A stretch of 64,000 nucleotides of DNA from an uncultured Candidatus Saccharibacteria bacterium. GTDB lineage: Bacteria > Patescibacteriota > Minisyncoccia > Phycocordibacterales > UBA9973. Shown piece after piece: positions 1-64,000 of this stretch. The stretch is taken from NCBI GenBank assembly GCA_964456475.1, contig CAYVZI010000007.1, forward strand, positions 294 through 64,293, given 5' to 3'. The position numbers and the translations under genes were made by a program. Position 1 is the first letter of the stretch; each line of letters starts with the position of its first letter. The notes under the pieces were generated by a model that saw only the letters and a program-made list of their open reading frames with translations, had not been told where the DNA came from and did no database searches.

Positions 1-119
1 CCTATCCAAGAATCTATTTCATACTTACTCAGTACATCTGGGCTTGTTGTCTATGCGATGAAAGAGAGACTTCTTTCATTCTTTCATTTACCAAAAGGTA
101 GTGAGTTGCCACAGTAATT

Positions 120-434
120 ATGAATACGACTATTGACCAAGAAAATATACTTAGAGATCTCTTTTCTCAGCTTGTTGTAGATCAGGGTTTTTCGATTTCT
201 GAAGAAAATGAGCTGTTTGAAAAAATCGAGTCGACAATCATACTTACCGTAGCTGCAGAGCTTTTTACTACGCTTGATGAGGAAACAAGAGGGAATATTG
301 ATGAGAATGCTTTTTCAGACTACAAAGCAATGTTTGAATTTTTGAATGCACACACTCCAAAAGAATATTTCAGTGAAGTTGTGGCTTCAGTCACCGAATC
401 AGTCCTTGCCGAATTTTTGCATAATTTAAAATAG
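120..434 (+). CDS. hypothetical small acidic protein
   Basis: Complete 104-aa ORF with ATG start; no recognisable motif. Confidence 0.4.
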   Translation: MNTTIDQENILRDLFSQLVVDQGFSISEENELFEKIESTIILTVAAELFTTLDEETRGNIDENAFSDYKAMFEFLNAHTPKEYFSEVVASVTESVLAEFLHNLK

Positions 435-485
435 TCAGATTGACTTTTTGCTAATACGCTCGTATAATCCTTAAAAAATTCAGCC

Positions 486-929
486 ATGGTGTTAAAAAAT
501 TTCATAGAGTGTATTAAGAATTCAATCGGAACACGGATGTTTCGCAGTTATTTTGTTGATGATGTTGACGTGTTAAAAAATGGTGATTTGTCCTGCGCTT
601 TTTATGTAAGTTCACTGCTGCATATTTTTGGACTTATTGACCGAGCTCATTTCACGGTTGATGGTACGGAATTCGCCATGAAAAATGCAGGTTGGGTTGA
701 AATTAAAAAATTGAAGCCAGGATGCGTTATTTTTTGGGAGCCAATCATTCAAGATGGAAATCATCACAGGCATATCGGTTTTTATATTGGTGAAAACCAG
801 GCCATTAGCAACCGAAGCTCACTTCAAGCCGTAGGAGAGCACGCCCTTCATTATTCTGGTCTTGATAAGGATAATAAGAGGAAGAAGGCAAAAATCAATC
901 GCCTTTACTGGCACAAAAGCTTGGTGTAA
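486..929 (+). CDS. putative papain-fold cysteine peptidase (NlpC/P60 or CHAP-like), tentative
   Basis: 147-aa ORF with conserved Cys (LSCAFYVSSLL) and a downstream His cluster (NHHRHIGFYIG), the Cys-His spacing typical of NlpC/P60-CHAP folds. Weak call. Confidence 0.35.
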   Translation: MVLKNFIECIKNSIGTRMFRSYFVDDVDVLKNGDLSCAFYVSSLLHIFGLIDRAHFTVDGTEFAMKNAGWVEIKKLKPGCVIFWEPIIQDGNHHRHIGFYIGENQAISNRSSLQAVGEHALHYSGLDKDNKRKKAKINRLYWHKSLV

Positions 930-939
930 TATCACCTAC

Positions 940-1440
940 ATGAATGTAGTCGTAAAAGGATCAGAAGTGTCATTCAACAATGACACTTTTTTTAATTGCG
1001 TTTTTGGAAAAAATGGCTTTACTTCCGGTAAGGTAGAAGGTGATGAAAAAACACCTCTTGGCTTATTTGCCATAGAAAAGATTTATTTCAGAAGCGATCG
1101 TGTTCAGTCATTTGTTTCAATCTATAATTTGATTCCTATCAATAAAGATGATGGCTGGTGTGATGATGTGAATTCAGAATATTATAACCAGTTCATTAAA
1201 CTTCCGTTTGGGGAAAGTCATGAAGAATTATGGAGAGAAGATGAACTCTATGACATAATTGTGGTACTAGATTACAACACTAACCCTGTTACAAAAGGGA
1301 AAGGAAGTGCGATTTTTATGCATGTGGCAAAGGAAAACATGCAATATACGAAGGGCTGTATTGCTATGAAAAAACAGGATTTGATAGCCTTGCTGGGTAT
1401 GCTTGATTCTACTGATATAAAGGTGGAAATAAGGGCTTAG
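940..1440 (+). CDS. L,D-transpeptidase-like (YkuD/ErfK fold) protein
   Basis: C-terminal FMHVAKENMQYTKGCIAMK resembles the H...(S/T)xGC(I/V) catalytic motif of L,D-transpeptidases. The track ORF starts at 862 on TTG and overlaps the upstream ORF; the internal Met MNVVV just after the upstream stop is the more likely start. Confidence 0.5.
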   Translation: MNVVVKGSEVSFNNDTFFNCVFGKNGFTSGKVEGDEKTPLGLFAIEKIYFRSDRVQSFVSIYNLIPINKDDGWCDDVNSEYYNQFIKLPFGESHEELWREDELYDIIVVLDYNTNPVTKGKGSAIFMHVAKENMQYTKGCIAMKKQDLIALLGMLDSTDIKVEIRA

Positions 1441-1520
1441 AAGGTATATAAGGGCTTTCTAGAGGGGGAGGAAAGGTATAGCTTGATTTATTCCAGCAAA
1501 TATAGTACTATCTGCCTACT

Positions 1521-1679
1521 ATGTCACAAGATAAATTGATCAAACTCGCTTGCGGAACCTGTAAGCGCATCAACTACTGGAGCCGAAAGAATAAGAAACT
1601 CGTCACACGAAAGATCGAGCTCAACAAATACTGCAAATGGTGTAAGGTTCAGAAGAAACATAAGGAAGTTAAAAAGTAA
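1521..1679 (+). CDS. rpmG: 50S ribosomal protein L33
   Basis: 52-aa ORF below the track length cut-off. Hand translation MSQDKLIKLACGTCKRINYWSRKNKKLVTRKIELNKYCKWCKVQKKHKEVKK shows the CxxC...YCxxC zinc ribbon and the NY/ELxKYC/HKE signature of L33. Confidence 0.85.
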   Translation: MSQDKLIKLACGTCKRINYWSRKNKKLVTRKIELNKYCKWCKVQKKHKEVKK

Positions 1680-1684
1680 AAACA

Positions 1685-1710
1685 AAAGCCCCGAAAGGGG
1701 CTTTTGTTTT
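1685..1710 (+). terminator. rho-independent terminator after rpmG
   Basis: Hairpin AAAGCCCC-gaaa-GGGGCTTT followed by a T-run. Confidence 0.7.
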
Positions 1711-1759
1711 GGATTGGGTGGTATATAATGTTTATGTAACCCTACAATAGGGTTCTTTT

Positions 1760-2413
1760 ATGAAAAAAGATTTACAGCTTAAAACTATAGAGCTTCGAAA
1801 ACTCGGGCATTCTGTAAAAGAACTTCATGAGGAAATTGGAGTTTCAAAAAGCACCATTTCGAAGTGGATACAAACCGTTCCACTTTCGCAGAAGGCACAA
1901 AAGCGATTACGAGATCGGTCGACTAAGGCTCGAATAAAAGCCGAGGAGACAATTAGAGAAAAAACGAGGCAAAAAAATATTGTTGCGAGAGACTTCGCAA
2001 ATGACACTCTAGATTCAAGTAAAATTGATCAAAATATCCAAGCCGTGCTTTGTTCCATGATTTATTACTGCGAGGGTAATAAAGAATTAAAAGGGGTCAC
2101 TTTTACCAATTCTGATCCAGGATTGATTCGTTCTTTTTTAGTATTGTTTAGAAATTCATTTAGTCTTGATGAAGGCAAATTTCGAGTATTAATGCATCTT
2201 CATGATTATCATAACGAAAAGGAGCAAAAATTATTCTGGTCGAATATTACTCAAATTCCTTATAATCAATTCAATAAGTCGTACATTAAAAAAAGCGAAC
2301 ATAAGTATAAAAAAGAGGGGTATATGGGATGTATAAAGGTGGTATATGGTGATGTTTCGATTGCAAGAAAATTGAGTGCCATTGCAAAAACCTTTATGGA
2401 AAGGTATAAATAG
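1760..2413 (+). CDS. freestanding HTH + single-motif LAGLIDADG-like homing-endonuclease-family protein
   Basis: N-terminal HTH (LRKLGHSVKELHEEIGVSKSTISKWIQ) and a LAGLIDADG-like motif CSMIYYCEGNK (hydrophobic-x-G...EG). Clear paralog of ORF 17284..17967. Stop lies 7 nt before tRNA-Trp. Confidence 0.6.
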   Translation: MKKDLQLKTIELRKLGHSVKELHEEIGVSKSTISKWIQTVPLSQKAQKRLRDRSTKARIKAEETIREKTRQKNIVARDFANDTLDSSKIDQNIQAVLCSMIYYCEGNKELKGVTFTNSDPGLIRSFLVLFRNSFSLDEGKFRVLMHLHDYHNEKEQKLFWSNITQIPYNQFNKSYIKKSEHKYKKEGYMGCIKVVYGDVSIARKLSAIAKTFMERYK

Positions 2414-2419
2414 ACGCAC

Positions 2420-2490
2420 GGGCGGTTAGTTTAGTGGTAGAACAAAGGACTCCAAATCCTTTGGCGGGAGTTCGATTCTTCCACCGCCCG
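2420..2490 (+). tRNA. tRNA-Trp (anticodon CCA)
   Basis: Hand-folded cloverleaf. Acceptor GGGCGGT/ACCGCCC, anticodon stem AAGGA/TCCTT with loop CTCCAAA, T-arm GGGAG-TTCGATT-CTTCC, discriminator G. CCA not encoded. Confidence 0.85.
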
Positions 2491-2498
2491 CAAAATGT

Positions 2499-3029
2499 AT
2501 GACTCAAGAAAACATTCAATCTCCTGAAAAAGTAACTTTTAAAAAACCAGGACCGGAAGACTGGGAAAGATTTCGAAAAATTAGACTAGAAGCTTTGCAA
2601 ACAGACCCGCAAGCTTTTGGGGGTAATTTTGAGAATGAATTGCAGGAAAATGAACTATATTGGCGAGAAAAATTATCAGATAAAGATAGAAGTTTCTATG
2701 TAGCTGAAGAGAATTCGGATTTTGTTGCAACAGCCGGTGCAAGAAAGATAGATGATACAGAGTGGATGCTTTCAACTATTTATACCTCGCCTAGTTCTAG
2801 AGGAAAAGGGATTTCAAATGAGCTGTTATTGCGAGTTATACATGAAGCAAAAAAATCTGGTGTAAAGAAGGTATCTCTCAATGTAAATTCTGAACAGGAA
2901 AATGCTGTTGATTTATATAAAAAATTAGGATTTAAAATAATTGCAGAAGGAAAAGGTATACAGATGGGGGATGGAATTATTCATCACGAGTATTACATGG
3001 AGAAGGAGCTCGATTCTCTTTTAGACTAA
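2499..3029 (+). CDS. GNAT family N-acetyltransferase
   Basis: 176 aa with typical GNAT motifs (RxxGxG/A-like SSRGKGISNELL, C-terminal KLGFKI). Confidence 0.8.
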   Translation: MTQENIQSPEKVTFKKPGPEDWERFRKIRLEALQTDPQAFGGNFENELQENELYWREKLSDKDRSFYVAEENSDFVATAGARKIDDTEWMLSTIYTSPSSRGKGISNELLLRVIHEAKKSGVKKVSLNVNSEQENAVDLYKKLGFKIIAEGKGIQMGDGIIHHEYYMEKELDSLLD

Positions 3030-3030
3030 C

Positions 3031-3969
3031 TTATCTCAAAAAATCCTTAATCGCTTTCGTTTCTTTTACTACCTCGCTTTTCTTCAGTGGATTTATCCAA
3101 ACGATTGTTTCATCTCGCTTGAACCACGTTCTTTGGCGTTTTACATAGTGCCAGATATCCATTGCGAGTTCTTCTTCGAATTGCACGCGAGTTGTTTTCT
3201 TTGTAAGGAGCTTTGCCATTTCGCGATATTCAAGGCCGAGTGCTTCCATACGTTTCCATGACAGACCTTTTTTATGAAGATTGATGGCTTCACGAAGCAT
3301 GCCTGCGTTGAGTCGCTCTTTTAAGCGCTTCATGATGCGCGTTTTAAGTTCCATGTCTCCCATATCCAGTCCAATTTTGAGCGTGTTATATTTCGGTTTT
3401 ATGTTCTTGAGTTTTGGAACCTTGCCGAGTGCTTTTGCTATTTCGATAGCACGAATAAGGCGAACGGGGTTTTGCGCATCAATTGTTTTTGCACGAGCTG
3501 AGTCGAGTTTTTTGAGTATTTCAAAAAGCTGCTCTGCGGTTTTCTTTTCGAGTTTTTTGCGGAGTTCTACATTTGGTGGTACTTCGGGCAAAGTTGTGCC
3601 GTTTATCAGCATGTCGATATAGAGTCCTGTTCCTCCGCAGATGATAGGTAAATTCCCGCGTGAAAGAATATCGGCAATAGCTTTTTCCGCGAGTGTTACA
3701 AAATCAGTGACGGCGAATTGTTTCTTTGCGTCGGCAACGTCGAGTAGGTGATGGGGAACACTAGACATTTCTTTTTTGGTGACCTTGCCGGTACCGAGAT
3801 CAAGTCCTGTATATACTTGGCGTGAATCAGCAGAAATAATCTCACCACTATATTTTTTGGCGAGCTCTATAGAGAGCGAAGTTTTTCCTGTGGCTGTTGG
3901 GCCGAGGAGAACTAAGATTTTAGGATTAGAAATTAAATTCTTGTTCTTTTGTTTCGGGTTTGCGGTCAT
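3031..3969 (-). CDS. miaA: tRNA dimethylallyltransferase
   Basis: P-loop LLGPTATGKTSLSIELAK, SADSRQVYTGLDLGTGK, HHLLDV and GGTGLY motifs characteristic of MiaA. Confidence 0.9.
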   Translation of the reverse strand: MTANPKQKNKNLISNPKILVLLGPTATGKTSLSIELAKKYSGEIISADSRQVYTGLDLGTGKVTKKEMSSVPHHLLDVADAKKQFAVTDFVTLAEKAIADILSRGNLPIICGGTGLYIDMLINGTTLPEVPPNVELRKKLEKKTAEQLFEILKKLDSARAKTIDAQNPVRLIRAIEIAKALGKVPKLKNIKPKYNTLKIGLDMGDMELKTRIMKRLKERLNAGMLREAINLHKKGLSWKRMEALGLEYREMAKLLTKKTTRVQFEEELAMDIWHYVKRQRTWFKRDETIVWINPLKKSEVVKETKAIKDFLR

Positions 3970-4423
3970 TCCAGTATTTAATATATTTAGGAGTAATTAT
4001 CCAGACTTTTGAATCTTTATCGTTGTCGTGAATCCATTTAATAGTAATTCTTTCTTTGAATTCAGGACATTTTGCGTTGTGAAGTTTTACACCTTTTGTA
4101 ATCTCATCCTCAGTTTCTGCAATCCTGCAAATACCAGTTCCCTGAACACCTTTTCGGTCAGTTGAATCATCAGGATTAAACCATGCGGTGGCGAATGCAA
4201 CCGAGTCATTTGCAAGTATCTCTTGTGAATGACGTGTATCCTTTGAACTAATGAAATACAGTGTTCCTTTTTCATCTGAACACATATACACATTCGCAAC
4301 CCAGGGTGTACTTGAGTTTGTTGTTGCAAGTGTAAATAGTTTTTGTGACTGTAGAAATTCTATAAGATTTTCCATTTTATTTAAGGGGAGGTTGGTCACA
4401 GATAATCTTTCGCCGTCGCTCAA
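3926..4423 (-). CDS. pyridoxamine 5-phosphate oxidase-like FMN-binding split-barrel protein
   Basis: 165 aa; LFTLATTNSSTPWVANVYM...LYFISSKDTRHSQEI pattern typical of the PNPOx-like / general stress protein 26 family. Confidence 0.55.
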   Translation of the reverse strand: MSDGERLSVTNLPLNKMENLIEFLQSQKLFTLATTNSSTPWVANVYMCSDEKGTLYFISSKDTRHSQEILANDSVAFATAWFNPDDSTDRKGVQGTGICRIAETEDEITKGVKLHNAKCPEFKERITIKWIHDNDKDSKVWIITPKYIKYWNDRKPETKEQEFNF

Positions 4424-4544
4424 GATTTCCGCGACCCCGCCTCACGGTTTCGCGTGCTCGCGAAACATCGTTCCGGCTTTCAACTCCCTCACACGAACCA
4501 AGTAGTTGGTTCGCTCTTCGGTACAATTTCATTATATTCAATTG

Positions 4545-4625
4545 TGCCGAAGGAGGGAGTTGAACCCTCATGAGTTGCCCCACTCGATTTTGAGTCGAGC
4601 GCGTCTACCATTCCGCCACTTCGGC
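4545..4625 (-). tRNA. tRNA-Leu (anticodon CAA)
   Basis: Reverse complement folds as GCCGAAG...CTTCGGC acceptor, anticodon loop CTCAAAA, and a long variable arm (TGGGGCAACTCATGAG) typical of tRNA-Leu. Discriminator A, no encoded CCA. Confidence 0.85.
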
Positions 4626-4828
4626 ATACTTTTCTTTTTTGGGTCATCCTGAATTTATTTCAGGATCCAGGTTTATACGGATTCAATTAGCCTGGATTCC
4701 CGGTCAAGCCAGGAATGACAATGCAGAATCCAATACTCGGAGATTCTAACCTATTATTCACATTTTTTCCAGGGTTTATGTGTTTTCCCCGACTTTCGAC
4801 TTTCGACTTTATGACTTATACTAGCTCC

Positions 4829-5842
4829 ATGGCAGAATTTTATTCCAACTCAATTTTTTGGGTCGACATCGACAAGGTGCGCCCAAACCCTTATCAGCCT
4901 CGCCGAGAATTCGAAGAGGGTCCACTCAAGGACCTTTCAGAATCAATTCGTCAGTACGGCGTGATGCAACCGCTCACCGTGTCTCGTATTGAATTTCAAA
5001 AAGATGATGGAGGTATTGGTGTAGAGTACGAGCTCATTGCCGGAGAGCGTCGTTTACGTGCTTCAAAGCTCGCAGGACTGTCACAAGTGCCTGTGCTTAT
5101 CCGTGAGGGTGACACGCCACAAGTAAAGCTCGAACTTGCGATCATCGAAAACCTTCAGCGTGCCGATCTCAATCCCGTAGAGCGTGCACACGCATTCATG
5201 CGACTCGCCGACGAATTCAAACTCGCTCATGTAGATATTGGAAAGAAGCTTGGACGTTCTCGTGAATATGTTTCAAACACTTTGCGCATTTTGATGCTTC
5301 CGGATGAAATGCTCACCGCGCTTGGACAAGGCAAAATTAGTGAAGGACACACACGTCCACTTCTTATGCTTGTCGATCGCCCCGAAGAGCAAATGGTCTT
5401 GTTTAAGGAAATTATGACCAAGAAGGTGACCGTGCGTGAAGCTGAGCGTGCAGCCCGAAATATTGCTGTCGATCGTGCGCGCAAGGTGCCTCGCAGTGCC
5501 GATCCTGAAATCGCCATCTTCGAAGCTCGACTTCAAGAACTCCTCGGTGAACGTGTTCGTGTCGAGCAAGACGTGATCGGTGGACGCGTGACGATTAGCT
5601 TCATGAATCCAGATGAACTTCGCTCTTTTGTAGAGCAAATTCATCCAGCGGAAGAATCAATGAACAACGACAACGAGGCTAAATCCGACACGGTCGGATC
5701 GCCCGACGCTTCGGAAGAAGCGTTTAGGGAACAAAGAGTGAATGAAATTGTGTTGGAAGAAATTCCAGTAGTAGCACCGGTTGTTATCGAAGAAAAGCCT
5801 GACGACTCGGATCTATATTCAATAAATAGTTTTTCACTCTAG
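4829..5842 (+). CDS. parB: ParB/Spo0J-family chromosome partitioning protein with acidic low-complexity C-terminal tail
   Basis: ParB box motifs (GERRLRASKLAGL, IIENLQRADLNPVERA) and an HTH. Start set at MAEFYSN because the upstream part of the track ORF is hydrophobic junk overlapping hairpins. Confidence 0.85.
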   Translation: MAEFYSNSIFWVDIDKVRPNPYQPRREFEEGPLKDLSESIRQYGVMQPLTVSRIEFQKDDGGIGVEYELIAGERRLRASKLAGLSQVPVLIREGDTPQVKLELAIIENLQRADLNPVERAHAFMRLADEFKLAHVDIGKKLGRSREYVSNTLRILMLPDEMLTALGQGKISEGHTRPLLMLVDRPEEQMVLFKEIMTKKVTVREAERAARNIAVDRARKVPRSADPEIAIFEARLQELLGERVRVEQDVIGGRVTISFMNPDELRSFVEQIHPAEESMNNDNEAKSDTVGSPDASEEAFREQRVNEIVLEEIPVVAPVVIEEKPDDSDLYSINSFSL

Positions 5843-5848
5843 TATTTA

Positions 5849-5886
5849 AAAATGCCCCGCGACTTTAGTCGCGGGGCATTTTTTTG
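5849..5886. terminator. bidirectional rho-independent terminator between parB and rel
   Basis: AAATGCCCCGCGAC-ttta-GTCGCGGGGCATTTTTTT; A-run on one side and T-run on the other. Confidence 0.75.
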
Positions 5887-5919
5887 CTAGAACCTAGAAG
5901 CTATGAACCTAGAACCTTC

Positions 5920-7407
5920 CTATCTGAATTTCTTTGGCAAAAATCGAGCAAAAATACTTTCTTCCTCGTGTTCTTTTATATAGGTGCGAATATGTTTTTT
6001 TGCCAAAGCCGTTTTACAAAAATCGAGCCACTTCGATTTTGGTGTTCCGTCTTTTCGAGTTTCAATATGTACGATATCACCAGAATGAAGTATCGTATCA
6101 AGTGCTACAAATTTTCCGTTTACACGAGCTCCGCTCGCTTTGTCACCAATATCAGAATGCACTGCGTAAGCAAAATCGATAGTGCTCGAGCCTTCTGGGA
6201 GATCTATAACCTCACCGATTGGGGTAAACACGAATATTCGATCATGAAAAAAATCGAGTTTGAGGTGTTTTAGAAAATCGTCTGGTTCGGTTGCTGTTTT
6301 GCCGAGATTCTTGAACTCGTCTATCCAGTGAAATTTTCCGTTACCATTTGTGTTCTTTTTTGAATCACTTTGTTCTTTGTAGAGGAAGTGTGATGCGATA
6401 CCGAATTCTGCGCGTCCGTGCATTTCCAATGTACGAATTTGGACTTCGACGAGATCACCGTCACCAGTAAAAATGGTGGTATGAAGCGATTGATATCCAT
6501 TGAGTTTAGGAAGCGCAATGTAGTCTTTGATTCTCGCAGGAAGAGGCTTCCAGAGCGAATGAACTACTCCAAGAGATGCATAACATTGCTCTATCGTTTC
6601 GACAATGATTCGCAAGGCAACTACGTCATAAATATTTTCGATATTCATGTCCTTTTCTTTGAGTTTTTTCCAAAGACTGTATTTGTGTTTGATGCGGTAC
6701 TCAATTTCAAGAACATTGATATGTACCTTTTTGAGCTCGTCACTTAGCTTACTGTATACATGCTGGAGTGAATCTTTGAGTCGCTCACTTCTATCAGAAA
6801 GAATTTTTTCTACCTCAGCGTATTCTTTTGGATAGGCAAAAGGGAAGGCTGCATCTTCGATTTCACCCTTGAGTTTTCCGATACCAAATCTGTCGGCAAG
6901 CGGAGCATATACTTCGATTGATTCAAGTGCGATGCGTTTTTGTTTGTCTTCGCGCACGTGTTGGAGTGTTTGAAGATTGTGCAAACGATCGGCGAGCTTG
7001 ATCATGAGTACGCGATAATCCTGAGCAAGCGCCATGAGGAATTTGCGAAGACTCTCTACATGTCTGATATGTCCTTGGTATTTTACGGTACCGAGTTTGG
7101 TTACCCCCTTTACGAGCTCGACGATTTCTTTGCCGAACTCCTTCTCCATTTCTGCTTCAGTGGTTTCGGTGTCTTCAAGCACATCATGCAAAAAGCCGGC
7201 GGCGATAGTTATTGCATCCATTTCGTAGCGAGCGAGGTTTTTGGCAGTCTCGAATACGTGGATGAAATAAGGCTCGCCAGAACGACGAAATTGCCCTTGG
7301 TGGGCTTTGAGAGCGAAATTATAGGCATGCATAATAAGCTCGATTTCCTTCTTGAGGGGATGAGCTGGGAGTTCGGCGAAGATGTCTTTGACATCAAATC
7401 CTTCCAT
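5920..7407 (-). CDS. rel: bifunctional (p)ppGpp synthetase/hydrolase, short form (HD + RelA/SpoT synthetase + TGS, no ACT)
   Basis: HD domain (HDVLEDT), synthetase domain (YDVVALRIIVETIEQCY...GYQSLHTTI) and TGS domain (IFVFTPIGEVIDLPEGSSTIDFAYAVHSDIG). Confidence 0.9.
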   Translation of the reverse strand: MEGFDVKDIFAELPAHPLKKEIELIMHAYNFALKAHQGQFRRSGEPYFIHVFETAKNLARYEMDAITIAAGFLHDVLEDTETTEAEMEKEFGKEIVELVKGVTKLGTVKYQGHIRHVESLRKFLMALAQDYRVLMIKLADRLHNLQTLQHVREDKQKRIALESIEVYAPLADRFGIGKLKGEIEDAAFPFAYPKEYAEVEKILSDRSERLKDSLQHVYSKLSDELKKVHINVLEIEYRIKHKYSLWKKLKEKDMNIENIYDVVALRIIVETIEQCYASLGVVHSLWKPLPARIKDYIALPKLNGYQSLHTTIFTGDGDLVEVQIRTLEMHGRAEFGIASHFLYKEQSDSKKNTNGNGKFHWIDEFKNLGKTATEPDDFLKHLKLDFFHDRIFVFTPIGEVIDLPEGSSTIDFAYAVHSDIGDKASGARVNGKFVALDTILHSGDIVHIETRKDGTPKSKWLDFCKTALAKKHIRTYIKEHEEESIFARFLPKKFR

Positions 7408-7502
7408 GGGCAGAGTATACAGTATTTTGTGCTCAGTATACAGTATAATCCAACGAATATTGACTTTTTAAAATAAGACTGTAAAGTGATAAAAACTAAA
7501 AT

Positions 7503-8444
7503 TTGACAATCATGGATAAGAATCAAGTTAATAAGCTGTATCAAACAAAGGTACTCAACTTTCAGAACGCGATACATGCGTTTGAAGAATTCCGTGGCCT
7601 CGAGCGTTATAACTCTCAGGACGGCTACAATGATTATGATGATCGGTATTGGTCTTGTGTGTTACATAGGCAAAACCCGGATCTTTCATTAAATAAGGAA
7701 AGCAGACTGAGTTATGGATTTGGTGAATCTGAGTACTCGATAATTTTTATTTACGATCACGAAACCGGGAAAACACTTTTTATTCAGGGTAACTTTGATC
7801 CGAAAGATGAAAAGTCGTACCTCAATTATTGCCAGTTTGCACAATATTATTCACAACAAAATATTCTTGTCGCTCAGTTCGTAAATCGATTGGTAATGTA
7901 TCAACTTGATAGCGATTTTCGGGTTACGAAAATTATTGATAGCCATAAATCACTTGAATATATTGACAGGTATTTTAGCAAAGGCTTTAAGAAAGTGGTT
8001 TTTGAAAAAAGCGGCCTTAATTACTTAGTTATTGTAGATAGTAATGGTGATCCATCATTAATCCATTTCGATATGGAAAATGAAAATATTCTGACATACG
8101 ATAGTCTTCCGGGATATATGACCAGTTTTGGTTCTGTGGACACGCTTTATATCAAAGAGCTTGGCTTATATCCAATTGTTGTAATGGGAATACACGGTAA
8201 GCAAAAAAGCGACCCTGATCCTGGGTATTCTGTGTTTATACAAAATGGCAAACCAGAAAAAGGTTTTAATTTATGGAATTTCAAAAATGCTTTTTTTCAA
8301 TCATGGAGCCCAAACAAATTTGTTTTTGGTGAATGGTTTGGAGGTGAAGGTTATATTGAAATTTCTGTATTCGCGGATGAGTTATTGCTTGAAAAGGTAA
8401 CCCTGCCGACAAATATGAATTTTAAAAGAGAGAAGAAGGGGTAA
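7503..8444 (+). CDS. hypothetical protein
   Basis: 313-aa ORF, no recognisable motif. A TTGACT ... TAAAAT promoter-like sequence lies upstream. Confidence 0.5.
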   Translation: MTIMDKNQVNKLYQTKVLNFQNAIHAFEEFRGLERYNSQDGYNDYDDRYWSCVLHRQNPDLSLNKESRLSYGFGESEYSIIFIYDHETGKTLFIQGNFDPKDEKSYLNYCQFAQYYSQQNILVAQFVNRLVMYQLDSDFRVTKIIDSHKSLEYIDRYFSKGFKKVVFEKSGLNYLVIVDSNGDPSLIHFDMENENILTYDSLPGYMTSFGSVDTLYIKELGLYPIVVMGIHGKQKSDPDPGYSVFIQNGKPEKGFNLWNFKNAFFQSWSPNKFVFGEWFGGEGYIEISVFADELLLEKVTLPTNMNFKREKKG

Positions 8445-8484
8445 ATAGTAAATTATTGTAATAAAAAGCTGAATGAGGAATCAT

Positions 8485-10698
8485 TCAGCTTTTATTTTTC
8501 TCTATTTTATCTGGTCTATGGTTAGGGCATTTTGTATTCGAACATCTCTCTGGGATTGTTTTGGTACCCAGCATCATTAAAGAATTACACATTGGACAAA
8601 TGTTTCCGGTAGGTTTTGCTTTGATTGCGTTTTTGCAGTCGGGGTAGTTGCTACATGAGTAGAAGATTCCAAAGCGCCCGCGGCGTTCCATCATTTCGCC
8701 TTTTCCGCAGGTTGGGCATTTTACGCCAGTCATTTTCTTTTTCTTTTCTTCCTCGTCTTCTTTGATGAATTTACATTTTGGATAGCGAGAACAAGAGATG
8801 AACATGCCAAAACGGCCCTCGCGCATCACGAGTTTACCGCCGCCAGATTTACCTTTCTTTTCTCCACAGAGTGGACACATCTCACCAGTTTCTTTTGGCC
8901 CGGCCATTTCTTCGCCGTCAAGTTTGCGAGCACCGACGCATTCTGGATATTTTGAACATGAATAGAATTTTCCGTTGCGAGAAAGTTTGAAGATCATAGC
9001 TTCGCCACACTTTGGACATTTGATGTCGTCCGGTGCAGCGCCAAGATCGGTCGCCTTTGCGAGCTTATCCTTCTCTTTTACTTCCTTCAAGAAGGGTCCA
9101 TAAAAATCTTTGAGTGTTTTTACATATTCGCGGTCACCATTTGAAATATCGTCGAGCTTGTCTTCCATCTCGGCGGTGAATGTATCAGAAATATAATTTG
9201 CAAAATGTTCTTCCAAGAAACTCGAAACAACATCACCTGTGTCGGTAGGGTAGAGGGTTCGGCCTTGTTTCGTGACGTACCCACGGTCTTCAAGCGTACT
9301 CATGATGGATGCGTACGTAGACGGACGACCGATACCACGCTCTTCAAGAGCTTTGACGAGTGCTGCTTCAGAATAGCGATTTGGCGGCTCAGTCGCTTTT
9401 TCAGTGCTTACAAGGTCAAGAAGCTTGAGTGTTTCTCCAGCCGTAACTTTTGGAAGTTCTACATCTTCACCGCGCGCATCAGAATCAACTTTGAGCCAAC
9501 CAGGGAAAAGCACACGTGATCCATTGGCGGTAAAGTCGGGGATGTCATCGTGACCGACAACGTTCGCGATAAGCTTTGTCTTGAGCAATTTTGCGTCGGT
9601 CATTTGCGAAGACACGGCACGCTCCCAAATAAGTTTGTAGAGTGCTTTTTGTTCTTCGTTCATTCCTGCGGAAAGTTTGTCGACATGTGTCGGACGAATA
9701 CCTTCGTGAGCTTCCTGAGCATTTTTTGATTTTGTTTTGTAGCTGTGCGCTTCAGCGTATTCTTTACCGTACTTTTTTTCTACGAGCTCGAGGATTTGTG
9801 CTTGGGCTACAGCCGATAGATTCGTGCTGTCAGTACGCATGTAGGTGATGTGACCGGCTTCATACAATTTTTGTGCGACTTGCATCGTGCGCTTTGGCGA
9901 AAAACCAAGACGAGTACTTGCAGTCTGCTGAATTGATGAAGTCGTAAAAGGAGCACGTGGTGAACGCTTTTGTTCTGATTCTTTTACATCCGAGACAATC
10001 CATGGATTTGCCTTTCCGACCGTGAGGATTTTTTCTACGATTTTTTCATCGCGAGGTTCTTCAACACAAGAAAGTTTGATTTCAACTTTTGCTTTTGTTT
10101 CAAACAGTCCTTCGAGAGCCCAGTATTTTTCAGGAATGAATGCGCGAATTTCACGTTCGCGTTCCATGAGAATGCGAAGCGCAGGGGATTGTACTCGTCC
10201 AGCAGAAAGTCCGTAACGAACCTTTTTCCAGATTACGCCGGAGAGGTCGTAACCCACCAGTCGGTCGAGTACGCGTCGTGCTTCTTGAGCCTTCACGAGC
10301 TTCTCATCGATTTCACGAGGTTCTTTGAGTGCTTCTTCTACAGCTTCTTTGGTGATTTCATGGAAGGCCGCACGCATGATTTTTGCCTTCACTTTTTTGT
10401 CAGCTTTGAGGAGTTCTTTGAGGTGCCATGAAATTGCTTCTCCTTCGCGGTCCGGGTCGGTTGCGAGAATGATTTCTTTGGCTTGTTCGGCAAGGGCGGT
10501 GAGTTCGTGAACGACTTTTTCTTTGCCTTTTGAAATTTCGTAATGAGGGACGAATCCAGCTTCGATGTCGATTGCTTTCTTGCTCGACTTTGGAATATCG
10601 CGAATGTGTCCTACAGAGGCACGCACGACATAAGCCCCATCGAGATATTTCTCAATAGTTTTTGCTTTTGATGGTGACTCGACGATAAGTAATTTCAT
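8485..10698 (-). CDS. topA: DNA topoisomerase I with C-terminal zinc-ribbon repeats
   Basis: TOPRIM start MKLLIVESPSKAKTIEKYL, active-site region and several C-terminal CxxC...CxxC zinc fingers. The canonical start MKLLIV is at 10698; the track ORF extends to 10719. Confidence 0.9.
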   Translation of the reverse strand: MKLLIVESPSKAKTIEKYLDGAYVVRASVGHIRDIPKSSKKAIDIEAGFVPHYEISKGKEKVVHELTALAEQAKEIILATDPDREGEAISWHLKELLKADKKVKAKIMRAAFHEITKEAVEEALKEPREIDEKLVKAQEARRVLDRLVGYDLSGVIWKKVRYGLSAGRVQSPALRILMEREREIRAFIPEKYWALEGLFETKAKVEIKLSCVEEPRDEKIVEKILTVGKANPWIVSDVKESEQKRSPRAPFTTSSIQQTASTRLGFSPKRTMQVAQKLYEAGHITYMRTDSTNLSAVAQAQILELVEKKYGKEYAEAHSYKTKSKNAQEAHEGIRPTHVDKLSAGMNEEQKALYKLIWERAVSSQMTDAKLLKTKLIANVVGHDDIPDFTANGSRVLFPGWLKVDSDARGEDVELPKVTAGETLKLLDLVSTEKATEPPNRYSEAALVKALEERGIGRPSTYASIMSTLEDRGYVTKQGRTLYPTDTGDVVSSFLEEHFANYISDTFTAEMEDKLDDISNGDREYVKTLKDFYGPFLKEVKEKDKLAKATDLGAAPDDIKCPKCGEAMIFKLSRNGKFYSCSKYPECVGARKLDGEEMAGPKETGEMCPLCGEKKGKSGGGKLVMREGRFGMFISCSRYPKCKFIKEDEEEKKKKMTGVKCPTCGKGEMMERRGRFGIFYSCSNYPDCKNAIKAKPTGNICPMCNSLMMLGTKTIPERCSNTKCPNHRPDKIEKNKS

Positions 10699-11189
10699 AA
10701 ATGCAGTATAAAGTATCATGTATAAAGTATCATGTATGAACGCTTAATACCTAATACTTCATACTTTATACTGGGCTACCGTACTACACATTTATTTTTT
10801 ACGCAAATTGGCAAATAAAAAATGCACCGAAATATCGATGCATTTGTGCAATAGTAAACAAGCAGGTGAACGGATGCGCTTAGGCCCCTTTTTCCGATTA
10901 GCAAACCGGTTAAAAATAATCAGGCATAAGCGAGGTATACAATAACATGAACCATACCGGAAGCGTCCAGAAAACGGATAGTTCTCTTGTGTCGAGCTTC
11001 TGAAATATGTTGAAAAATAATCAAGGAATTCGTAAACAATAAGTACTGCAAGTAATAACTGAATAAACGGTATATCAAAATGCATAGTGCGTGATTTGAA
11101 TGCAATCATACTCTCGTAAGTTTATTTGTCAAATTTTTACAGGCCTACACGAGTTGCTTACTATAAATAAAAACGGGTTGATATACATA

Positions 11190-11319
11190 TCAACCCGCTC
11201 GTTTAGATTCTTTTTCTGTTCTTTTAAATTTTTTCCGCCACATGTAATTTGTAATCGTTCCTTCTGTCATAATGACTATTGCAATGAATACTGTAATCAA
11301 TATATATATTTTATTCATA
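11190..11319 (-). CDS. possible small membrane protein (~42 aa)
   Basis: Hand translation MNKIYILITVFIAIVIMTEGTITNYMWRKKFKRTEKESKRAG. Single TM helix then a basic tail, followed by a hairpin terminator (GGGTTGATAT-acat-ATCAACCC). Below the track cut-off; speculative. Confidence 0.25.
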
Positions 11320-11352
11320 TAATGACATTTGTAATGAACAGTACCACTTTTA

Positions 11353-12228
11353 CTATGTGTTCACAACTCTGCGAATTTCTCCAAGTTCTTCTTTTATCAA
11401 TCCTTTGATCTCCATTGCAGAGAGTAGGGAATTGATTTCTTGAATCGGTTTGCCTGATGCGTCTATTATTGTATCTCGAGATTGGGGTTCGACGATGAAT
11501 TCCCATATTTCTTTCTCTTCCTTGGATAGATTTCCAAGTTCGTTTTCCGCTTCGTCAAACAGGCTTTCTTGCTTGAGTCCGAATACTTCAAGAATATCTT
11601 CACTTCGCGTGATTGGTGTCGCGCCTTGCTTGATGAGGAGATTGGTTCCGAGCGAGGTGGGAGAATTGATTGGACCTGGCACGGCGAGGACTTCGCGATT
11701 GTAATCAAGCGCGAGCCGAGCCGTGATGAGCGTTCCGGATTTGTCTGCAGCTTCGATGATGAGTGTGGCATGCGCTATGCCCGCTATAATTCTGTTGCGT
11801 CTTGGAAAACTCCATTGCGTTGCTTTAAACGCTGGTTCAAACTCAGAAACGAGCGACCCACCCGAGGCGAGAATTTCTTTTGCGAGCGAAAGATTGGTGG
11901 CAGGATATAGTGCTCGTTCCGAAAGTCCAGAACCCGGGAAGGCTATCGTTTTGAGCCCTGCCTTCATGGCCGAACGATGGGCGATCGAATCTATTCCGAG
12001 TGCAAGTCCCGATACTATTATTATGTCACTACCTTTGAGGCCACGAATAAGCGAGTCACACACGTCTGCACCATAGTTTGTGTGAGTGCGTGAACCGACC
12101 ACCGACAGGTATAAGCCATTTGGATTAAGCGGTGCGCCTACTATATAGAGCGACGAGGGCGAGTCGGGAATTTCAAGAAGCTGAGGGGGAAAGTCATTCG
12201 GTTCGATTTTCTCGATTCGAAAGTCCAT
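11353..12228 (-). CDS. dprA: DNA-processing protein A (Smf)
   Basis: Rossmann-like DprA core (IIVSGLALGIDSIAHRSAM, LAVPGPINSPTSLGTNLLIKQGA). Confidence 0.85.
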   Translation of the reverse strand: MDFRIEKIEPNDFPPQLLEIPDSPSSLYIVGAPLNPNGLYLSVVGSRTHTNYGADVCDSLIRGLKGSDIIIVSGLALGIDSIAHRSAMKAGLKTIAFPGSGLSERALYPATNLSLAKEILASGGSLVSEFEPAFKATQWSFPRRNRIIAGIAHATLIIEAADKSGTLITARLALDYNREVLAVPGPINSPTSLGTNLLIKQGATPITRSEDILEVFGLKQESLFDEAENELGNLSKEEKEIWEFIVEPQSRDTIIDASGKPIQEINSLLSAMEIKGLIKEELGEIRRVVNT

Positions 12229-12267
12229 GATTTTGATATTTTACCATTTGTGTTAGGATTTGAATAT

Positions 12268-13527
12268 ATGTTGGACATCAAATTTATTAAAGAAAATCAG
12301 GATATTGTCAAAGACGCTATTCGTAAGAAGCATGTCACGCTTAATCTTGACGATCTTATTACTCTCGACGATTCGCGTCGCGAGCTGCTTCAGGCAGTTG
12401 AGACGCTTCGCGCTGAACAGAAAACCGTATCTGATGGTATGGTTAATGCCGATACTGCTAGACGTGAGGTACTTCTGACACAGTTGCGACCACTCAAAGA
12501 AACACTTCAAGTAAAAGAAGAAGAACTCAAAAAGATTATGGAAGAATGGCGCGAACTCATGCTTCGCGTACCTAACGTGCCAGACATGACAGTACCCGAA
12601 GGTGACAGTGATGCTGACAATCAGGAAATTCGTGTGTGGGGAGAGAAGACCAATTTTGATTTTGAACCAAAGGATCACGTTGAAATTATGAACGCTCTCA
12701 AGATGGTGGATTTTGAGCGTGGAGCAAAGGTACACGGTTTTCGCGGATACTTTCTTACTGGCGACGGCGTAATGCTTTGTTTTGCAATTTGGAATTATGC
12801 ACTCAAGTTTTTTGGAGATCGAGGGTTTGTTCCTGTGATCCCACCAATGATTGTACGCAAGCAAAATCTCTACGGTACCGGACATTTGCCTGGCGATGTG
12901 GAAGACTATTATATGACACAAGATGGAGATGCTCTTGTTGGAACATCTGAAGTCCCGGTTATGGGCATGCATGCTGATGAGGTTCTTGCTAAAGATCAAT
13001 TCCCAATAAAGTATCTTGGATTTTCTCCTTGTTACCGCCGTGAAGCTGGAAGCTATTCAAAAGATGTGAAAGGCCTTATCCGCGTGCATGAATTTTATAA
13101 ATTTGAGCAAGTGATTTTGACAGAAGCTTCACACGAAAAGTCTGTGGCCTATCACGAAGAGCTCGTACGAAATACTGAAGAGTTTATTCAGTCACTCGGA
13201 ATTCCGTATCACGTAGTCGTGAACTGTGGTGGAGATCTTGGTTTGGGTCAGGTGAAGAAGTACGATATCGAACTTTGGGTTCCAAAGGAAGAAAAATATC
13301 GAGAGATTGCATCAGCATCGTATTTCCATGATTTTCAAACTCGACGATTCAACACACGATACAGAGATGAAGAGGGTAAAATGTACTACGCTCACTCCCT
13401 CAACAATACGGCGATTCCAACTCCACGCATACTTGTATCATTGATTGAAAACTATCAAGAAGCAGATGGACGCATCCGAATTCCGGAAGTACTTAAGCAG
13501 TACATGGGCAAAGATTACATCGGATAG
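12268..13527 (+). CDS. serS: seryl-tRNA synthetase
   Basis: N-terminal coiled-coil arm MLDIKFIKEN...; class II motifs (FRREAGS-like YRREAGSYSKDVKGLIRVHEF, GLGQ...). Confidence 0.9.
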   Translation: MLDIKFIKENQDIVKDAIRKKHVTLNLDDLITLDDSRRELLQAVETLRAEQKTVSDGMVNADTARREVLLTQLRPLKETLQVKEEELKKIMEEWRELMLRVPNVPDMTVPEGDSDADNQEIRVWGEKTNFDFEPKDHVEIMNALKMVDFERGAKVHGFRGYFLTGDGVMLCFAIWNYALKFFGDRGFVPVIPPMIVRKQNLYGTGHLPGDVEDYYMTQDGDALVGTSEVPVMGMHADEVLAKDQFPIKYLGFSPCYRREAGSYSKDVKGLIRVHEFYKFEQVILTEASHEKSVAYHEELVRNTEEFIQSLGIPYHVVVNCGGDLGLGQVKKYDIELWVPKEEKYREIASASYFHDFQTRRFNTRYRDEEGKMYYAHSLNNTAIPTPRILVSLIENYQEADGRIRIPEVLKQYMGKDYIG

Positions 13528-13586
13528 TCTAGTGTTCAGTATTCATACTGTATACCGTATACTAAATACTGTATACTTATTTCACT

Positions 13587-14534
13587 ATGCGTCGCGAAGA
13601 AAATTCTTCTCTCAAAAAAGCAATACAAGATTCACCGAAACTGCAAGAGCTTCGGGCAAAACGAATTTCTACTCGACGACGACTCAGTATTCTTTTTGGT
13701 GTATTTTTTCTCACACTCCTCGGTGCCTTTATTTTCTTTGTGCATTTACCGAAATATCACCTATCAAATATTGTTGTAATAGGAAATCAAATTATCGGTA
13801 CAGATGAAATTGTTGATGAAGTAAACTCAATTATCTCGGGCAATAAATTATATGTGATTCCATACAAGAATGCTTTTTTTTATCCGAAAGCTAGGATTAT
13901 AGAATCTCTCACTCAAAAATATCCCAAATTGAATACAATAGATGTGTATCGTATCGGATATACAAAAATGGTCGTGTCGGTTACAGAGAGGAGAGGGTAT
14001 GCGCTTTGGTGCGGGCAAAATGCTTTAGTAAATGAAGAAGGAGAAGTCTGTTATTTTACTGACAACACAGGAAAAATAATTTCACTCGCTCCATATTTTT
14101 CTGGGAATGTATACCCACGTTTTTTTGGCCTAAGCAATACTGCAAGTATTGCCGGCCGAACCGATAATTCGGTTTTAGGCAAATCGATTTCCTCGATTGA
14201 GTCCGAGCCACTCGGCAAACATTTTATTGACGAATCGCAATTCCAGAATCTATTGGCATTTCAAAAACGATTCAACGATTTTGGTTTTCAAGTAAAATCA
14301 ATTAATTTGGTTTCTGATACTGAGTATCAATTGGTGCTTGATCTCGGGAGTCAAAAGACTGCAAATGTCCGCTTTTTGAACAACGCAGACTATAAACTAC
14401 TTGCCAACAATCTCGCTGTGGCAATGAGCAAGAAGGAATTTGCAGATAAGCTATCGAAGAATCGGGCTAATCTCGAGTATTTTGATCTGCGCTTTACAAA
14501 CAAAGTCTACTACAAATTTTCAGAACATCCATAA
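13587..14534 (+). CDS. FtsQ/DivIB-like cell division protein (TM + POTRA-like)
   Basis: N-terminal basic region and TM helix, then a POTRA-like pattern (IVVIGNQIIGTDEIVDEV...YKNAFFYPKARII...IDVYRIGYTKMVVSVTERRGYALW). Confidence 0.5.
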   Translation: MRREENSSLKKAIQDSPKLQELRAKRISTRRRLSILFGVFFLTLLGAFIFFVHLPKYHLSNIVVIGNQIIGTDEIVDEVNSIISGNKLYVIPYKNAFFYPKARIIESLTQKYPKLNTIDVYRIGYTKMVVSVTERRGYALWCGQNALVNEEGEVCYFTDNTGKIISLAPYFSGNVYPRFFGLSNTASIAGRTDNSVLGKSISSIESEPLGKHFIDESQFQNLLAFQKRFNDFGFQVKSINLVSDTEYQLVLDLGSQKTANVRFLNNADYKLLANNLAVAMSKKEFADKLSKNRANLEYFDLRFTNKVYYKFSEHP

Positions 14535-14655
14535 CAGACGCATTTCCGCGTTACTGCGCTCGACTCACTTCTGCAACGTACGTCAAAGTACGTCTTGGTC
14601 ATAAGCCGAGCTTGCGCCTTGAACTGCATTCTGTTATGAATGTTCTATACAACCT

Positions 14656-15627
14656 ATGAATTTCTGGCAAAAACTTCCAAAACCATTCTTCGTCCTTGCA
14701 CCGATGGCTGACGTTACCGACGCTTCTTTTCGTCGTATCATTGCCAAGTATTCACGGCATGGAGAGGTGAATGGTACCCCCGACGTATTCTGGACCGAAT
14801 TCGTTTCGGCTGATGGTCTTATGAGTCCTGGACGCGAAGTGCTTCGTCACGACCTTGGATTCACTGAGGCAGAGCATCCAATCGTTGCGCAACTCTTTGG
14901 GTCACATCCCGACAAGATGGAAGGTGCGGCACGACTCTGTGCTGAACTTGGGTTTGATGGCATAGATATCAACATGGGCTGTCCTGACAAATCGATTGAG
15001 AAACAGGGCGCCGGTGCTTGCATGATGAAAAATCCGGAAAGTGCAAAAGAGATCATTCGCGCCGCGAAACGCGGCGCTCCAAATCTTCCTGTATCAGTGA
15101 AAACGCGCATCGGCTACAACAAAAACGAAATTGCAACGTGGATTCCGGCATTACTTGAAGAAGATATTGCTGCACTCACGATTCATTGCCGTACTCGAAA
15201 AGAAATGAGTAAGGTTCCAGCACGTTGGGAACACGTGAAGGAAGTGGTAGAACTTCGTGACAAGCTCGGATCAAAAACACTCATTCTTGGAAATGGCGAT
15301 GTAAAAGACATTGCCGATGCAAAGCAAAAAGTGGTCGAAACTGGCTGTGATGGAGTAATGCTTGGACGAGCCATCTTCGGCAATCCATGGCTCTTCGATC
15401 AGTCTCGTACAGAAATTCCACTAGAAGAAAAATTGCAGGTGATGGTGGAGCATACGAAGCTCTATGAAGAATTGCTCGGTGGAATCAAAAGCTTCTCAAT
15501 TATGAAGAAGCACTACAAAGCATATGTGAACAATTTTCCCGGCGCAACAGAACTCCGGGCCGAGCTCATGTTGTGTGAAGACGCAAAAAGCGTTGAAAAA
15601 ATAGTTCAAGAATTTTTGAAAAAATAA
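14656..15627 (+). CDS. dus: tRNA-dihydrouridine synthase
   Basis: FVLAPMADVTD, GIDINMGCP, VSVKTRIGY and HCRTR motifs of the Dus family. Confidence 0.85.
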   Translation: MNFWQKLPKPFFVLAPMADVTDASFRRIIAKYSRHGEVNGTPDVFWTEFVSADGLMSPGREVLRHDLGFTEAEHPIVAQLFGSHPDKMEGAARLCAELGFDGIDINMGCPDKSIEKQGAGACMMKNPESAKEIIRAAKRGAPNLPVSVKTRIGYNKNEIATWIPALLEEDIAALTIHCRTRKEMSKVPARWEHVKEVVELRDKLGSKTLILGNGDVKDIADAKQKVVETGCDGVMLGRAIFGNPWLFDQSRTEIPLEEKLQVMVEHTKLYEELLGGIKSFSIMKKHYKAYVNNFPGATELRAELMLCEDAKSVEKIVQEFLKK

Positions 15628-15631
15628 AAAA

Positions 15632-15672
15632 ATCCGTATCGATATGATACGGATAATGTGTTTGTTTTTTTG
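15632..15672 (+). terminator. rho-independent terminator after dus
   Basis: ATCCGTATC-gatat-GATACGGAT then a T-rich run. Confidence 0.65.
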
Positions 15673-15675
15673 TTG

Positions 15676-16095
15676 TTACGGGTTTTGAATACCCAATCTT
15701 TTTTTCATAATATCGACTGTCAGTTGAATGGTTTCTTTTGCCAGTGGTGCAATCAGATAGTGTTCAACCTGATTGTGAACTTGAGCTTTCTTCATGTCAT
15801 TTCTATTAATGCCTGGTGTTACAAGCATTAAACGCATGCTTTGTTTAATGTTAGTTTCCATTTTTTCCACCTCATCCGCGAAAATGAAACCGTCGATTGG
15901 ATTCATGGGAATGTGGACATATAAAATTGTGATTTGACCGTCAACAACCGGTTTTTTTTGTAAAAAATTCAACGCCTCTAATGGATCCATGAAGGATTTT
16001 TTATCAGCGGTGGGGTAGGTTTTTTCAATTACCCTTTCGGTTAGTTTATTGTGAATGGCATCATTGCTCACCACAACGAAGTCTATTTTGCTCAT
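15676..16095 (-). CDS. atypical CheY-like receiver (pseudo-receiver) domain protein
   Basis: Receiver-like fold pattern (IDFVVVSND...ITILYVHIPMNPIDG) but the phospho-acceptor Asp position appears substituted (YVH) and the conserved Lys is unclear. Confidence 0.4.
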   Translation of the reverse strand: MSKIDFVVVSNDAIHNKLTERVIEKTYPTADKKSFMDPLEALNFLQKKPVVDGQITILYVHIPMNPIDGFIFADEVEKMETNIKQSMRLMLVTPGINRNDMKKAQVHNQVEHYLIAPLAKETIQLTVDIMKKRLGIQNP

Positions 16096-16179
16096 AAATA
16101 ATATTTTTTCTCATACTACGATTAATAAGATACTTTGTCAAAAATTACAGAATGAAATTTTCTGTTATAATCGCTCTGT

Positions 16180-17217
16180 ATGGAACACACATCTCTCTAT
16201 CGCAAGTACCGTCCCGAAGCGTTTGCCGACCTTGTAGGGCAGGAGCATATTGTAGCTGCGCTCGAAGGTGCACTCAAGGCCGACAAGATTGCACACGCAT
16301 ATCTCTTCTGCGGAAGTCGCGGAACGGGCAAGACCACCTCAGCTCGCATTGTGGCGCATGCACTCGGCACGAGCCCCAATGATATCTACGAAATCGATGC
16401 CGCTTCCAACAACGGTGTTGATGACATTCGCGAGCTTCGCGAAAATGTTGGCACACTTCCATTCGATTCAAAATACAAGGTATACATTATTGACGAGGTG
16501 CACATGCTTTCCAAAGCTGCGTTCAACGCATTGCTTAAGACTCTGGAAGAGCCACCAGCACATGTTGTGTTTATTCTCTGTACCACTGAGCTCGAAAAAG
16601 TGCCCGACACTATCGTGTCACGTTGTCAGACATTCCTCTTTCGTAAACCTTCACAAATCGTTCTTCGCACACTCATTGAGAAGACTGCAAAAAAGGAAAA
16701 AGTATCACTTGGCGCAGGGGTTTCGGATCTTGTCGCGCTTCTTGCCAATGGTTCATTCCGTGATGCTCTTGGAACATTACAGAAAGTGATTGGTGCGAGT
16801 AATGGCAAAGATGTATCGCTTGAAGACGCATCACGCATCACTGGATCGCCATCACAGACGATAGTGCACGACATTATCGAAGCTGTGGCTCGCGGAGCTC
16901 TTTCAGACGCACTCATAACAGTCGAGAAATCTCGCACCTCAAACATTGCACCGAAATTGTTGCTCGAACTCATACTCCACACATTCCGCCGAATTCTGTT
17001 GCTCAAAGTGGCACCGGCACTTTCAAAAGGGGAGATTGATGGGCTTTCGGATGAAGAAAAAGAATTCATCACACGACTCTCAAAAATGGAATCAATTCAT
17101 ATCAATTCGCAAAGCCTGCTTACATTGCTTGATGCACTATCAATGCAGAAGTATGCGTATATTGATGAGCTTCCACTTGAGCTCGCTCTCATCAAAATTC
17201 TCGGGGATTATAAATAA
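16180..17217 (+). CDS. dnaX: DNA polymerase III subunit gamma/tau (short gamma-like form)
   Basis: YRKYRPEAFADLVGQEH, Walker A GSRGTGKTT, DEVHML, and sensor SRCQ motifs. Confidence 0.85.
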   Translation: MEHTSLYRKYRPEAFADLVGQEHIVAALEGALKADKIAHAYLFCGSRGTGKTTSARIVAHALGTSPNDIYEIDAASNNGVDDIRELRENVGTLPFDSKYKVYIIDEVHMLSKAAFNALLKTLEEPPAHVVFILCTTELEKVPDTIVSRCQTFLFRKPSQIVLRTLIEKTAKKEKVSLGAGVSDLVALLANGSFRDALGTLQKVIGASNGKDVSLEDASRITGSPSQTIVHDIIEAVARGALSDALITVEKSRTSNIAPKLLLELILHTFRRILLLKVAPALSKGEIDGLSDEEKEFITRLSKMESIHINSQSLLTLLDALSMQKYAYIDELPLELALIKILGDYK

Positions 17218-17283
17218 TCCCCAGTTCTCTTTTGTGAACGCTCGTTCACAAAAGAGAAATTCCTTGATATAATTATCCAAGGA

Positions 17284-17967
17284 ATGATTATAAAAAGTAT
17301 TGAAAAAGAAAAAGCGATTTCTCTTCGCCGAGAAGGCAAAACATATTCAGAAATAATGAAAGTTGTTCCTGTGGCCAAATCAACAATCTCACTTTGGTTA
17401 CGTGAGGTTGGACTTTCTGTTCCTCAACAACATGTTTTGACTGCAAAGAAAATCGCGGCCTCAAAACGAGGCGGTTTGGCAAAAAGAAAGCAACGAATTG
17501 ATAGAACTAGCACTATTTTTGAAGAAGCAAAGGCTGAAATTGGGACTCTTTCTAAGAGGGAATTATTTCTGATAGGAGTTGCTTTGTATTGGGCAGAAGG
17601 ATCAAAGCAAAAAGAACACAATGTGAGTGAGCCGCTTGTATTTGGAAATTCAGACCCAAATATGATAGAGTGCTTCTTGAGATGGTTGAATTTGGTTGGT
17701 GTACAAGACTTAGACGTTTGTTATGAATTATATATTCATAAATCAGGTAACGTTGAAAGAGCCAAGCAATTTTGGGTGAAAATAATAAAACAACCTATTT
17801 CGATTTTTGATAAACGTGTGTATTTTAAAAAAGGCAATCCAAAGACCAAGAGAAAAAATAGTGGAGAAAAATATATTGGCTTGTTGAGAATTAAGGTAAA
17901 ACGAAGTACTGATTTGAATCGAAAAATATTAGGCTGGACACACGGCATAATAAAAAATTGTATTTAA
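17284..17967 (+). CDS. freestanding HTH + single-motif LAGLIDADG-like homing-endonuclease-family protein (paralog of 1760..2413)
   Basis: HTH YSEIMKVVPVAKSTISLWLR; LAGLIDADG-like LIGVALYWAEGSK; GNSDPNMIECFLRWL aligns with GxSDPGLIRSFLVLF of the paralog. Stop lies 3 nt before tRNA-Gln. Confidence 0.6.
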   Translation: MIIKSIEKEKAISLRREGKTYSEIMKVVPVAKSTISLWLREVGLSVPQQHVLTAKKIAASKRGGLAKRKQRIDRTSTIFEEAKAEIGTLSKRELFLIGVALYWAEGSKQKEHNVSEPLVFGNSDPNMIECFLRWLNLVGVQDLDVCYELYIHKSGNVERAKQFWVKIIKQPISIFDKRVYFKKGNPKTKRKNSGEKYIGLLRIKVKRSTDLNRKILGWTHGIIKNCI

Positions 17968-17970
17968 AGC

Positions 17971-18041
17971 TGGGGAATCGTCTAACGGCAGGACTCCTCC
18001 CTTTGAAGGAGGCTATCTTGGTTCGAGTCCAAGTTCCCCAG
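17971..18041 (+). tRNA. tRNA-Gln (anticodon TTG) with U1:A72
   Basis: Acceptor TGGGGAA/TTCCCCA, anticodon stem CCTCC/GGAGG with loop CTTTGAA, T-arm CTTGG-TTCGAGT-CCAAG, discriminator G. The U1:A72 pair is characteristic of bacterial tRNA-Gln. Confidence 0.8.
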
Positions 18042-18073
18042 CTTTGAATAGAATTTGTACCTCAAATTTTTTA

Positions 18074-18781
18074 ATGAGAATAGATTTATTAAATAAAATA
18101 CCCAAGGTCTATTTTGCTTATATTTTGGTTATGGCTGTTTCAGTCATTGCTACCTTGAAATGGCCGGTTAGCGAAACAATTCAAAATATTGCAGCGCTTC
18201 CAGGCGTCGGAGCTTTGTTTCTTGTTTTATTCCAGATTTGGAAAGACCGCTTGTCTCACGACCGTGCGATAGAATTACAAAGTAAACAACAAGATTTTGT
18301 TTTGGGAACTGCTTCGCATATGGCTGAGGTGGCTTATGATAAGCACGTTTTATTTTGTGAGGCTTATATTGCAAGAGTTCAAAAAGGATTTCAAGAGTTG
18401 TTAAGAGATGGTCCATCAAAGAACTGTTTAAATATAGGCAGAGAGTTAGTCAATATTCGACAGGACTTTTCTCCTTGGTTAACTAAAGAAATCGAAACTA
18501 AGTTAAAACCATTTGAACAGATCTTGATTAAAATAGGAGCAAAAGATGGATTGATTGAAAACTTACCAATCGGTGAACAAAGAAATAAAGTAATAGATGA
18601 AGTTTATAAATCGTTTGGACTCATTCTTGGTCATGAGCAACCAGGTAGTGAGGAAGAAGAAGGGCTTGCTATAGATCAAATAATTGAAAAAATCAGAGTA
18701 ATACTCGGTATTAATATTTTGACAGAATTGAGAACAAAAACAGCTGAATTGGCTTTAGTTAGAGTTCGTAGTAGTAAGTAA
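18074..18781 (+). CDS. hypothetical membrane protein
   Basis: Two N-terminal TM helices then a soluble domain. The track ORF begins at a TTG inside tRNA-Gln; the ATG (MRIDLL) is used here. Confidence 0.45.
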   Translation: MRIDLLNKIPKVYFAYILVMAVSVIATLKWPVSETIQNIAALPGVGALFLVLFQIWKDRLSHDRAIELQSKQQDFVLGTASHMAEVAYDKHVLFCEAYIARVQKGFQELLRDGPSKNCLNIGRELVNIRQDFSPWLTKEIETKLKPFEQILIKIGAKDGLIENLPIGEQRNKVIDEVYKSFGLILGHEQPGSEEEEGLAIDQIIEKIRVILGINILTELRTKTAELALVRVRSSK

Positions 18782-18825
18782 TTTTATACTCTACCCCTCC
18801 CCTCCAAAAGTGCTATCATATACTC

Positions 18826-19233
18826 ATGAACAACAGCTACTCTTGGTACTCGCAGCTTATCAAACCCTCATGGGCGCCACCATCGTGGGTCTTTGGTCCT
18901 GTGTGGACTGTGCTCTACATACTTATCGCTATTTCATTCGGTACGGTTTTTAAGCGAGCTTTTGAAGGCAAGATTTCTTGGATGGTCGCGTTGCCATTCA
19001 TTCTCAACCTCCTTTTTAATTTCATCTTTACTTGGATTCAATTCGGACTCAAAAATAATCTCCTCGCAGCCGTCGATATCTTTCTCGTATTAGTCACATT
19101 AATCTGGGCAATGGTTGCTATCTGGCACGCATCGGCAGAACTACGTTGGATTACATACATCAACATTCCATATCTTGTATGGGTGTCCTTTGCCATTACT
19201 GTGCAATTTGCTGTAACTTATTTGAACCGATGA
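18826..19233 (+). CDS. TspO/MBR (tryptophan-rich sensory protein) family membrane protein
   Basis: WYSQLIKPSWAPPSWVFGPVWTVLYILI signature and multiple Trp-rich TM helices. Confidence 0.65.
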   Translation: MNNSYSWYSQLIKPSWAPPSWVFGPVWTVLYILIAISFGTVFKRAFEGKISWMVALPFILNLLFNFIFTWIQFGLKNNLLAAVDIFLVLVTLIWAMVAIWHASAELRWITYINIPYLVWVSFAITVQFAVTYLNR

Positions 19234-19682
19234 TCATCAATCTAGACTTTGTAGGATTATTTCTCTTTATCGCCGGATTCATCATTGGACTCGGCGCAGT
19301 CACTGTGATTGATATTCACGGTTTTCTCGGACGCAAGTCGAGCTATTGGACCGAGGCGACGATTCGTACACATAAAGTCACTAAACCAATGATCTGGGTG
19401 GGTATTACGTTTGTCGTGCTAGGTGGTGCTATCTTCTATCGCAATGTACCGTTTGCTGGTATACCACTGTATCAATCCATCATCGCGCTCGCACTTGTAC
19501 TCAATGGTATATTCCTTTCGTTGTATGTGAGCCCTTTTCTCCTCGCACGTGAACGAGAAGGGAAACAAACCGAACTTTTGCCCGACTCACTCCAGAAGAA
19601 AATCATGATAAGTCTCATCGTCTCAGACCTCGGCTGGTGGGGTGGCTTGGCACTATTGGTCTATTACATTACGACAGCATAG
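19230..19682 (+). CDS. integral membrane protein (4 TM)
   Basis: ATGA start/stop overlap with the upstream gene (MIINLDF...); hydrophobic throughout. Confidence 0.5.
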   Translation: MIINLDFVGLFLFIAGFIIGLGAVTVIDIHGFLGRKSSYWTEATIRTHKVTKPMIWVGITFVVLGGAIFYRNVPFAGIPLYQSIIALALVLNGIFLSLYVSPFLLAREREGKQTELLPDSLQKKIMISLIVSDLGWWGGLALLVYYITTA

Positions 19683-19749
19683 TTTTTTGTTGTGTATTGC
19701 AAATCCACACCTCTCAAATCGAAGTCATGGCGTATAATAGGGCATCGCT

Positions 19750-20610
19750 ATGAAAAAAATAATTGGAAAATTGAAGAATGATCAGAATGTGCTCGTGTTT
19801 GATAACGCCGAATTAGATGGTCTGAAAGATGCGTATAAAGTGCCGAATGTGACGCTCGCTATTCCTTTTGAAGTCGATACCCGCAAGCTTGCTGAAGGCG
19901 AGTGGTATTACTTCGTGCTCACTGAAGAAGAAAAACAAGAAATGCTTGGCGGATTCGTGTCAGAAGATACAAGCGTGGGGCTCGATACAATGGTTGCCGA
20001 TTATTACTCAGAACTTAAAGCAATATATCTTGTATCGGGTGAAGAGCGAATCTTTACAAAGGTCACTCCGCGACAAGTGCTCCGTTCCGAGATGTATGTG
20101 TCATTTGGTGAGAAGCCGAGTTTGGTTGAACAGGGTAATGCCATCCGTCTCACTGGAGAAGTGGATGCATACTGGAATGGTTCACGTCTCTTTTTCAAAA
20201 AATTCACCCTCATTCAATCACTCTTCCCAGGAATCAAAAAAATGTATCGTCAAGTCACTGAGCAGGGTACGAATGAATTTCTTTCAAGTACACTCTTCGA
20301 ATTGAAATCAGAAATGAGTAGCGAGATTATCGGTCTGCGTAATCGCAGAAAGATGGTCTCAATCATCGAGTCCAAAACTATCGATTTGAAGGATGAAGAA
20401 GTCTGCAGTAAATATCTCGAGTATGCCAAGGAATACAATCTCGATCTCGAAATCACCGATGGTAAGATTGCACTCATCGACAACACAGACATTGCGACTG
20501 TCATCAATCTCTTTGGTGAGAATTTCTACACCACAGCAATCACTGGCGAGCGCCGCGAAATCCGTACGAGCAAAAAACTCGTGCCAACCCCACGCAAGCG
20601 AGCAAAATAA
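19750..20610 (+). CDS. hypothetical protein
   Basis: 286-aa ORF with ATG start and a basic C-terminus; no recognisable motif. Confidence 0.5.
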   Translation: MKKIIGKLKNDQNVLVFDNAELDGLKDAYKVPNVTLAIPFEVDTRKLAEGEWYYFVLTEEEKQEMLGGFVSEDTSVGLDTMVADYYSELKAIYLVSGEERIFTKVTPRQVLRSEMYVSFGEKPSLVEQGNAIRLTGEVDAYWNGSRLFFKKFTLIQSLFPGIKKMYRQVTEQGTNEFLSSTLFELKSEMSSEIIGLRNRRKMVSIIESKTIDLKDEEVCSKYLEYAKEYNLDLEITDGKIALIDNTDIATVINLFGENFYTTAITGERREIRTSKKLVPTPRKRAK

Positions 20611-20661
20611 TACCCCTTTTATCCTAAGAGTAGGGTAACTATGTATTAAAAAAATCCCTGG

Positions 20662-21162
20662 TTATCCAGGGATTTTGAGTGATTTCTTAAAATAACAAGT
20701 TTCGTATGGCTTAGTTTGGACCGTTCGATATAATACAAAGCCAAGTTTTGGATACAGATGATGGCCAGCTTTGTTTCCATCGGTGTTTGAGGTGAATAGT
20801 TTGATTGTCTCTAACTTTGGATGAAGTGAGCAAATATGATCAATCATTTGTTGAAGCATCTGTGCTCCGAGTCCTTGTTTTTGAAAACAAGGTCGTATAC
20901 CAAGGTATCCAATCCATATCTCAGTCTCCTTTGGGTGGCTTCGAGAGAAGTAATACCCGATTGTGCCTACCGTTTGATCGCCTCGTTTGACCAAATAATA
21001 CCAGCAGGTTTTATTTCCTTCATCGAATGCGTATTTGTAAGAGTACGTCGGTTGAAAAACATTAGTATTATCAAACTCTGTAGGAAAAATTTCCTTTGCG
21101 AGCATCGCAGCGCTATATATGTTTTCTCCGTTGATAAGGGTAAACGTTAATTTATTTCTCAT
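20662..21162 (-). CDS. GNAT family N-acetyltransferase
   Basis: Motif A QKQGLGAQMLQQM and C-terminal KLGFVLY. Confidence 0.75.
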   Translation of the reverse strand: MRNKLTFTLINGENIYSAAMLAKEIFPTEFDNTNVFQPTYSYKYAFDEGNKTCWYYLVKRGDQTVGTIGYYFSRSHPKETEIWIGYLGIRPCFQKQGLGAQMLQQMIDHICSLHPKLETIKLFTSNTDGNKAGHHLYPKLGFVLYRTVQTKPYETCYFKKSLKIPG

Positions 21163-21261
21163 TAATGATAAATTTTAGTCATAATACATACTTTATTAAA
21201 ATAGTCAAAATACAATTTTAACAACTCTAGTTTGATTTTTATCATTTGGTATACTGTTTTC

Positions 21262-22263
21262 ATGAAAAAAATATACACTATTTTTGTACTAACGTTGTTC
21301 GTCCCATTGCTCACTTCAGCTCATGTAAAGTGGTTTGTAGATAGCGATGAGGTGATCAAAACGTCTCATGGTATTTTGCCGTTCTATGGTATTACCAACA
21401 AAGAAGTTCTCATTTGGTCATTTATCGTACTTCTCACTGTTTTCATATTTAGTGTAATAGACACACACATAAAGAGTCCTAGTAAACTCCTCGCATTTGG
21501 CCTCAAAAATGAAAAGGTCATCAATCGAATATCCCAAGCGGTGCTCGGATTGTTTTTGATTACAGTCAGTTTGGTTTGGAAGATTATTCTTATTCCCGAA
21601 ATTCCAGTTGAGGCTTCTGTAACGTATATTTTGCAAATTATACAAATCGCAGTTGGTTGTATGTTTGTTTTCAATATCTTGCCTCGCGTTGCGTCGGTCA
21701 CGCTGATGCTCTTTTGTGGAGGACTCATATTTCAGACTGGTTTCGTATCTCTTCTCGAAAACACAATTTTACTTTCGCTCGCGTTCTATTTCTACATCAT
21801 TCATTCCCCAGAGGACTCACGAGTGTTTCAAATGTTGAATAAACATGCAGTAGAAATCGTCCGCATTGGAACTGGTATTTCGCTCATTACTCTCGCATTT
21901 ACAGAAAAGTTTTTGTATCCAGAATTGAGCATGCAATTCCTCCAAGTGCATCATTGGAATTTTATGCAGGAAGTGTTTCCTTGGTTTAGTGACAAGCTTT
22001 TTGTGCTCAGTACTGGATTTGCGGAGACAATTTTTGGCATTCTCTTTATTTTCGGTTATATCACTCGCGTTACGACAGTGCTTATTGCCGTTTTCTTCGG
22101 GCTTTCGGTCACAACGATGCTTGTGCAATTTCGTCAGTGGGAAGTGGAAGACCTTGTGGTGTATTCAGCTGCTATACTTTTTATTTTTTATGGTCATGGA
22201 AAGACAAAGTTCTTTCATTTCATTCGGAGAAATACATCATTTCAAAAGAATGTAATCGGATAG
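21262..22263 (+). CDS. polytopic membrane protein (about 8 TM)
   Basis: Signal/TM MKKIYTIFVLTLFVPLLTSA followed by repeated hydrophobic helices. Confidence 0.5.
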   Translation: MKKIYTIFVLTLFVPLLTSAHVKWFVDSDEVIKTSHGILPFYGITNKEVLIWSFIVLLTVFIFSVIDTHIKSPSKLLAFGLKNEKVINRISQAVLGLFLITVSLVWKIILIPEIPVEASVTYILQIIQIAVGCMFVFNILPRVASVTLMLFCGGLIFQTGFVSLLENTILLSLAFYFYIIHSPEDSRVFQMLNKHAVEIVRIGTGISLITLAFTEKFLYPELSMQFLQVHHWNFMQEVFPWFSDKLFVLSTGFAETIFGILFIFGYITRVTTVLIAVFFGLSVTTMLVQFRQWEVEDLVVYSAAILFIFYGHGKTKFFHFIRRNTSFQKNVIG

Positions 22264-22269
22264 TATTTT

Positions 22270-22764
22270 ATGTACCTCACCAAAAAAGAACAGAATGAAT
22301 TGATAGTAAAAAAATCCAAACATGGCAAGGGTGTTTTTGCGTTACGTACATTCAAGCCAGAACAAAAAATATTTCAGTTTGCGGGTAAGCTTATTTCATG
22401 CGATGCAGATGATTCGACGGATGATATCACTCGTTCAAATACAATTCGTTTTGACTCTGATTGGTTTGTGAGTCCTGCTGGAAGAATTGGTGATTTTTTG
22501 AATCATTCATGCGAGCCGAATGCAAAGGTAATCAAAAAGGATAATAAACTATTTATGATTGCAATCTTGCCAATCCAAAAAGGAGAAGAGATAGTTTTTG
22601 ATTATTCGACAGTTATCGCATCGGACGATATTTGGACGATGCGATGCAAATGCGGAAGCAGTAATTGTCGTGGTGTAGTGAAGCAGTTTCAGAAATTACC
22701 AAAAAAACTACAAAAGCAGTATATTTTTGAATCAGTCGTACCGAGTTATATTTTGGAAATCTAA
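22270..22764 (+). CDS. SET-domain protein (putative protein-lysine methyltransferase)
   Basis: NHSCEPN motif, FDY, and post-SET Cys cluster CKCGSSNC. Confidence 0.75.
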   Translation: MYLTKKEQNELIVKKSKHGKGVFALRTFKPEQKIFQFAGKLISCDADDSTDDITRSNTIRFDSDWFVSPAGRIGDFLNHSCEPNAKVIKKDNKLFMIAILPIQKGEEIVFDYSTVIASDDIWTMRCKCGSSNCRGVVKQFQKLPKKLQKQYIFESVVPSYILEI

Positions 22765-22780
22765 CTGATATACTATCTAT

Positions 22781-23314
22781 ATGCAAAAGAATCTACTTAT
22801 CTTTCTTACCGTGCTCGTATTTGTCATTGCTGGAATTTTGTATTTACAAAAGAGCGGAAGTGATATTGTGCCCACAAATACAGTCGATCGCTACAAAAAC
22901 ATTTCGTATATAATCGACGGAAGAAATGTAGCGCTTGTCGATGGTTATGCAGAGGAAGAAATTGCTCCTGATTCAGCTACCATGCTCGTTACTCAATATT
23001 TCGGTAACAGAGCAACAGGAGATCTCAATGGTGATGGAAAAGAAGACATCGCATTCCTTCTCACTCAAAATAGTGGAGGAAGTGGAACGTACTTTTACGT
23101 AGTTACTGCTTTGAAAGTCGCGGATTCATACATTGGTACGAATGCCATATTTCTCGGTGACCGAATTGCTCCACAAACGACTGAAATTCATGACGGGAAA
23201 TTGGTAGTCAATTATGCCGATCGTGCAGTGCTTGATCCAATGACTACAAGTCCTTCAATCGGAGTATCAAGATATCTCATAGTAGATGGGACTGAACTAG
23301 TTGAGGCACACTAA
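22781..23314 (+). CDS. secreted/membrane-anchored hypothetical protein
   Basis: N-terminal TM/signal (LLIFLTVLVFVIAGILYL); DLNGDGKEDIAF calcium-binding-like loop. Confidence 0.45.
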   Translation: MQKNLLIFLTVLVFVIAGILYLQKSGSDIVPTNTVDRYKNISYIIDGRNVALVDGYAEEEIAPDSATMLVTQYFGNRATGDLNGDGKEDIAFLLTQNSGGSGTYFYVVTALKVADSYIGTNAIFLGDRIAPQTTEIHDGKLVVNYADRAVLDPMTTSPSIGVSRYLIVDGTELVEAH

Positions 23315-23597
23315 TACTGTTGTTATGGAAGAAGAATTCCATGTATACATACTCGAGTGTTCAGATAAAACACTCTATATCGGTTCGACAAATGACTTGG
23401 AAAAGCGACTCCACGCACACAATCATTTGAAATCCGGGGCGCACTATACGAAGATTCGACGCCCTGTAGTTTTGAAATACAGTGAAAAACACCCTACATA
23501 CTCAAAAGTGAGGGAAAGAGAGGGTGAGTTGAAGAGACTTACGAGAGCGGAGAAGTTGAAATTGATTCAAAAGAGAAAATCCAAATCTGGATCCTGA
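23301..23597 (+). CDS. GIY-YIG nuclease superfamily protein (UPF0213-like)
   Basis: FHVYILECSDKTLYIGSTNDLEKRLHAHN is a GIY-YIG core. Overlaps the upstream gene by 14 nt. Confidence 0.75.
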   Translation: MRHTNTVVMEEEFHVYILECSDKTLYIGSTNDLEKRLHAHNHLKSGAHYTKIRRPVVLKYSEKHPTYSKVREREGELKRLTRAEKLKLIQKRKSKSGS

Positions 23598-23674
23598 AAC
23601 TAGTTCAGGATGGCCCAGGGAATCGTAACCGGGTATTTGTGTTGGTTTTATAAACTTTACAAACTTTTTAACTT

Positions 23675-24418
23675 TCAACTATTTTGGCTTTTCCAGCGGT
23701 CGAGGATTATGGCGCCGGCTACGCCTGCGTTGAGTGATTCTGCGCCACCGAATTTTGGGATAGTTACTTTTTCAGTAATGCATTTTTCTACTTCGCGACT
23801 AATGCCGTGTGATTCGCTGCCGACGACAAGTATGCCATCTTTGGGAAATGTGAATGTGTGAACTGATTTACCTTTCATATCTGCACCTAGGATCGGTGTT
23901 TTTTGTTTTTTGAGAAATACGGGAAGTACTGTGTAATATCCGTTTACTCGAGTGAATGAACCCATCGAAGCAGCGATCGTCTTTGGATTGTGCCAATCGA
24001 CGCAAGTGTCGCTACAAATGATGTTTTTGATACCGTACCAGTCGGCAATACGGATAAGTGTACCAAGGTTGCCTGGATCACGAATGTCGTCGAGTACGAG
24101 TGTGACGCCAGAGAGGGTCGGGATTTTGATTTCTTTCTGTATGACGATGGCAAGTGCACCGTCGTTGTGTTCAAGTGTCCCAAAAGCCTTGAGTTCAGCT
24201 CCGTCAACAATTTGCACTCGAGCGTCTTTTCTTGTGTCGAGGAGTTCTGTGTACTCTTTGCGGAAGTCGGTAGTGATATAGAGATTGTCTATCTTGTAGT
24301 CACTTCGGAGAAGCTCAACCACGTTCTTGGTCCCTTCCACGAGGAATTTCTTGGTTTCTTGGCGGTATTTCTTCTCGCGAAGCGCTTTTATGATTTTTGT
24401 GCTCATTGGGTTGGTCAT
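23675..24418 (-). CDS. TrmH/SpoU-family RNA 2-prime-O-methyltransferase
   Basis: SPOUT motifs (LVLDDIRDPGNLGTLIRIA, VVGSESHGIS, ESLNAGVAGAIILD). Start placed at MTNPMS; the track ORF extends over the upstream promoter motif. Confidence 0.8.
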   Translation of the reverse strand: MTNPMSTKIIKALREKKYRQETKKFLVEGTKNVVELLRSDYKIDNLYITTDFRKEYTELLDTRKDARVQIVDGAELKAFGTLEHNDGALAIVIQKEIKIPTLSGVTLVLDDIRDPGNLGTLIRIADWYGIKNIICSDTCVDWHNPKTIAASMGSFTRVNGYYTVLPVFLKKQKTPILGADMKGKSVHTFTFPKDGILVVGSESHGISREVEKCITEKVTIPKFGGAESLNAGVAGAIILDRWKSQNS

Positions 24419-24473
24419 GCCGGATAGTATACAGTATTTTGTATGGAGTATACAGTATGGATGCAAATGCAAA

Positions 24474-24498
24474 GCCCCGCCGGTTTTGCCGGCGGGGC
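24474..24498 (-). terminator. rho-independent terminator (minus strand) after ORF 24541..24807
   Basis: GCCCCGCCGG-tttt-CCGGCGGGGC, A-run on the plus strand = T-run on minus. Confidence 0.7.
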
Positions 24499-24540
24499 TC
24501 ATACTGTATACACAATACCGTATATTAAATACTTGCTTTT

Positions 24541-24807
24541 TTACTGATTCATCATACCTTGTCCGTATCCCATATCATACGTGTCGCCAGAATACATCAT
24601 TTTATTGCCTGCGTGGTTGCGGAAGTCTCCATACCCACGAGATTCAAGCATGCCTTTGAGTTCTCCAATTTTGAATGCGAAACAGAATACGATAACAAGA
24701 ATAGTAATCTTGATAACCCATTTCAAAACATGTAGGTGGTTCTTGCTGCATCCGTGTCCACAGCCTCCACATTCCATACTGCAAACATGATTTTCTTTAT
24801 TTTCCAT
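24541..24807 (-). CDS. small Cys/His-rich membrane protein
   Basis: CSMECGGCGHGC cluster, one TM helix, Gly/Tyr/Met-rich tail. Confidence 0.4.
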   Translation of the reverse strand: MENKENHVCSMECGGCGHGCSKNHLHVLKWVIKITILVIVFCFAFKIGELKGMLESRGYGDFRNHAGNKMMYSGDTYDMGYGQGMMNQ

Positions 24808-24880
24808 ATTTTTGTTGATTAATTTTTAATAGAGTAAGTATATCAAAATATTTCGAGCGTTGCTATGTATATGAGAATAA

Positions 24881-25792
24881 TTAGTGTAATTGAGCTTTCT
24901 CTTTGGATCCAAATGCGTGAATTTTTTCTTCGACCACTTTTGCAACAGCGTCGATAACTTCATCCATGAGTTTGACTACGGCAAATTCTTTTGGATTTTC
25001 AGCAAGCTCTTGTTCGAGTGTGGTGCGAAACGCGTATCGCATGTCTGAATTGATGTTGATTTTGCTTACGCCTATTTTGACGGCGTCTTCAAAAAAGTGG
25101 AGCGGAGTATCGGACCCGCCGTGGAGACTGATGTTGCAATCTATTGAGTTGCGAATCTTTTGGAGTAATTCAAGATCGAGCTCTTTTGGCACTGGGTATT
25201 TTCCGTGCAGATTTCCAACGGCAGCTGCAAACGTATCAATACCTGTCGCATCAACAAATGCTTTGGATCCTTCGGGCGTACTGAACGTCTTTTTGATTTC
25301 TGCATAATCAATATTCTCAGCATGTACGTTGCTTGATCCACCGAAATAGTGAGGTTCAGATTCTACGATAGCTCCAGTTTTTTTGGCGTATTCCACCACC
25401 TCGCGGGTTGCAGAAATAATTTCCTCATCTGTCGCACCGTGATTTTCTTGCGATACATCGATATGGATGAATTCAAATCCCGCATCGATTCCGGCTTTTG
25501 CCGCTTCAACACTCGGACTGTGGTCGAGATTGAGGTAAATCTCGATTCCGTATTCTTTTTTGTAGTTGGTGACCATATCGCGCGCATTGTCGAGACCAAT
25601 GGCTTTCACTTCGCCATGAGAGAGCTCGATGAGGGCAGGGGAATTGAGTTTTTGTGCTGTTTTACAAATTGCGACAAGCGTTTCTTGGTTGTCGATATTA
25701 AAAGCTCCTACCGCAAAATGTTCGGTGCGAGCACGTGTCATAAGTGTTCGAGCGTGTTTACAATTTTCTTGGATTTCTTCGAGAGTGATCAT
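24881..25792 (-). CDS. fba: fructose-bisphosphate aldolase class II
   Basis: FAVGAFNIDN, LDHSPS, and HGGS-like metal-binding motifs of class II FBA. Confidence 0.9.
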   Translation of the reverse strand: MITLEEIQENCKHARTLMTRARTEHFAVGAFNIDNQETLVAICKTAQKLNSPALIELSHGEVKAIGLDNARDMVTNYKKEYGIEIYLNLDHSPSVEAAKAGIDAGFEFIHIDVSQENHGATDEEIISATREVVEYAKKTGAIVESEPHYFGGSSNVHAENIDYAEIKKTFSTPEGSKAFVDATGIDTFAAAVGNLHGKYPVPKELDLELLQKIRNSIDCNISLHGGSDTPLHFFEDAVKIGVSKININSDMRYAFRTTLEQELAENPKEFAVVKLMDEVIDAVAKVVEEKIHAFGSKEKAQLH

Positions 25793-25835
25793 AAAAATAT
25801 GGTATTACCTATAATGAATATAGTATACTGTACGT

Positions 25836-26726
25836 ATGCAAAAAAAGCTTTCTATTTTTTTTCTTGTCACATTCCTTTTTTTACAGGCAGATGTTGCTTC
25901 TGCTTCGACTGGATTTGTAGGTAATCCAATTTGGATTTATCCGGAATTCCCTCGTGAAGACGAGATGACGACTCTTTCAACGCTTTTTCGTAATGGAGAA
26001 ACACAAAAACTTTCTGGAACAGTCTTGTTCTATGACAATGAGGTTTTGATTGGCAAAAAATCGCTTACCATTTCTGCTGGAACAGTAGCTACGGCAAGTA
26101 TTACGTTTCGCATCGAACCAGGCAATCATGTTTTTTCGGCTACGGCCCAAGGTTTTCAAGAAATTTCAAATAACGGCTCGGCCAAAACATATGCACTACC
26201 ACTTGGTAAAGCAGAAATGTCAAAATTATACATGACCAAAAACGGGAGTGGCTCGGGGGTAGAAGCGGTAGGCCTAAAAGCAAGTGCTCAAGCACAACCG
26301 ATCCTCAACAAAGTAGATGAATTTGAAAATAAAGTAATTGAGAGTGTTCCTGACTCGGTCAAAGAGCCAATTATTGCAACAGTAGATTCACTTGAGAGAC
26401 TTCGAGTGACCACAAGTGTCTCGTTGGAAAATTCAGTTGCTAAGGCAACGGAAGCGGTTGAAGAACAGAAAAAAGTTGCAGAAGAGCAGATCAAAGAGTC
26501 TGGCGCTGTGGCCCCTTCGACCAAGTATATCAATAGTCCATTTGCTACAGTTCGACTATTTGTCGCGCGACTGTTCCATTACATATTTTCACATGCGTAC
26601 CTCTTCTATATTGCATTTTTTGCAGTCCTCTTTTTCTTGGTTCGTTCGATTTTCCGTAAAATCAAACGGACTCGACATGAAAATCGTGTTACCAAAAAAG
26701 TTTCTAATAGAATCTCGAAAGAGTAA
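25836..26726 (+). CDS. secreted protein with C-terminal TM anchor
   Basis: Signal peptide (FLFLQADVASAST), coiled-coil-like central region, C-terminal TM then RKIKRTRHENR. Confidence 0.5.
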   Translation: MQKKLSIFFLVTFLFLQADVASASTGFVGNPIWIYPEFPREDEMTTLSTLFRNGETQKLSGTVLFYDNEVLIGKKSLTISAGTVATASITFRIEPGNHVFSATAQGFQEISNNGSAKTYALPLGKAEMSKLYMTKNGSGSGVEAVGLKASAQAQPILNKVDEFENKVIESVPDSVKEPIIATVDSLERLRVTTSVSLENSVAKATEAVEEQKKVAEEQIKESGAVAPSTKYINSPFATVRLFVARLFHYIFSHAYLFYIAFFAVLFFLVRSIFRKIKRTRHENRVTKKVSNRISKE

Positions 26727-26807
26727 TCACTTCGGATGATATATTGACTTATGGCTCAGAATATGCTATATTCTGAGCCATTTTAACTTTCTAAAATTTA
26801 ATAGTAT

Positions 26808-27227
26808 ATGCAAAAAGGTGTATTGAAGTATGAATTAAAATTTGCTGAGACCGGGAGATCGGCAGCCTATTTTTGTAACGGCGTTCAAGTCAGCCCAGAC
26901 TTTACATGTCAGAGTAATCTGATCAAGGTTGTCCTTGTATTGTCAGAGCTAAAATTGATAACGAGCGAAAAGCATAATGAGATGCTAAGCTCGATTATTG
27001 AAAACAAAAAGATGCCGGCGGTGATGCCAGGCATGATGAATTTCTCTGTTGTAGTTACGGATGACTTCAATATTATTGTGGAGGCATGTGGAATGACGTT
27101 TAATACAAAAGCATTCCATCCCACCTCGTATTATGGCAATATTTTCAATGGCTTCCAGGAAAACATCTATTTCAATTCATTCTTTAAGAAAAAAGAACAA
27201 AGTGAGCCAGCTTCTGTTCATAACTAA
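26808..27227 (+). CDS. hypothetical protein
   Basis: 139-aa ORF followed by a terminator; no motif. Confidence 0.4.
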   Translation: MQKGVLKYELKFAETGRSAAYFCNGVQVSPDFTCQSNLIKVVLVLSELKLITSEKHNEMLSSIIENKKMPAVMPGMMNFSVVVTDDFNIIVEACGMTFNTKAFHPTSYYGNIFNGFQENIYFNSFFKKKEQSEPASVHN

Positions 27228-27243
27228 TTTGCCAGAATGATGG

Positions 27244-27275
27244 CAAAACCCCGCTGTAACACAGCGGGGTTTTTT
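27244..27275 (+). terminator. rho-independent terminator
   Basis: AAAACCCCGCTGT-aaca-CAGCGGGGTTTTTT. Confidence 0.75.
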
Positions 27276-27277
27276 AA

Positions 27278-27317
27278 TACCCGCACACTTCCTTTTTGCA
27301 AAAAGGAAGTGTGCGGG
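27278..27317. repeat. 40-nt perfect palindrome
   Basis: ACCCGCACACTTCCTTTTTG / CAAAAAGGAAGTGTGCGGGT are exact reverse complements with no spacer. Confidence 0.8.
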
Positions 27318-27329
27318 TATACTGGGTTC

Positions 27330-27593
27330 ATGCGATTTCGTATTTTTTGTACAATTTTTCTACTGATATCCGTTTGTGCGTTTCCTCTTTATTTTACAAT
27401 GGCGATAGGGCTTTTTTCGGTAGTTTGGTTTCGGAAGTATTATGAACTCATCCCGCTCTTTCTATTGAATGATATTCTATATGGTGTTCCACTCGCTCAT
27501 TTTTTCCATTTTTCATACGTTATGACGCTACTCGCTGTAATTTTGGTTGGAATAAGTATTATTGTTAGAAAAAATATATTTACCAATGAATAG
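27330..27593 (+). CDS. small membrane protein
   Basis: MRFRIFCTIFLL...; the upstream part of the track ORF is spurious because it spans the terminator and palindrome. Confidence 0.3.
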   Translation: MRFRIFCTIFLLISVCAFPLYFTMAIGLFSVVWFRKYYELIPLFLLNDILYGVPLAHFFHFSYVMTLLAVILVGISIIVRKNIFTNE

Positions 27594-29298
27594 ACTATTT
27601 AGAACAATCAAAAAGAAAACATTATTGAAGCGGAATTATCACAATCCGATGATTGAACCCGATCAGATTTTTTTGGATTCAAAAAATTTGCCTGATTTTG
27701 ACACTCAGCAATTTGAGGGACAGATTGAGCGTCCTATCTCACGATGGTCAATGTTTGGTGTCGGTATCACATTTTGTTTGGTTGTGATTTTGTTTGCTGG
27801 GCGTTTGTGGTTTTTGCAGATCACACACGGAGAAACGTATACCAAAATGAGTCAGAATAATAGTCTTGCAAGTGAGCCGATTTTTGCTGCACGGGGGACT
27901 ATTTTTGACAGAAACGGTGTATCTCTTGCTTGGAACGACACCAAAACTGATCAATTCCCATGGGGCAAACGCACATACATTTCGCAGTCAGGTTTTTCTC
28001 ATGTGCTCGGTTATGTTCGATATCCGGCAAAGGATAAATCAGGAAATTATTGGCAAAAGGAAATAATCGGCCAAGACGGAATAGAAAAAAAATACAATAG
28101 TGACCTTTCGGGTAAGAACGGTTCGACGATTGTTGAGCGTGATATATCTGGAAAGGTTTCAAGTGGCAATATTGTAAATCCAGCAATTGCAGGAAAAAAT
28201 ATCACTCTTTCAATAGATTCTCGATTGCAAAATAAGTTGAACGAGCTATTGGCGGGGGCGGTACGGACTTCTGGATTTCGTAGTGCTTCAGGAGTCGTAA
28301 TGGATGTGCATACTGGTGAAGTAATCACACTCACGAACGTTCCGGAATACGACTCAAATATTATGTCATCTGGAAGTGATGTAAAGACGATTCGGATGTA
28401 TCTCACAAATTCAAATACTCCACTTATGAATCGTGCTGTGTCGGGTTTGTTTACTCCTGGATCTGATGTGAAGCCGTATGTTGGACTTGAAGCATTGCAA
28501 CAAGGGGTAATCGGTGAATGGACAAAGATTGAATCAAATAATTACATCACTATTCCGAATCCGTACTTTCCAGACAAGCCATCGATCTTTCGCGATTATT
28601 ACAAAAATAATGGCTGGGTAGATATTCGAGAGGCGCTCGAAGTTTCTTCAAACATTTATTTTATGGAGGTAACCGGTGGATACAAAAGTCAAAAAGGAAT
28701 AGGTATTGCTGGTATCCAAAAATCGTGGCTTCGTTTTGGTATTACACAAAAGACAGGTGTTGATTTGCCTCTTGAAAATACAGGTACGATTCCCGGCCCA
28801 GAATGGAAGGCAAAAAAATTCCCAGGCGAAACATGGAAGCTCGGAGATACATATAACACCTCTATCGGACAGTATGGTGTGCAGGTCACACCAATACAAA
28901 TCGTACGTGCAGTCGCTGGACTCGCAAGACGAGGAACATTGGTGAATCCTCATATTGTAAAAGATGTGCCGACAGTCGAGACAAAAATCACCGATGTTGA
29001 TGACAAAAATTACACGCCAATTCTTGAAGGTATGCACATGGCTGCAGTACACGGTACCACTCCAGGTATTACTCATGTTCCATTTAGTCTTGCTACAAAA
29101 TCTGGAACCGCTCAAGTGGGTCCAGGAGGGAAGAACGTGAATTCTTGGATGACTGGATTTTTTCCGTACGAGAATCCAAAATACGCCTTTGTAATCATGC
29201 TTGAAAATGGACCGGCTCCGGCGATTGGAACGGCGCATCGGGTGACTCGTGATTTTCTTGGTTGGGTTGGAATAAACGCTCCAGAATATGGTAAATAA
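27586..29298 (+). CDS. penicillin-binding protein 2-like transpeptidase
   Basis: TM anchor, PBP dimerisation domain, SxxK (GSDVKP), SxN (SSN) and K(S/T)G (KSGTAQ) motifs. Start taken at MNRLFRT. Confidence 0.85.
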   Translation: MNRLFRTIKKKTLLKRNYHNPMIEPDQIFLDSKNLPDFDTQQFEGQIERPISRWSMFGVGITFCLVVILFAGRLWFLQITHGETYTKMSQNNSLASEPIFAARGTIFDRNGVSLAWNDTKTDQFPWGKRTYISQSGFSHVLGYVRYPAKDKSGNYWQKEIIGQDGIEKKYNSDLSGKNGSTIVERDISGKVSSGNIVNPAIAGKNITLSIDSRLQNKLNELLAGAVRTSGFRSASGVVMDVHTGEVITLTNVPEYDSNIMSSGSDVKTIRMYLTNSNTPLMNRAVSGLFTPGSDVKPYVGLEALQQGVIGEWTKIESNNYITIPNPYFPDKPSIFRDYYKNNGWVDIREALEVSSNIYFMEVTGGYKSQKGIGIAGIQKSWLRFGITQKTGVDLPLENTGTIPGPEWKAKKFPGETWKLGDTYNTSIGQYGVQVTPIQIVRAVAGLARRGTLVNPHIVKDVPTVETKITDVDDKNYTPILEGMHMAAVHGTTPGITHVPFSLATKSGTAQVGPGGKNVNSWMTGFFPYENPKYAFVIMLENGPAPAIGTAHRVTRDFLGWVGINAPEYGK

Positions 29299-29340
29299 CA
29301 TTGCATTTTATGGCTAGTAGTGTATACTTTTGCAACTTAT

Positions 29341-29808
29341 ATGGATACACAAAAGCACTATATTTCTGAAGAAAAGAAGAAGGAGCTCGAGCGCGAGCTT
29401 ATAGAAATGCAGACAACAAAACGCAAGGAAATCCTTGAGGCTCTTGAATTTGCCAAGTCACTCGGTGATCTTTCTGAAAATGCAGAATATCATCAGGCCC
29501 GTGAAGAACAAGGCAAGCTCGAAGAACGCATTTCTTCAGTTGAAAATCTTCTCCAAAATTCAGCAATCATCAAATCTCACCACGGAACAAAAGTTGAAGT
29601 TGGAACGACTGTAGTTGTCCAAAAAGAAGGACAGAAAGAAAAACAAACATTCAAGATCGTTGGCTCAGAAGAGGCAGATTTTGCAAAAGGCATGATCTCA
29701 AACAATTCTCCGCTTGGTATGGCTTTGCAAGGCAAATCAAAAGGCGACACTGCAAAATTCAAGACTCCAAAAGGAATCATCGAGTACAAGATCATCAATA
29801 TTGAGTAA
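29341..29808 (+). CDS. greA: transcription elongation factor GreA
   Basis: GDLSENAEYHQAREEQ coiled-coil motif and C-terminal FKBP-like domain. Confidence 0.85.
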   Translation: MDTQKHYISEEKKKELERELIEMQTTKRKEILEALEFAKSLGDLSENAEYHQAREEQGKLEERISSVENLLQNSAIIKSHHGTKVEVGTTVVVQKEGQKEKQTFKIVGSEEADFAKGMISNNSPLGMALQGKSKGDTAKFKTPKGIIEYKIINIE

Positions 29809-29811
29809 TAC

Positions 29812-29842
29812 AAAATCCGCCTTCCTATAGAAGGCGGATTTT
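29812..29842 (+). terminator. rho-independent terminator after greA
   Basis: AAATCCGCCTTC-ctata-GAAGGCGGATTT then T. Confidence 0.7.
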
Positions 29843-29860
29843 GCTATAGTATTTGAGCGT

Positions 29861-29893
29861 CTACTTACTACTATCTACTAACTACTTACTAGC
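29861..29893 (-). repeat. stop-codon-rich TAGTAAGTAG-type repeat (copy a, reverse orientation)
   Basis: ctacttactactatctactaactacttactag. Its reverse complement matches the family consensus ctagtaagtag-nnnn-tagatagtag-naagtag. Ends 2 nt before the lysS ATG. Confidence 0.6.
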
Positions 29894-29895
29894 TC

Positions 29896-31353
29896 ATGGC
29901 CTCACTTGAAGAAATCAGACAATCACGTATTGAAAAAATAAATCGCCTTATTGAGGCGGGGATGGATCCGTATCCGGCTCGCGTTCCTCGCGATTATCCA
30001 CTCGTCAACGTCAAAGACGAATTTACCGCACTTGAGACCTCGGGCGAGACTCGTTCGATTACTGGACGTATTATGGCTATTCGCGGACAAGGAGCGATTC
30101 TCTTTGTAGTGCTCGATGATGGTACGGCAAAATTTCAAGTTGTATTCAAAAAAGATACACTCGACGAAAAAACATTTTCACTTTTTGAAACTACGGTAGA
30201 CATCGGAGATTTCATTTCAGTCACCGGTACATTCTTTACAACTCAACGCGGTGAACAATCGATGCTCGCAACTGGTTGGATGATGGCGACAAAATCACTT
30301 CTTCCACTTCCAGAAAAATGGCATGGTATCACTGATCCTGACGAACGCTTCCGTAAGCGCTATCTTGATATTGTGATGACCCCAGAACTTCGCGACATGT
30401 TTTATCTCAAAGCTAAATTTTGGGAATCAACGCGCAACTTTATGAAAGAACACGGCTTCATGGAAGTCGAGACTCCAACACTCGAACTCACGACTGGCGG
30501 TGCGGAAGCCAATCCATTCAAGACTCACCACAAGGATTTCGACATTCCGGTATATCTTCGTATTTCAATTGGAGAACTCTGGCAGAAGCGTCTTATGGCA
30601 GCTGGATTTCCAAAGACGTTTGAAATTGGTCGCGCGTACCGCAACGAAGGCACGAGTCCTGATCATTTGCAGGAATTCACCAATATGGAATTCTATTGGG
30701 CATACGCTGATTACAACGACGGCATGAAGCTCACACAAATGATGTATCAAAAGATTGCGACTGAAGTATTCGGCAAAACTGAGTTCACTACACGCGGACA
30801 CACATTTGATCTCGCGGGTGAGTGGCTTGTTGTGGAATATGTGGGTGAAATTTTGAAGCAGACTGGCATCGATGTGCTTACTGCAACTGAAGCTGATATG
30901 AAAGCTAAGCTCGATGAACTCCATGTGAAATATGAAGGTGCGAATCGTGAACGACTCACTGACACACTCTGGAAATATTGCCGAAAGAATATTGCTGGTC
31001 CGGCTTTTCTCGTGCATCATCCAAAGCTTGTTTCTCCGCTCGCAAAGGAATCAAAGGAGCGTCCAGGCACCGTCGAACGTTTTCAGATTTTGATTGCAGG
31101 ATCAGAGGTAGGGAATGGATTCTCAGAACTCAACGATCCAATCGATCAACGCGCCCGTTTTGAACTCCAACAAAAACTCATTGAAGACGGCGACGACGAG
31201 GCGATGATGCCAGAATGGGAATTCGTCGACATGCTTGAACACGGCATGCCACCAACCTGCGGATTCGGATTTGGAGAAAGACTATTTGCATTTATGGTGG
31301 ACAAACCAATTCGCGAGACACAACTCTTTCCGCTCATGAGACCGCACAACTAG
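29896..31353 (+). CDS. lysS: lysyl-tRNA synthetase (class II)
   Basis: OB-fold N-terminus and class II motifs (FMEVETP, FEIGRAYRNEG, MEFYWAY, GFGFGERL). Confidence 0.9.
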   Translation: MASLEEIRQSRIEKINRLIEAGMDPYPARVPRDYPLVNVKDEFTALETSGETRSITGRIMAIRGQGAILFVVLDDGTAKFQVVFKKDTLDEKTFSLFETTVDIGDFISVTGTFFTTQRGEQSMLATGWMMATKSLLPLPEKWHGITDPDERFRKRYLDIVMTPELRDMFYLKAKFWESTRNFMKEHGFMEVETPTLELTTGGAEANPFKTHHKDFDIPVYLRISIGELWQKRLMAAGFPKTFEIGRAYRNEGTSPDHLQEFTNMEFYWAYADYNDGMKLTQMMYQKIATEVFGKTEFTTRGHTFDLAGEWLVVEYVGEILKQTGIDVLTATEADMKAKLDELHVKYEGANRERLTDTLWKYCRKNIAGPAFLVHHPKLVSPLAKESKERPGTVERFQILIAGSEVGNGFSELNDPIDQRARFELQQKLIEDGDDEAMMPEWEFVDMLEHGMPPTCGFGFGERLFAFMVDKPIRETQLFPLMRPHN

Positions 31354-31383
31354 TTAGTAGTAAGTAGATAGTAGTTAGTAGAA
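31351..31383 (+). repeat. stop-codon-rich TAGTAAGTAG-type repeat (copy b)
   Basis: tagttagtagtaagtagatagtagttagtag. It begins at the lysS stop and lies in inverted orientation to copy a. Confidence 0.6.
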
Positions 31384-31443
31384 ATACAAAATACGCAAAA
31401 GAAAAACCGTCCTGGGGGACGGTTTTTTTATAATTTAAGATAG

Positions 31444-31626
31444 TTAGGCAAGTAGTGCCTCTGCGAGTGATTTTGGCGGTCCGATAAATTCTGAGCGGAT
31501 AGCCTCTGTTACTTTACCAATATTGATTTTAATTAACTTTAGTGTAGTTTTACCCTCTTGTTCTGATTGAACAATCTGGAAAAAACCGGTTGTCTCTTCG
31601 TTGTTCTGAGTAGCGTTATTTTCCAT
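31444..31626 (-). CDS. hypothetical small protein
   Basis: 60-aa ORF from MENNATQ; weak. Confidence 0.3.
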   Translation of the reverse strand: MENNATQNNEETTGFFQIVQSEQEGKTTLKLIKINIGKVTEAIRSEFIGPPKSLAEALLA

Positions 31627-31817
31627 AAAGTGCGTTTTTATTAAATATAGTATACAACCGATACATTTTGGTGTCAAAGGCAATTTTGGGTCAAAAAGTT
31701 TTCCCCCTTTTTAACTTTGCTATGTGGGACAGAGTGGAGTAAAATAGATAGTAAGTGGGGAAGAGTGGGGCGAGAAATTTCCTCGAAATTTCTCGCCGAA
31801 ACACCACAAAAAACAAT

Positions 31818-32252
31818 ATGTTAATCGGCGAATACATCCATTCCATAGACGACAAAAACCGGGTGAACTTGCCTGTGCGCTTTAAGAGTGAGTTGGGAAA
31901 GAAGGTGGTGCTTGCTCCAGGACTCGATGGTGCAATCTTTATGTTCAGTGCGAGTGAATGGGAAAAGATTTCGAATCGTCTTGCAGAGAACTCAATGCTC
32001 ACTGCTGACAACCGAAGCTTCAACCGTTTTATGTTTGGAGGTGCACAAGAAGTGGAAGTGGATAGTGCAGGACGTATCCTCATTCCAGACTTTTTGAAGG
32101 GCCGTGCAAAGCTTTCTGGAAAGATTGCGATTATCGGCGTACAGAACCGTGCAGAAATCTGGAACGAGAAAGCATGGGCAAAGTACAAGGCAGGAGTCGA
32201 AACGCAAGCAGAAACGCTTGCAGAAAAATTGGGTAACGTAGGAGCTTTGTAA
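31818..32252 (+). CDS. mraZ: transcriptional regulator MraZ
   Basis: Duplicated SpoVT/AbrB-like halves with DxxxR motifs (DDKNRVNLP, DSAGRILIP). Confidence 0.85.
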   Translation: MLIGEYIHSIDDKNRVNLPVRFKSELGKKVVLAPGLDGAIFMFSASEWEKISNRLAENSMLTADNRSFNRFMFGGAQEVEVDSAGRILIPDFLKGRAKLSGKIAIIGVQNRAEIWNEKAWAKYKAGVETQAETLAEKLGNVGAL

Positions 32253-32253
32253 T

Positions 32254-33156
32254 ATGGAACACGTTCCCGTTCTTTTACAAGAAAGTATAGAAGGTCTCAA
32301 CTTGAAAAAGGGAGATGTGATCGTTGATGCGACGCTCGGTGCAGGTGGTCATTCATCTGCGATTGCAAAAGTTCTCGATGGTGAGGTTGCGATTGTAGGT
32401 TTTGATCTTGATCAAGATGCACTCGATATTGCAAAAAAGACGGTTGGTGCAACAGGAACACAATTCATTCCCATTCATGCGAATTTCAGAACTATGGAAT
32501 CCGCATTACGTGAGAAGGGAATTACAAAGGTGCAGGGTGTGTTGTTTGATCTTGGAATCTCTTCAATGGAGATTGGAGAGTCAGGTAGGGGATTTTCATT
32601 CAAGTATGATGAACCACTCCTCATGACCCTTCAGAATCCAATCGAGAGTGATACGCTGACCGCTCGTGATGTAGTCAATTCGACTCGAGAAGAAGAATTG
32701 GCCAACATCATCTACGAGTACGGCGAAGAACGTTTCTCTCGAATGATTGCAAAGGCAATCGTGGAAGCGAGACGAAAGCAAAAGATCGAAACAACAGCAC
32801 AATTGGTTGAAGTCATCACGAACGCAGTCCCCCCATTCTATCGAAAAGGCAAAATCAATCCAGCAACGAAAACATTTCAGGCCTTGCGAATATATGTGAA
32901 TGACGAGCTTGGTGCAGTAAAGGAAGGTCTAAGTGGTGCATGGAATGTACTATCGCCAGGAGGAAGAATCGCAGTCATTACGTTTCATTCGCTCGAAGAC
33001 CGCATCGTCAAAAATTATTTTAAAGAATTACCAAAAGAGGAAGCAGTTATTATTACAAAAAAACCAATTGCACCAAGTCGTACGGAAATAGTCGAAAATC
33101 CACGATCTCGAAGTGCAAAATTACGAATTGTTCAGAAAGTAGAAAATAGTAAGTAG
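32254..33156 (+). CDS. rsmH: 16S rRNA (cytosine1402-N4)-methyltransferase
   Basis: HVPVLL, DATLGAGGHS, FDLGISS motifs. Its 3-prime end overlaps repeat copy c. Confidence 0.9.
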   Translation: MEHVPVLLQESIEGLNLKKGDVIVDATLGAGGHSSAIAKVLDGEVAIVGFDLDQDALDIAKKTVGATGTQFIPIHANFRTMESALREKGITKVQGVLFDLGISSMEIGESGRGFSFKYDEPLLMTLQNPIESDTLTARDVVNSTREEELANIIYEYGEERFSRMIAKAIVEARRKQKIETTAQLVEVITNAVPPFYRKGKINPATKTFQALRIYVNDELGAVKEGLSGAWNVLSPGGRIAVITFHSLEDRIVKNYFKELPKEEAVIITKKPIAPSRTEIVENPRSRSAKLRIVQKVENSK

Positions 33157-33168
33157 AAAATAGAAATC
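33136..33168 (+). repeat. stop-codon-rich repeat (copy c)
   Basis: gaaagtagaaaatagtaagtagaaaatagaaatc; includes the rsmH stop codon. Confidence 0.55.
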
Positions 33169-33219
33169 TAAACACAAAAGAATTTACTACACCCTTATCC
33201 CTTAACCCTACTCCCTAAT

Positions 33220-33555
33220 ATGCAAACAAAAATTGAACAATTTCAAACATTCGCTTTTCCAAATCAAGATAGAGTACGCACCGTTGTACTCGCTGGAATT
33301 GCAGTCTTGGCGCTTTTTGTAAGCATGTATGTGTATGTTGTGGGTAAAATAGTGTTTGATGTAGTCGCACAGCGAGGAGCTGAGTCTTCGATTCGAGCAT
33401 CACAAAGCGCTATTAGTTCGCTCGAAGCAGATTATTATGTAAAAATACAATCAGTCACCCTAGCAGATGCAGGGCAAGTCGGTTTGTCAGAATCGCGCGA
33501 TACACTATTTGCAAGTCGATCTGATTTTAATGCGACTGCATTTTTATCAAACTAA
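33220..33555 (+). CDS. FtsL-like small bitopic membrane protein
   Basis: Position between rsmH and ftsI; single TM (VVLAGIAVLALFVSMYVYVV) followed by a helical region. Confidence 0.45.
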   Translation: MQTKIEQFQTFAFPNQDRVRTVVLAGIAVLALFVSMYVYVVGKIVFDVVAQRGAESSIRASQSAISSLEADYYVKIQSVTLADAGQVGLSESRDTLFASRSDFNATAFLSN

Positions 33556-33573
33556 TGTACGATATATAGTGCC

Positions 33574-35307
33574 ATGAAAAATAATTCCCATCAGCGAATT
33601 ATATATGTACTTGGCGCACTTGTTATTCTTGCCATATTTATTATTGGCAAGCTTTTTTTTATTCAGATTATTCAAGGAAAATCTTTTGCAGAAAAGGCAA
33701 ATCATCAGTATTCACCAACGACCATTGGGCGTTTTGATAGAGGAAGAATTTTTGCAACCACAAAAGATGGCAGTCTTACTGAGATTGCTGGTGTTTCTCA
33801 GGGGTTTAAACTTGCGATAGTTCCAGGTCAAATTCTCGATAAAGAAGCCGTGTATCTTGCTTTGAATGAGATTGTGCCAATTGACTACAAAATCTTTATG
33901 GCTCGCGCAGCAAAGACGAACGACCCATATGAGGAAATTGCTACACGTATTTCAAAAGAGGATGCAGATGCCATACAAAAAAAGGATATTGAAGGAGTAA
34001 CACTTTTTACTGACAGTTGGCGTACGTATCCTGGTGGTACTCTTGCTGCAAAAGCCATCGGATTTTTGGGTTATAAAGGTGACTTGCTTACAGGAAGATA
34101 CGGAATTGAACGTCAGTACAATGACGTATTGAATCGCACAAAAACAAGTCTCTATACAAATTTCTTTGCGGAAATTTTTGATACAGTGAAGGGCACTTTC
34201 AGTAATACAAGCGCTGAGGGTGATGTGGTTACTTCGCTTGAACCTACCGTACAAACATACTTGGAAAAAAACTTGTATGAGGTTATGCAAAAATTCAATG
34301 CCGATAGTGCGGGAGCAATCGTTATGGACCCCCATACCGGAAGTATTATCGCTCTAGCTGGCTTTCCGACATTTGATCCAAATTTCTACGGTAAAGCAAA
34401 TTCGGTTTCGGATTACGGTAATCCAATCGTAGAGGGAGCATTTGAATTGGGTTCAATTGTAAAGGCACTCACCATGGCAGCTGGACTTGATGCTCAAGTG
34501 GTAACAGCTGAAACAAAATATACAGACAAAGGCTTTCTCATTCTCGACAAATCACGAATCAACAACTTTGACTTGAAAGGGCGAGGATATATCACGATGC
34601 AGGAGGTGTTGAACGAGTCACTCAATACGGGTGCCGTGTTTGTAGAACAGAAGCTCGGCAAGGAACGATTCCGAGATTATTTTTACAAGTTTGGTTTTAA
34701 CGAAAAAACCGGTGTTGATTTGCCAGGAGAGGTTCCTGGTTTGATTGCAAACCTAAAAAGTCCCCGAGAGATCGAGTATGCCACTGCATCTTTTGGTCAG
34801 GGTATTGCACTTACCCCAATATCAGCTATCAAGGCATTTTCTGCGCTCGCAAATTTTGGCGTCCCAGTGACACCTCATATTGCGCGTGAGATACAGTACC
34901 CAGAAGGCACGTCCAAGAAAATAAATCCTGACGTGTTGCCACGTGCGATCACTCCTGAGGCGTCACATGCAATTACGGAGATGCTTGTGGCTGTGTATGA
35001 TCAAGCGGCTTTGCCGGGAAGAACAAAGGATTTGCCATGGAGCATCGCGGCAAAAACAGGAACTGCCCAAATTGCAAACCCGAATGGGGGAGGGTATTAT
35101 AGTGACCAGTACCTGCATAGTATTGCAGGGTATTATCCGGCATATGACCCAAAGTTTGTGACGTTGATGTTTTTGGTGAATCCAAAGAATGTGAAATATT
35201 CTGGTTCAACAGTAACGTACACATTTTTTGATGTAGCAAAATTCTTGCTGAATTATTATCAAATCCCGCCAGATCGCGAGCAGAGGAATACAATCAAGCC
35301 CCACTAA
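33574..35307 (+). CDS. ftsI: peptidoglycan D,D-transpeptidase FtsI (PBP3-like)
   Basis: dcw-cluster position; SxxK (GSIVKA), SxN (SLNTGA) and KTG (KTGTAQ) motifs. Confidence 0.85.
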
Positions 35308-35343
35308 TTCTCGAGATCATTAAAACAATTAACCAATTAACCA

Positions 35344-36645
35344 ATGAGACAACTACTAAAGAAAATTATCACCTGGAAGCTCACCTTGATTGCGCGGGCG
35401 ATTCTGTGGCGTCATAAGCCATATGTTATTGCAATTACAGGGAGCGTTGGAAAGACTTCTACAAAAGACGCGATTTACACCGTGCTCAAGTCGAGCGGGA
35501 GTGTTCGTTGTAGTGAAAAAAGTTTCAATAGTGAGCTCGGAGTTCCATTGTCCATTATTGGAGCACAGAGTGGTTGGAATAATATGCTCTCATGGATTGA
35601 GGTTATATTTCTCGGACTGAAACAAATTGTAAGTCCTCGCGGAAGTTATCCCAAGACTTTGGTATTAGAAGTTGGCGCTGACAGACCTGGAGATATCAGT
35701 ACGATAGCAAAATGGCTCAAACCCAATATCGTGGTTATTACGCGATTGCCTGATGTTCCTGTACATATCGAATTTTTTCCAACACTCCAATCACTCATTG
35801 ATGAAAAAATTTCTCTCGCACGATATTTGCGCAAGGAAGGCACGCTGGTGCTGAATGCTGACGATGCCCGAGTGCTTGAAGCAAAAGAAATAATTCATGC
35901 ACGAACAATAACATACGGTACAAACCCGATAGCAAATATACGAGCCTCAAATGTGCAATTACTTGCCCCATCTGATTTGGGGAGTGGAGGACTTGCCTTC
36001 AAGCTCGAATTTGAAGGCAAAATTTTGCCCGTACTCTTGCCGAATATTTATGCAGAAAGTTTTTTGTCGGTCGCTCTTGCATCACTTGCTGTTGCCCATG
36101 TCATGAATCAGAACATGGTCACAGCGATTAATGATATTGGCACCTACAAAACACCACCTGGACGAGTGCATCTTATTGCGGGTACTGGAGACACAGTGCT
36201 GATTGATGATACCTATAATTCTTCTCCCGCTGCGTGTGAAGCTGGATTAAAAATGCTTCACGGCATTCCATTTGGAAATCGAAAAATTGCCATAATTGGT
36301 GATATGCTCGAACTCGGGAAACATACAATTGATGCTCATCGTGCAATCGGAAAAATTGCAAAAGAGTCTGCAACTATTCTTATAACCGTAGGTCTTCGTG
36401 CAAAAGAATGTGCAAATGGAGCTCGGGAATCTGGTATGAATGATAAGAAGATTTTTGAAACGGACAATGCTGTTGCAGCCGCAGAATGCATGAGAAGTAT
36501 GATCAAAAAAGGTGACATTATTTATATAAAAGGAAGTCAGGGAATGCGTATGGAACGTACAGTTAAAGAGCTGATGGCATATCCAGATCAAGCACATGAT
36601 TTGCTTGTTAGACAAGACGATAAATGGACAAAACCACACGCATAA
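35344..36645 (+). CDS. murF: UDP-N-acetylmuramoyl-tripeptide--D-alanyl-D-alanine ligase
   Basis: Mur ligase P-loop ITGSVGKTSTKD, DDTYNSSP and central/C-terminal Mur domains; dcw position. Confidence 0.8.
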   Translation: MRQLLKKIITWKLTLIARAILWRHKPYVIAITGSVGKTSTKDAIYTVLKSSGSVRCSEKSFNSELGVPLSIIGAQSGWNNMLSWIEVIFLGLKQIVSPRGSYPKTLVLEVGADRPGDISTIAKWLKPNIVVITRLPDVPVHIEFFPTLQSLIDEKISLARYLRKEGTLVLNADDARVLEAKEIIHARTITYGTNPIANIRASNVQLLAPSDLGSGGLAFKLEFEGKILPVLLPNIYAESFLSVALASLAVAHVMNQNMVTAINDIGTYKTPPGRVHLIAGTGDTVLIDDTYNSSPAACEAGLKMLHGIPFGNRKIAIIGDMLELGKHTIDAHRAIGKIAKESATILITVGLRAKECANGARESGMNDKKIFETDNAVAAAECMRSMIKKGDIIYIKGSQGMRMERTVKELMAYPDQAHDLLVRQDDKWTKPHA

Positions 36646-36727
36646 TTTTGTAGTGTGACACATGACGATTTATTTGATTTGAATTCACAGAATTATTCTA
36701 TAATGAGGTGCTTTTGCATGATATACT

Positions 36728-39700
36728 ATGAGAGTATTTTGCACTTCATTGATGATAAAAAAAGCCTTGCGTTATATAGATATAATAAAGAGTATGGTAA
36801 ACAAAAAAAGTTTGCCGTCTTCGCGTTCTTTTTTTCCTAAACAATCTAATGTTCTTAATCTAAAAAAGAAATCGCCCATTATTGAAATCCATATTCCCGT
36901 ATTGAAAGATTTTTATTTTGAGCACAAGAATACAATTCTCAAATTTGTTTCATTTGTTGTTTGTCTTAGTATTTTGACATCATTCTTTCGAGTCAATGCA
37001 TCAACGGCAGTATTCTATCCAGAGAATTGTTTGGGTGGATGGCAACACACAAAAAATGCTCAGGGCAAGCCGAGTCTTGAAGAAGATGCACCTGCAGAAA
37101 AATTTACAATTCAAAACTCTGCAGTTCTTGGAAACTCGTCTGCTCAAATATTTTGTGGTGCTTTCGTCGGAGAAATTCCAGAAGATACAATGCCGAAGAA
37201 ATTTTTGCTTTCGTTGCGTTGGTCTGTGGATGATGGATCTGTAGTTCACCAGAATGAAACAGATATTGGGTCACCATTTGGTAGCGCAGAAAAAGTTCCT
37301 TCGTCTATTCCGGAATCAAACGCAGAAAATACTGTATCCGAACATACTACAGTTCCTACCACTGATACTGTTCCCCCAGAGGATGCAAGTGTGATTACTA
37401 TTACGCCTTCAGAATCTCAAGATGCATCATCGACATCTGAGCCCACACCTACAACTGACGGAGATCAGTCATTCCTCGATTATTTTTCACCGACAAAAGT
37501 ACATGCTGAAGATACACAATCTGACTCTGCTTCTATTCAAACGGAACAACCAGCAGTATTAGAAAATACCACAAGCACACCTTTGCAAGAAACAAACATT
37601 GTTTCGAATGATACGCCTGTCGATTCTAGTACAACTGTAGAAACAGAGTCACAATCGGAAGAAATTCAAAACAATACTAGTCTCGAAGTTTTGTCTACGC
37701 CAGAAGACGATGGAGCATTTGCTAAAGTGTCCTACACTCTTGATGGTGTCGCATGGAATACTTTGGGTAAAGTAAGTGTCGCTAACTGGAAACAGTCCAC
37801 GTTTGATATTCCACTTGGTACATGGACTGATATCTCGAAACTCCAGGTTTCGATTGATACAATTGTAAGTTATGACAAACAGCCGGTGGTGTATCTCGAT
37901 GCAATGGAGATATCTGTTGAATACGAAGAGGGAAAAATCTTTCAAAAGCCAACAGTGACGATAAAAAATGGTGATGCCCAAGTACTCGAAGGAGATACTG
38001 ATTTTTCTTCAGGCGAGGCACCGATGTTTGCTGTTGTTGACCCGAATCTTTCTCGAAGAGAACTCGCTGATTTGGTAAAGGATAAAAAAGCAGAAGTTGT
38101 TCAAGATTCAGACAAAGTTCTTTCTCCAGAACCTGAAAAGCAAGAAATTGTTCAAACAGAAACTTCAAATTCTAATACGCTTCTTGATGGTATTAAAAAT
38201 GTATTTTCTAGAGATGTTGAAAACGATACACCAAAAGAAAATAATACAGATACACAAACATCACAACCAGATCCTGTAGTAGATACTATTCCTGCTTCAG
38301 AAAGTACAAGAGAAGGTGAACAAACAGCTCCAGTCGAGGTTATTGAAGGTGCTCCTACAGAAGAGGCCGTTACTGCTCCAGAAAATCCACCAGCTGAAAC
38401 TCCAACACCGAGCGATCCTGTTGTCGCTATCTCTCAATTTTTCAAAAAGACGACTGTGTCAAAAATTGCCAGCCGTCCGCGTACATCATTGCCAAAACGA
38501 ACAGAAAATGAAAATACCCATTTATCACTTTTTGCACCGCTTGTAGCCTATGCCGAAGATATATCAGCCCGCACACCAAAAATTACCAATGCACGCGTGC
38601 TTGATTACAACGGCAACCCAACCACGATAAAAACCAAGGTTCAAACTGTCACAATCGACGGAGAGAGTCGTGACGGTGTGAGTATCGAAAAGCAGGAACG
38701 TCATTTCCGTGCAGGGCGCTATACACTCGAAGTTACCGTTGAGACCGCTACTGCAATTATTATTTCCCAACAAGATTTTACTTGGGGGGTGCTTGCAGTG
38801 AACGTAGACAAGAGTGTCTACTCTGCGGGAGATACAGCATTCCTTCAGATGGGAGTGCTTGATGACAAAGGAAATACACTCTGTGATGCACCACTTGAAC
38901 TTTCGATAAAAAGTCCTTCTGGTGCTGTGCAGCATTTTAGAACGACCGATGATACAATTCTACAAAGTAAAAAATGTGCACGAAATAATGTTGTAGAAGT
39001 CGCCGATTATTATGCTCACTATCCAATTCCTGGCGAGCCCGGTACATATATCATTCGATTGACTGCACACACCGACAACGGTACGCGTACTATTCGAGAT
39101 GTGTTTGTTGTAGGTAGTCCGGACTTTGATGTTTCCCGTGCTGCCCCAACTCGTATTTATCCATTCAGTAAATACGATTATCCAATGACGATTCGTATTA
39201 CTCCGAAGCATGATTGGTCCGGTACTGTCGTCGAAACGATTCCCGCTGGCTTTGTTATGTCTCAGCCAAAAAGTAGCCAAAAGTACGATACGCTTAAATC
39301 TACCGATGAACTCACCACTCTTACATGGGATGTTGATTTGAAAGCGGGTGAAGAAACTGTGCTCGGATATCTATTTAAGGGTCCAGAAGTGAGTCCCGAG
39401 TTTTTCTTGGTTGGACCACTCGAATTTTTTGATAAGGGCGCAGATCCCATTACTGCAATACCAGCATTCAAAGAATCTCGTTCATGGCAGATTGCAGATG
39501 ATGCAACGTGTACCGCTGCAGCGAACGGTCCTTGGAATACTTCTGGCACATGGAGTTGTGGAAACGTACCAACTTCATCAGACTCAGTTGTGATCAACGC
39601 CGGTGTTACTGTCACGATGGATGTGAATTCGGCGTCAGTGCTTGGCGTAACAATCAATGGAACACTCGATACTATTACAAGTGGAACGAGTTATTCACTT

Positions 39701-42700
39701 ACTACAACGACGCTTACTATCGGTTCGACTGGCACACTCACTGCCAATGCTTCTACGATTACACTCACTGGTACGACCGGTACGCTTTTTACAATTACAT
39801 CTGGCGGAGTCTTTACCCAAGGGACATCTGAAGTAGTGGTGACAAGCGCGTCTGGAACTCCGACACTATTGTCGGCGGCAACTACTTTTCATAGACTCAA
39901 GATCAATAGTACCGCTACGGTCATCAATGCAGGTGCGGCCATTACAATGAGTTCTGCTGATTCTGCCAATCGTCTCTACCTAGACTTTGGTGTACTCAAT
40001 GACGGCGGCAATCAAATAGTAGGAACTGCAAACGGAACGCTTGTTATAGATGGTGGTGCGGCGCTGTGTATTGGAGGCACTGCCTCTTCTACAAACGCGA
40101 CGTGTAATTCAGGTGCGACTCCAACTTCGGCAACTGTATTTCCGACGAACTATACAAATGGAAATATCACTATGAATGCTGCTGGTGGAGGTGGTTGGTA
40201 TAGTCCATCATGGGGCTATCGAACAAAGCTTACAATTGATGAATCCAAAGTTGGGTCTTCGGACAGCTCTGATTTTCCAGTTTTGGTTAGTTTGACAGAT
40301 AATCGTTTCAGAACAACCGGAAACGGTGGACATATGGGAAATGCTGGTGCCACGGACATGCTCTTTACTTCAAGTGATGGTACAACCAAGCTTAAACATG
40401 AAGTTGAATATTATGTTGCGTCGACCGGGCAGATAGTTGCCTGGGTCAAAATTCCAACACTTTCGTCTACGATAAATACAGAAATCTACATGTACTACGG
40501 CAATGCTGGTGCTGCCGCTCAAGCCGATGCCGCCAATGTGTGGACGAATGGATTTAAATCGGTGCTTCATGTCTCAGATGGAACAACTCTTTCGGCGACT
40601 GATTCCACAGGTACTTACAATGGAACTGTTTCTGGTACAACAGCTACAACAGGTCAGATTGATGGAGGAATGGCGGTAACATGCGGAAACGAAATTACTT
40701 CTCCTCAGGGTCTCTATACAATGGTAGGTGGAGGAAGTACCTATTCGCTTAGTATGTGGGTGTATCAAACATCTACTGGTAATCGATATATTTGGGATGG
40801 AGATTCTACCAACGGACTTTCTGCGTTTATGAGTATTCAAAGTGGAGTCAACCTTGAATGGGGTAATCGAGATATTGCTTCAGAAGGTATTTTATATCGT
40901 GTGTATACGGGGTTGAGTCTGGGTTCAGGTTCATGGCATCATATACTTGCTCAAAAAACGGGAAGTGGAAACAGTGGTGAGTTGTATGTAAATGGTGCTC
41001 TTAAAACCACGTATACTGGATCAATAGGTGGACTTAGTAATTCTTCAAGCGGTATGTATTGGGGTAATTACCATAATTCTGCAACTAACTGTCTTGATGG
41101 AACTATGGATGAAATGCGCATTTCGAGTACAACTCGTAGCGCGGATTGGGTTACAGCCGAATATAATAACCAAAGCTCTCCATCGACATTTTTCCTCACA
41201 CCAGCAACTGAAGAAGCGGTAGAAACAGATGCTACTGTTTACTACAATGCTGATGCGAATACTACGATTTCGAGCACACCTTCTTACCGCAATCTTGTGA
41301 TTGCTCCGCCAATAACTGGTACTCCAACGTATACCTTTGCTTCTGGTGCAACGACTATAAACGGAAATTTCACTATCAATCCGAGTGGATCAACCGCGCT
41401 CACTGTAAATATGGGTGATGATATTACTGTTGCCTCAACAAAGACGACAACTATCACGAGAACTTCCACTGCAACTTCTACGCTTGCGACCGTTTCAAAT
41501 GGTAATGATCTTTCAAGCGGAATTATTGTAATTGATACTGGTGGTACTCTTACTGCGAGTGGAACGACTTCGACGATAACACTCACAGGAACGAGTGGTA
41601 CTCTTCTCACTAACACAGGTACATTCACAGAAGGTACTTCGACTGTGGCGGTCACGAGTGCAACCGGGCCGGTCGCGTTGGTCTCAGCAGCAGAAACTTT
41701 TCATATCCTCACTATCAACTCCGCCTCGTCCAGTACTGTTGTGAACGCCACTGCCGCTGTTACGATTGCAGACGCAACAGGATCTGCACTCACGGTCACA
41801 TCCGGAGTATTTAATGATTCTGGTTTTGGGATTGCCACATCAGGTTCCACCAACAATACTTTAACTCTTGGTTCGGCGGGTACAATGTGTCTCGGTGGTG
41901 CAGCTGGTGCGAATACGGCAACGACCTGTGATACTAGTGCTACATCTACAACAACTCGTGCGATGCCGAGCTTTGCTTCTTACAGTTTTAATGCGACTTC
42001 AACAGTGGTCTATCTTTCGGATGCAGCAACAACTATCGCCAATGCGCAAACATACGGAAATCTTATTTTCCGACCTCGTTTTGTTGCGACAGCCCGTACA
42101 TATACTCTCGGTGGTGCAATGACAATTAACGGAGACTTTACGATTCAGCCGACAAACTTTGCCGCTCTTCTTACGGTGAATCCAGCGGGTAATATCACGG
42201 TCGCTTCTGGCAAGACAACAACTATCAGTTGTACAACCGCAACTTCAACGCTCGATCTTCGTCCGAGTTCGACTGACTACAATCTTTCCACTGGGCTTCT
42301 TGTTGTAGCAAGTGGTGGAACACTTGATGCGGGAAGTGCAGCTTCTGTCATTACACTTTCGGGAACTTCTGGCACACTCTTTACACGCGCAGGCACGTTT
42401 ACACAAGGAAGTTCAGTAGTAACACTTTCTGGAAACGGTGCAGCTACGATCAATTCGGGAACAATTACTTTTTACGATCTCACTCAAACTGGAACGGGAA
42501 CAAAAACGGTTGGAAGTTCATCTGCTCTTACCATCAACCACGACTTGATAATCTCTGCCGGAGAATTCGCACCAAATCTCCAGTTGGTTACCGCTAGTGG
42601 CACCAACGTTCTTTCAGTTGCTTCAGGTGCAACACTTTATGTAGATACGAGCACGTTTGCGGGAAATTATACTGGTTTTGATACGCGTACTATTTCAGCC

Positions 42701-45700
42701 GGCTCAACAGTGGATTACAAGCTTGCCGGAACACAGACTGTTGACTCCACACTCACGTACTCAAATTTGGTTATTTCCGGAGCTTCAGGCACAAAATCAC
42801 CGGATGGAAATATCACAGCAACACTCACGTTTGTACAATCTGGAGGTAATACATTTGACCTTCTTCCAGGTTCAACCGATTACAACCTCACTACTGGAAA
42901 TCTTACAATCGGCACGGGGTGTACACTCGATGGTGGAAGTTCTTCAGCAATTATCACACTCACAGGAACTTCCGGAACACTCTTTACAAAAACCGGAACA
43001 TTTACCCAAGGCACAACGACTGTTATTGCAACTTCTGCTTCGGGAACGCCGACACTCCTTTCTGCGGCAACCACATTCCATCGTTTGACGATTAACGCGG
43101 CGGCCACCGTAGTTAATGCTGGTGCAGCTATTACCATGAGTTCGACGAGCGCTCTCAATAGACTCTATATTCAAAAAGGTGTATTGAATGATGGCGGAAA
43201 TCAAATTACTGGTACTGCAAACGGGACACTCATTGTTGGTGGAAATGCAGCACTCTGTATTGGAGGTACGGCTACAGGAACGAACGCCACTTGTGATTCT
43301 GGTGCGACGCCGATTTCGGCCACGACATTCCCAACAAATTACACAAATGGAAATATCACGATATACGCATCTGCAATTGCAGGTTCATGGTACAGCAGTT
43401 CATGGGGTTACCGCACAAAAATCACCATTGACGATGCAAAAGTGTCTACGACAAATCATACAGACTTTCCAGTTTTGATTAATAGTACGAATGGAGATTG
43501 GAAATATACAGGCTCGGGAGGGAAAGTGGGCAACTCCGACGGCACAGATATTTTGTTCACATCATCTGATGGTACGACAAAACTCAAACATGAAATCGAG
43601 CGATATATATCCACGACAGGAGAGGTTATTGCTTGGGTAAAAGTTCCAACACTTACTACTTCGGGCGATACTGAACTCTATATGTATTACGGTAATGCTG
43701 GAGTTGGAGCGCAAGCAGATGCGGCAAACGTGTGGGATTCAAACTTCAAAACGGTGCTGCACCTTGGCGATGGTTCGACACTCTCTGCTGCGAGTTCGAC
43801 TGGTATAAATAATGGAACTAAAGTTGGAACTATTTCGGCACTTGAAGGAAAGATTGGTGGTGCGGCTTGTGCGAACGGAACCACACAGTGTAGTGGTACG
43901 GCGAGTACGAGCAATGGTCTTACATTTACTACGTTCTCCTCAACGACTCCGACTCTGACCGCATGGATCAAACTCGACAATGCAAGCGGATACCAAAACG
44001 TGGCGGCTCTCAACCAAACAAACGGAGTTTGGTTGAACGCCGGTAAAATGGACCTGTATACGACAGCCGACCATAATGCGAACACAAGTGTAGGTACAGG
44101 ATCGTGGGTGCATGTGGGTATGACGTATGATGGAACAACGATTCGTTACTATTACAACGGAGCTACTGATGGTACTGGCTCTGTTGCATCGTTTAACTAT
44201 CAAATCAACGGTATGTTTAAAGATGCGACTGGTACAGCTGAAACATTAAAGGGATCAATGGACGAAATTCGATTTTCAAATACCGTTCGTTCTGCCGGAT
44301 GGATTCAAACTGAATACAACACAATGAACTCACCATCGACATTCTATTCCCTTGGAGTAGAGGAAGTATATGGTGCGTCATCTGCAATTGTGTATTACAA
44401 CGCAGATGCGAATACAACGGTTTCGGCTACACCAACATATGCTGATTTGCGACTTCGACCCGTACTTACTGGAGACAAGACCTATACGGTTTCTAGTGCG
44501 CTTACAGTAAACGGTGATCTCAGTATCAACCCGAGTGGTAGTGCAAATACACTCACTGTGAATGCAGGTGGGCACATCACGCTTACGTATGGAACGACAA
44601 CCATTACAAGACAGGGAAGTAATGCGCTTTCTTCGCTTGATCTTCGTCCAAGTTCGACCGACTATAATCTTTCATCACAGTATCTGACTATCGCCACTGG
44701 CGGAACCCTCGATGCCACGAGTGCCGCTTCGACAATCACACTTACTGGAACATCAGGAACTCTTATTACATTTGGAGGAACTTTTAATGTCGGTACGTCA
44801 ACGGTTCTTATTTCTGGAAATGGTACGGCAACACTCAACTCTGGTGTGGGAAATTTCTATCACCTTACGCAGAATGCAACTGGCACAAAATCGCTTGGCG
44901 CTAATATTACGATCGATCCAGCGGCGACACTCACTATCACGCTCGGAACACTTGATACCACAGGTTCAAACTACATAATCTCTGCTGGCCATATTGATAT
45001 TGCAAACTCGGCAAGCGCAGTACTTACGGCAAATGCTTCCGCAGTTGGACTTACCGGAACATCCGGAACCCTGCTTACTCGTGGAAGCTCGGGTGTATTT
45101 ACCGCAGGAACTTCAATTGTTACTGCCTCGGGGAATGGTACGGCGACATTCAATTCGGGTACATTCACTGGTAGTAATGCGTTCAATGATCTCATTTCAA
45201 GCGGTACAGGCACAAAAACATTGGGAGCTGCTATAGATATTGGAGGCACGTTCGGTGTCACTGGAGGTACTTTTGCACTTAGCTCACACAATATAGGAGT
45301 TACTGGAGTTACAATCGGTGCCTCCGGTACTATCGATGGTGGAAGTGCAACGATTACAAACTCTGGAGGTTGGACAAATAGCGGAACTTATACATCGAGC
45401 ACCAGTACTGTTCTGTTTAATACTGCAAGTACGATTACTATTTCCGGAACAACAAGTTTCAATAATCTCACCATTACACACACTGCTGCAAAAGTGGTTA
45501 ACTTTGCGGCTTCTGGTGGTACTCCGACCTATACTGTAACTGGTGCCTTTACTGTGACAGGACATGCTGCTGCGCTCATCAAGCTTTGGTCGGCTTCTAG
45601 CGGAACAAAATGGGATTTGTTGCCGAGTGGTACGGCATCTGTTGATTATGTAGACGTTATGGACGGAGGCTGTCATTCTGGAGCAATTAATATTAATCCA

Positions 45701-46201
45701 ACAAATGCGACAAATAGTGGTAACAACGATTCATGTTGGGGATTTAACGTTGCTCCAACGATTACATTTTCAATTAATTCAAATTCCGTTCCACTCGGAA
45801 CACTTACTTCAGTTGGTACAGGATCAGGTTCACATACAATTAGTATGTCAACGAATACCGGCGCATTGCTCCTTAGTTATATTGGTGCAACACTGACGAG
45901 CGGAGCGAATACTATACCCGCATACCCCTCACTCTCTGCGTCGGTTGCTGGAACTGCTGGATTTGGAATAAATGCGGTTGATACGGCAATAAGCAATGCT
46001 TCCGGCACTTGTTCCGCAGCCATTGACTATGCGACGGCAAGCGCCTACACGTTCGTAACAGGAACTACAACTCCGTTTGTTACTTCTTCTTCTCCTGCTG
46101 ACTGTACAATCACTGCTACATATAAGGCAAACATCAGTACAGTTACTGCGGCCGGTTCGTATTCAACGGGTCTGACATATATCGTGACAGGCACATTTTA
46201 G
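36728..46201 (+). CDS. giant (3157 aa) cell-surface protein: N-terminal TM anchor, acidic S/T/P/E-rich linker, long T/G/S-rich beta-helix-like repeats, two DUF2341 + LamG (concanavalin-like) modules, and a WxL-like C-terminal domain ending TGTF
   Basis: Single uninterrupted 9.5-kb ORF. DUF2341 signature twice (SWGYRTKLTIDESKV...DFPVLV...DGTTKLKHEVEYY...AWVKIPTLS...IYMYYGNAG). LamG-like ends twice (MDEMRISSTTRSADWVTAEYNNQSSPSTF, MDEIRFSNTVRSAGWIQTEYNTMNSPSTF). ~300-aa T/G-rich repeats (LDLRPSSTDYNLS...GGTLDAGSA...TLTGTSGTLFT). The true start may be the internal Met MVNKKSLPSS. Confidence 0.8.
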   Translation: MRVFCTSLMIKKALRYIDIIKSMVNKKSLPSSRSFFPKQSNVLNLKKKSPIIEIHIPVLKDFYFEHKNTILKFVSFVVCLSILTSFFRVNASTAVFYPENCLGGWQHTKNAQGKPSLEEDAPAEKFTIQNSAVLGNSSAQIFCGAFVGEIPEDTMPKKFLLSLRWSVDDGSVVHQNETDIGSPFGSAEKVPSSIPESNAENTVSEHTTVPTTDTVPPEDASVITITPSESQDASSTSEPTPTTDGDQSFLDYFSPTKVHAEDTQSDSASIQTEQPAVLENTTSTPLQETNIVSNDTPVDSSTTVETESQSEEIQNNTSLEVLSTPEDDGAFAKVSYTLDGVAWNTLGKVSVANWKQSTFDIPLGTWTDISKLQVSIDTIVSYDKQPVVYLDAMEISVEYEEGKIFQKPTVTIKNGDAQVLEGDTDFSSGEAPMFAVVDPNLSRRELADLVKDKKAEVVQDSDKVLSPEPEKQEIVQTETSNSNTLLDGIKNVFSRDVENDTPKENNTDTQTSQPDPVVDTIPASESTREGEQTAPVEVIEGAPTEEAVTAPENPPAETPTPSDPVVAISQFFKKTTVSKIASRPRTSLPKRTENENTHLSLFAPLVAYAEDISARTPKITNARVLDYNGNPTTIKTKVQTVTIDGESRDGVSIEKQERHFRAGRYTLEVTVETATAIIISQQDFTWGVLAVNVDKSVYSAGDTAFLQMGVLDDKGNTLCDAPLELSIKSPSGAVQHFRTTDDTILQSKKCARNNVVEVADYYAHYPIPGEPGTYIIRLTAHTDNGTRTIRDVFVVGSPDFDVSRAAPTRIYPFSKYDYPMTIRITPKHDWSGTVVETIPAGFVMSQPKSSQKYDTLKSTDELTTLTWDVDLKAGEETVLGYLFKGPEVSPEFFLVGPLEFFDKGADPITAIPAFKESRSWQIADDATCTAAANGPWNTSGTWSCGNVPTSSDSVVINAGVTVTMDVNSASVLGVTINGTLDTITSGTSYSLTTTTLTIGSTGTLTANASTITLTGTTGTLFTITSGGVFTQGTSEVVVTSASGTPTLLSAATTFHRLKINSTATVINAGAAITMSSADSANRLYLDFGVLNDGGNQIVGTANGTLVIDGGAALCIGGTASSTNATCNSGATPTSATVFPTNYTNGNITMNAAGGGGWYSPSWGYRTKLTIDESKVGSSDSSDFPVLVSLTDNRFRTTGNGGHMGNAGATDMLFTSSDGTTKLKHEVEYYVASTGQIVAWVKIPTLSSTINTEIYMYYGNAGAAAQADAANVWTNGFKSVLHVSDGTTLSATDSTGTYNGTVSGTTATTGQIDGGMAVTCGNEITSPQGLYTMVGGGSTYSLSMWVYQTSTGNRYIWDGDSTNGLSAFMSIQSGVNLEWGNRDIASEGILYRVYTGLSLGSGSWHHILAQKTGSGNSGELYVNGALKTTYTGSIGGLSNSSSGMYWGNYHNSATNCLDGTMDEMRISSTTRSADWVTAEYNNQSSPSTFFLTPATEEAVETDATVYYNADANTTISSTPSYRNLVIAPPITGTPTYTFASGATTINGNFTINPSGSTALTVNMGDDITVASTKTTTITRTSTATSTLATVSNGNDLSSGIIVIDTGGTLTASGTTSTITLTGTSGTLLTNTGTFTEGTSTVAVTSATGPVALVSAAETFHILTINSASSSTVVNATAAVTIADATGSALTVTSGVFNDSGFGIATSGSTNNTLTLGSAGTMCLGGAAGANTATTCDTSATSTTTRAMPSFASYSFNATSTVVYLSDAATTIANAQTYGNLIFRPRFVATARTYTLGGAMTINGDFTIQPTNFAALLTVNPAGNITVASGKTTTISCTTATSTLDLRPSSTDYNLSTGLLVVASGGTLDAGSAASVITLSGTSGTLFTRAGTFTQGSSVVTLSGNGAATINSGTITFYDLTQTGTGTKTVGSSSALTINHDLIISAGEFAPNLQLVTASGTNVLSVASGATLYVDTSTFAGNYTGFDTRTISAGSTVDYKLAGTQTVDSTLTYSNLVISGASGTKSPDGNITATLTFVQSGGNTFDLLPGSTDYNLTTGNLTIGTGCTLDGGSSSAIITLTGTSGTLFTKTGTFTQGTTTVIATSASGTPTLLSAATTFHRLTINAAATVVNAGAAITMSSTSALNRLYIQKGVLNDGGNQITGTANGTLIVGGNAALCIGGTATGTNATCDSGATPISATTFPTNYTNGNITIYASAIAGSWYSSSWGYRTKITIDDAKVSTTNHTDFPVLINSTNGDWKYTGSGGKVGNSDGTDILFTSSDGTTKLKHEIERYISTTGEVIAWVKVPTLTTSGDTELYMYYGNAGVGAQADAANVWDSNFKTVLHLGDGSTLSAASSTGINNGTKVGTISALEGKIGGAACANGTTQCSGTASTSNGLTFTTFSSTTPTLTAWIKLDNASGYQNVAALNQTNGVWLNAGKMDLYTTADHNANTSVGTGSWVHVGMTYDGTTIRYYYNGATDGTGSVASFNYQINGMFKDATGTAETLKGSMDEIRFSNTVRSAGWIQTEYNTMNSPSTFYSLGVEEVYGASSAIVYYNADANTTVSATPTYADLRLRPVLTGDKTYTVSSALTVNGDLSINPSGSANTLTVNAGGHITLTYGTTTITRQGSNALSSLDLRPSSTDYNLSSQYLTIATGGTLDATSAASTITLTGTSGTLITFGGTFNVGTSTVLISGNGTATLNSGVGNFYHLTQNATGTKSLGANITIDPAATLTITLGTLDTTGSNYIISAGHIDIANSASAVLTANASAVGLTGTSGTLLTRGSSGVFTAGTSIVTASGNGTATFNSGTFTGSNAFNDLISSGTGTKTLGAAIDIGGTFGVTGGTFALSSHNIGVTGVTIGASGTIDGGSATITNSGGWTNSGTYTSSTSTVLFNTASTITISGTTSFNNLTITHTAAKVVNFAASGGTPTYTVTGAFTVTGHAAALIKLWSASSGTKWDLLPSGTASVDYVDVMDGGCHSGAININPTNATNSGNNDSCWGFNVAPTITFSINSNSVPLGTLTSVGTGSGSHTISMSTNTGALLLSYIGATLTSGANTIPAYPSLSASVAGTAGFGINAVDTAISNASGTCSAAIDYATASAYTFVTGTTTPFVTSSSPADCTITATYKANISTVTAAGSYSTGLTYIVTGTF

Positions 46202-46261
46202 GTTGGTATTTATACACAAATTTAATTGCGTATCTATTTTTAGACATGTTATAATAATGAT

Positions 46262-47398
46262 ATGTTACAAACATTCTCTCAAAAGTATGCGAGTAGTTTT
46301 AAAAAAATAGCTCATGTTTTGACCAACACTGTCCTTATTATCACTCTCTCGGTTGGTATGCTTGTTCCAGCCCTCACTAACGCTGCTACACTTACATCTG
46401 CAGCAGACACAATGAGCAATGAGAAAGTCAGTGCAAACTCCGATCACACATTTACTTGGACTTCTGTTGCTGCTTATGCCGCAAACGACACTATTACGAT
46501 TACATCGTCTACTGCCAACAACTATACTTCAGCCGGCTCTTGGGTGGTCGGAGACTTTCAGCTTACAATGACTGGCGGTACAAACGGCACTTCGGCAACA
46601 AACCCAGTTGCGGTAGCTTCCTCAGGACCATCATGTTCAGCTGGTGCGGGTAATTACACAGTTACTTATACGAACTCAACCAGTCCATCATTTGTTATTA
46701 CGCTTTGTAGCTCTTTTGGAACAACAAGTACAACGAGTGCTGTCACATTTAAGATCAAAGGTGCAACGGGTACAGGAACTCTTACCAACAAATCAAGTGC
46801 CGTTGCCTCAACTCTTTGGACTATCACAAACGGAGTAGGAAACACTGACAGTACAACAGTTGCAGGTGTAATTATCACCGATAACGTTGTTGTCGTTTCT
46901 GCTACTGTAAATCCAACTCTTACTTTCTCACTCGGTGCAACAACAGTTAGTCTCGGAACTCTTACTACTGGTACCACCGGTACAGGTCAACATACTCTAC
47001 TTGCAGCTACAAACGGTTCGGGTGGTCTTGCTATAACATATAGTGGAACCACACTTACTGCTACAGGAGGCACAATTGCTGCGTATGGAGCCTCAGCTGT
47101 AGTTCCTGCAGTTGGTACGGCGGGTTACGGTATTAATCTTAAAGCAAACACCAGTCCTTCGGTGGCGAGTTCAGATAACCCTATAACAAACGCTGGTGCT
47201 ACCTGTACTGCTGCAACTCCCTACAACTCTGTAAATGAGTTTGCCTTTGTTGGAGGAAGCACTATTACATCTCTAGCTTCAGCTGGTGGTGCCGCAGACT
47301 GCACCTTTCGTGTATCTTACATTGCGAATATTTCAAGTGTTACTCCATCCGGATCATATTCTTCTTCGATTAGCTACATCGCTACCGGAACATTTTAA
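46262..47398 (+). CDS. secreted T/S/G-rich protein sharing the C-terminal (WxL-like) domain of the giant protein
   Basis: Signal anchor (VLIITLSVGMLVPALTNA). The C-terminal ~150 aa aligns with the end of ORF 36728..46201 (SLGTLTTGT...GTAGYGINLK...ADCTFRVSYIANISSVTPSGSYSSSISYIATGTF versus ...ADCTITATYKANISTVTAAGSYSTGLTYIVTGTF). Confidence 0.7.
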   Translation: MLQTFSQKYASSFKKIAHVLTNTVLIITLSVGMLVPALTNAATLTSAADTMSNEKVSANSDHTFTWTSVAAYAANDTITITSSTANNYTSAGSWVVGDFQLTMTGGTNGTSATNPVAVASSGPSCSAGAGNYTVTYTNSTSPSFVITLCSSFGTTSTTSAVTFKIKGATGTGTLTNKSSAVASTLWTITNGVGNTDSTTVAGVIITDNVVVVSATVNPTLTFSLGATTVSLGTLTTGTTGTGQHTLLAATNGSGGLAITYSGTTLTATGGTIAAYGASAVVPAVGTAGYGINLKANTSPSVASSDNPITNAGATCTAATPYNSVNEFAFVGGSTITSLASAGGAADCTFRVSYIANISSVTPSGSYSSSISYIATGTF

Positions 47399-47404
47399 TT
47401 ATTT

Positions 47405-48448
47405 ATGATCAGTAACCTCAAAAAATTTCTTCCTCGATTCTTACCTATTTTTCTTTTCGTTATTACTGTTTTTTTTGCTCTATCAGCACCGAATGCATTT
47501 GCTTTGACCATCACACCTATTCGTTTTGAGCTTAAGGCTAATCCGGGTCAAACGATCAAACAAGAAATTACACTTTTCAACGAACACGAAACTGAAGAAA
47601 TTTTGTATGTTTCGTATGCCAATTTTGAGGCATCGGGAGATAGTGGAAATCCTACCTTTGTTGAACCCAAGGATGGTCTTGGTACTTGGATGAATGCAGC
47701 CGAGAAGGTGACTATCGCTCCAAAATCATCACAAATTGTACCACTCGTTATTACTCTCCCACACGATGCAACACCAGGTGGTCATTTTGCGGTGGCTTTC
47801 TGGGGTACCGTTCCACCAAAGAGTACGAGTAATCAGGTATCTATTGGTTCAAAGACAGGAGTTCTCGTGCTCCTTTCGGTTTCTGGAGCTGTAAGCGAAG
47901 ATGGTGGAATTATCGAATTTGATACAAAGGACAAAAAGAACTTTTACACTTCGCTTCCAGTTAGTTTTTTTTACAAATTTCAAAACAATGGAGGAGATCG
48001 GGTAAAGCCTACAGGAAATATCATAATCAAAAATATGATTGGTATTACAGCGTCAAAAGTTCAAGGAAATCCTGTTGATGGAAATGTGCTTCCAAACAGT
48101 ACTCGAAAAATTGAAACAGTATGGCAAGGCAAGGACGGTGATACTCCTATCGATGATGTTGATCAAGGTAATTTTTTTACCAAAGCAGGTCGTGAGTGGC
48201 GTAATTTTGCATTCGGTTATTACAAAGCCAATCTTTCGCTTTCATACGGTACAAAAAATCAGGTAACAATGGCAAGTGTTGGAATTTGGGTTTTTCCGTG
48301 GCATCTCCTGATACTTATACTCATTGTTGGATGTATTGCATACATCGCACTTCGAAAGGGTATTAGTCACTACAACAACTGGGTTATTTCACGAGCTGAA
48401 GACATGCTACGACGGGAACATGTTCGTCGTAGTAAAAAACAACAGTAA
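47405..48448 (+). CDS. DUF916/DUF3324-like Ig-fold cell-surface protein with C-terminal TM anchor (CscA-like; alternatively PapD-like chaperone fold)
   Basis: Signal peptide, LTITPIRFELKANPGQTIKQEITLFNEHE beta-sandwich pattern, second Ig-like region (GNIIIKNMIGITASKVQGNPVDGNVLPNSTRKIETVWQG), then TM helix and basic tail (RKGISHYNN...RRSKKQQ). Architecture recalled from Firmicutes WxL-locus partner proteins. Confidence 0.6.
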   Translation: MISNLKKFLPRFLPIFLFVITVFFALSAPNAFALTITPIRFELKANPGQTIKQEITLFNEHETEEILYVSYANFEASGDSGNPTFVEPKDGLGTWMNAAEKVTIAPKSSQIVPLVITLPHDATPGGHFAVAFWGTVPPKSTSNQVSIGSKTGVLVLLSVSGAVSEDGGIIEFDTKDKKNFYTSLPVSFFYKFQNNGGDRVKPTGNIIIKNMIGITASKVQGNPVDGNVLPNSTRKIETVWQGKDGDTPIDDVDQGNFFTKAGREWRNFAFGYYKANLSLSYGTKNQVTMASVGIWVFPWHLLILILIVGCIAYIALRKGISHYNNWVISRAEDMLRREHVRRSKKQQ

Positions 48449-48453
48449 TCGCC

Positions 48454-49377
48454 ATGCGTACCTCTCTTCTTATACTACTCTCTATTTTGGGATGTGTTTT
48501 TATTGTAAAGACGTCTTTTGCTGTTGAAGTTAGTTCTGGAGGAAGTGCGACTGTGACAGCTTGCGTCGGTAGTAGCTGTGATGGAGGTGGAGGCGGCGGG
48601 GGTGGTGGAGGCGGCGGGGGTGGAGGAGGCGGTGGCGGCGGGGGGTATGGAACACCGACGAGCATTAGTTTTTCTGGTAGAGCGTACCCGCTCTCACGAG
48701 TGGTAATTCTTAAAGACGGTCAAGAGGTACTGAATACAATTTCGGGACCCGATGCGCGATTTTCACTCTCTATTTCAAATTTGACTGCCGGGATGTCTAC
48801 GTTTTCAATTCTCTCGGAAGATAAGACTGGACGTCGTTCGACGTTGTTTACGATTCCTATTTCAATTACGGCTGGGACATCGTCAGTTATTTCCGGAGTT
48901 TTTCTTTCGCCCACAATTGACGTCGATAAAAGAACAGTAAGAAAGGGTGATCCTATTACAATTTTTGGCGTCACGGCTCCTGGTTCTGAAGTGACTATCA
49001 CGGTCAATTCGCTTACTCCACATTTGTTGAGCACGATGTCTGACGAAGATGGTGCATATTTTTATACGTTCAATACGGCACCACTTGAATATGGGCGACA
49101 TAGTACTCGATCAAAAGCCGAAATCACTTCCACAAACGAAGTCACATCGTATGGTTCTGTTGTGTCGTTTGATGTGGGCTCTGTCACAACCCTAAAGAAT
49201 GGCTGTGATACGCTCAAAGGTGATTTTAGCACTGACTGTCGTGTGAACTTAATTGATTTTTCAATTATTTCGTATTGGTATAAGCGTGTTGGCTTTTCGT
49301 CAAAAATTGACCTGAACGGTGATGGTAAGATTACTTTTGTTGACTTCTCAATCATGGCGTACTATTGGACAGGCTAA
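48454..49377 (+). CDS. secreted protein with 23-residue poly-Gly linker, Ig-like domain and C-terminal dockerin-like module
   Basis: Signal peptide; G23 tract; two dockerin-type Ca-binding segments at the C-terminus (DFSTDCRVNLIDFSIISYWYKR and DLNGDGKITFVDFSIMAYYWTG). Confidence 0.65.
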   Translation: MRTSLLILLSILGCVFIVKTSFAVEVSSGGSATVTACVGSSCDGGGGGGGGGGGGGGGGGGGGGYGTPTSISFSGRAYPLSRVVILKDGQEVLNTISGPDARFSLSISNLTAGMSTFSILSEDKTGRRSTLFTIPISITAGTSSVISGVFLSPTIDVDKRTVRKGDPITIFGVTAPGSEVTITVNSLTPHLLSTMSDEDGAYFYTFNTAPLEYGRHSTRSKAEITSTNEVTSYGSVVSFDVGSVTTLKNGCDTLKGDFSTDCRVNLIDFSIISYWYKRVGFSSKIDLNGDGKITFVDFSIMAYYWTG

Positions 49378-49380
49378 CTG

Positions 49381-49417
49381 ACTAGTAAGTAGAAAATAGA
49401 TAGTAGAAAGTAGAGAA
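49381..49417 (+). repeat. stop-codon-rich repeat (copy d)
   Basis: actagtaagtagaaaatagatagtagaaagtagagaa; shares a 30-nt identical core with copy e at 62821..62850. Confidence 0.65.
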
Positions 49418-49421
49418 TACA

Positions 49422-50363
49422 ATGCAAAAAATAGTAATACACAAACAAAATAACCCTCTCCACAAGAATGTAATTCGAGTTTTTTCTACTTTCTATTTTC
49501 TGCTTTCTATTTTCTGCTTCGTAACCGAAGCACACGCGGCCGATTCTCAAATGCAATTTGTGCTACCCTCGAGCTCTGTTGGAGTCGGCGATGAATTTGC
49601 TGTACCACTGACACTCCGAAGTGGTGATCAAAAGGTGAATACAATAAGCGGTGATATTGTTTTTTCAGATTCTACGGTTCGACTCGCTCGTGTGTCTACT
49701 GCAAATTCGATTATAACTTCATGGATCGATCAACCGATTCTTTCAGGGAATTCGGTCACCTTTTCTGGAATTATTGCAGGTGGTTTTGAAGGTGTTATTG
49801 ATCCAACAACCAACACACGTACTGATGGTGTTGTGATTACTTTGTATTTTGAGGCGACTCATCAAGGTACGGCTTCAATTTCCTTTGCTGATTTTCATGC
49901 ATATCTCAATGACGGCATGGGGACAGAAGCAACACTCTCCTTGCTTCCACTTACTTTTGTTGTTGAAAAGATTGGTACAGGAATGAAGTCTGATATACTA
50001 GATACAGTTCCTCCAGAATCATTTACTCCAATTGTTTCTGCTATACCTGATTTGTACGACGGTGCGTATGCACTATTCTTTCAAACAACAGACAAAGGAT
50101 CAGGACTCAGTCATTATGAAGTGAGCGAAGCATTCGGACCCTGGAAGAGGGTAACGAGTCCGCACCTGCTTTCAGATCAATCGCTCCGTGGTCCAATTCG
50201 AGTAAAAGCGGTTGATGAGGCCGGTAATTACAGAATCGAAACAATGCCAGGGGCTGGTCTATTCAACAAAAATATACTTTTGATTCCGTTTGGTCTTGTG
50301 GGGCTACTTGTATTATGGATTTTCCTTGTGTACAAAAAGAAAATGAAGAAAAAATATATATAA
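49422..50363 (+). CDS. cohesin-domain surface protein with C-terminal TM anchor
   Basis: Signal peptide (AHAADS), cohesin-like beta-sandwich (QMQFVLPSSSVGVGDEFAVPLTLRSGDQKVNTISGDIVFSDSTVRLARVS...VVITLYFEATHQGTASISF), Ig/FN3-like middle (VKAVDEAGN), C-terminal TM + KKKMKKKYI. The N-terminal codons overlap an inverted copy of the stop-rich repeat (49486..49525). Confidence 0.65.
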   Translation: MQKIVIHKQNNPLHKNVIRVFSTFYFLLSIFCFVTEAHAADSQMQFVLPSSSVGVGDEFAVPLTLRSGDQKVNTISGDIVFSDSTVRLARVSTANSIITSWIDQPILSGNSVTFSGIIAGGFEGVIDPTTNTRTDGVVITLYFEATHQGTASISFADFHAYLNDGMGTEATLSLLPLTFVVEKIGTGMKSDILDTVPPESFTPIVSAIPDLYDGAYALFFQTTDKGSGLSHYEVSEAFGPWKRVTSPHLLSDQSLRGPIRVKAVDEAGNYRIETMPGAGLFNKNILLIPFGLVGLLVLWIFLVYKKKMKKKYI

Positions 50364-50372
50364 TTTTACAAA

Positions 50373-51932
50373 ATGAACAAGAGGTTACTCACATCATTTA
50401 CAGTACTCGGATTTTTGCTTCTTTCTATTGCAACGCCTGTGTTTGCAGCAGATTTGTTGATTACTCCAAGTTCAGGATCCTATTCTGTGGGTAGGGATTT
50501 TACTGTATTGATCAAGGTTTCCACACCAGACCAATCTGCAAACGCATTTTCTGGCGAGATTGGCTATCCTACCGACAAACTTAGAGTACAGAATGTTTCA
50601 AAATCAAACTCAATAATCAACTATTGGCCGACAGAACCATCTGTATCTTCTGGAATCATAAAATACGAAGGAGTAAGTGTGAACCCTGGCTATACTGGTT
50701 CCTCTGGAACATTGCTTCAAATTACGTTTCGTACGCTTGCACCCGGAGTTGCGACTGTGAGATTCAAATCTGCGTCAGTTTTGGCCAATGATGGTCTTGC
50801 CACAAGTATTCTCAACAATCTTGGAATCGGTTCGTATACAATCAAGACACTCGATGTTCCCATTGAAGACATTCCAACAAAGGTGACTGCAGTACCCGGG
50901 TTACCCGAAGCACCTCAGGTGACTTCAAGTACTCACCCTGACCAGACATTGTGGTACAAAAACAATACGCCACTCATAAACTGGACAATACCTAGCGGAA
51001 TTTCCGGTGTAGGTCTCATGGTCAACGAAACTGCGACCACAATTCCTACCGTGCGGTCTCTCGGACGTGTCACGGGATATAACATTGCGAAACTTACCGA
51101 TGGGGAGTGGTATGCGCACGTTCGCTATTTGAATGGAAACGGATGGGGTACTACAGCGCATTATCGATTTGGAATAGACACCGTACCTCCGACTGATTTT
51201 GCTATTACCCCAAATATTCCTGAAAAAGATGCCACAACCGCCACACTTTCTTTGTCTACGACTGATACTGTGTCTGGAATTGATCGATATATCTTGAGTA
51301 TTGATGGAGGTGCTCCAATTGTCGTTCCTGCGACAATGGTATGGGAGACTCCAGTGTTGCCACCAGGTAATCATACGGTGGTAGGAGAAGTATTCGATAA
51401 GGCTGGCAACAGTAAGAGTGTAACGGCTACATTTACAACGACTGGAATTCCAGCTCCAACAATTACTACCTATCCAAAGGAATTGAAGACGGGAGAGACT
51501 CTTATTATAACTGGAAGTGCACATCCGAAATCGACAGTTCTGATTTCGATTACAGAGAAGACTGACAATAAATATTCGTTTGGATCAATCGTATATCAAA
51601 AGAACGATAGTCCAGATGTAGAAGAAGTCGTCGCTGATGCACAAGGAGCATTTACATTTATTTACGATAAGAAGGTAAAGAGCGGTACATACACACTCTC
51701 TGCTGTCACCAAGTTTGGAGTATATGAAAGTGCTTCCAGTAATTCCGTTACGATTAATGTAACGCAGTCGTTGTTTATGCGACTTCTCGGGTTGTTTATC
51801 CAGTACTTCAACATAATCGTTTCTTGTATAGCTATCATCTCATTGTTTATTTCGGTAATGCTGTATCGCGAGATCAAAAAAATCCACAGGCACATCGGCT
51901 ATCCGGAAGGAGGCCCAAAGCCGATGGTTTAG
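50373..51932 (+). CDS. cohesin-domain surface protein with Ig/FN3-like repeats and C-terminal TM anchor
   Basis: Signal peptide, cohesin-like N-terminal domain (DLLITPSSGSYSVGRDFTVLIKVSTPDQSANAFSGEIGYPTDKLRVQNVS...LLQITFRTLAPGVATVRF), FN3-like modules (VFDKAGNSKS), C-terminal TM (IIVSCIAIISLFISVMLY) and charged tail. Confidence 0.65.
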   Translation: MNKRLLTSFTVLGFLLLSIATPVFAADLLITPSSGSYSVGRDFTVLIKVSTPDQSANAFSGEIGYPTDKLRVQNVSKSNSIINYWPTEPSVSSGIIKYEGVSVNPGYTGSSGTLLQITFRTLAPGVATVRFKSASVLANDGLATSILNNLGIGSYTIKTLDVPIEDIPTKVTAVPGLPEAPQVTSSTHPDQTLWYKNNTPLINWTIPSGISGVGLMVNETATTIPTVRSLGRVTGYNIAKLTDGEWYAHVRYLNGNGWGTTAHYRFGIDTVPPTDFAITPNIPEKDATTATLSLSTTDTVSGIDRYILSIDGGAPIVVPATMVWETPVLPPGNHTVVGEVFDKAGNSKSVTATFTTTGIPAPTITTYPKELKTGETLIITGSAHPKSTVLISITEKTDNKYSFGSIVYQKNDSPDVEEVVADAQGAFTFIYDKKVKSGTYTLSAVTKFGVYESASSNSVTINVTQSLFMRLLGLFIQYFNIIVSCIAIISLFISVMLYREIKKIHRHIGYPEGGPKPMV

Positions 51933-52093
51933 CTATCCTCAAAAACAGTCAAAAAGCCTTAAAAATAAGGCTCTTTGACTGTTTTAGGGTATAAATTACT
52001 TGACAAATATAATATAATATGGTAATATATAAATGAAAAGGTGTGGCATTCAGCTACTCCGCAAAAATACAAACAAACTAAAATTGTATATTT

Positions 52094-52459
52094 ATGAAAA
52101 GTGTTCTTTTAAGTATCGCCATGTTAGTAATCATCGTGTTGACCTCAAACCAGGCTAGTGCTCAGACTTTGGGCACATATGAGCCAAAGGTGATGAGTGA
52201 AAACTTCACTATTGGTGGAGTTCAGATTACGATGAAATGGTTCTCGGAAACGGGAATCCATTATTACGGTAAAGACATACTGAATAAGTATGTCACCATC
52301 AAAAACGGCGTAATTTACGCCAAACCCTGCTGTGACAGGCCGGTGTCCATTACGGTGGACACAAACAGCGGCCAAGCTGTACACTTTGTACAGCCGGGTG
52401 ACAAAAAAATTATTCTCGCTCGCACCAGCGAAAAGGCACGCATCGAACTGCAGTTTTAG
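52094..52459 (+). CDS. small secreted protein
   Basis: Signal peptide MKSVLLSIAMLVIIVLTSNQASAQ; 121 aa; own terminator. Confidence 0.5.
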   Translation: MKSVLLSIAMLVIIVLTSNQASAQTLGTYEPKVMSENFTIGGVQITMKWFSETGIHYYGKDILNKYVTIKNGVIYAKPCCDRPVSITVDTNSGQAVHFVQPGDKKIILARTSEKARIELQF

Positions 52460-52478
52460 TAGCAGTTCATAATATTCA

Positions 52479-52509
52479 AAAGAGCCGGATTTAATTCGGC
52501 TCTTTTTTT
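52479..52509 (+). terminator. rho-independent terminator
   Basis: AGAGCCG-gatttaatt-CGGCTCT + T7. Confidence 0.7.
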
Positions 52510-52559
52510 GTTTTGACATCAAGCAATACTATTGGTATTGTTATGAAAAATACGGGTTT

Positions 52560-52904
52560 ATGAAAAAAAAGATATTGATTGTTGAAGATCTTGAATTACA
52601 AAATTTCATATATAGAGAACAAATGGAGCGTTATTTTGAACTTCTTTTTGCAACCACTCATCAGGAGGCACTCAAGCTCTTTTCAGATAATTCTGATATA
52701 GAATTGATCGTCATGGATGCTTATTTGGAAGGGGATACTCCGGACACTATTCCGTTGGTGACTTATTTTAGAAAGTCTTTTTCTAAAACAATTATTGCCA
52801 CTTCGAGCGATATTAAATACCGCAAGTATTTACTAAGCGCCGGATGCGACCTCGAGTGCGACAAAAATGAGGTGGCAAAGGTTGTAAGGAAGATTTTACA
52901 ATAA
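52560..52904 (+). CDS. stand-alone CheY-like response regulator receiver protein
   Basis: KILIVEDLEL, phospho-acceptor region ELIVMDAYL, conserved T (IIATSS) and K. Confidence 0.6.
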   Translation: MKKKILIVEDLELQNFIYREQMERYFELLFATTHQEALKLFSDNSDIELIVMDAYLEGDTPDTIPLVTYFRKSFSKTIIATSSDIKYRKYLLSAGCDLECDKNEVAKVVRKILQ

Positions 52905-52907
52905 CCA

Positions 52908-52938
52908 ATCACCGCTGATTTTCAGCGGTGATTTTTTA
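52908..52938 (+). terminator. rho-independent terminator
   Basis: TCACCGCTGA-tttt-TCAGCGGTGA + T-run. Confidence 0.75.
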
Positions 52939-53075
52939 TGAGGTATTTTGACACGTACTAATTTTTGTAGTATTGTTCAATCGAAATTGTATATCCTGTC
53001 GCTATTTCATGGTATTACACCAGTTCCAATTTTTTTGGCGCAAGACGGGTTTCCTTTACAAATAAATAGTACTAA

Positions 53076-53807
53076 ATGAAACAGATTACATTTCCACCCA
53101 ATGGGCAAACAACCGACCTTCAATTGGCAAGTTTTTTTAGAATAACTCATGAATTAGGTGATCGCTATAAGAGGGGCTTACTACCTCATGATTTTACCCT
53201 ACAAGGACTTCAGCAACTGCTTGAAAATAAATACTCATTTCAAACTGATTTTGGTGTATTTAAACTCTTTGGACACTCTATTAAAGTTTACGACGTTCAA
53301 ACGAGAAGCGGATATGGACCTGAGGAATTTTTTAAAGAAGAAAACATTCCAAATATTGCTAAAGCGGAAAGGCTACCATACACAGAAGAGTTTATTCAAA
53401 GCTTCAAGGTAGATAGTGCCAGCACAGCCCAACTTATTGTTTTGGCACCATATCGCTTCCCAGAAAAAGCAAATATCGAGTATATACTCGATGAAATAAG
53501 TAATCAAAGATTATTTCCGAAGATCACGTTGGGTCATATGGAAGGCATGCTAAAAAATTATACCTCTGGATTTTCACGCGATGAGGCCCTGTTTGAGGGT
53601 ATTGATGGTAACTATTTCCCGATTCGCGATAATCAAAAACAAATATGGCTAATCCGTGTATGGCTGCATTCAGATGGACACTGGTATTATAAGTTTATTA
53701 ATTCAGCTGATTTTTCGAAAGAAAAGTTGCGTCCAAATGGACGATTGTGGCTAATTTCAAGGAAGGACTATCTTGCAAATGGAAATGATTGTAGCAGCTT
53801 CGTTTAA
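53076..53807 (+). CDS. hypothetical protein
   Basis: 243-aa ORF, no motif. Confidence 0.5.
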   Translation: MKQITFPPNGQTTDLQLASFFRITHELGDRYKRGLLPHDFTLQGLQQLLENKYSFQTDFGVFKLFGHSIKVYDVQTRSGYGPEEFFKEENIPNIAKAERLPYTEEFIQSFKVDSASTAQLIVLAPYRFPEKANIEYILDEISNQRLFPKITLGHMEGMLKNYTSGFSRDEALFEGIDGNYFPIRDNQKQIWLIRVWLHSDGHWYYKFINSADFSKEKLRPNGRLWLISRKDYLANGNDCSSFV

Positions 53808-53940
53808 TTGACGAATAGAAAGTTGAAAATTATCAGTAGTAGTACATTAAATACAGCTCTCACCTGCTGTATTTTTTTATATTGACGAATTGCGATGAAA
53901 TGATAGTGTAAAGTAAAATCACTTATTTAATCAATCTGAT

Positions 53941-54387
53941 ATGACAAACGAGATATTAAAGGCCAAAGAAATCCTCAATAAAAGGTTTTGTTTTATGGAA
54001 TGGCAGGCAATCGATGCTCGAGCATGTGGCGAAACTCTTATGAAAATGGATGACATCGAATACCTGCTGTCTTTAGATGGTTTTGCAAAAGGCGATGTTG
54101 TTTCTTTTGCTTCAATAAATGAGGAGTCGTATGATTCGTCGTTGTTATTTGAGACCATAGAAACTGCCAAGAACACAGGCAAGCAAGGTGTGCGCATAAT
54201 GTGCACGATTTTAACTGGTCCGGATAGTGTCAGATTAAGGAAGAGCGGTTACTATATCGTTGATGCAGGACACGGGTCAGTAATCTGGGATGAAATTTAT
54301 TTTTCAGAAGAGGCCTATATCAAAAGCCAAATAGCAAGTTTTCAAAACTTGTTTGGAGGACTTAAGAGTATTGCTCAAATGATTTAG
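53941..54387 (+). CDS. hypothetical protein
   Basis: 148-aa ORF, no motif. Confidence 0.45.
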   Translation: MTNEILKAKEILNKRFCFMEWQAIDARACGETLMKMDDIEYLLSLDGFAKGDVVSFASINEESYDSSLLFETIETAKNTGKQGVRIMCTILTGPDSVRLRKSGYYIVDAGHGSVIWDEIYFSEEAYIKSQIASFQNLFGGLKSIAQMI

Positions 54388-54407
54388 TATTTGAATACGA
54401 AAACTGT

Positions 54408-54441
54408 AAAAATGCAAAGGAAATGCCCTTTGCATTTTTTA
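54408..54441. terminator. bidirectional rho-independent terminator
   Basis: ATGCAAAGG-aaatgc-CCTTTGCAT flanked by A-run and T-run, between convergent ORFs. Confidence 0.7.
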
Positions 54442-54459
54442 TTAGGAAACCTTGGTGTG

Positions 54460-54672
54460 TTAATCTTCCAGATTGATTTTACCCTCTGCGATTTTAAAAC
54501 AAGTATTTTCCAGCATAAAAAGTTTGTGTTGCAGCTCTCTTAGGGTGTTGAGTTCTGAGATGAAAACCTGAGCTACTTTAGGGTTTTTTAAAAAGGCTAA
54601 AATATGCTTATCATATTCCGTATTGTACTTTTGCCACTCATCAGCGATTTTTTCAAATTCTTCTCTTTTCAT
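54460..54672 (-). CDS. hypothetical small helical protein
   Basis: 70-aa ORF convergent with the upstream gene and sharing the terminator. Confidence 0.35.
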   Translation of the reverse strand: MKREEFEKIADEWQKYNTEYDKHILAFLKNPKVAQVFISELNTLRELQHKLFMLENTCFKIAEGKINLED

Positions 54673-54781
54673 GAGTATATTTTAGCATTTTATATGAATT
54701 ATTTAACATAATGATACTAAATTTTATTTTAAAAAAAGAGGGACAGGTAGGGTTAAATGGATCCTGTCTCACAAAGTCGGG

Positions 54782-55444
54782 TTGGTTGTTTTAAAACAGC
54801 AGAATGACCATTCTCGTGCGTCTCAAAAATCCTTTACTTTAATTAATTTTCATGTTAAAATAAAAGAAAATTCTAGTATTATGAAACCAATCGACTCAGT
54901 ACATTTACAGAAATTTTACGGAATACTAACTGAAATTGATAAGATATTTCCGCTAAACATGTCAAATATCCGCTCAGTAATTGAGACTAAGGGAAAGAAA
55001 TCATTTCCTGCAAACGAAAAGACAGCCGTGGCTCTTGCGGTAACAGATAACATACGGGATCAATGCAAACCGTATGTTCCAGTTATAGCTATTACCTCTG
55101 CCCCTCATCATTTATCCGACCACGTAGGAATACTAGAGCTTAAAATTATGGATAGTAGAAAAAACTCTGCTGATGGACTAAGCTTTATCGCATGGTTGTC
55201 AGTTTTTCCAAGCGGCAGAATGATTTTTGGAATGGATGGAGCCAGTCTTGATTCCAATGGAAAAAATATTGTTATCAACGAAGACGTGGCGCGTCGCGAC
55301 CATAAGTTTTTTGCTGAGAATACCCTGGTTCGCAATTTGCGAGTGACAATGCTTCAGGTTTTTAGGTCTAAAGAAACAATCGCAATCGATGCAAAAGCAC
55401 AACTACTCAGAATCTTTTCCGAACAAATCCCTCAGAATAACTAG
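54782..55444 (+). CDS. hypothetical protein
   Basis: 220-aa ORF (a later start MKPIDSV is possible); own terminator. Confidence 0.45.
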   Translation: MVVLKQQNDHSRASQKSFTLINFHVKIKENSSIMKPIDSVHLQKFYGILTEIDKIFPLNMSNIRSVIETKGKKSFPANEKTAVALAVTDNIRDQCKPYVPVIAITSAPHHLSDHVGILELKIMDSRKNSADGLSFIAWLSVFPSGRMIFGMDGASLDSNGKNIVINEDVARRDHKFFAENTLVRNLRVTMLQVFRSKETIAIDAKAQLLRIFSEQIPQNN

Positions 55445-55461
55445 GATTTGTAGAACTACTA

Positions 55462-55496
55462 CCGCCTATAAAGCATCACTTTATAGGCGGTTTTTT
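55462..55496 (+). terminator. rho-independent terminator
   Basis: CCGCCTATAAAG-catca-CTTTATAGGCGG + T6. Confidence 0.75.
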
Positions 55497-55549
55497 ATAT
55501 CCCGACCTTCTCATTTACATATTCCTACGGGGAAGTGGGTACAAGGATC

Positions 55550-55599
55550 GGTCAGGAATAATTTTGCTATCGTCAAAGCAAAATTTTCACGACCCTGAC
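55550..55599. repeat. palindromic REP-like element, copy 1
   Basis: ggtcaggaataattttgctatcgtcaaagcaaaattttcacgaccctgac; internally self-complementary (GGTCAGG...CCTGACC arms around AATTTTGC...GCAAAATT). A second copy is at 56516..56564. Confidence 0.65.
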
Positions 55600-55727
55600 T
55601 CGCCATTTTTTGTGCTCAATAAATATGGCTGCGTCTTTCGATTCTCCGACACGAGACAAGTAGTTGTCTCGTTTAGAGTCACCGAACAAAAATGGCTCGA
55701 CCAAAGTCGAGCGCATTTTTGAACCGG

Positions 55728-55799
55728 TGACTCTACGGGGAATCGAACCCCGATTTAATCCTTGAGAAGGATCTGTCCTAACCGTTAGACGATAGAGCC
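55728..55799 (-). tRNA. tRNA-Glu (anticodon CTC)
   Basis: Reverse complement: acceptor GGCTCTA/TAGAGTC (one G-U pair), D-arm GTCT-AACGGTTA-GGAC, anticodon stem GATCC/GGATT with loop TTCTCAA, T-arm CGGGG-TTCGATT-CCCCG, discriminator A. Confidence 0.7.
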
Positions 55800-55920
55800 A
55801 ATATTAAATTTATACACAACCCCGATTTCAGTCACTCATAAATCGTTGTTACGATTTTGTGCGACCCCGACTCAGACCGCCGTCTTCCGTCTTTAATAAA
55901 GCATCCCATGCTTTATTAAC

Positions 55921-55958
55921 TTGAGAAGGATCTGTCCTAACCGTTAGACGATAGAGCC
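55921..55958 (-). pseudogene. duplicate of tRNA-Glu positions 1-38 (5-prime end through the anticodon loop)
   Basis: 38 nt identical to 55762..55799, lying ~120 nt upstream of the intact tRNA on the same strand. It ends exactly at the 37/38 anticodon-loop position. Confidence 0.7.
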
Positions 55959-56068
55959 TTAATAAAACAAGCTTACATTAGCACATTTTGTGTCAAGTGT
56001 AAATATTTTGACTAGAGTGATATAATAGTTACAGAAAAATATTATTAATTAGTACTAAGAAGTATTTT

Positions 56069-56308
56069 ATGCACAAAGTTTCAATCTACACGACAGACAC
56101 CTGTCACTACTGTCATCTTGCAAAGGATTATTTTAAGGAAAATAATGTTGCCTATGATGAATTTAACGTAGGAGTTGATATGGTCAAGCGAAAGGAGATG
56201 GTAGAACTCTCAAAACAGCTCGGAGTACCGGTTATCAAAATTGACGATTCATTCGTGGTTGGTTTTGATCAGCCCAAAATCGCCTCACTTCTTGGACTTT
56301 CAGCTTAA
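56069..56308 (+). CDS. glutaredoxin-like protein (NrdH/YruB-type)
   Basis: 79 aa, CHYC active site at the N-terminus, thioredoxin-fold pattern (VSIYTTDTCHYCHLAKDYF...VPVIKIDD). Confidence 0.8.
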   Translation: MHKVSIYTTDTCHYCHLAKDYFKENNVAYDEFNVGVDMVKRKEMVELSKQLGVPVIKIDDSFVVGFDQPKIASLLGLSA

Positions 56309-56356
56309 GTAAAAAATGTGTATGCTAAAGACACCCTAACGGGTGTTTTTAGATTA

Positions 56357-56428
56357 GCCCCCGTAGTTCAATGGATAGAACAGTCCCGTCCTAAGGGATA
56401 GATGCACGTTCGATTCGTACCGGGGGCA
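56357..56428 (+). tRNA. tRNA-Arg (anticodon CCT)
   Basis: Acceptor GCCCCCG/CGGGGGC, D-arm GTTC-AATGGATA-GAAC, anticodon stem GTCCC/GGGAT with loop GTCCTAA, T-arm CACG-TTCGATT-CGTA region, discriminator A. Confidence 0.75.
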
Positions 56429-56437
56429 CGAGATGGA

Positions 56438-56465
56438 AAAGAGCGAATCTACTTCGCTCTTTTTC
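56438..56465 (+). terminator. rho-independent terminator after tRNA-Arg
   Basis: AAAGAGCGAA-tctac-TTCGCTCTTT + T-run. Confidence 0.7.
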
Positions 56466-56515
56466 TATACTCGTGCCGGCCGGATCGATGTTTTACCATC
56501 GGGTAAAACCGTGAG

Positions 56516-56564
56516 GCAGGGTCGTGAAAATTTTGTTTTGACAAAAACAAAATTATTCCTGACC
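56516..56564. repeat. palindromic REP-like element, copy 2
   Basis: Reverse complement reads ggtcaggaataattttgtttttgtcaaaacaaaattttcacgaccctgcc; about 85 percent identical to copy 1. Confidence 0.65.
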
Positions 56565-56755
56565 ACACACAAAACAAAATCACCCCAAACGGGGTGATTT
56601 TGTTTTTCTGCTTGCTGGTCACAAATAATTCTTCGTCGCCACTCGGAATTTTCGCGACCCCACCTCGTGGTTTCGCGTACTCGCGAAGCATCACTCCGGT
56701 TCACAAAAGCGAAAGAGAGAGCCGTAGAGGCTCTCTCTTTACACTCACGCTTTTG

Positions 56756-56828
56756 TGCTCGGGACCAGACTCGAACCGGTGACCTATCCCTCTTCAGGGG
56801 AGCGCTCTACCAACTGAGCTACCCGAGC
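56756..56828 (-). tRNA. tRNA-Phe (anticodon GAA)
   Basis: Reverse complement GCTCGGGTAGCTCAGTTGGTAGAGCGCTCCCCTGAAGAGGGATAGGTCACCGGTTCGAGTCTGGTCCCGAGCA folds canonically with anticodon loop CTGAAGA. Confidence 0.85.
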
Positions 56829-56921
56829 ATTTATTTATTGTAAAAACAGTATCATATTCTTGGCATTTTGCCGACCCCTATCTCTCTGAGGGGATAAACA
56901 GTGTGGGACAGTGTTTATTTC

Positions 56922-56941
56922 ACCAACTGAGCTACCCGAGC
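56922..56941 (-). pseudogene. duplicate of tRNA-Phe positions 1-20 (acceptor 5-prime strand + D-arm)
   Basis: 20 nt identical to 56809..56828, ~95 nt upstream of the intact tRNA on the same strand; followed by unrelated hairpin sequence. Confidence 0.65.
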
Positions 56942-56983
56942 ATATTATTATTTTGTATTTCCTAGAGCCTAATTATCTAAGGC

Positions 56984-57289
56984 CTAGTTCTGTTGCTGTT
57001 GTGTGATTTGATCTATGATACCTTGAATATTTTTTGCTTCAGGGATTTGAAAAAGGGAAGTGCCTTCCTTTTTTTCTCCACTGATACTTGAATAAAGATT
57101 GTTCAAGGTGTTGAAATATGGCTTGAGAAAATAAAAACCACCAACGGCAAATGTGATGATAGCTACCCAATAAATCGCCTTGAACATCTGAGTGTTTTTC
57201 TGAGTACTACGAACCTTCTTGATGTACTCATTATTTTCCTCAGCAAGAGCAAGGATGCGATCTAGCTTTTTTGAATCTTCTGCGTCCAC
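56984..57289 (-). CDS. hypothetical small membrane protein
   Basis: 101 aa; one TM (AIYWVAIITFAVGGFYFL); Gln-rich C-terminus. Confidence 0.4.
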   Translation of the reverse strand: MDAEDSKKLDRILALAEENNEYIKKVRSTQKNTQMFKAIYWVAIITFAVGGFYFLKPYFNTLNNLYSSISGEKKEGTSLFQIPEAKNIQGIIDQITQQQQN

Positions 57290-57385
57290 AGGACTACTTT
57301 AACACAAATATATACGTATTTCAAACAGTACTGGTATAAAAAAATGGCAGGCTTTTCATGCCTGCCAAAAATACGTTTTACGTTC

Positions 57386-57874
57386 CTATACCAGAATTCC
57401 TTCCATTGGTTCGGTGATACTACAGCCATTCCGACTGTACATCACAAGTGAGCCTTCCGTACTTAGTATCCCGTGACCATAAGGGATTGTAGTAGGTCGT
57501 CCATCCGAACTTATTTCAAGTAATTCTTTTGGAAGTATGTACCTGTCGTCTTCATGTGCCACAAGAATGAGCACTTTTGCGCTTGAATTCTGCAAGTGGT
57601 TCAGTATGATTTTTGCCTTACTCAGGTAATTCATACCGTCGTACTCGCGAAGCTCAGGTATTTCATCAAAAGGAATTCCCAAAGGTCCTGCGATGATTAA
57701 AGCTGTTTCTATTGCTTTGTCGGTGGGTGAGGAGATTATAAAGCATTCCTTCATCCCAATGTTTTTTGTAATTGGATCGAGAATGCTCACAATCTGCTTC
57801 TTGCCTTTTGTCGTTAAGTGTCCGCTGTGCGAATTTCCTGGGTTAACGAATAAAATCATTTCCAATAGTTTCAT
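57386..57874 (-). CDS. possible histidine phosphatase superfamily (SixA/PGM-like) protein
   Basis: N-terminal GNSHSGHLTTKG and LILVAHEDD loosely resemble the RHG...SH motifs; weak. Confidence 0.35.
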   Translation of the reverse strand: MKLLEMILFVNPGNSHSGHLTTKGKKQIVSILDPITKNIGMKECFIISSPTDKAIETALIIAGPLGIPFDEIPELREYDGMNYLSKAKIILNHLQNSSAKVLILVAHEDDRYILPKELLEISSDGRPTTIPYGHGILSTEGSLVMYSRNGCSITEPMEGILV

Positions 57875-57979
57875 AAAATGAGTTAGTTTTTGTTTGAAAC
57901 TATATTAACACATATTTGAAAAAATGTACATAGTTTGGAATTGTTTACCGCTTTGTACAAGATTTGATACAATATCAGC

Positions 57980-59002
57980 ATGAATAAAACACGAGTAGCA
58001 ATCAATGGATTCGGCCGTATCGGCCGAGCATTTTTAAAAGTGGCTTGGGAGAGACCGGAAATAGAAATAGTAGCAGTTAATGATTTGGGTTCGATTGAAT
58101 CGCTTACTTATCTTCTTAAATATGACACTGTGTATCGAGGTTGGGGGCATGAAGTGAAAAATGACGGCAAAGATATTTGGGTAGATGGAAAGCAAATCCA
58201 TTTCATCTCAGAAAAAGACACAACCAAGCTTTCATGGAAAGATCTCAATATTGACGTAGTTGTCGAATCTACCGGACTCTTTACTTCATTTGAGGCATCA
58301 CAATTCCATATTACAAATGGTGCAAAAAAGGTGGTTATTTCTGCTCCTTCAAAAGGCGACGGCACAGTACCCGGCGAAACAATCCTTCTTGGTGTAAACG
58401 AAGAAAAATTCGGCACCTGCGCTATCACTTCAAACGCATCATGTACGACAAACGCAGCATCTCCAATCATCGGTATCCTCAGCGAGGCAATCGGTATTGA
58501 GAAGGCGATTCTCAATACTGTACATGGGTACACAGCTTCACAGGCGCTTGTGGACGGTCCAAGCAAGAAAGATCTTCGCGAAGGACGTGCAGCTGCCCAA
58601 AACATCGTGCCAAGTTCTACGGGCGCAGCTATTGCTGTGACCAAGGCATACCCAGAACTCGAAGGACTCTTCGATGGCATTTCAATCCGCGTACCTGTAC
58701 CGGCAGGATCAATCGTCGATGTCACATTCATCGCAAAGCGAGCAACGACAGCAGAAGAAGTAAATGAAATTTTGAAAAAAGCCGCAAACGATCCGCGCTG
58801 GGCGCATGTGTTTGCAGTCACTGAAGAACCGCTCGTCTCGTCAGACATTCTCGGCAATTCACACGCATCTATAGCTGATCTCGCCCTCACTCGTGTAGTA
58901 GGAGGCAATCTCGTGAAAGTAATGGGCTGGTACGACAACGAGATGGGGTATACCCATACACTCGTCGAGCATGTGATTAAGACAGGTAATACGATTAAGT
59001 AG
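57980..59002 (+). CDS. gap: glyceraldehyde-3-phosphate dehydrogenase
   Basis: NGFGRIGR Rossmann motif, SNASCTTN active site, and C-terminal catalytic domain. Confidence 0.9.
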   Translation: MNKTRVAINGFGRIGRAFLKVAWERPEIEIVAVNDLGSIESLTYLLKYDTVYRGWGHEVKNDGKDIWVDGKQIHFISEKDTTKLSWKDLNIDVVVESTGLFTSFEASQFHITNGAKKVVISAPSKGDGTVPGETILLGVNEEKFGTCAITSNASCTTNAASPIIGILSEAIGIEKAILNTVHGYTASQALVDGPSKKDLREGRAAAQNIVPSSTGAAIAVTKAYPELEGLFDGISIRVPVPAGSIVDVTFIAKRATTAEEVNEILKKAANDPRWAHVFAVTEEPLVSSDILGNSHASIADLALTRVVGGNLVKVMGWYDNEMGYTHTLVEHVIKTGNTIK

Positions 59003-59004
59003 CT

Positions 59005-59232
59005 ATGGAAAAAATTAGAATCACCGCCGATAATATCAAGGACTGGTCAAAGTTTCAAACTCTACTCGATGAAGGAAAAGTTAAATTTGATTCTGTTGGT
59101 CGATTAAGATATCTGCACGGTGCTCCAGTTGGTGATTTAATAAAGATTGAAGATGGGTCGTACAAGGAAACTACTGATGAGTGGTTTGATCCTGAAAGCC
59201 TAAAAGCTAAAGAATTTGTATGGTCTCAGTAA
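59005..59232 (+). CDS. hypothetical small protein
   Basis: 75-aa ORF directly after gap. Confidence 0.35.
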   Translation: MEKIRITADNIKDWSKFQTLLDEGKVKFDSVGRLRYLHGAPVGDLIKIEDGSYKETTDEWFDPESLKAKEFVWSQ

Positions 59233-59308
59233 AATGTTGTCGTAATTAAGCAATATATACGCATACTTTGGTTGAGTATGTAATTAATACTGGTGTGACT
59301 ATATAAAA

Positions 59309-59515
59309 ATGAAAAAAATAATCTTGTCTATCATTGTAATCATTTTGGTTCTCGGAATTTGGTTCCCGGTTGTTCCTTTCCCCGCTAAAAAAGGCTGGCA
59401 CGGCGTAAACGGCGAATTCTGCGGAATCGTCTACACTGCGGATTGCGACAAAACGACAATCAAACTCTTTACGCATAAGGGGATCAAAGACGTGATCCAA
59501 AACAAAGCTTATTAA
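59309..59515 (+). CDS. hypothetical small membrane protein
   Basis: 68 aa, N-terminal TM. Confidence 0.35.
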   Translation: MKKIILSIIVIILVLGIWFPVVPFPAKKGWHGVNGEFCGIVYTADCDKTTIKLFTHKGIKDVIQNKAY

Positions 59516-59520
59516 ATTAT

Positions 59521-60327
59521 ATGTCACTCGAAGCACCAGAAAAAAAGGAAAGTTGGGTAAAACGAAACGCTCGTAAAATAATTACTGGCGGAGCTCTTAC
59601 ACTCGCTTCGTTGGTTCCGCATGAAGGGCACACCCAGACATTATCATCCGAGAAGGATACTACTGTATATCCGACAAAAGAGTGGACATATCAAGAAGGT
59701 GATAAGGATTATGGCGTTCATCAATCTAAAAAATATCCAGGTTTTGTAGAATATTTTGGACGCAATATTTACAAGGGAAGCACGGATACAAATGCGTATA
59801 CTTTTACAGGGTATATGACTGAGGACCAAATCCCGATTGATCCGCCGGAAGTAACTGAGCAGAAAATAATAGAGAAAGAAATTGAACTTACATATTTCGT
59901 AGACCCTGAAGAATGGGCTAAAAACCGCTTTGAATTTCAGAAAACCGATGCCTTCAAACAAGAAATTGATTCAAGTTTTGTCGCTTCACTACAAGAGCAA
60001 ATAGAAGCTGGGGAGTTGATGGAAAGGAAGGTTGACACAACAACACCCGATCCATCTGTACCACTAACTGTAGGAGGAGTGGAGGGTTTTATTGATTTGC
60101 GAAGTCCCGATCAAAAATATGGACATGCGGTAAAAGAACTGAATGGTTACAAAAACCACAAAGAAGAATGGCTGCCTTTGATTGTCCAACAAGAGACAAA
60201 AACATATGAACAGCTGGTTGCGGAAGCGAAATCAAGGAAGTCAGAAATTGAGCAAAAGATTAAGGAACTTAGAAAAGAAAAGGAAGAAACCATTAGATAT
60301 ATTCAAGAACATTCAACTAAAAAATAA
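59521..60327 (+). CDS. membrane-anchored hypothetical protein with C-terminal coiled coil
   Basis: N-terminal TM, charged helical C-terminus (EQKIKELRKEKEE). Confidence 0.5.
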   Translation: MSLEAPEKKESWVKRNARKIITGGALTLASLVPHEGHTQTLSSEKDTTVYPTKEWTYQEGDKDYGVHQSKKYPGFVEYFGRNIYKGSTDTNAYTFTGYMTEDQIPIDPPEVTEQKIIEKEIELTYFVDPEEWAKNRFEFQKTDAFKQEIDSSFVASLQEQIEAGELMERKVDTTTPDPSVPLTVGGVEGFIDLRSPDQKYGHAVKELNGYKNHKEEWLPLIVQQETKTYEQLVAEAKSRKSEIEQKIKELRKEKEETIRYIQEHSTKK

Positions 60328-60330
60328 TTT

Positions 60331-60774
60331 ATGAAAATTTATATCGGAACAGATCACGCAGGCTTTGAACTCAAAGAGTCACTCAAGACTTATTTGGTAG
60401 ATTTAGGATGTGTGGTTGAAGATAAAGGCGCTTTCACCTTTGATCCTACAGATGATTATCCAGATTTTGTCCGACCTGTCGCTGAAGCTGTTGCAAAGGA
60501 TGAAGGAAGTCTCGGAGTCGTCCTTGGTAAGTCTGGCGAAGGGGAGGCAATGGTGACTGATAAGGTAGAAGGAATTCGTACAGCTGTGTATTATGGTGGT
60601 TCGCTCGATATTCCGCGCCTTGCACGTGAACACAATAATGCCAATATTCTTTCCCTTGGCGCCGGATTTCTCACAGAAGACGAAGCCAAACAAGCCGTAA
60701 AGATTTTTATTGAAACACCATTCTCGGCTGAAGAAAGACATGAACGCCGAATCGAAAAAATTGAGGATGTTTAA
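60331..60774 (+). CDS. rpiB: ribose-5-phosphate isomerase B
   Basis: MKIYIGTDHAGFELK start and the RpiB/LacAB fold pattern. Confidence 0.85.
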   Translation: MKIYIGTDHAGFELKESLKTYLVDLGCVVEDKGAFTFDPTDDYPDFVRPVAEAVAKDEGSLGVVLGKSGEGEAMVTDKVEGIRTAVYYGGSLDIPRLAREHNNANILSLGAGFLTEDEAKQAVKIFIETPFSAEERHERRIEKIEDV

Positions 60775-60787
60775 CTAACCATTTGTA

Positions 60788-60825
60788 ATCTATACTGTAA
60801 TTTTGCAAAATACCAGTATAGATTC
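60788..60825. promoter_or_regulatory. 38-bp imperfect palindrome (putative ArsR-type operator), copy 1
   Basis: aatctatactgtaattttgcaaaataccagtatagatt, centred on TTTTGCAAAA, immediately upstream of the arsR-like gene. Confidence 0.55.
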
Positions 60826-60838
60826 AGGCAGGTAAAAA

Positions 60839-61114
60839 ATGAACAAAGTCGAATACTATAAACTCGAAAGACTGTTCAAAGGATTTGCGAATCATCGCAG
60901 GATTGAAATCATGTTCCTTTTGGAAGAATCGCCCGAATTGTCTGTGGATGAAATATCTCAAAGACTCAGAGTGAATTTTTGTACAATATCAGACCATATT
61001 CGAAAGCTCGCACAGACAGGTTTGGTTATGAAGCGCTCCGATGGCAACTCTGTTCGACATGCCCTAACAGACAAAGGTAAATCTATACTAGTATTTTGCA
61101 AAATTACAGTATAG
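60839..61114 (+). CDS. ArsR/SmtB-family HTH transcriptional regulator
   Basis: ANHRRIEIMFLL...LSVDEISQRLRVNFCTISDHIRKLAQTGLV winged-HTH pattern. Confidence 0.7.
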   Translation: MNKVEYYKLERLFKGFANHRRIEIMFLLEESPELSVDEISQRLRVNFCTISDHIRKLAQTGLVMKRSDGNSVRHALTDKGKSILVFCKITV

Positions 61115-61117
61115 ATT
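61080..61117. promoter_or_regulatory. 38-bp palindrome, copy 2 (inverted orientation, 1 mismatch)
   Basis: aatctatactagtattttgcaaaattacagtatagatt. Overlaps the last codons of the arsR-like gene and lies upstream of rpe. Confidence 0.55.
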
Positions 61118-61138
61118 TTTTTGTGTATACTTAGATAT

Positions 61139-61855
61139 ATGACTGAGATAATACCAGCAATATTAGAAGCTTCGCTCGAAAATATCGAAAAAAGACTCGA
61201 ACAAGTCCGCACTCATGCAAAAATGGTGCAGATTGATATTTGCGATGGAACTTTTGTACCAAGTCTCACTTGGCCGTTTGTTTCGCCTGCGATCCTTGGA
61301 AAGGCGCTCAATTTGGAAAACAGTCTTACAGAAATGGTGGCAGATGAAAAACAAATGCCGTATTGGGAGGATATGGATTTCGAATTGCATTTGATGGTAG
61401 CAGAACCGAAGAAACTATTTCCGAATATTCTTATAATCGGCCCATCACGAGTATTTTTTCATATCGAAAGTTTTACCGACCATTATGTTGAACTCACTGA
61501 ATGCTTGAAACTTTTGCCCACCATCGTTGAGCCGGGCATTTCTATCAATCCAGATACAAATCCTGAAATTCTGTTTGAAATACTTGATGATGGGCTCGTA
61601 ACATCCGTTCAATGTATGGGAATAGCCAAGATTGGTGCACAAGGTGAACCATTTGATGAACGAGTACTCAAAACTATCGAAGTTCTACATGCCCGATACC
61701 CAAATCTTCCAATCTCTGTTGATGGTGGAGTGAATCTCGAGAATGCAAAACGACTTGTTGATGCCGGTGTATCACGACTTGTTGTTGGTTCTGCGATATT
61801 CACAGCTACCGATATACCAAAACGCATCGCTGAGTTTCGAAAGGTGGTACAATAG
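61139..61855 (+). CDS. rpe: ribulose-phosphate 3-epimerase-like
   Basis: TIM-barrel pattern (IIPAILEAS, VQIDICDG, HLMV, DGGVNLENAKRLVDAG, VVGSAIF). Confidence 0.75.
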   Translation: MTEIIPAILEASLENIEKRLEQVRTHAKMVQIDICDGTFVPSLTWPFVSPAILGKALNLENSLTEMVADEKQMPYWEDMDFELHLMVAEPKKLFPNILIIGPSRVFFHIESFTDHYVELTECLKLLPTIVEPGISINPDTNPEILFEILDDGLVTSVQCMGIAKIGAQGEPFDERVLKTIEVLHARYPNLPISVDGGVNLENAKRLVDAGVSRLVVGSAIFTATDIPKRIAEFRKVVQ

Positions 61856-61952
61856 CAGAGTGTCAATGACTAAATCCTAATTTCTAATTACTAATGAAAT
61901 GAATGAGTTATTTAGAAATTAGATATTAGAACTTAGATATTGAAATTCACTT

Positions 61953-62816
61953 ATGTTATCCGACCAGAAAATTTTAGAACTCGAAACGACTGCGAATAAT
62001 ATTCGCATGTCGATTATTGAAATGCTTCTCGAAGCCAAGAGTGGTCACTCAGCTGGTCCACTTGGTATGGCAGACATTTTTTCATATTTATATTTTCACG
62101 CACTTCGTCATGATGCAAAGAGACCTGATTGGGTAGAACGTGATCGTCTCGTACTCTCGAACGGACATATCTGTCCGGTATATTATGCAACTCTTGCTCA
62201 TGCAGGATATTTTCCGCTATCTGAATTGCAGACGCTACGTAAATTTGGCTCGCGACTCCAGGGTCATCCGCATCGTGAATGGCTTCCATTTGTTGAGACG
62301 TCATCCGGTCCACTTGGGTCCGGTCTTTCACAGGCTGTGGGTATGGCAATTGCGGATAAGATTGATTTTGGCGAAGTTGCTACACGACGCATCTATGCGT
62401 TGCTCTCAGATGGCGAGCTTCAAGAAGGGAATACTTGGGAGGCAGTAATGCTTGGTGCGAAATATAAGCTTCATAATCTCACTGCGATTGTGGATTACAA
62501 TAATATTCAGATAGAGGGATACATCGAAGACATCATGCCACTCGCGCCGCTTGCAGAAAAATGGAGAAGTTTCAACTGGCATGTGATCGAAGTCGATGGA
62601 CACGATTTTACTGCTATCGACAACGCATTTGAAACAGCAAAAACTATTTTTGAAAAGCCAACCGTAATTCTTGCCCATACAATCCCAGGCAAAGGAGTAG
62701 ATTTTATGGAGCACGACTTCCATTGGCACGGCAAACCGCCATCTACTGAAGAAGGAAAGAAGGCACTGAATGAACTCCGAACATTGGGTGGTAAGATAAA
62801 AAGTGAACATCAATAA
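61953..62816 (+). CDS. transketolase, N-terminal (TPP-binding) subunit
   Basis: GHSAGPLGMADI, GHP, and LSDGELQEGNTWEA motifs of the transketolase N-terminal half. Confidence 0.85.
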   Translation: MLSDQKILELETTANNIRMSIIEMLLEAKSGHSAGPLGMADIFSYLYFHALRHDAKRPDWVERDRLVLSNGHICPVYYATLAHAGYFPLSELQTLRKFGSRLQGHPHREWLPFVETSSGPLGSGLSQAVGMAIADKIDFGEVATRRIYALLSDGELQEGNTWEAVMLGAKYKLHNLTAIVDYNNIQIEGYIEDIMPLAPLAEKWRSFNWHVIEVDGHDFTAIDNAFETAKTIFEKPTVILAHTIPGKGVDFMEHDFHWHGKPPSTEEGKKALNELRTLGGKIKSEHQ

Positions 62817-62817
62817 G

Positions 62818-62856
62818 AATAGTAAGTAGAAAATAGATAGTAGAAAGTAGTAAGAT
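62818..62856 (+). repeat. stop-codon-rich repeat (copy e)
   Basis: aatagtaagtagaaaatagatagtagaaagtagtaag, directly after the transketolase-N stop. Confidence 0.65.
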
Positions 62857-63112
62857 GCAAAATCAAAGACCAAAATTAAAGCCGACCGATCGAATACTTT
62901 TGATTTTTATCATTGTGTTGATTATTATTGGGGTTGTAGTTTACTTTTTTCAATTTTATCAAAAATATGTTCATCGAGTATGTACAGAAGAATCGATTGA
63001 GGAAGAAGTTCGAACTCATATTCCTCGGCCGTATACATACATGAGCTGCCGCCATAATTATGGAATATTTCAAAAAGGTGACGATGCACCACTTGCTCCA
63101 GCTCCATACTAA
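62855..63112 (+). CDS. hypothetical small membrane protein
   Basis: 85 aa, one TM (ILLIFIIVLIIIGVVVYFF), between the two transketolase subunit genes. Confidence 0.35.
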   Translation: MQNQRPKLKPTDRILLIFIIVLIIIGVVVYFFQFYQKYVHRVCTEESIEEEVRTHIPRPYTYMSCRHNYGIFQKGDDAPLAPAPY

Positions 63113-63120
63113 CTAGTTAT

Positions 63121-64000
63121 ATGTTAAACCCTAATGCAAAATTAAATCCAAAAGTGTGGAATGACGACGTCGAGCAAGTGCCGATCCGTCAGGGTTTTGG
63201 TGATGGTTTGCTCCAGGCGGGGACCGAGGACGAAAGCATTGTTGGTCTTTGTGCTGATCTCACTGAATCTACCAAGATGAATCTCTTTGCTGGCCGATTT
63301 CCAAAGCGATTTGTGCAGGTGGGGGTTGCCGAGCAGAATCTTGCAACCGTTGCATCCGGAATGGCGGCAATGGGCAAGCTTCCTTTTATTGCTTCATACA
63401 CCATGTTTTCGCCTGGACGCAACTGGGAACAAATTCGCACGACTATCACATACAATAATGTACCTGTAATCATCGTAGGAGCGCATGCAGGAGTTTCTGT
63501 GGGGCCTGACGGTGGAACACACCAGGCGCTTGAAGATATCGCTCTTATGCGCGTTTTGCCACGTATGAATGTGATCGTGCCGTGCGATGCGATTGAGGCT
63601 AAGAAGGCAACACTCGCACTTGCGAAACTTCGACAACCCGCATTCATTCGTCTTGCTCGCGAGAAAAGTCCAATCGTTACAACTCTCGATACACCGTTTG
63701 AAATCGGTAAGGCGCAGATATTTTTCCAACCCGATGGAATTGCGCATGTGGGAGTTATTGCAATGGGTGCACTTGTGCACAACGCGATGAAGGCTGCGCA
63801 GAAATTGGAGAAAGAGGGAATTCGCGTGAAGGTGATGAATCTTTCATCAATTAAACCGCTTGATACTGAAGCTATTATCGCACTCGCGCGCGAAGCCAAA
63901 ACTCTTGTCACTGTGGAAGAACACCAGGTTGCTGGTGGAATGGGATCTGCTGTCGCTGAATGTCTTGCAAAAAATCTGCCCACGCCGATTGAATTCGTCG
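63121..64000 (+). CDS. transketolase, C-terminal (pyrimidine-binding) subunit; runs off the window end
   Basis: Hand translation from ATG 63121: MLNPNAKLNPKVWNDD...GVAEQNLATVASGMAAMG...GPDGGTHQALEDIALMR. No stop before 64000. Confidence 0.85.
   Translation, partial: MLNPNAKLNPKVWNDDVEQVPIRQGFGDGLLQAGTEDESIVGLCADLTESTKMNLFAGRFPKRFVQVGVAEQNLATVASGMAAMGKLPFIASYTMFSPGRNWEQIRTTITYNNVPVIIVGAHAGVSVGPDGGTHQALEDIALMRVLPRMNVIVPCDAIEAKKATLALAKLRQPAFIRLAREKSPIVTTLDTPFEIGKAQIFFQPDGIAHVGVIAMGALVHNAMKAAQKLEKEGIRVKVMNLSSIKPLDTEAIIALAREAKTLVTVEEHQVAGGMGSAVAECLAKNLPTPIEFV

Follow-up and report, generated by a model that had tools for sequence, protein, structure and literature searches.

Two genes in the window (the whole stretch of 64,000 nucleotides that was analysed, from a bacterium of the candidate phyla radiation), here called ORF A and ORF B, are paralogous members of a large bacterial superfamily whose branches each accompany one particular tRNA gene. 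With a probability of roughly one half, we consider them long-resident genes for homing-type endonucleases that became anchored at tRNA genes, and their products putative nucleases. They would then stand free in the chromosome and encode small, site-specific nucleases that bind DNA and descend from homing endonucleases: the proteins may dimerise via a LAGLIDADG-like helix, use E105, K108 and the aspartate of an N-S-D-P motif as a metal-dependent active site, obtain part of their sequence recognition from a helix-turn-helix (HTH) domain, and act on the DNA at or beside the cognate tRNA gene. Each branch would be confined to the 5' side of a single tRNA gene (Trp-CCA, Gln-UUG, Tyr, Thr-GGU or Gly-GCC), with the tRNA gene serving as an ultra-conserved landing mark and as flanking homology for repair-mediated copying, and staying intact because the resident gene lies upstream on the same strand. 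In the clade of the window, a promoter-like element for the tRNA would be borne in the last codons of the gene itself. Nuclease activity, target, dimerisation and homing itself are what we infer from the evidence below.

The pair and its tRNA partners, the latter predicted by ARAGORN, are located as follows:

1760..2413, + strand: ORF A, 217 aa, the Trp-type member of the HTH plus LAGLIDADG-like superfamily
2420..2491, + strand: tRNA-Trp(CCA), the conserved partner of A-type genes
17284..17967, + strand: ORF B, 227 aa, the Gln-type member, with LYWAEGSK at 17584-17607
17971..18042, + strand: tRNA-Gln(UUG), the conserved partner of B-type genes

A preliminary description of this DNA had proposed that the two genes are paralogous, that each ends a few nucleotides before a tRNA gene on the same strand and that neither lies within an intron or intein. 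All three proposals hold: BLASTP aligns the proteins over nearly their full length (27% identity, E 3e-15), the gap between stop codon and tRNA is 6 nt for ORF A and tRNA-Trp and 3 nt for ORF B and tRNA-Gln, and both genes lie outside introns and inteins. A profile search of the six-frame translated window recovered these two family copies only, and no convincing transposon-type flanking direct or inverted repeats were found around either of them.

The superfamily, for which there is no annotation, comprises about 8,180 clusters at 50% identity, sharing a layout in which an N-terminal HTH is followed by a long helix and then by a C-domain of ~130 aa. Whether other copies also precede tRNA genes had been named as a check on the initial idea, and they do: tRNA-Trp lies downstream of the A-type gene in 71 of 77 orthologous loci (genomes) and tRNA-Gln downstream of the B-type gene in 79 of 80 metagenome loci. 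Kept in so many orthologous loci, the adjacency is far above chance. There are smaller branches of the Tyr, Thr(GGU) and Gly(GCC) types; in the tree the Trp, Gln, Tyr and Thr types, all multi-copy, form one clade each and the lone Gly-type copy is the sister of the Gln clade. In most loci the ORF stops 0-9 nt 5' of the tRNA or 10-21 nt within it, so that ORF and tRNA can share a transcript, and the order dnaX-B-tRNA-Gln is found in 48 of the 80 B loci. Frameshifted or truncated copies occur, and so do, in Actinomadura and Allonocardiopsis, tandem-fused versions with two domains, which parallel the known step from homodimer to fused monomer among LAGLIDADG enzymes and by that analogy support a dimeric working unit. 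The fused Actinomadura protein WP_019629257.1 ends in '...AGIV', a C-terminus suggesting that its gene may likewise adjoin tRNA-Gln. With tblastn, no family match was obtained in phage and plasmid collections. A literature search retrieved no description of the family, and the arrangement of one branch to a single tRNA is previously undescribed.

The architecture of the protein was derived from AlphaFold (AF2) models (pLDDT 94.9 for ORF A and 92.6 for the C-domain of ORF B), Pfam matches and conserved alignment columns. In ORF A it contains:

1763..1870, + strand: N-terminal three-helix HTH of the resolvase/transposase type, residues 2-37 (Pfam HTH_23/HTH_7)
1889..2017, + strand: long connecting helix, residues 44-86 (43 residues; AF2 secondary structure)
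2030..2083, + strand: LAGLIDADG-like helix ending in the invariant C-E105-G-N-K108 (invariant columns; hhalign)
2108..2119, + strand: invariant N-S-D-P, residues 117-120, at a strand-helix junction, aligned with the end of the corresponding I-DmoI strand

The N-terminal HTH noticed at the outset, with modelled helices at residues 2-14, 19-26 and 30-37, is matched by HTH_23 in 46 and by HTH_7 in 34 of the 47 family members. Searches of the PDB with single sequences and profiles returned HTH proteins only (by profile: the Sleeping Beauty PAI subdomain, SinR and a resolvase HTH), and searches of A, B and their paralogues against Pfam, NCBIfam, PHROGs and PADLOC returned HTH matches only and no nuclease model. 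A weak match to DUF3242 was seen in nine family members. The helix of residues 91-105 ends at the invariant E105-G106, followed by K108 (codons of E105 and K108 at 2072-2074 and 2081-2083), and E105, G106, K108, D119 and H148 are among the residues that are invariant across the A and B families. The motifs (Y)(Y/W)(C/A)EGxK and NSDP, first pointed out in the preliminary description, coincide with the invariant core of the family, and the supposed Lys-rich tail is actually a basic loop between two strands (residues ~177-186) with the final helix after it.

The site occupied by ORF A is polymorphic among relatives, as can be seen from the following elements:

1521..1679, + strand: rpmG (ribosomal protein L33), an ORF whose homologues carry PF00471 and the upstream border of the polymorphic site
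1679..1710, + strand: perfect hairpin of 14 bp with a T run behind it, the likely rpmG terminator, homologous in the empty locus L181
1712..2381, + strand: segment that the relative L181, whose site is empty, lacks (blastn comparison of L181 with the window)

Empty sites, which the preliminary description had proposed to look for, were indeed present in relatives, with tRNA-Trp located 0-250 nt after rpmG. In eight of the ten sampled rpmG clusters tRNA-Trp directly follows rpmG with no family match at E <= 1, one cluster has neither tRNA-Trp nor the ORF nearby, and the tenth (P0233, with identical L33) contains both an occupied locus (L224) and empty ones (L225-L230), with MiaA 83-87% and flanks 83-85% identical between the two states. 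Blastn matched L181 positions 2561-2749 to window positions 1521-1711 and L181 positions 2780-2890 to window positions 2382-2492; the missing segment consists of the upstream region and ORF A without its last 11 codons, and 30 unrelated nt take its place. The last 33 nt of ORF A are retained there as a scar that, as read from the alignment, shows loss of the gene and not gain. A gain of ORF A had also been considered for the trio L224/L225/L227 and was withdrawn, since L225 and L227 are sisters with a DNA identity of 90.7% and a gain is then as parsimonious as a loss. ORF A is missing from most of the related genomes sampled, so that it cannot be essential and is, judged from these genomes, dispensable. 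It is thus sporadically present at a fixed site for which there are empty alleles. The tRNA-Tyr site occurs in three states: with single-motif genes (5), with double-motif genes (3) or empty (27). The double-motif genes, in L038, L067 and L008, encode a canonical HTH_7 domain with a double LAGLIDADG_3 (Pfam E = 5e-14) and end 6-38 nt inside tRNA-Tyr. No position of tRNA-Trp was found to distinguish occupied sites from empty ones, and the empty sites share no conserved 5' flank, so that a target site or self-immunity is not readable from the sequences. Between the two origins suggested initially, homing or a domesticated tRNA-associated function, the presence/absence polymorphism at otherwise syntenic sites favours a homing or selfish origin, with some room left for a domesticated role.

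The end of ORF A carries one further element:

2382..2410, + strand: two-block element TTGCAA (2382-2387), 17 nt, TATAAA (2405-2410), from synonymous-site analysis

The element lies inside the last 11 codons of the gene and ends 9 nt before tRNA +1. In 21 loci, synonymous differences amount to 0 in codons -10 to -7 and -4 to -1 versus 43% in codons -60 to -12, and the two-block geometry is preserved in the scar of L181. A consensus promoter scan of 1500..2600 made no call, as the -10 element lacks the final T; the element is therefore a tRNA-Trp promoter predicted from the synonymous-site analysis, from which tRNA-Trp would be transcribed separately, behind a leader of ~3 nt. In the B loci no promoter was found at a fixed position relative to tRNA-Gln.

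The sampled genomes share at most 77% identity in ORF A, near-identical copies are absent, and no sign of recent horizontal transfer was found among these genomes. Between the same genome pairs, the identities of ORF A and MiaA are 77/73, 71/80 and 67/66%, and within close groups ORF A is congruent with MiaA. The 77% maximum, this congruence and the MiaA-like conservation fit long vertical descent under purifying selection, which, together with the lack of a visible target or immunity logic, makes a domesticated role possible. ORF A and ORF B might then encode domesticated LAGLIDADG-derived DNA-binding proteins, each dedicated to one tRNA locus, that serve the host and no longer move, for example as regulators of the adjacent tRNA (and of themselves) or as nucleases that guard the locus. 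We judge this to be the strongest of the alternatives and still clearly less probable than a resident homing-type gene. The invariant residues and the 8,180-cluster family argue for sustained selection, and the dnaX-B-tRNA-Gln synteny and the promoter-like element of the tRNA inside ORF A also speak for domestication. A precedent is WhiA, a domesticated LAGLIDADG plus HTH transcription factor of Gram-positive bacteria, in which two degenerate LAGLIDADG domains without catalytic acids are followed by a C-terminal HTH. Like WhiA, the A/B proteins pair an HTH with domain(s) of the LAGLIDADG type in a non-mobile context on the chromosome; they differ in having an N-terminal HTH, one domain and an invariant Glu, and in not being universal within the clade. 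Neither A nor B is matched by LAGLIDADG_WhiA or HTH_WhiA, the best Pfam WhiA match being HTH_WhiA at E = 0.07 in one paralogue only. Domestication is further at odds with the frequent absence of ORF A from relatives, with the near lack of correlation between ORF A and MiaA identity in the wider clade (Pearson 0.31, Spearman 0.04), with the canonical, apparently catalytic LAGLIDADG gene at the same position in other genomes, and with the invariance of the two residues that correspond in the alignment to the catalytic Glu and Lys in I-DmoI, whereas the catalytic acids are typically gone from LAGLIDADG proteins that have been domesticated, WhiA among them.

More speculatively, the superfamily as a whole might be more than selfish and consist of factors that are each specific for one tRNA gene linked to them in cis, with a separate paralogue for Trp, Gln, Tyr, Thr and Gly, and that arose when homing endonucleases were taken over for the control or protection of individual tRNA genes; we hold this to be rather unlikely. 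Such factors could control tRNA transcription or keep watch for foreign or suppressor forms of the tRNA, and a gene with the tRNA promoter in its own last codons would be hard to delete.

The reading as resident homing-type genes also draws on the LAGLIDADG affinity of the C-domain. The initial LAGLIDADG-like call fails by Pfam, the check that the preliminary description itself had proposed, and is supported by remote evidence, namely hhalign, Foldseek, BFVD and the HTH plus LAGLIDADG_3 gene at the same position. No Pfam LAGLIDADG model matches A or B at E <= 10 or any of six further paralogues at E <= 1, and LAGLIDADG is absent from the 25 Pfam families with the most matches (E <= 1) among the 47 A1 members; the L038 ORF, as positive control for the scan, matches LAGLIDADG_3 at 5e-14. 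With hhalign, for which the I-DmoI sequence was verified beforehand, the family aligns with the I-DmoI C-domain over 72 columns (P = 4.9e-5, probability 68%), the family helix being placed on 'GLYVAEGDK' with E105 on E117 and K108 on K120, so that the conserved acidic residue that closes a LAGLIDADG-like helix is present (E105). Foldseek gave no structural match at E < 1e-3, and its lowest-rmsd matches are I-DmoI and I-WcaI (I-DmoI: 2.3-3.9 A, 17-28% identity); the top BFVD matches are enriched in intein/DOD/LAGLIDADG proteins. In the AF2 models the strand order departs from the canonical alpha-beta-beta-alpha-beta-beta-alpha, and the two final core strands are separated by an additional helix and strand. 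When the family was aligned by hhalign with the three canonical HTH-LAGLIDADG_3 proteins, only the HTH matched (E = 2.5e-4); with the halves of these proteins taken separately, the register was correct and the score not significant. Taken together, AlphaFold models, Foldseek and hhalign weakly but consistently suggest that the C-domain is a single, divergent domain of the LAGLIDADG kind whose best counterpart is the C-terminal half of I-DmoI.

The C-domain could instead be a novel alpha/beta domain of an HTH regulator, the adjacency being an old compact operon, as might be supposed from its negative result in every curated HMM library, from Foldseek E-values never below 4e-3 and from nominal best PDB matches with OmpA-like or IspF folds. 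We regard this as improbable: those matches have an rmsd of 5-8 A, the nominally best OmpA-like ones of 6-8 A, versus the far lower values for I-DmoI, the motif register fits the second I-DmoI motif (P = 5e-5), canonical LAGLIDADG genes have the same HTH and genomic position, and a single ancestral operon cannot explain five branches on five different tRNAs. Identity with the OmpA-like or IspF folds themselves was rejected, as Foldseek with the full-length model gave TM 0.2-0.4 at ~6 A and agreement in secondary-structure order only.

Compared with known systems, the family resembles I-DmoI (LAGLIDADG_3 type) in a helix that ends in (A/C/G)EGxK, aligned with 'VAEGDK', and in the hairpin and helix that follow in the same register; it differs by a single motif, by an insertion of ~40 residues (helix, strand, basic loop) between the last core strands and by the N-terminal HTH and long helix. 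As with LAGLIDADG homing endonucleases in general, A is free-standing and polymorphic in presence beside a highly conserved gene, and the tandem fusions recall the monomeric enzymes; unlike them, the family escapes all Pfam LAGLIDADG models and is chromosomal in bacteria, outside introns and inteins, at one tRNA 5' flank per branch. The canonical genes before tRNA-Tyr share Patescibacteria as hosts, the position and the kind of HTH, and differ in length (~268 aa), in two Pfam-detected motifs (GILLGDGH, GFFDTDGS) and in C-domains without significant alignment to the A/B family. By analogy, the known system that comes closest in function, in that tRNA genes serve as a conserved neighbourhood for homing, is SegB of phage T4, described as a free-standing homing endonuclease gene in a tRNA gene cluster that promotes inheritance of the tRNA region (PMC2330249). 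SegB likewise lies among or beside tRNA genes; it is a single phage gene with the GIY-YIG fold, in contrast to the cellular, multi-branch A/B family with one tRNA per branch, and no promoter sharing is described for it.

At the B locus of the window the tRNA itself is embedded in a longer structure:

17955..18056, + strand: 23-bp inverted repeat extending the tRNA-Gln acceptor stem, in which 15 of 16 extra pairs form

The repeat takes in the region of the ORF B stop codon on one side and the 3' trailer on the other. Comparable extensions occur at five other B loci (6/80 in total) and at none of 156 Trp and other tRNAs, and the extended leader-trailer pairing was rejected as a family feature. 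A role at the RNA level, in which the protein would bind or process the adjacent tRNA precursor in cis like a maturase or chaperone, draws on the position of the stop codons close to or inside the tRNA, on this 23-bp acceptor helix and on the fact that some organellar LAGLIDADG proteins are RNA maturases, and is very improbable in view of the ordinary, intron-less tRNAs of 72 nt, which function in many relatives without the protein, the DNA-type HTH, the separate tRNA-Trp transcript that the promoter-like element would give, and the rarity of the extended stem.

If A and B are indeed resident homing-type genes, the superfamily would represent thousands of clusters of compact sequence-specific nucleases that are named by no curated library, each branch having evolved recognition of one tRNA locus. 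The 5' flank of bacterial tRNA genes would be a new chromosomal home for homing endonucleases, next to the usual ones in introns, inteins and phage genomes, and the recurrent 'hypothetical HTH protein' in Patescibacteria annotations would be explained. The promoter-like element within the ORF and the deletion scar illustrate how such a gene can come to be bound up with the expression of an essential tRNA. The branches would form a natural series of related enzymes, each with its own highly conserved target, of use in work on specificity or in enzyme engineering, and the homologues in cultivated Actinomadura and Allonocardiopsis open the family to experiment. Should the proteins instead be cis-linked factors for individual tRNA genes, they would constitute a previously unknown layer of tRNA-gene biology in minimal-genome bacteria and some actinomycetes.

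The preliminary description of a paralogous pair of genes abutting tRNAs was accurate: the proteins encoded by ORF A (before tRNA-Trp) and ORF B (before tRNA-Gln) share 27% identity (E 3e-15) in an alignment that covers almost all of both, and their stop codons are separated from the tRNA by 6 and 3 nt, respectively. The genes concerned are:

1760..2413, + strand: ORF A, 217 aa
2420..2491, same strand as ORF A: tRNA-Trp(cca), ARAGORN
17284..17967, + strand: ORF B, 227 aa
17971..18042, same strand as ORF B: tRNA-Gln(ttg), ARAGORN

A profile search in six frames recovered no third copy from the window, and the remaining four tRNAs of the window have no family gene as neighbour. Directly 5' of the ORF A start codon lies a 7-bp inverted repeat (AACCCTA-CAA-TAGGGTT, 1738..1754) that is not kept in the related locus L001; an operator or a hairpin in the RNA are possible roles. 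At the other site, a 23-bp inverted repeat (17955..17977 / 18034..18056) lengthens the acceptor stem of tRNA-Gln, reaching into the end of ORF B around its stop on one side and into the 3' trailer on the other, with 15 of the 16 extra pairs formed; a similar extension was found at only five other B loci and at none of 156 other tRNAs, and it may act as a processing stem.

The outstanding feature of the family is its tRNA linkage. The gene for tRNA-Trp(cca) lies directly 3' and on the same strand in 71 of the 77 genomes that encode an A-type (Trp-type) gene, and tRNA-Gln(ttg) is found at the ORF end in 79 of the 80 metagenome loci with a B-type (Gln-type) gene. The spacing between stop codon and tRNA is quantised (+6, 0..9, or an overlap of -10, -15/-16 or -21 nt), and a few ORFs extend right through the tRNA; those entering it would end where the conserved 5' part of the tRNA offers a stop triplet in frame (T8-A9-G10 and positions 13-15). 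The flanks of the fetched A and B loci contained additional paralogues: a Tyr-type, found ahead of 5 of the 35 tRNA-Tyr(gta) genes, a Gly-type preceding tRNA-Gly(gcc) and, in locus L054, a Thr-type preceding tRNA-Thr(ggt); two other Thr-type copies have no tRNA downstream (Rfam-confirmed). No family gene was found before tRNA-Leu(caa) (0/19) or tRNA-Thr(tgt) (0/17). Neighbour-joining grouped each of the Trp, Gln, Tyr and Thr types into a single clade and placed the lone Gly-type copy as the sister of the Gln clade. On one contig (L099) two family genes stand in tandem (104..784 and 966..1673), in the order Gly-type, tRNA-Gly(gcc) and directly thereafter Gln-type, tRNA-Gln(ttg). The exceptions to the linkage include L077 (681..1366), whose A-type copy is frameshifted and lacks a tRNA-Trp in its vicinity, the two Thr-type copies with no tRNA downstream (L023, 1469..2167, and L043, 1812..2402), and L044 and L060, in which tRNA-Trp lies just upstream of the ORF on the opposite strand. 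Frameshifted or truncated copies were seen in L060, L070, L071, L072, L077 and L155.

The other neighbours are variable: rpmG (the L33 gene) occurs upstream of A in 34/77 loci, dnaX upstream of B in 48/80 and miaA near A in 26/77. In the window miaA, encoding a tRNA isopentenyltransferase (3031..3969, - strand), is syntenic with tRNA-Trp(CCA) (2420..2491) and tRNA-Leu(CAA) (4544..4625), an arrangement shared by those 26 A loci and by the majority of empty loci (tRNA genes without a family ORF directly 5'); both tRNAs read UNN codons and are thus MiaA substrates.

ORF A has at least 102 relatives among the matches listed (36-100% identical, about 217-222 aa), all from Patescibacteria assemblies and annotated only as 'hypothetical' or 'HTH domain-containing', and a word-indexed search gave 1,922 relatives for ORF B. 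When a profile built jointly from A and B was run with HMMER over all 1.84 billion cluster representatives, 8,180 clusters matched at E <= 1e-3, of which 1,346 reached E <= 1e-30. Among the best-scoring representatives were Actinomadura and Allonocardiopsis proteins (424-576 aa) in which two family modules are fused in tandem, so that the family extends beyond Patescibacteria and into cultivated organisms. Examples of the fusion are P0343, P0346, P0347 and P0350 (424-560 aa, cultivated high-GC actinomycetes); the C-terminus of P0343 (...AGIV) resembles the GIV that ends the B-type ORFs running 15 nt into tRNA-Gln, and hence a linkage to tRNA-Gln may also hold for this actinomycete protein. The phage and plasmid collections searched contained no copies, and we found no description of the family in the literature searched. 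The residues invariant in both the A and B branches (ORF A numbering) are R13 and G16 in the HTH, and E105, G106, K108, N117-S118-D119-P120, H148, W160, K177, Y188 and G190.

The two genes had been described as LAGLIDADG-like, and this failed the proposed HMM test: for A, B and all paralogues, Pfam matches were confined to HTH families with none to the LAGLIDADG models, the NCBIfam, PHROG and PADLOC nuclease models gave no match, and PDB sequence searches returned nothing but HTH proteins. AlphaFold models were confident (pLDDT 94.9 for full-length A, 92.6 for the B C-domain) and comprise an HTH (residues 2-37), a 43-residue helix and a C-domain, the latter with helix 91-105, a short hairpin to 113-117, a helix, strand 141-148, a helix, strands 175-177/191-196 and a final helix. 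No structural match by Foldseek had an E-value under 1e-3. Nominally the best PDB hits were OmpA-like and IspF folds, yet with an rmsd of 5-8 A. The matches of lowest rmsd were LAGLIDADG enzymes: I-DmoI (4d6o, 129 columns, 3.9 A, probability 0.96; 5a0w, 61 columns, 2.3 A, 28% identity) and I-WcaI (52 columns, 31% identity), and many intein-bearing, DOD and LAGLIDADG proteins were among the top 40 of a viral structure library. In profile comparison with I-DmoI (sequence identical to 1b24_A), the family segment LYWAEGSK...NSDP... falls on the second LAGLIDADG motif GLYVAEGDK (broadened profile against the C-domain: P = 4.9e-5, probability 68%), and therefore E105 pairs with I-DmoI E117, the residue changed in PDB entry 5a0w ('I-DmoI E117A'), and K108 with K120.

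A second, unrelated-looking family occupies the same genomic position. In three genomes the gene immediately 5' of tRNA-Tyr(gta), which runs 6-38 nt into the tRNA, encodes a canonical protein of about 268 aa with HTH_7 and two LAGLIDADG_3 motifs (GILLGDGH and GFFDTDGS, the aspartate intact in both; Pfam E = 5e-14):

L038, 1636..2445: canonical HTH_7 + double LAGLIDADG_3 gene
L067: canonical gene, ends 6 nt inside tRNA-Tyr 2589..2672
L008, - strand: canonical gene, tRNA-Tyr 226..309

The HTH of this protein can be aligned with the A/B HTH (hhalign E = 2.5e-4), whereas the C-domains of the two families show no significant alignment. The tRNA-Tyr site occurs in three states (single-motif gene, double-motif gene and empty), and given the canonical gene and the shared HTH, the tRNA 5' flank is a home of HTH-LAGLIDADG genes in this phylum.

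Occupancy was followed on the contigs of ten rpmG clusters related to the L33 gene of the window. In eight, tRNA-Trp directly follows rpmG (gap 0-250 nt) with no family match at these empty sites even at E <= 1, and the synteny is window-like (rpmG, tRNA-Trp, miaA, tRNA-Leu(caa), parB); one cluster had neither tRNA nor ORF nearby. In L159 (2659/2660) and L168 (2659..2677) tRNA-Trp begins 0 or 17 nt past the rpmG stop codon, at which distance it would have to be co-transcribed with rpmG and then excised from that transcript. In the tenth cluster, P0233, whose L33 protein is identical, the occupied locus L224 stands beside the empty loci L225-L230, with MiaA 83-87% identical and flanks of 83-85% DNA identity, and the precise limits of homology are here the stop codon of rpmG and tRNA +1. 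A sister relationship of L225 and L227 (90.7%) makes a gain of the gene as parsimonious as a loss in this case. Between L010 and L224 collinearity continues through the ORF at 78% DNA identity, a sign of vertical descent there. In the empty locus L181 the final 33 nt of ORF A persist immediately before the tRNA (…AKTSVERYN* against …AKTFMERYK*), as a deletion scar; the segment specific to the window in this comparison is 1712..2381.

Within close groups the identities of ORF A and MiaA go together (67-77% against 73-80% for the window, L001 and L002; 67% against 66% for L015 and L017), and in the wider clade they correlate weakly (Pearson 0.31, Spearman 0.04). The sampled genomes contained no near-identical ORF A copies in distant hosts. 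Empty-site 5' flanks are diverse, and the sequence of tRNA-Trp does not reveal whether a site is occupied or empty. A domesticated role specific to the tRNA locus is a serious rival explanation, in favour of which count how strong purifying selection is and the fact that recent transfer was not detected.

The end of ORF A itself contains a conserved element. In every one of the 21 most closely related loci (the window, L001-L019 and L074) the arrangement is TTGCAA-N17-TATAAA-(stop)-N6-tRNA:

2382..2410 in the window: TTGCAA-N17-TATAAA, within the last 11 ORF A codons, also in L001-L019, L074 and L181

In these 21 loci, 43% of same-amino-acid sequence pairs differ in codon at codons -60..-12, against 0 of about 1,350 at codons -10..-7 and -4..-1, and the three codons between these blocks stay variable. 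Since the blocks are 17 nt apart, end 9 nt before tRNA +1 and survive in the L181 scar, they look like the -35 and -10 of a putative tRNA-Trp promoter embedded in the coding sequence, with a predicted leader of about 3 nt. A consensus promoter scanner missed the site, since its -10 element has a final A in place of T, and across the diverse B loci no tRNA-anchored element of this kind was seen.

As a whole, the observations are consistent with homing-type endonuclease genes forming a lineage that became specialised, long ago, for the 5' flanks of particular tRNA genes, since: the nuclease-like domain carries invariant putative catalytic residues; an HTH has been added; each branch has one tRNA; occupancy is patchy, and the empty sites are clean and lie between conserved genes; a canonical LAGLIDADG gene stands at the same position; and fused two-domain variants exist. 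The nearest functional precedent is SegB of T4 (PMC2330249). The family genes persist by vertical descent for long periods and undergo loss through deletion, and the gene of at least one clade appears to have become entangled with the expression of its tRNA.

Follow-up and report, generated by a model that had tools for sequence, protein, structure and literature searches.

A six-gene locus of CPR bacteria as a candidate operon for a Pam-type pilus with a probable dockerin-cohesin anchor

Which surface structure is built by six adjacent genes whose products are all secreted or membrane-anchored? This question is raised by a stretch of 64,000 nucleotides from an uncultured Candidatus Saccharibacteria bacterium (CAYVZI010000007.1:294-64293, hereafter the window), in which six ORFs, g1 to g6, lie consecutively on the plus strand at positions 36728-51932, separated by gaps of 60, 6, 5, 44 and 9 bp. 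In a Kyte-Doolittle scan, hydrophobic segments were N-terminal only in g2 and g4, and g3, g5 and g6 had them at both termini. The ORFs and their topologies agree with the first-pass annotation of the window, which had described six consecutive same-strand genes for exclusively secreted or anchored proteins, and its view that the region of this CPR bacterium is dedicated to assembling a cell-surface structure also holds. Pam pili, reported from Ca. Mycosynbacter amalyticus, are donor-strand-exchange pili of the ultra-small CPR bacteria (Troman et al. 2026, preprint, bioRxiv 10.64898/2026.03.03.709456). We read the six genes, with a probability of about 0.72, as a compact operon for a pilus of this type, that is, a chaperone-assisted donor-strand-exchange filament. 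The most likely product of g1 to g6 is a thin Pam-type surface filament with a giant sticky tip protein, probably tied to the cell membrane by a dockerin-cohesin plug and socket, an anchor undescribed for any pilus.

Synteny in related genomes had been suggested as a check on the locus. The order tip protein, pilin (one to three copies of g2), chaperone, dockerin protein, cohesin protein, cohesin protein recurred in nearly all of 86 loci from ~80 CPR species. The lineages were labelled Nomurabacteria, Paceibacterota, Gracilibacteria, Peregrinibacteria and Peribacteria, and the flanking genes differed among them; many further metagenome-assembled genomes with the cassette carry deposited labels of Saccharibacteria or even Gammaproteobacteria. 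These labels differ from the emphasis of the Pam paper, which lies on Saccharimonadia and Microgenomatia (bioRxiv 10.64898/2026.03.03.709456), and the ATP-synthase neighbourhood of Pam loci is missing here. As in the Pam system, neither an usher nor a sortase is involved, and the occurrence is confined to CPR bacteria. HMM searches, likewise suggested beforehand, left most of the domain calls standing, several of them only at the level of the ortholog family.

Pilin and giant tip protein

The second protein, g2 (46262..47398, plus strand; 378 aa), was recognized by the NCBIfam model NF058581, "Pam pilus system pilin subunit", over residues 226-378 with 105.6 bits (cut-off 55), and it has the layout of a two-domain Pam-type shaft pilin, with a signal peptide, an N-terminal beta-sandwich, a linker and a C-terminal domain. 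AlphaFold2 (AF2) models were obtained for the monomers of g2 and g3. The g2 model (pLDDT 89.7) contained beta-sandwich domains at residues 45-205 and 220-378, with residues 206-219 unpaired in between. The linker itself (residues 207-218, DNVVVVSATVNP; 46880..46915, plus strand), assigned to no strand in the monomer model, was among the most conserved stretches of 90 pilins, with V210 at 99 %, A214 at 98 % and V216 at 99 %. Cryo-EM structures of PamA and PamB show that the strand donated there is the linker (Troman et al. 2026, bioRxiv 10.64898/2026.03.03.709456). On the strength of this analogy and of the conservation, the g2 linker is likely a donor strand, and the filament would form by donor-strand exchange. 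The membership in the pilin C-terminal domain family, the two-domain pilin and the conserved linker are all features shared with the Pam pilus. The last C-terminal residue was Phe or Tyr in every pilin and tip protein.

The same C-terminal domain closes g1 (36728..46201, plus strand; 3157 aa), the proposed tip adhesin. NF058581 scored 74.6 bits on this C-terminus (residues 3008-3157; 45749..46198, plus strand), and g1 3008-3157 aligned with g2 216-378 at 45 % identity (E = 8e-14), so the earlier statement that the two proteins have only a C-terminal region of ~150 aa in common was correct. The donor linker, however, is missing in front of the g1 domain: a linker PSSM reached 2.1 in the last 220 aa of g1 versus 21.6 in g2. 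Among the proteins at the g1 position in other loci, the PSSM median was 1.0 versus 26 in pilins, and the linker regular expression matched 8/66 of them versus 84/89 pilins. Since g1 carries an acceptor domain only and the donor linker is absent, the protein probably serves as a giant adhesin at the tip. PamT, the single-domain tip subunit of the Pam pilus, is also a C-terminal domain without a linker (bioRxiv 10.64898/2026.03.03.709456), although the tip protein here is a multi-module protein of 3157 aa; the PamT equivalog NF058579 (cut-off 240) gave 48.5 bits on g1 and 70.4 bits on g2. The combination of an adhesin module with a pilin domain that lacks a donor strand also resembles the tip adhesins of chaperone-usher pili.

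In the remainder of g1, Pfam matched DUF2341 twice (E = 1.4e-21), Laminin_G_3 twice (E = 3.1e-21), G8 (E = 2.4e-6) and, weakly, MG2, which substantiates the two DUF2341 plus LamG modules annotated before. An internal duplication of ~600 aa was found, in which module A (residues 979-1586; 39662..41485, plus strand), with T/G/S-rich beta-helix-like repeats, DUF2341 and LamG, and its duplicate, module B (residues 2042-2637; 42851..44638, plus strand), are 52 % identical over 619 columns (E = 8e-174). The best Laminin_G_3 stretch lies in module A (1336-1475) and the best DUF2341 stretch in module B (2271-2337). The called lengths of the orthologs at this position ranged from 113 to 2642 aa, many of these proteins being truncated at the locus end, and their N-terminal modules were hypervariable and mutually unrelated.

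The sole hydrophobic segment of g1 (residues 68-92; 36929..37003, plus strand; Kyte-Doolittle scan) is preceded by a basic extension of ~65 aa and followed by a ...RVNA|S junction. Both the extension and the junction motif A|S-x-A-T-F-Y-P..C-L-G-G-W-E-H are conserved among giant orthologs from loci L003, L012, L016, L030, L036 and L048. The segment may be a long, cleaved signal peptide and not a signal anchor. It may also keep g1 membrane-anchored, in which case the tip position would not fit.

A membrane-anchored, chaperone-like protein

The third protein, g3 (47405..48448, plus strand; 347 aa), has 498 homologs. Its AF2 model (pLDDT 89.4) consisted of a signal helix, beta-sandwich strands at residues 39-134 and 151-296, and a C-terminal helix at 299-346, within which the Kyte-Doolittle scan placed a TM segment at 299-321. 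Pfam WxLIP_PGBD (DUF916) matched g3 with E = 2.7e-5 and 24.6 bits, under the gathering score of 27.3, and was found in 27/52 g3 homologs; hhalign to a Clavibacter protein scoring above the DUF916 gathering threshold gave 98.6 % (E = 4.8e-16, 276 columns). Judged from these profiles, g3 is a true homolog of the DUF916/WxLIP proteins at the superfamily level. Of the twin Ig-fold DUF916/DUF3324 architecture annotated before, the DUF916 homology, the two domains and the C-terminal helix stood, and DUF3324 was not detected in g3 by Pfam.

In Foldseek searches, the best PDB matches of g3 were E. faecium WxLIP structures (9i25_C, E = 7e-10, and 9i1y), followed by the chaperone-usher chaperones CfaA, CsuC, EcpB and CupB2 with E values of 1e-8 to 3e-6; RbmA was also among the matches. 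In its predicted fold, g3 thus resembles pilus chaperones. PamC and PamD combine a PapD/FimC-like chaperone fold and a C-terminal TM helix (bioRxiv 10.64898/2026.03.03.709456), and g3 shares this architecture by comparison with the published description; here a single chaperone is present instead of two. The resemblance to the chaperone-usher systems (Pap/Fim, CFA/I, Csu) is bounded by several differences. There is no outer membrane here, the chaperone would be membrane-anchored and not soluble in the periplasm, no usher-like gene occurs among the six genes or their flanks, and the donor strand would be an internal linker and not an N-terminal extension, g4 excepted. Moreover, g3 showed no significant profile similarity to seven E. 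coli chaperones (hhalign 2.5 %), and NCBIfam gave no match for g3. Because of these two negative results and the RbmA match, g3 may conceivably have an anchoring role like that of PamR instead of acting as a chaperone.

Dockerin adaptor, membrane cohesins and proposed assembly

The fourth protein, g4 (48454..49377, plus strand; 307 aa), is a secreted adaptor with a signal peptide, a donor-like motif, poly-Gly, Ig domains (Pfam Big_6) and a dockerin. Directly after the signal peptide and before the poly-Gly run, residues 30-39 (GSATVTACVG; 48541..48570, plus strand) resemble the pilin linker. The motif [VILT]x[VIL][STN]Ax[VI] occurred within the first 110 aa of 71/74 g4 orthologs (96 %) versus 15/500 control ORFs (3 %), and in 0/77 first cohesin proteins (COH1), 1/63 second ones (COH2) and 3/85 chaperones. 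The linker PSSM median was 9.2 for g4 orthologs versus -4.8 for controls, and the 25 aa after the motif were 45 % Gly+Pro. The dockerin of g4 (residues 255-302; 49216..49359, plus strand) contains two Ca-binding-loop repeats, with Asp invariant at 257, 261, 268, 290 and 297. Dockerin_1 scored 22.1 bits, slightly under the gathering score of 22.9, and was found in 36/37 g4 orthologs (best E = 5.6e-9), whose profile matched the PDB type I dockerins 2y3n_B (E = 3.6e-6), 5nrm_B and 1daq; the annotated poly-Gly protein with a terminal two-segment dockerin is therefore real at the ortholog-family level.

The last two proteins would provide the matching sockets. In g5 (49422..50363, plus strand; 313 aa), a cohesin (residues 44-158; nt 49551-49895) is followed by an Ig-like domain, a TM segment (282-306) and a basic tail, and in g6 (50373..51932, plus strand; 519 aa) a cohesin-like domain (residues 26-160; nt 50448-50852) is followed by Ig-like domains and a TM segment (470-501). 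Pfam Cohesin matched g5 with E = 2.1e-3 and 18.7 bits, under the gathering score of 24.1, and 7/41 g5 orthologs (best E = 5.2e-6); in the PDB, the R. flavefaciens cohesin 5aoz matched (E = 0.0024). Pfam Cohesin gave no match in the window's own g6 and matched 15/41 g6 orthologs (best E = 1.1e-9), in which Big_13 was found as well. The N-terminal domains of g5 and g6 are homologous (BLASTP 1e-16; hhalign 100 %, E = 1.2e-40). The description of both as N-terminal cohesin-like proteins with C-terminal TM anchors is sustained, the cohesin at the family level.

In the assembly that we infer, the order would be g1 at the tip, g2 as the shaft, g4 as the adaptor and g5/g6 as the membrane cohesins, with g3 as the chaperone. 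After Sec export, g3 would hold the subunits by filling their open C-terminal domains. The proposed principle is that of chaperone-usher pili, with an incomplete Ig-like subunit completed first by a strand of the chaperone and later by one of its neighbour. Because g1 has the acceptor domain and no donor linker, it would be incorporated first and end at the tip, where ~3000 residues, made up of LamG/DUF2341 and beta-helix-like modules, would face a host or substrate. As g2 polymerized, each subunit would insert its linker strand into the C-terminal domain of the one before it, until the N-terminal linker-like strand of g4 entered the last pilin and growth thereby ended. The Ca-dependent dockerin of g4, carried on a flexible poly-Gly spacer and Ig domains, would plug into a cohesin, that of g5 or that of g6, and these two proteins would tether the filament to the membrane. 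PamR of Ca. M. amalyticus, both terminator and anchor, has an N-terminal strand, two FnIII domains and a C-terminal TM helix on a single chain (bioRxiv 10.64898/2026.03.03.709456). No PamR-like gene is present here; the N-terminal strand motif is on the TM-less g4 and the TM anchors are on g5/g6, which together would replace PamR. The annotation had regarded the whole as an undescribed system, which is only half correct. The core of pilin and membrane-anchored chaperone has been known since 2026 from the Pam pilus, but cohesin, dockerin, WxL/DUF916 and DUF2341 are unmentioned in that paper (bioRxiv 10.64898/2026.03.03.709456), and neither a cohesin-dockerin base nor a link to DUF916 appears there.

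Competing readings of the locus

A decidedly unlikely alternative is a divergent WxL/Csc-type complex, in which g3 would retain g1 and g2, as WxL-like proteins, at the wall through non-covalent contacts and no filament would arise. It draws on the homology of g3 to a bona fide DUF916 protein and on its closest solved structures, the E. faecium WxLIP proteins, including the WxLIP-long WxL complex 9i25; g3 shares the architecture of the Firmicutes WxLIP (DUF916-DUF3324-TM; Hassan et al. 2023, PMC10599100; 9i25, 9i1y), although its DUF916 match falls short of the gathering score and no DUF3324 is detected. A large and a small protein with a common C-terminal domain beside a two-Ig membrane protein also reproduce the WxL cluster layout (PMC10599100). 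The partner domain, however, is not detectably WxL. Pfam WxL matched none of 50 family members (E <= 1), W-x-L motifs were absent, no WxL chain was among the top fold matches, and hhalign to the WxL-named proteins that accompany DUF916 proteins in actinobacteria gave 3 %, without profile-profile similarity; the earlier idea that the "TGTF" domain is a divergent WxL domain is abandoned, as the domain scores above the Pam pilin cut-off instead. WxL clusters need at least two dual Trp-x-Leu proteins, no LPxTG protein is present here, and dockerin and cohesin genes are. A WxL-type complex would also leave no role for the near-invariant inter-domain linker, which recurs at the N-terminus of g4.

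Still less credible are a Gram-positive pilus of the sortase type and an enzyme scaffold like the cellulosome. The duplicated Ca-loop dockerin and the cohesin beta-sandwich domains on anchoring proteins are like those of cellulosomal and non-cellulosomal modules, but none of the six proteins has an LPxTG motif, no sortase, catalytic or carbohydrate-active domain was found among the six genes or their flanks, and each cassette encodes only one dockerin protein, with no enzyme-borne dockerin; these absences contradict both structures. Here, the cohesins are anchored by a C-terminal membrane helix and not by SLH domains or a sortase, no enzymes are attached, and the dockerin protein has a pilin-linker-like N-terminus. 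A somewhat less improbable, though still unlikely, arrangement would consist of two independent adjacent modules, with g1-g3 forming a Pam-type pilus and g4-g6 a cohesin-dockerin display physically unlinked to it. Non-cellulosomal cohesin and dockerin modules are widespread, and the motif of the window's own g4 (SATVTAC) is weak, with a PSSM score of 4.8 and Ala where the pilins have Val210. Against such independence, and in favour of a single Pam-type pilus operon, stand the six-gene order with short gaps, kept in nearly all loci despite differing flanks, the frequency of the linker-like motif at the mature N-terminus of g4 orthologs relative to controls, and locus L013, which has a fusion of a pilin N-terminal domain with the dockerin protein.

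A probable Pam-type pilus cassette and its shared pilin domain

CPR bacteria account for a large part of bacterial diversity, and host attachment is essential to them; to our knowledge, molecular descriptions exist for few of their attachment organelles. With a GC content of about 40%, tRNAs and housekeeping genes such as those for TopA, RelA/SpoT, GAPDH, RpiB, Rpe and transketolase, the window looks like a typical piece of a CPR-like chromosome. Within it, the six plus-strand genes g1 to g6 lie at 36728-51932, exactly as placed in the first-pass annotation, and the gaps between their ORFs are 60, 6, 5, 44 and 9 bp. That annotation had interpreted the genes as a surface island with a WxL-like attachment system and cohesin-dockerin parts. 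Its DUF916, dockerin and cohesin components were retained here, whereas the C-terminal domain (CTD) common to g1 and g2 was found to pass the cut-off for Pam pilins instead of being WxL-like. We conclude that the locus belongs to the Pam pilus kind, as a distinct and widespread variant.

The Pam pilus, which assembles by donor-strand exchange, became known in 2026 through cryo-EM structures of the filament of a single cultured species, the Saccharimonadia parasite Ca. Mycosynbacter amalyticus (Troman et al. 2026, bioRxiv 10.64898/2026.03.03.709456). The PamA/PamB structures carry the PDB codes 25PZ and 25QA, and the M. amalyticus operon is found under NZ_CP045921.1 (WP_260763277-289). In that system the CTD accepts the linker of the neighbouring subunit. 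According to the authors' AlphaFold models, PamT consists of the CTD only and sits at the tip, and PamC and PamD, which end in a TM helix, are chaperones of PapD/FimC-like type; the role proposed for PamR, an RbmA-like protein that has a TM helix as well as a strand at its N-terminus, is that of terminator and anchor (10.64898/2026.03.03.709456). Cohesin, dockerin, WxL, DUF2341 and Paceibacteria are nowhere mentioned in the preprint. The cassette here differs from the M. amalyticus system in the giant size of its proposed tip adhesin, in having only one chaperone-like protein, of DUF916 type, and in a putative base made of dockerin and cohesins.

In line with the initial reading, the likeness of g1 and g2 is confined to the C-terminal domain, which spans about 150 aa and is 45% identical between them (E 8e-14). 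Pfam gave no family match for g2 or for any of 50 homologs, and the NCBIfam model NF058581, "Pam pilus system pilin subunit" (cut-off 55 bits), scored g2 at 105.6 bits and the g1 C-terminus at 74.6 bits. The AF2 model of g2 (pLDDT 89.7) contains beta-sandwich domains at residues 45-205 and 220-378 with an unpaired segment, 206-219, between them, and g2 as modelled has the two-domain architecture of Pam pilins. Few parts of the pilins are as conserved as this segment, whose consensus reads D-D-Q-V-x-[VI]-T-A-T-V-N-P (n=90; V210 99%, A214 98%, V216 99%). The very last residue is Phe or Tyr in every pilin and tip-position protein.

The WxL identity of the CTD was rejected: no Pfam WxL match was obtained among 50 members, the W-x-L motif is absent, and a profile search of PDB sequences returned nothing. 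An hhalign comparison of the CTD family with an alignment of actinobacterial WxL-named proteins also found no similarity. A deep relationship between the two may exist at most, and nothing in these comparisons supports one. The proteins of the comparison alignment are neighbours, of about 207 aa, of actinobacterial DUF916 genes, and are WxL-domain proteins by UniRef name. On a Clavibacter plasmid (L093:6101-7915) and a Cellulosimicrobium plasmid (L094:6070-7912), the DUF916 genes lie directly downstream of such a secreted protein, and those of Cellulosimicrobium also adjoin large "LamG-like jellyroll" proteins and GH43 enzymes. On plasmids searched for Firmicutes DUF916 neighbours, Cohnella and Streptomyces loci had no annotated WxL neighbours. 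The small actinobacterial proteins end in G-x-Y-S-S-T-[IL]-T-L-[ST]-L-F-E and the Pam CTD in G-x-Y-S-T-x-x-T-Y-x-A-T-G-T-F; by eye the endings are loosely alike, with no similarity in hhalign. In a 23-member alignment of these proteins the Pfam WxL model matched none, and weak DUF4402 matches occurred in five (best E 0.0049).

The chaperone-like protein g3

A Pfam scan of the cassette bore out most of the original domain calls; the scores of g3, g4 and g5 themselves fall slightly below the gathering scores, and several calls lean on the orthologous families. For g3, the match is WxLIP_PGBD (DUF916) at E 2.7e-5, and none of the 498 detectable homologs of its family is informatively named. In its AF2 model (pLDDT 89.4), a signal helix precedes two beta-sandwich domains, in which residues 144-147 form a loop of low confidence, and a long helix makes up the C-terminus. 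Foldseek against the PDB placed E. faecium WxLIP on top, with 9i25_C (E 7e-10; "bound to long WxL") ahead of 9i1y; next came the chaperone-usher chaperones CfaA, CsuC, EcpB and CupB2, and RbmA was also among the matches, at lower TM-scores. A tblastn search of plasmids with g3 led to actinobacterial "DUF916 domain-containing proteins", among them a Clavibacter protein whose 35 bits lie above the gathering score of Pfam DUF916. The g3 family profile aligned with this protein clearly (hhalign 98.6%, E 4.8e-16, 276 columns including the TM helix), so that, as far as homology goes, the early DUF916 call is right.

The comparison with classical chaperones had another outcome. Against an alignment of seven E. 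coli K-12 chaperones (FimC, YadV, SfmC, ElfD, YcbF, YehC and YfcS), hhalign gave g3 a probability of 2.5%, which is not significant; therefore the link of g3 to these chaperones is one of fold. In that short, non-significant alignment, Arg40 of g3 stands opposite the conserved chaperone Arg. A profile search of PDB sequences with g3 yielded spurious TM-helix matches to MsbA only. We propose that g3 would act as a membrane-anchored chaperone, in which a candidate strand at 148-159 (IGSKTGVLVLLS) might complete the pilin CTD while Arg40 or Lys150 might contact the carboxylate of the C-terminal Phe. In principle, g3 could also have an anchoring role. For the WxL clusters found in enterococci, listeriae and lactobacilli, a lead on mechanism comes from the homology of g3 with DUF916/WxLIP proteins.

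A proposed dockerin adaptor and a putative cohesin base

The protein g4 matched Big_6 and Dockerin_1. With Dockerin_1 in 36 of 37 dockerin orthologs and type I dockerins recovered in PDB profile searches, the proposed C-terminal dockerin of g4 holds. Ruminococcus cohesin was recovered more weakly in those searches. The assignment of cohesins to both g5 and g6 fared less evenly: g5 matched Cohesin and both groups are supported at the family level (7/41 and 15/41 members in the two ortholog groups, which are homologous to each other), whereas g6 itself matched Big_13 only. The g6 family profile found no match among PDB sequences. Between the cohesin and the membrane helix, residues 219-270 of g5 and 288-355 of g6 show a weak likeness, below cut-off, to the NCBIfam "OmpL47-type beta-barrel domain" (E 2.5e-4 and 8.9e-6).

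Immediately behind the signal peptide, a motif such as VSISATV, VTITATV or LNISAQV recurs among the dockerin orthologs, with a Gly/Pro-rich spacer after it; judged by sequence, this is the pilin linker motif. A linker PSSM, built from pilin residues 208-217 and applied to the first 110 residues, gave a median of 9.2 for dockerin proteins, against -4.8 for control ORFs, -1.9 for shuffled sequences, -2.7 and -0.1 for the cohesin proteins and -4.6 for chaperones. Similarly, the pattern [VILT]x[VIL][STN]Ax[VI] was present in 71/74 dockerin proteins and 84/89 pilins, and in 15/500 controls, 0/77 and 1/63 cohesin proteins, 3/85 chaperones and 8/66 tip-position proteins. The copy in g4 itself, SATVTAC, is a weaker instance. 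At one locus with three pilin paralogs (L013:4991-6355), the 455-aa dockerin protein starts with a pilin-type N-terminal domain (SDTMS...SDH motif) in place of the short linker-like motif, and appears in effect to be a pilin-dockerin fusion.

Jointly, g4, g5 and g6 would do the job given to PamR in M. amalyticus. In the assembly that we infer, g1 would form the tip adhesin and g2 the shaft, polymerising through linker insertion, with g3 as chaperone; the N-terminal strand of g4 would cap the last pilin, and its dockerin would dock onto the membrane cohesins g5 and g6. The cassette would thereby give a concrete assembly order of tip, shaft, adaptor and anchor. A more far-reaching reading, to which we assign a probability of roughly 0.4, is that the pilus is ended by a secreted adaptor and not by a membrane protein, its N-terminal donor strand capping the last pilin and its C-terminal dockerin plugging into membrane-anchored cohesins, and that, g3 being a genuine DUF916/WxLIP homolog, the WxL/Csc clusters of Gram-positive bacteria and the Pam pili have both branched from a single ancient system that has no usher and in which membrane-anchored chaperones handle strand-complemented surface proteins. 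If true, this would be the first cohesin-dockerin pilus anchor and a new job for such pairs; in the literature searched, cohesin-dockerin pairs were not reported to play a part in surface structures of CPR bacteria.

Proposed tip proteins, spread and surroundings of the cassette

The giant protein g1 contains two DUF2341 and two Laminin_G_3 matches, in agreement with the modules first described, plus a G8 match, and segment comparison revealed that a stretch of about 600 aa is duplicated within the protein, the two copies being 52% identical. Its residues 1-92 (window 36728-37003) include a basic N-terminal extension of about 65 aa before a single hydrophobic segment, 68-91. The extension and the stretch "ATFYP..CLGGWEHPENAQGEP" after it are conserved in the giant orthologs at six loci (L003, L012, L016, L030, L036 and L048). 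This N-terminus is reminiscent of very large secreted proteins with an extended signal-peptide region, and the hydrophobic segment may be a signal anchor instead of a cleaved signal peptide.

An exact-sequence lookup of g3 itself matched no contig. Three of its homologs were looked up and one genome per species was scanned, which together gave 86 loci, and gene classes were assigned by iterated HMM searches on all ORFs. Almost everywhere the order is a variable-length protein ending in the Pam CTD, one to three pilins, a g3-like protein, a dockerin protein and one or two cohesin proteins. By record titles, the loci are overwhelmingly from CPR, and this compact six-gene Pam version spans Nomurabacteria, Paceibacterota, Gracilibacteria, Peregrinibacteria and Peribacteria. 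One of the loci comes from the complete Parcubacteria genome RAAC4_OD1_1; others are from MAGs, many of them titled Saccharibacteria and a few titled Gammaproteobacteria, Pseudomonadales or Bacteroidia, titles being taken as given. The compact cassette is conserved in about 80 CPR species.

The tip-position proteins, encoded upstream of the pilin(s) at L003-L086, have the Pam CTD alone in common, and their N-terminal parts are of several unrelated types. Besides the g1-like type, one starts "GGPDTYGY...SYSW" (about 965-977 aa; L042, L059, L060, L085) and another "YQF.PT...TGTEQ" (1317-2390 aa; L005, L022, L025, L056, L067); many others are only about 330-360 aa. The tip position is proposed for g1 because it has the acceptor domain only and its orthologs carry hypervariable N-terminal modules. 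Such hypervariable giant proteins are likely determinants of host specificity.

Directly 5' of the cassette are division and cell-wall genes encoding RsmH, an FtsL-sized ORF, a PBP and a Mur ligase; the wider segment, window 27562-36645, holds a PBP, an aaRS, RsmH, the FtsL-sized ORF, a PBP and the Mur ligase, with the cassette just downstream. At L005/L006 (15798-21044), the cassette lies just upstream of genes for a PBP, GreA, an aaRS, MraZ and RsmH. This recurrent nearness may be chance, because other loci have different flanks; since the flanks differ, the cassette is the conserved unit. Promoter and terminator scans at the operon boundaries gave nothing decisive. Downstream of the cassette, two promoter-like sites (52000-52028 and 52513-52541) each pair a perfect TTGACA with a TG-extended second hexamer, and a terminator-like hairpin with a 13-bp stem (52478-52506) follows a small ORF at 52094-52459. 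The next ORF after the hairpin, 52560-52904, has a weak response-regulator receiver match.

Follow-up and report, generated by a model that had tools for sequence, protein, structure and literature searches.

The C-terminal domain shared by two adjacent secreted proteins, a giant of 3,157 residues and a protein of 378 residues, is the Pam pilin domain, and the locus that encodes them belongs to a system first reported in 2026. Within the window (the whole 64-kb stretch of DNA that was analysed), the segment 36728..51932 is probably a compact, usher-less and chaperone-assisted operon for a donor-strand-exchange pilus, built around this Pam-type Patescibacteria pilin domain. The locus most likely produces a thin surface fibre with the 3,157-residue adhesin at its tip.

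The shared C-terminal domain

The two proteins and their relevant parts are located as follows:
36728..46201, forward strand: giant secreted protein, 3,157 aa as called, proposed tip adhesin
45662..45748, forward strand: conserved Cys-bridged 'neck' of the giant, residues 2979-3007, DGGCHSGAININPTNATNSGNNDSCWGFN
45749..46198, forward strand: Pam pilin C-terminal domain, copy 1, giant residues 3008-3157, end ...LTYIVTGTF-COOH
46262..47398, forward strand: two-domain pilin, 378 aa, with signal peptide, N-terminal beta-sandwich (~residues 42-205), linker and C-terminal Pam domain
46883..46909, forward strand: proposed donor (linker) strand NVVVVSATV, pilin residues 208-216; family consensus NDVVTVTATV
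46913..47395, forward strand: Pam pilin C-terminal domain, copy 2, pilin residues 218-378, end ...ISYIATGTF-COOH

In composition-adjusted BLASTP, residues 3008-3157 of the giant and 216-378 of the 378-aa protein align at 45% identity (E 8e-14), which is the single significant HSP between the two; all remaining HSPs have E > 3, and the other parts of both proteins are therefore unrelated. This agrees with an earlier note on the same DNA, which had described an alignment of the final ~150 residues between otherwise unrelated proteins and had correctly placed it at 45700..47398, from the giant's tail to the end of the second open reading frame. The motifs that it named, LGTLT, GTAG(F/Y)GIN, ADCT(I/F) and (L/I)(T/S)YI(V/A)TGTF, were all found. 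A stop codon directly follows ...TGTF in both genes, and scans for the TM segment and basic tail that the note had reported missing past the domain were negative, as was the scan for LPXTG. A family HMM built from independent homologues matched the six-frame translation of the window in the giant (E ~6e-47) and in the pilin (E ~2e-60), the third-best match having an E of only 0.6; the 64 kb thus contain two copies of the domain, which is no compositional artefact. Each copy contains two cysteines (Cys3095 and Cys3126 in copy 1, Cys315 and Cys347 in copy 2) that likely form a disulfide, and this pair co-varies among homologues.

Both copies pass NF058581, the NCBIfam model "CPR_Pam_pilin_C" for the pilin subunit of the Pam pilus system (curated whole-protein cut-off 55 bits), the giant's tail scoring 76.0 bits and the 378-aa protein 105.6 bits; among the 52 homologues of the latter, 51 match it as well. 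The family stems from a 2026 cryo-EM preprint on the pili of Ca. Mycosynbacter amalyticus, in which PamA and PamB have a sandwich at the N-terminus, joined by a linker donor strand to a truncated Ig C-terminal domain; the latter is an incomplete Ig-like fold completed by a strand of the next subunit, the donated strand being the linker strand, and TM-anchored chaperones of the PapD/FimC type were proposed, together with a terminator bearing an N-terminal strand (bioRxiv 10.64898/2026.03.03.709456). Of the two folds that the earlier note had considered, the pilin-like beta-sandwich was essentially correct, because both copies exceed the NF058581 cut-off, and the degenerate WxL domain was not supported, as none of 52 family members matches Pfam WxL at E <= 1. 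The note's folded domain is consistent with the AF2 model of the 378-aa protein, which is all-beta with a mean pLDDT of 89.5, and its preference for an interaction domain over a sortase- or exosortase-type signal holds because LPXTG, TM segment and basic tail are all absent.

The earlier note had also tied its reading to recurrence of the domain, and a profile search found it in 2,330 protein clusters. It reaches the protein's last residue in nearly all of the 150 profile matches listed, and the terminal residue of the 207 retrieved members is always Phe (177), Tyr (28) or Leu (2). The commonest length class in the family is 330-400 aa, and hydropathy indicates Sec-type N-terminal hydrophobic segments in the domain-bearing proteins. 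The nearest named relatives are Candidatus Nomurabacteria MAGs, which fits a restriction to CPR/Patescibacteria; the domain had no tblastn match in 72,556 plasmids, and a scan of the genome contigs found a single locus only. Pfam scans of the domain, including fimbrial and SCPU families, returned no match, nor did PDB sequence and profile searches for the pilin and chaperone families. The PamT tip pilin was rejected as an identity for either protein: the scores against its equivalog model NF058579 were 49.8 and 70.4 bits with a cut-off of 240 bits, and PamT is a single-domain protein of about 240 aa, whereas neither the giant nor the 378-aa protein is single-domain. No PamT-like single-domain cap is encoded within the window.

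Products of the conserved cassette

Downstream of the two domain-bearing proteins, the following features were recognized:
47405..48448, forward strand: membrane-anchored chaperone-like protein, 347 aa, with signal peptide, two Ig-like beta-sandwiches, C-terminal TM helix and basic tail
48454..49377, forward strand: secreted 307-aa protein with signal peptide, donor-like strand, Gly linker, Big_6 Ig domain and C-terminal type I dockerin-like module
48544..48567, forward strand: donor-like strand SATVTACV of the 307-aa protein
48583..48645, forward strand: 21-Gly linker of the 307-aa protein
49422..50363, forward strand: 313-aa protein with signal peptide, cohesin-like N-terminal domain and C-terminal TM helix
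50373..51932, forward strand: 519-aa protein with signal peptide, Big_13/OmpL47-type Ig domains and C-terminal TM helix

The six-gene cassette recurs in seven related Patescibacteria loci, and the order giant, pilin, chaperone, dockerin protein, TM proteins is the same in L001, L002/L003, L008 and L010-L013. Orthologous giants of 2,276-3,310+ aa occupy the same position in the seven related loci, and the giant terminates in the domain in seven of the eight loci. Intergenic gaps are 5-60 nt, operon-like. No usher-like protein was found among the cassette products, and neither a sorting enzyme nor a T9SS component was found in the conserved cassette. Its neighbouring genes encode a PBP and a Mur ligase.

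The 378-aa protein fits the Pam two-domain layout in its AF2 model, with an N-terminal beta-sandwich (45-205), a single linker strand and the C-terminal domain (220-377). Its linker (206-219) is coil by DSSP, unpaired in the monomer model and of lower pLDDT; V212, A214 and V216 in it are nearly invariant in the family, and the linker strand is kept in the two-domain pilins of all eight loci. Among 16,932 residues of the window, and likewise among 36,032 cassette residues, the pattern [VI][TS]A[TCS]V[NGP] was confined to two places, the pilin linker and the N-terminus of the dockerin protein. From the sequence and by analogy, we propose the 378-aa protein as shaft pilin, with NVVVVSATV as its donor strand. 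A Foldseek search of the PDB with the whole pilin model was uninformative, giving only generic tandem-Ig matches at TM about 0.2 (integrin legs, RbmA, MSCRAMMs).

The true start of the giant is probably further downstream than called, and a signal-peptide-like segment lies at residues ~68-90. The protein is rich in Thr (16%), Ser (11%) and Gly (10%), and its passenger comprises Ser/Thr/Pro-rich spacers, an MG2-like region, G8/beta-helix repeats and two DUF2341 + Laminin_G_3 (ConA-like lectin) modules. The N-terminal domain and linker of the pilin are here replaced by this ~3,000-aa passenger and the neck, and an alignment of nine giant or large family members gave DGGC..SG..I..PTN..N.GNND.CW.F right upstream of the domain. 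The neck takes the place of the pilin's donor linker; the donor motif is missing there, and the pattern given above occurs nowhere in the giant or in any giant of the related loci. An alternating hydrophobic W-x-F-x-V is retained directly before the domain, and it might act as a strand after all. Having no recognizable donor strand, the giant is proposed to be a tip adhesin, by analogy with known pili.

The 347-aa protein is clearly homologous to WxLIP (DUF916/DUF3324). Its AF2 model (mean pLDDT 90.8) has two beta domains and a helix at 299-346, and the best Foldseek matches in the PDB were 9i25_C and 9i1y (Enterococcus WxLIP), followed by CfaA, CsuC, DraB, CupB2, FimC, Caf1M and EcpB. Homology to WxLIP/DUF916 extends over the full length (hhalign 99.1%, E 1.3e-18), and 32 of the 62 members of its family match Pfam WxLIP_PGBD. 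Likened by description, PamC and PamD have the same architecture of two domains and a C-terminal TM helix, and the partner of a Pam-type operon, a PapD/FimC-like two-domain chaperone with such a helix, is therewith present.

The 307-aa protein has no Pam acceptor domain. In all eight orthologues, a strand of the form (V/I)(T/S)A(T/C/S/D/I)V lies just past the signal peptide and is followed by a Gly/Pro linker. Its own dockerin match (22.1 bits) is just under the threshold of 22.9, and the L008 orthologue exceeds the cut-offs of both Dockerin_1 and Big_6. It could be the base or terminator subunit, docked to the cohesin-like membrane proteins. The 313-aa protein, whose gene position is kept in the related loci, is proposed to be the membrane anchor for the dockerin protein; Pfam Cohesin scored 18.7 bits with it and 20.1 bits with its L001 orthologue, both under the cut-off of 24.1. 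The N-terminal domain of the 519-aa protein is related to that of the 313-aa protein, and it is a candidate second anchor.

Proposed fibre assembly and rival explanations

The open groove, the strand insertion and the order of subunits in the following scheme are suggested by sequence features and by analogy. The domain would be an incomplete Ig-like beta-sandwich that has to form the very C-terminal end of its protein and that a partner completes in trans with a beta-strand. All six products would be exported by Sec, and the membrane-anchored WxLIP/PapD-like 347-aa protein would cap the open groove of freshly exported C-terminal domains. The 378-aa pilin could then polymerise in this Nomurabacteria-like lineage, its linker strand NVVVVSATV entering the groove of the subunit ahead. 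Since the 3,157-aa giant has an acceptor domain but a Cys-bridged neck in place of a donor strand, it could only be the first, distal subunit, and would serve as a lectin and beta-helix tip adhesin comparable to FimH or PapG. At the other end, the 307-aa protein, with a donor-like strand on a poly-Gly tether and no acceptor domain, would end the fibre, and its dockerin would dock the fibre to the cohesin-like TM proteins at 49422..50363 and 50373..51932.

Alternatively, but with rather low probability, the domain could be a CPR counterpart of the WxL domain in a static anchoring without polymer, into which a strand of the WxLIP-like 347-aa protein is permanently inserted; peptidoglycan binding would be possible too, and the giant and the 378-aa protein would be the 'large' and 'small' clients side by side. 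The partner is genuinely homologous to WxLIP, and the context is WxL-like, with a C-terminal domain, a WxLIP-type gene alongside and small and large clients. By analogy, this architecture parallels WxL clusters, which encode a small WxL protein, a large protein whose WxL domain is C-terminal, and a TM-anchored WxLIP, a strand of which is predicted by AF2 to insert into WxL (PMC10599100, PMC9772566); moreover, the title of PDB 9i25 is 'WxLIP ... bound to long WxL'. A permissive profile-profile alignment of the two domains is colinear, but at an hhalign E of 0.36 and a probability of 0.2%, and WxL identity is not detectable in the domain. Pfam WxL (PF13731) matches neither copy at E <= 10, neither protein has a W-x-L motif within its final 170 residues, and the best HMM score was 8.6 bits, no better than the maximum of 8.1 bits among 20 shuffles; the WxL/WxLIP comparison set consisted of E. 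faecium and L. garvieae plasmid sequences and 51 homologues. Furthermore, the domain passes the Pam pilin model, the founding members of which were polymerised in cryo-EM, and static anchoring gives no role to the near-invariant unpaired linker of the pilin or to the same motif on the dockerin protein. The small proteins beside actinobacterial DUF916 genes had no significant match to Pfam WxL or the Pam profile, and the literature yielded nothing relevant joining WxL with a donor strand, nor a paper behind 9i25/9i1y.

It is far less probable still that the domain is a secretion or sorting signal, of the T9SS C-terminal domain or the sortase/exosortase type, that is later removed. A strictly C-terminal position on very different passengers would suit such a signal; however, the domain constitutes half of the commonest members, the two-domain pilins, and is retained in the PamA/PamB filaments. 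Negative regex and hydropathy scans of the giant and the 378-aa protein rejected a sortase-dependent pilin or LPXTG protein, with no TM segment or basic tail, and a T9SS-like sorting domain was rejected as the cassette encodes no T9SS component or sorting enzyme. A chance or compositional similarity between two Thr/Ser/Gly/Ala-rich surface proteins, for which the strong bias of both could speak, has a practically negligible probability: it is refuted by the composition-adjusted E-value, by the independent HMM and the curated model, both of which are passed, and by the same giant-pilin pairing in the seven other loci.

Relation to known systems and biological meaning

The closest system to the proposed donor-strand-exchange pilus is the Pam pilus of M. 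amalyticus (PamA/B/E/T pilins, PamC/D chaperones, PamR anchor; NF058581, NF058579; bioRxiv 10.64898/2026.03.03.709456). Both have the same domain family, two-domain pilin layout, paired cysteines and Sec export, a two-domain chaperone-like protein with a TM helix, no usher, CPR hosts, and a component with an N-terminal donor-like strand as a possible terminator. The only experimental structures come from a Saccharimonadia species. The locus here has one pilin and one chaperone instead of three or four pilins and two chaperones, and it adds a ~3,000-aa adhesin bearing the acceptor domain; the words 'adhesin' and 'giant' are absent from the Pam preprint (bioRxiv 10.64898/2026.03.03.709456). Its putative terminator lacks its own TM helix and carries a dockerin-like module beside two cohesin-like TM proteins, and ATP synthase genes are not adjacent.

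Chaperone-usher pili of Gram-negative bacteria (Fim, Pap, CFA/I, archaic Csu) likewise combine an incomplete Ig-like pilin domain with a donor strand, and have, as here, a PapD-like two-domain chaperone and a C-terminal strand with an aromatic end; their tip adhesins FimH and PapG have an acceptor domain without a donor strand, as does the giant. In contrast to them, the locus here has no outer membrane or usher, its chaperone is tethered by a TM helix rather than soluble in the periplasm, its candidate donor is an internal interdomain linker rather than an N-terminal extension, and the Pam-type fibre is reported to be linear, not coiled; sequence similarity between them and the locus is undetectable. 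The WxL/Csc clusters of Lactobacillales and Listeria encode a partner (WxLIP = DUF916 + DUF3324 + TM) homologous to the 347-aa protein, but the domain here has F/Y-x-V/I and Y-x-A/V at colinear positions instead of W-x-L, the cassette has no LPXTG protein, and WxL proteins are described as peptidoglycan-bound rather than as fibres. The type I dockerin-like end of the 307-aa protein, with two repeats, and the cohesin-like, TM-anchored products of the next two genes resemble the cohesin-dockerin pairs of cellulosomes, whereas glycoside hydrolases and a scaffoldin are absent and the cohesin matches are sub-threshold; tethering of a pilus base in this way would be a use without earlier description.

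We tentatively suggest, at somewhat less than even confidence, that Pam pili, the Firmicutes WxL/Csc clusters and the Actinobacteria DUF916 loci are one ancient, usher-less strand-complementation system of monoderms with a membrane-tethered chaperone. The TGTF domain may then correspond, in CPR bacteria, to the WxL domain, and the Nomurabacteria-like lineage would have pared the system to one shaft pilin, an acceptor-only giant tip and a base tied by dockerin and cohesin. If this is true, WxL proteins might also assemble by donor-strand complementation, perhaps as fibres. The strong homology between the CPR chaperone-like protein and WxLIP joins two literatures without mutual citation in the texts searched, and hints at a wide occurrence of strand-complementation display among bacteria that lack an outer membrane. 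Most CPR bacteria are episymbionts not yet in culture, for which finding and holding hosts is a central question. For a Parcubacteria-group lineage, the locus provides a testable picture of a Pam-type fibre that ends in a tip adhesin of 3,000 residues containing two lectin modules, and the giant is a natural candidate for the host-recognition molecule.

The C-terminal domain shared by the giant protein and the pilin

The earlier note had proposed that two adjacent surface proteins share a folded C-terminal domain ending in TGTF. Their genes are as follows:

36728..46201, + strand: giant ORF, 3,157 aa
46262..47398, + strand: pilin ORF, 378 aa, 60 nt past the giant

BLASTP with compositional adjustment aligned residues 3008–3157 of the giant with residues 216–378 of the pilin at 45% identity (E = 8e-14), and this was the sole significant HSP, all others having E > 3. 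When all six reading frames of the 64 kb were searched with an HMM derived from independent homologues, only the giant and pilin tails matched (E = 6e-47 and 2e-60), and the third-ranked match had E = 0.6. The similarity is confirmed as genuine and not compositional, and chance resemblance was rejected. Every motif cited by the note was found in both proteins. In each, TGTF is the very end of the chain, and neither an LPXTG motif nor a TM segment or basic tail is present; a sorting signal was likewise rejected.

Pfam has no model for the domain, and a PDB sequence search returned zero matches to it. In NCBIfam release 20, however, NF058581 ("CPR_Pam_pilin_C, Pam pilus system pilin subunit"; curated cut-off 55 bits) scored 76.0 bits against the giant and 105.6 bits against the pilin, and was matched by 51 of 52 homologues of the latter, while the PamT equivalog NF058579 from the same release was matched below its cut-off. 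The domain and the Pam system had already been described by mid-2026. The source of the family is a 2026 preprint, in which filaments of the CPR parasite Ca. Mycosynbacter amalyticus were imaged by cryo-EM and the pilin C-terminal domain proved to be an open barrel that the adjacent subunit fills with its linker strand (bioRxiv 10.64898/2026.03.03.709456). The Pam operon additionally encodes PamC and PamD, chaperones of the PapD/FimC type that end in a TM helix; PamT, a single-domain tip pilin; and PamR, an anchor predicted to cap the final pilin with its N-terminal strand (bioRxiv 10.64898/2026.03.03.709456). Neither WxL nor DUF916 is named in that preprint.

Among 1.84 billion cluster representatives, a domain-only profile retrieved 2,330 proteins (E ≤ 1e-3), of which 1,104 had E ≤ 1e-10. 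Members listed included 30 PamT-like proteins of 200–280 aa, 77 two-domain pilins of 330–400 aa, about 20 proteins of 450–1,000 aa and a few giants (1,252, 2,295 and 2,636 aa). The two domain cysteines (GTC...ADC) were jointly present or jointly missing across the aligned domains, which fits a disulfide, and a disulfide has been reported for PamA and PamB (bioRxiv 10.64898/2026.03.03.709456). Nearly all of the 150 matches listed extended through the final protein residue. Among 207 retrieved members, the final residue was F in 177, Y in 28 and L in 2. By analogy, this aromatic C-terminus may resemble the C-terminal strand of chaperone-usher pilins (Pap/Fim), whose carboxylate is held by the chaperone.

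The chaperone-like partner and the comparison with WxL proteins

An AF2 model of the pilin from a 52-sequence alignment was confident and all-beta (mean pLDDT 89.5), with an N-terminal domain (residues 45–205) and a C-terminal domain (220–377) separated by an unpaired coil of reduced confidence (206–219). This linker reads NVVVVSATV (family consensus NDVVTVTATV; V212, A214 and V216 nearly invariant) and, in the monomer model, looks like a donor strand lacking its partner. In the model of the 347-aa chaperone-like protein encoded next (47405..48448; pLDDT 90.8), two beta-sandwich domains lead into a long C-terminal helix, and this helix includes a basic tail as well as a hydrophobic TM segment. 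The protein's top PDB matches were 9i25_C ("WxLIP from Enterococcus faecium locus A bound to long WxL") and 9i1y, at E of about 1e-9, followed by the chaperone-usher chaperones CfaA, CsuC, DraB, CupB2, FimC, Caf1M and EcpB.

For comparison, plasmids of E. faecium and L. garvieae supplied WxL and WxLIP genes, a further two plasmids, both actinobacterial, supplied DUF916 genes, and 51 WxL homologues were collected. The CPR chaperone-like family aligned with WxLIP/DUF916 over 272 columns (hhalign probability 99.1%, E = 1.3e-18), and 32 of its 62 members matched Pfam WxLIP_PGBD at E ≤ 0.01; the chaperone-like partner is clearly related to WxLIP. The note's suggestion that the shared domain may itself be a degenerate WxL domain was not borne out: no member of the domain family matched Pfam WxL, the W-x-L motif was not found in the domain, hhalign of its profile against the WxL alignment gave E = 0.36, and the top HMM score of 8.6 bits was at the level of 20 shuffles (up to 8.1 bits). 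A permissive alignment was colinear, pairing LGTL with dFG, TNa.GY.V with D.RG..GW.L, and GsYst.lTY with Y.s.ieW.L. Like the CPR cassette, WxL clusters combine clients of two sizes, the large one having the domain at its C-terminus, with a TM-anchored two-Ig partner, for which strand insertion into the client has been predicted (PMC10599100, PMC9772566). It is plausible that the WxL and CPR systems are deeply related.

On the Clavibacter phaseoli (L004, 6101-7915) and Cellulosimicrobium protaetiae (L005, 6070-7912) plasmids, the DUF916 gene is preceded by that of a secreted protein of ~210 aa, whose C-terminus, ...GSYSSTLTLTLFE(DTY), is similar to the Pam/WxL C-terminal motif; matches of this small protein to Pfam WxL and the Pam profile were not significant. 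Large LamG and GH43 proteins flank the pair and have in common a ~90-aa C-terminal module that ends in SCG or SCR. This arrangement may be a third variant of the logic of small and large clients with a DUF916 partner.

The cassette and a proposed donor-strand fibre

The six cassette genes (36728..51932) are separated by gaps of merely 5–60 nt. A Ca. Nomurabacteria MAG (L001) and six further metagenomic or MAG loci (L002/L003, L008, L010-L013) show the same order: giant, ~360-aa pilin, ~345-aa chaperone-like protein, ~300-aa Big_6 plus dockerin protein, and finally one cohesin-like TM protein or a pair of them. The domain forms the C-terminus of the giant (2,276–3,310+ aa) in seven of the eight loci; the L013 giant appears split. 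There (3-9902), a long giant ORF ends in a poly-Gly stretch and is followed by ORFs of 150 aa and 331 aa, the latter having the C-terminal Pam domain and no donor motif; a misassembly, a frameshift or a genuinely split gene could explain this. L010 is otherwise syntenic and has a 730-nt gap with no called gene between pilin and dockerin protein (11134-11866), where the chaperone-like gene may have decayed to a pseudogene or have been missed in gene calling. A distant Pam locus (L009, 10001-13823) encodes a 351-aa pilin, a 334-aa chaperone-like protein, a second pilin of 340 aa (ending ...TIVVNP) and a 208-aa single-domain chaperone-like TM protein, near a sortase gene and a Peptidase_S74 (tail-fibre-like) protein; this locus resembles the published pam operon more than the window cassette does.

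The giant passenger comprises an MG2-like domain, G8/beta-helix repeats and two DUF2341 plus ConA-like lectin modules. In giants and other large members, a neck (DGGC.SG.I.I.PTN..N.GNND.CW.F) immediately precedes the domain, where pilins have the donor linker. The donor motif [VI][TS]A[TCS]V[NGP] occurred twice in the window (45 ORFs, 16,932 residues), in the pilin linker and at residues 34–39 of the 307-aa dockerin protein. Across 36,032 cassette residues of the eight loci it was confined to these two positions and never lay within a giant. In all eight dockerin protein orthologues the signal peptide is followed within a few residues by a (V/I)(T/S)A(T/C/S/D/I)V strand, and this by a Gly- or Pro-rich tether of variable length at the equivalent position, which in the window is:

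48583-48645: 21 consecutive Gly codons (mixed GGN), directly past the donor-like strand

Beyond the tether lie an Ig domain and a type I dockerin-like module, with no acceptor domain; the L008 orthologue exceeds the Pfam cut-offs for Big_6 and Dockerin_1. The TM proteins (313 and 519 aa) have mutually related N-terminal domains with sub-threshold Cohesin matches, and C-terminal TM helices.

We propose that the chaperone-like protein caps the groove of every exported C-terminal domain and that the pilin would polymerise head-to-tail via its linker strand. The giant could accept a strand and not donate one, and would therefore be the distal tip adhesin; the dockerin protein could donate and not accept, and would therefore terminate the fibre, docked to the cohesin-like membrane proteins. 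A Pam-type fibre is probably the right kind of system overall, with lower confidence for the individual roles. A WxL-like static display, with the chaperone-like protein as a permanent anchor and no polymerisation, seems rather unlikely; it leaves the conserved free donor strands unexplained. No description was found, in the texts searched, of the giant as an acceptor-only adhesin, of a dockerin/cohesin base or of homology between the chaperone-like protein and WxLIP, all of which we infer from sequence.

Genomic setting and start sites

Nomurabacteria, within the Parcubacteria group, are the closest named relatives. The cassette is surrounded by housekeeping genes, including two PBPs, a Mur ligase, tRNA synthetases, topoisomerase I, RelA/SpoT, ParB, DNA polymerase III and GAPDH. 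The PBPs are of class B (transpeptidase and PBP dimer domains; 27562-29298 and 33574-35307) and lie within 8 kb, and the Mur ligase is directly upstream of the cassette, an adjacency to the giant likewise seen in L010.

The sole signal-peptide-like hydrophobic segment of the giant (window 36728-37000) lies at residues ~68–90 (NTILKFVSFVVCLSILTSF...VNA/ST), beyond a long basic leader, and the first ATG of the ORF is probably not the true start. In the 60-nt gap past the giant, an extended -10 type TGTTATAAT box (46245-46255) stands ~7 nt upstream of the pilin ATG (46262); it was missing from the consensus scan list because it has no -35 match. It could be the pilin's own promoter, giving a near-leaderless mRNA, which would suit a need for an excess of the shaft subunit.
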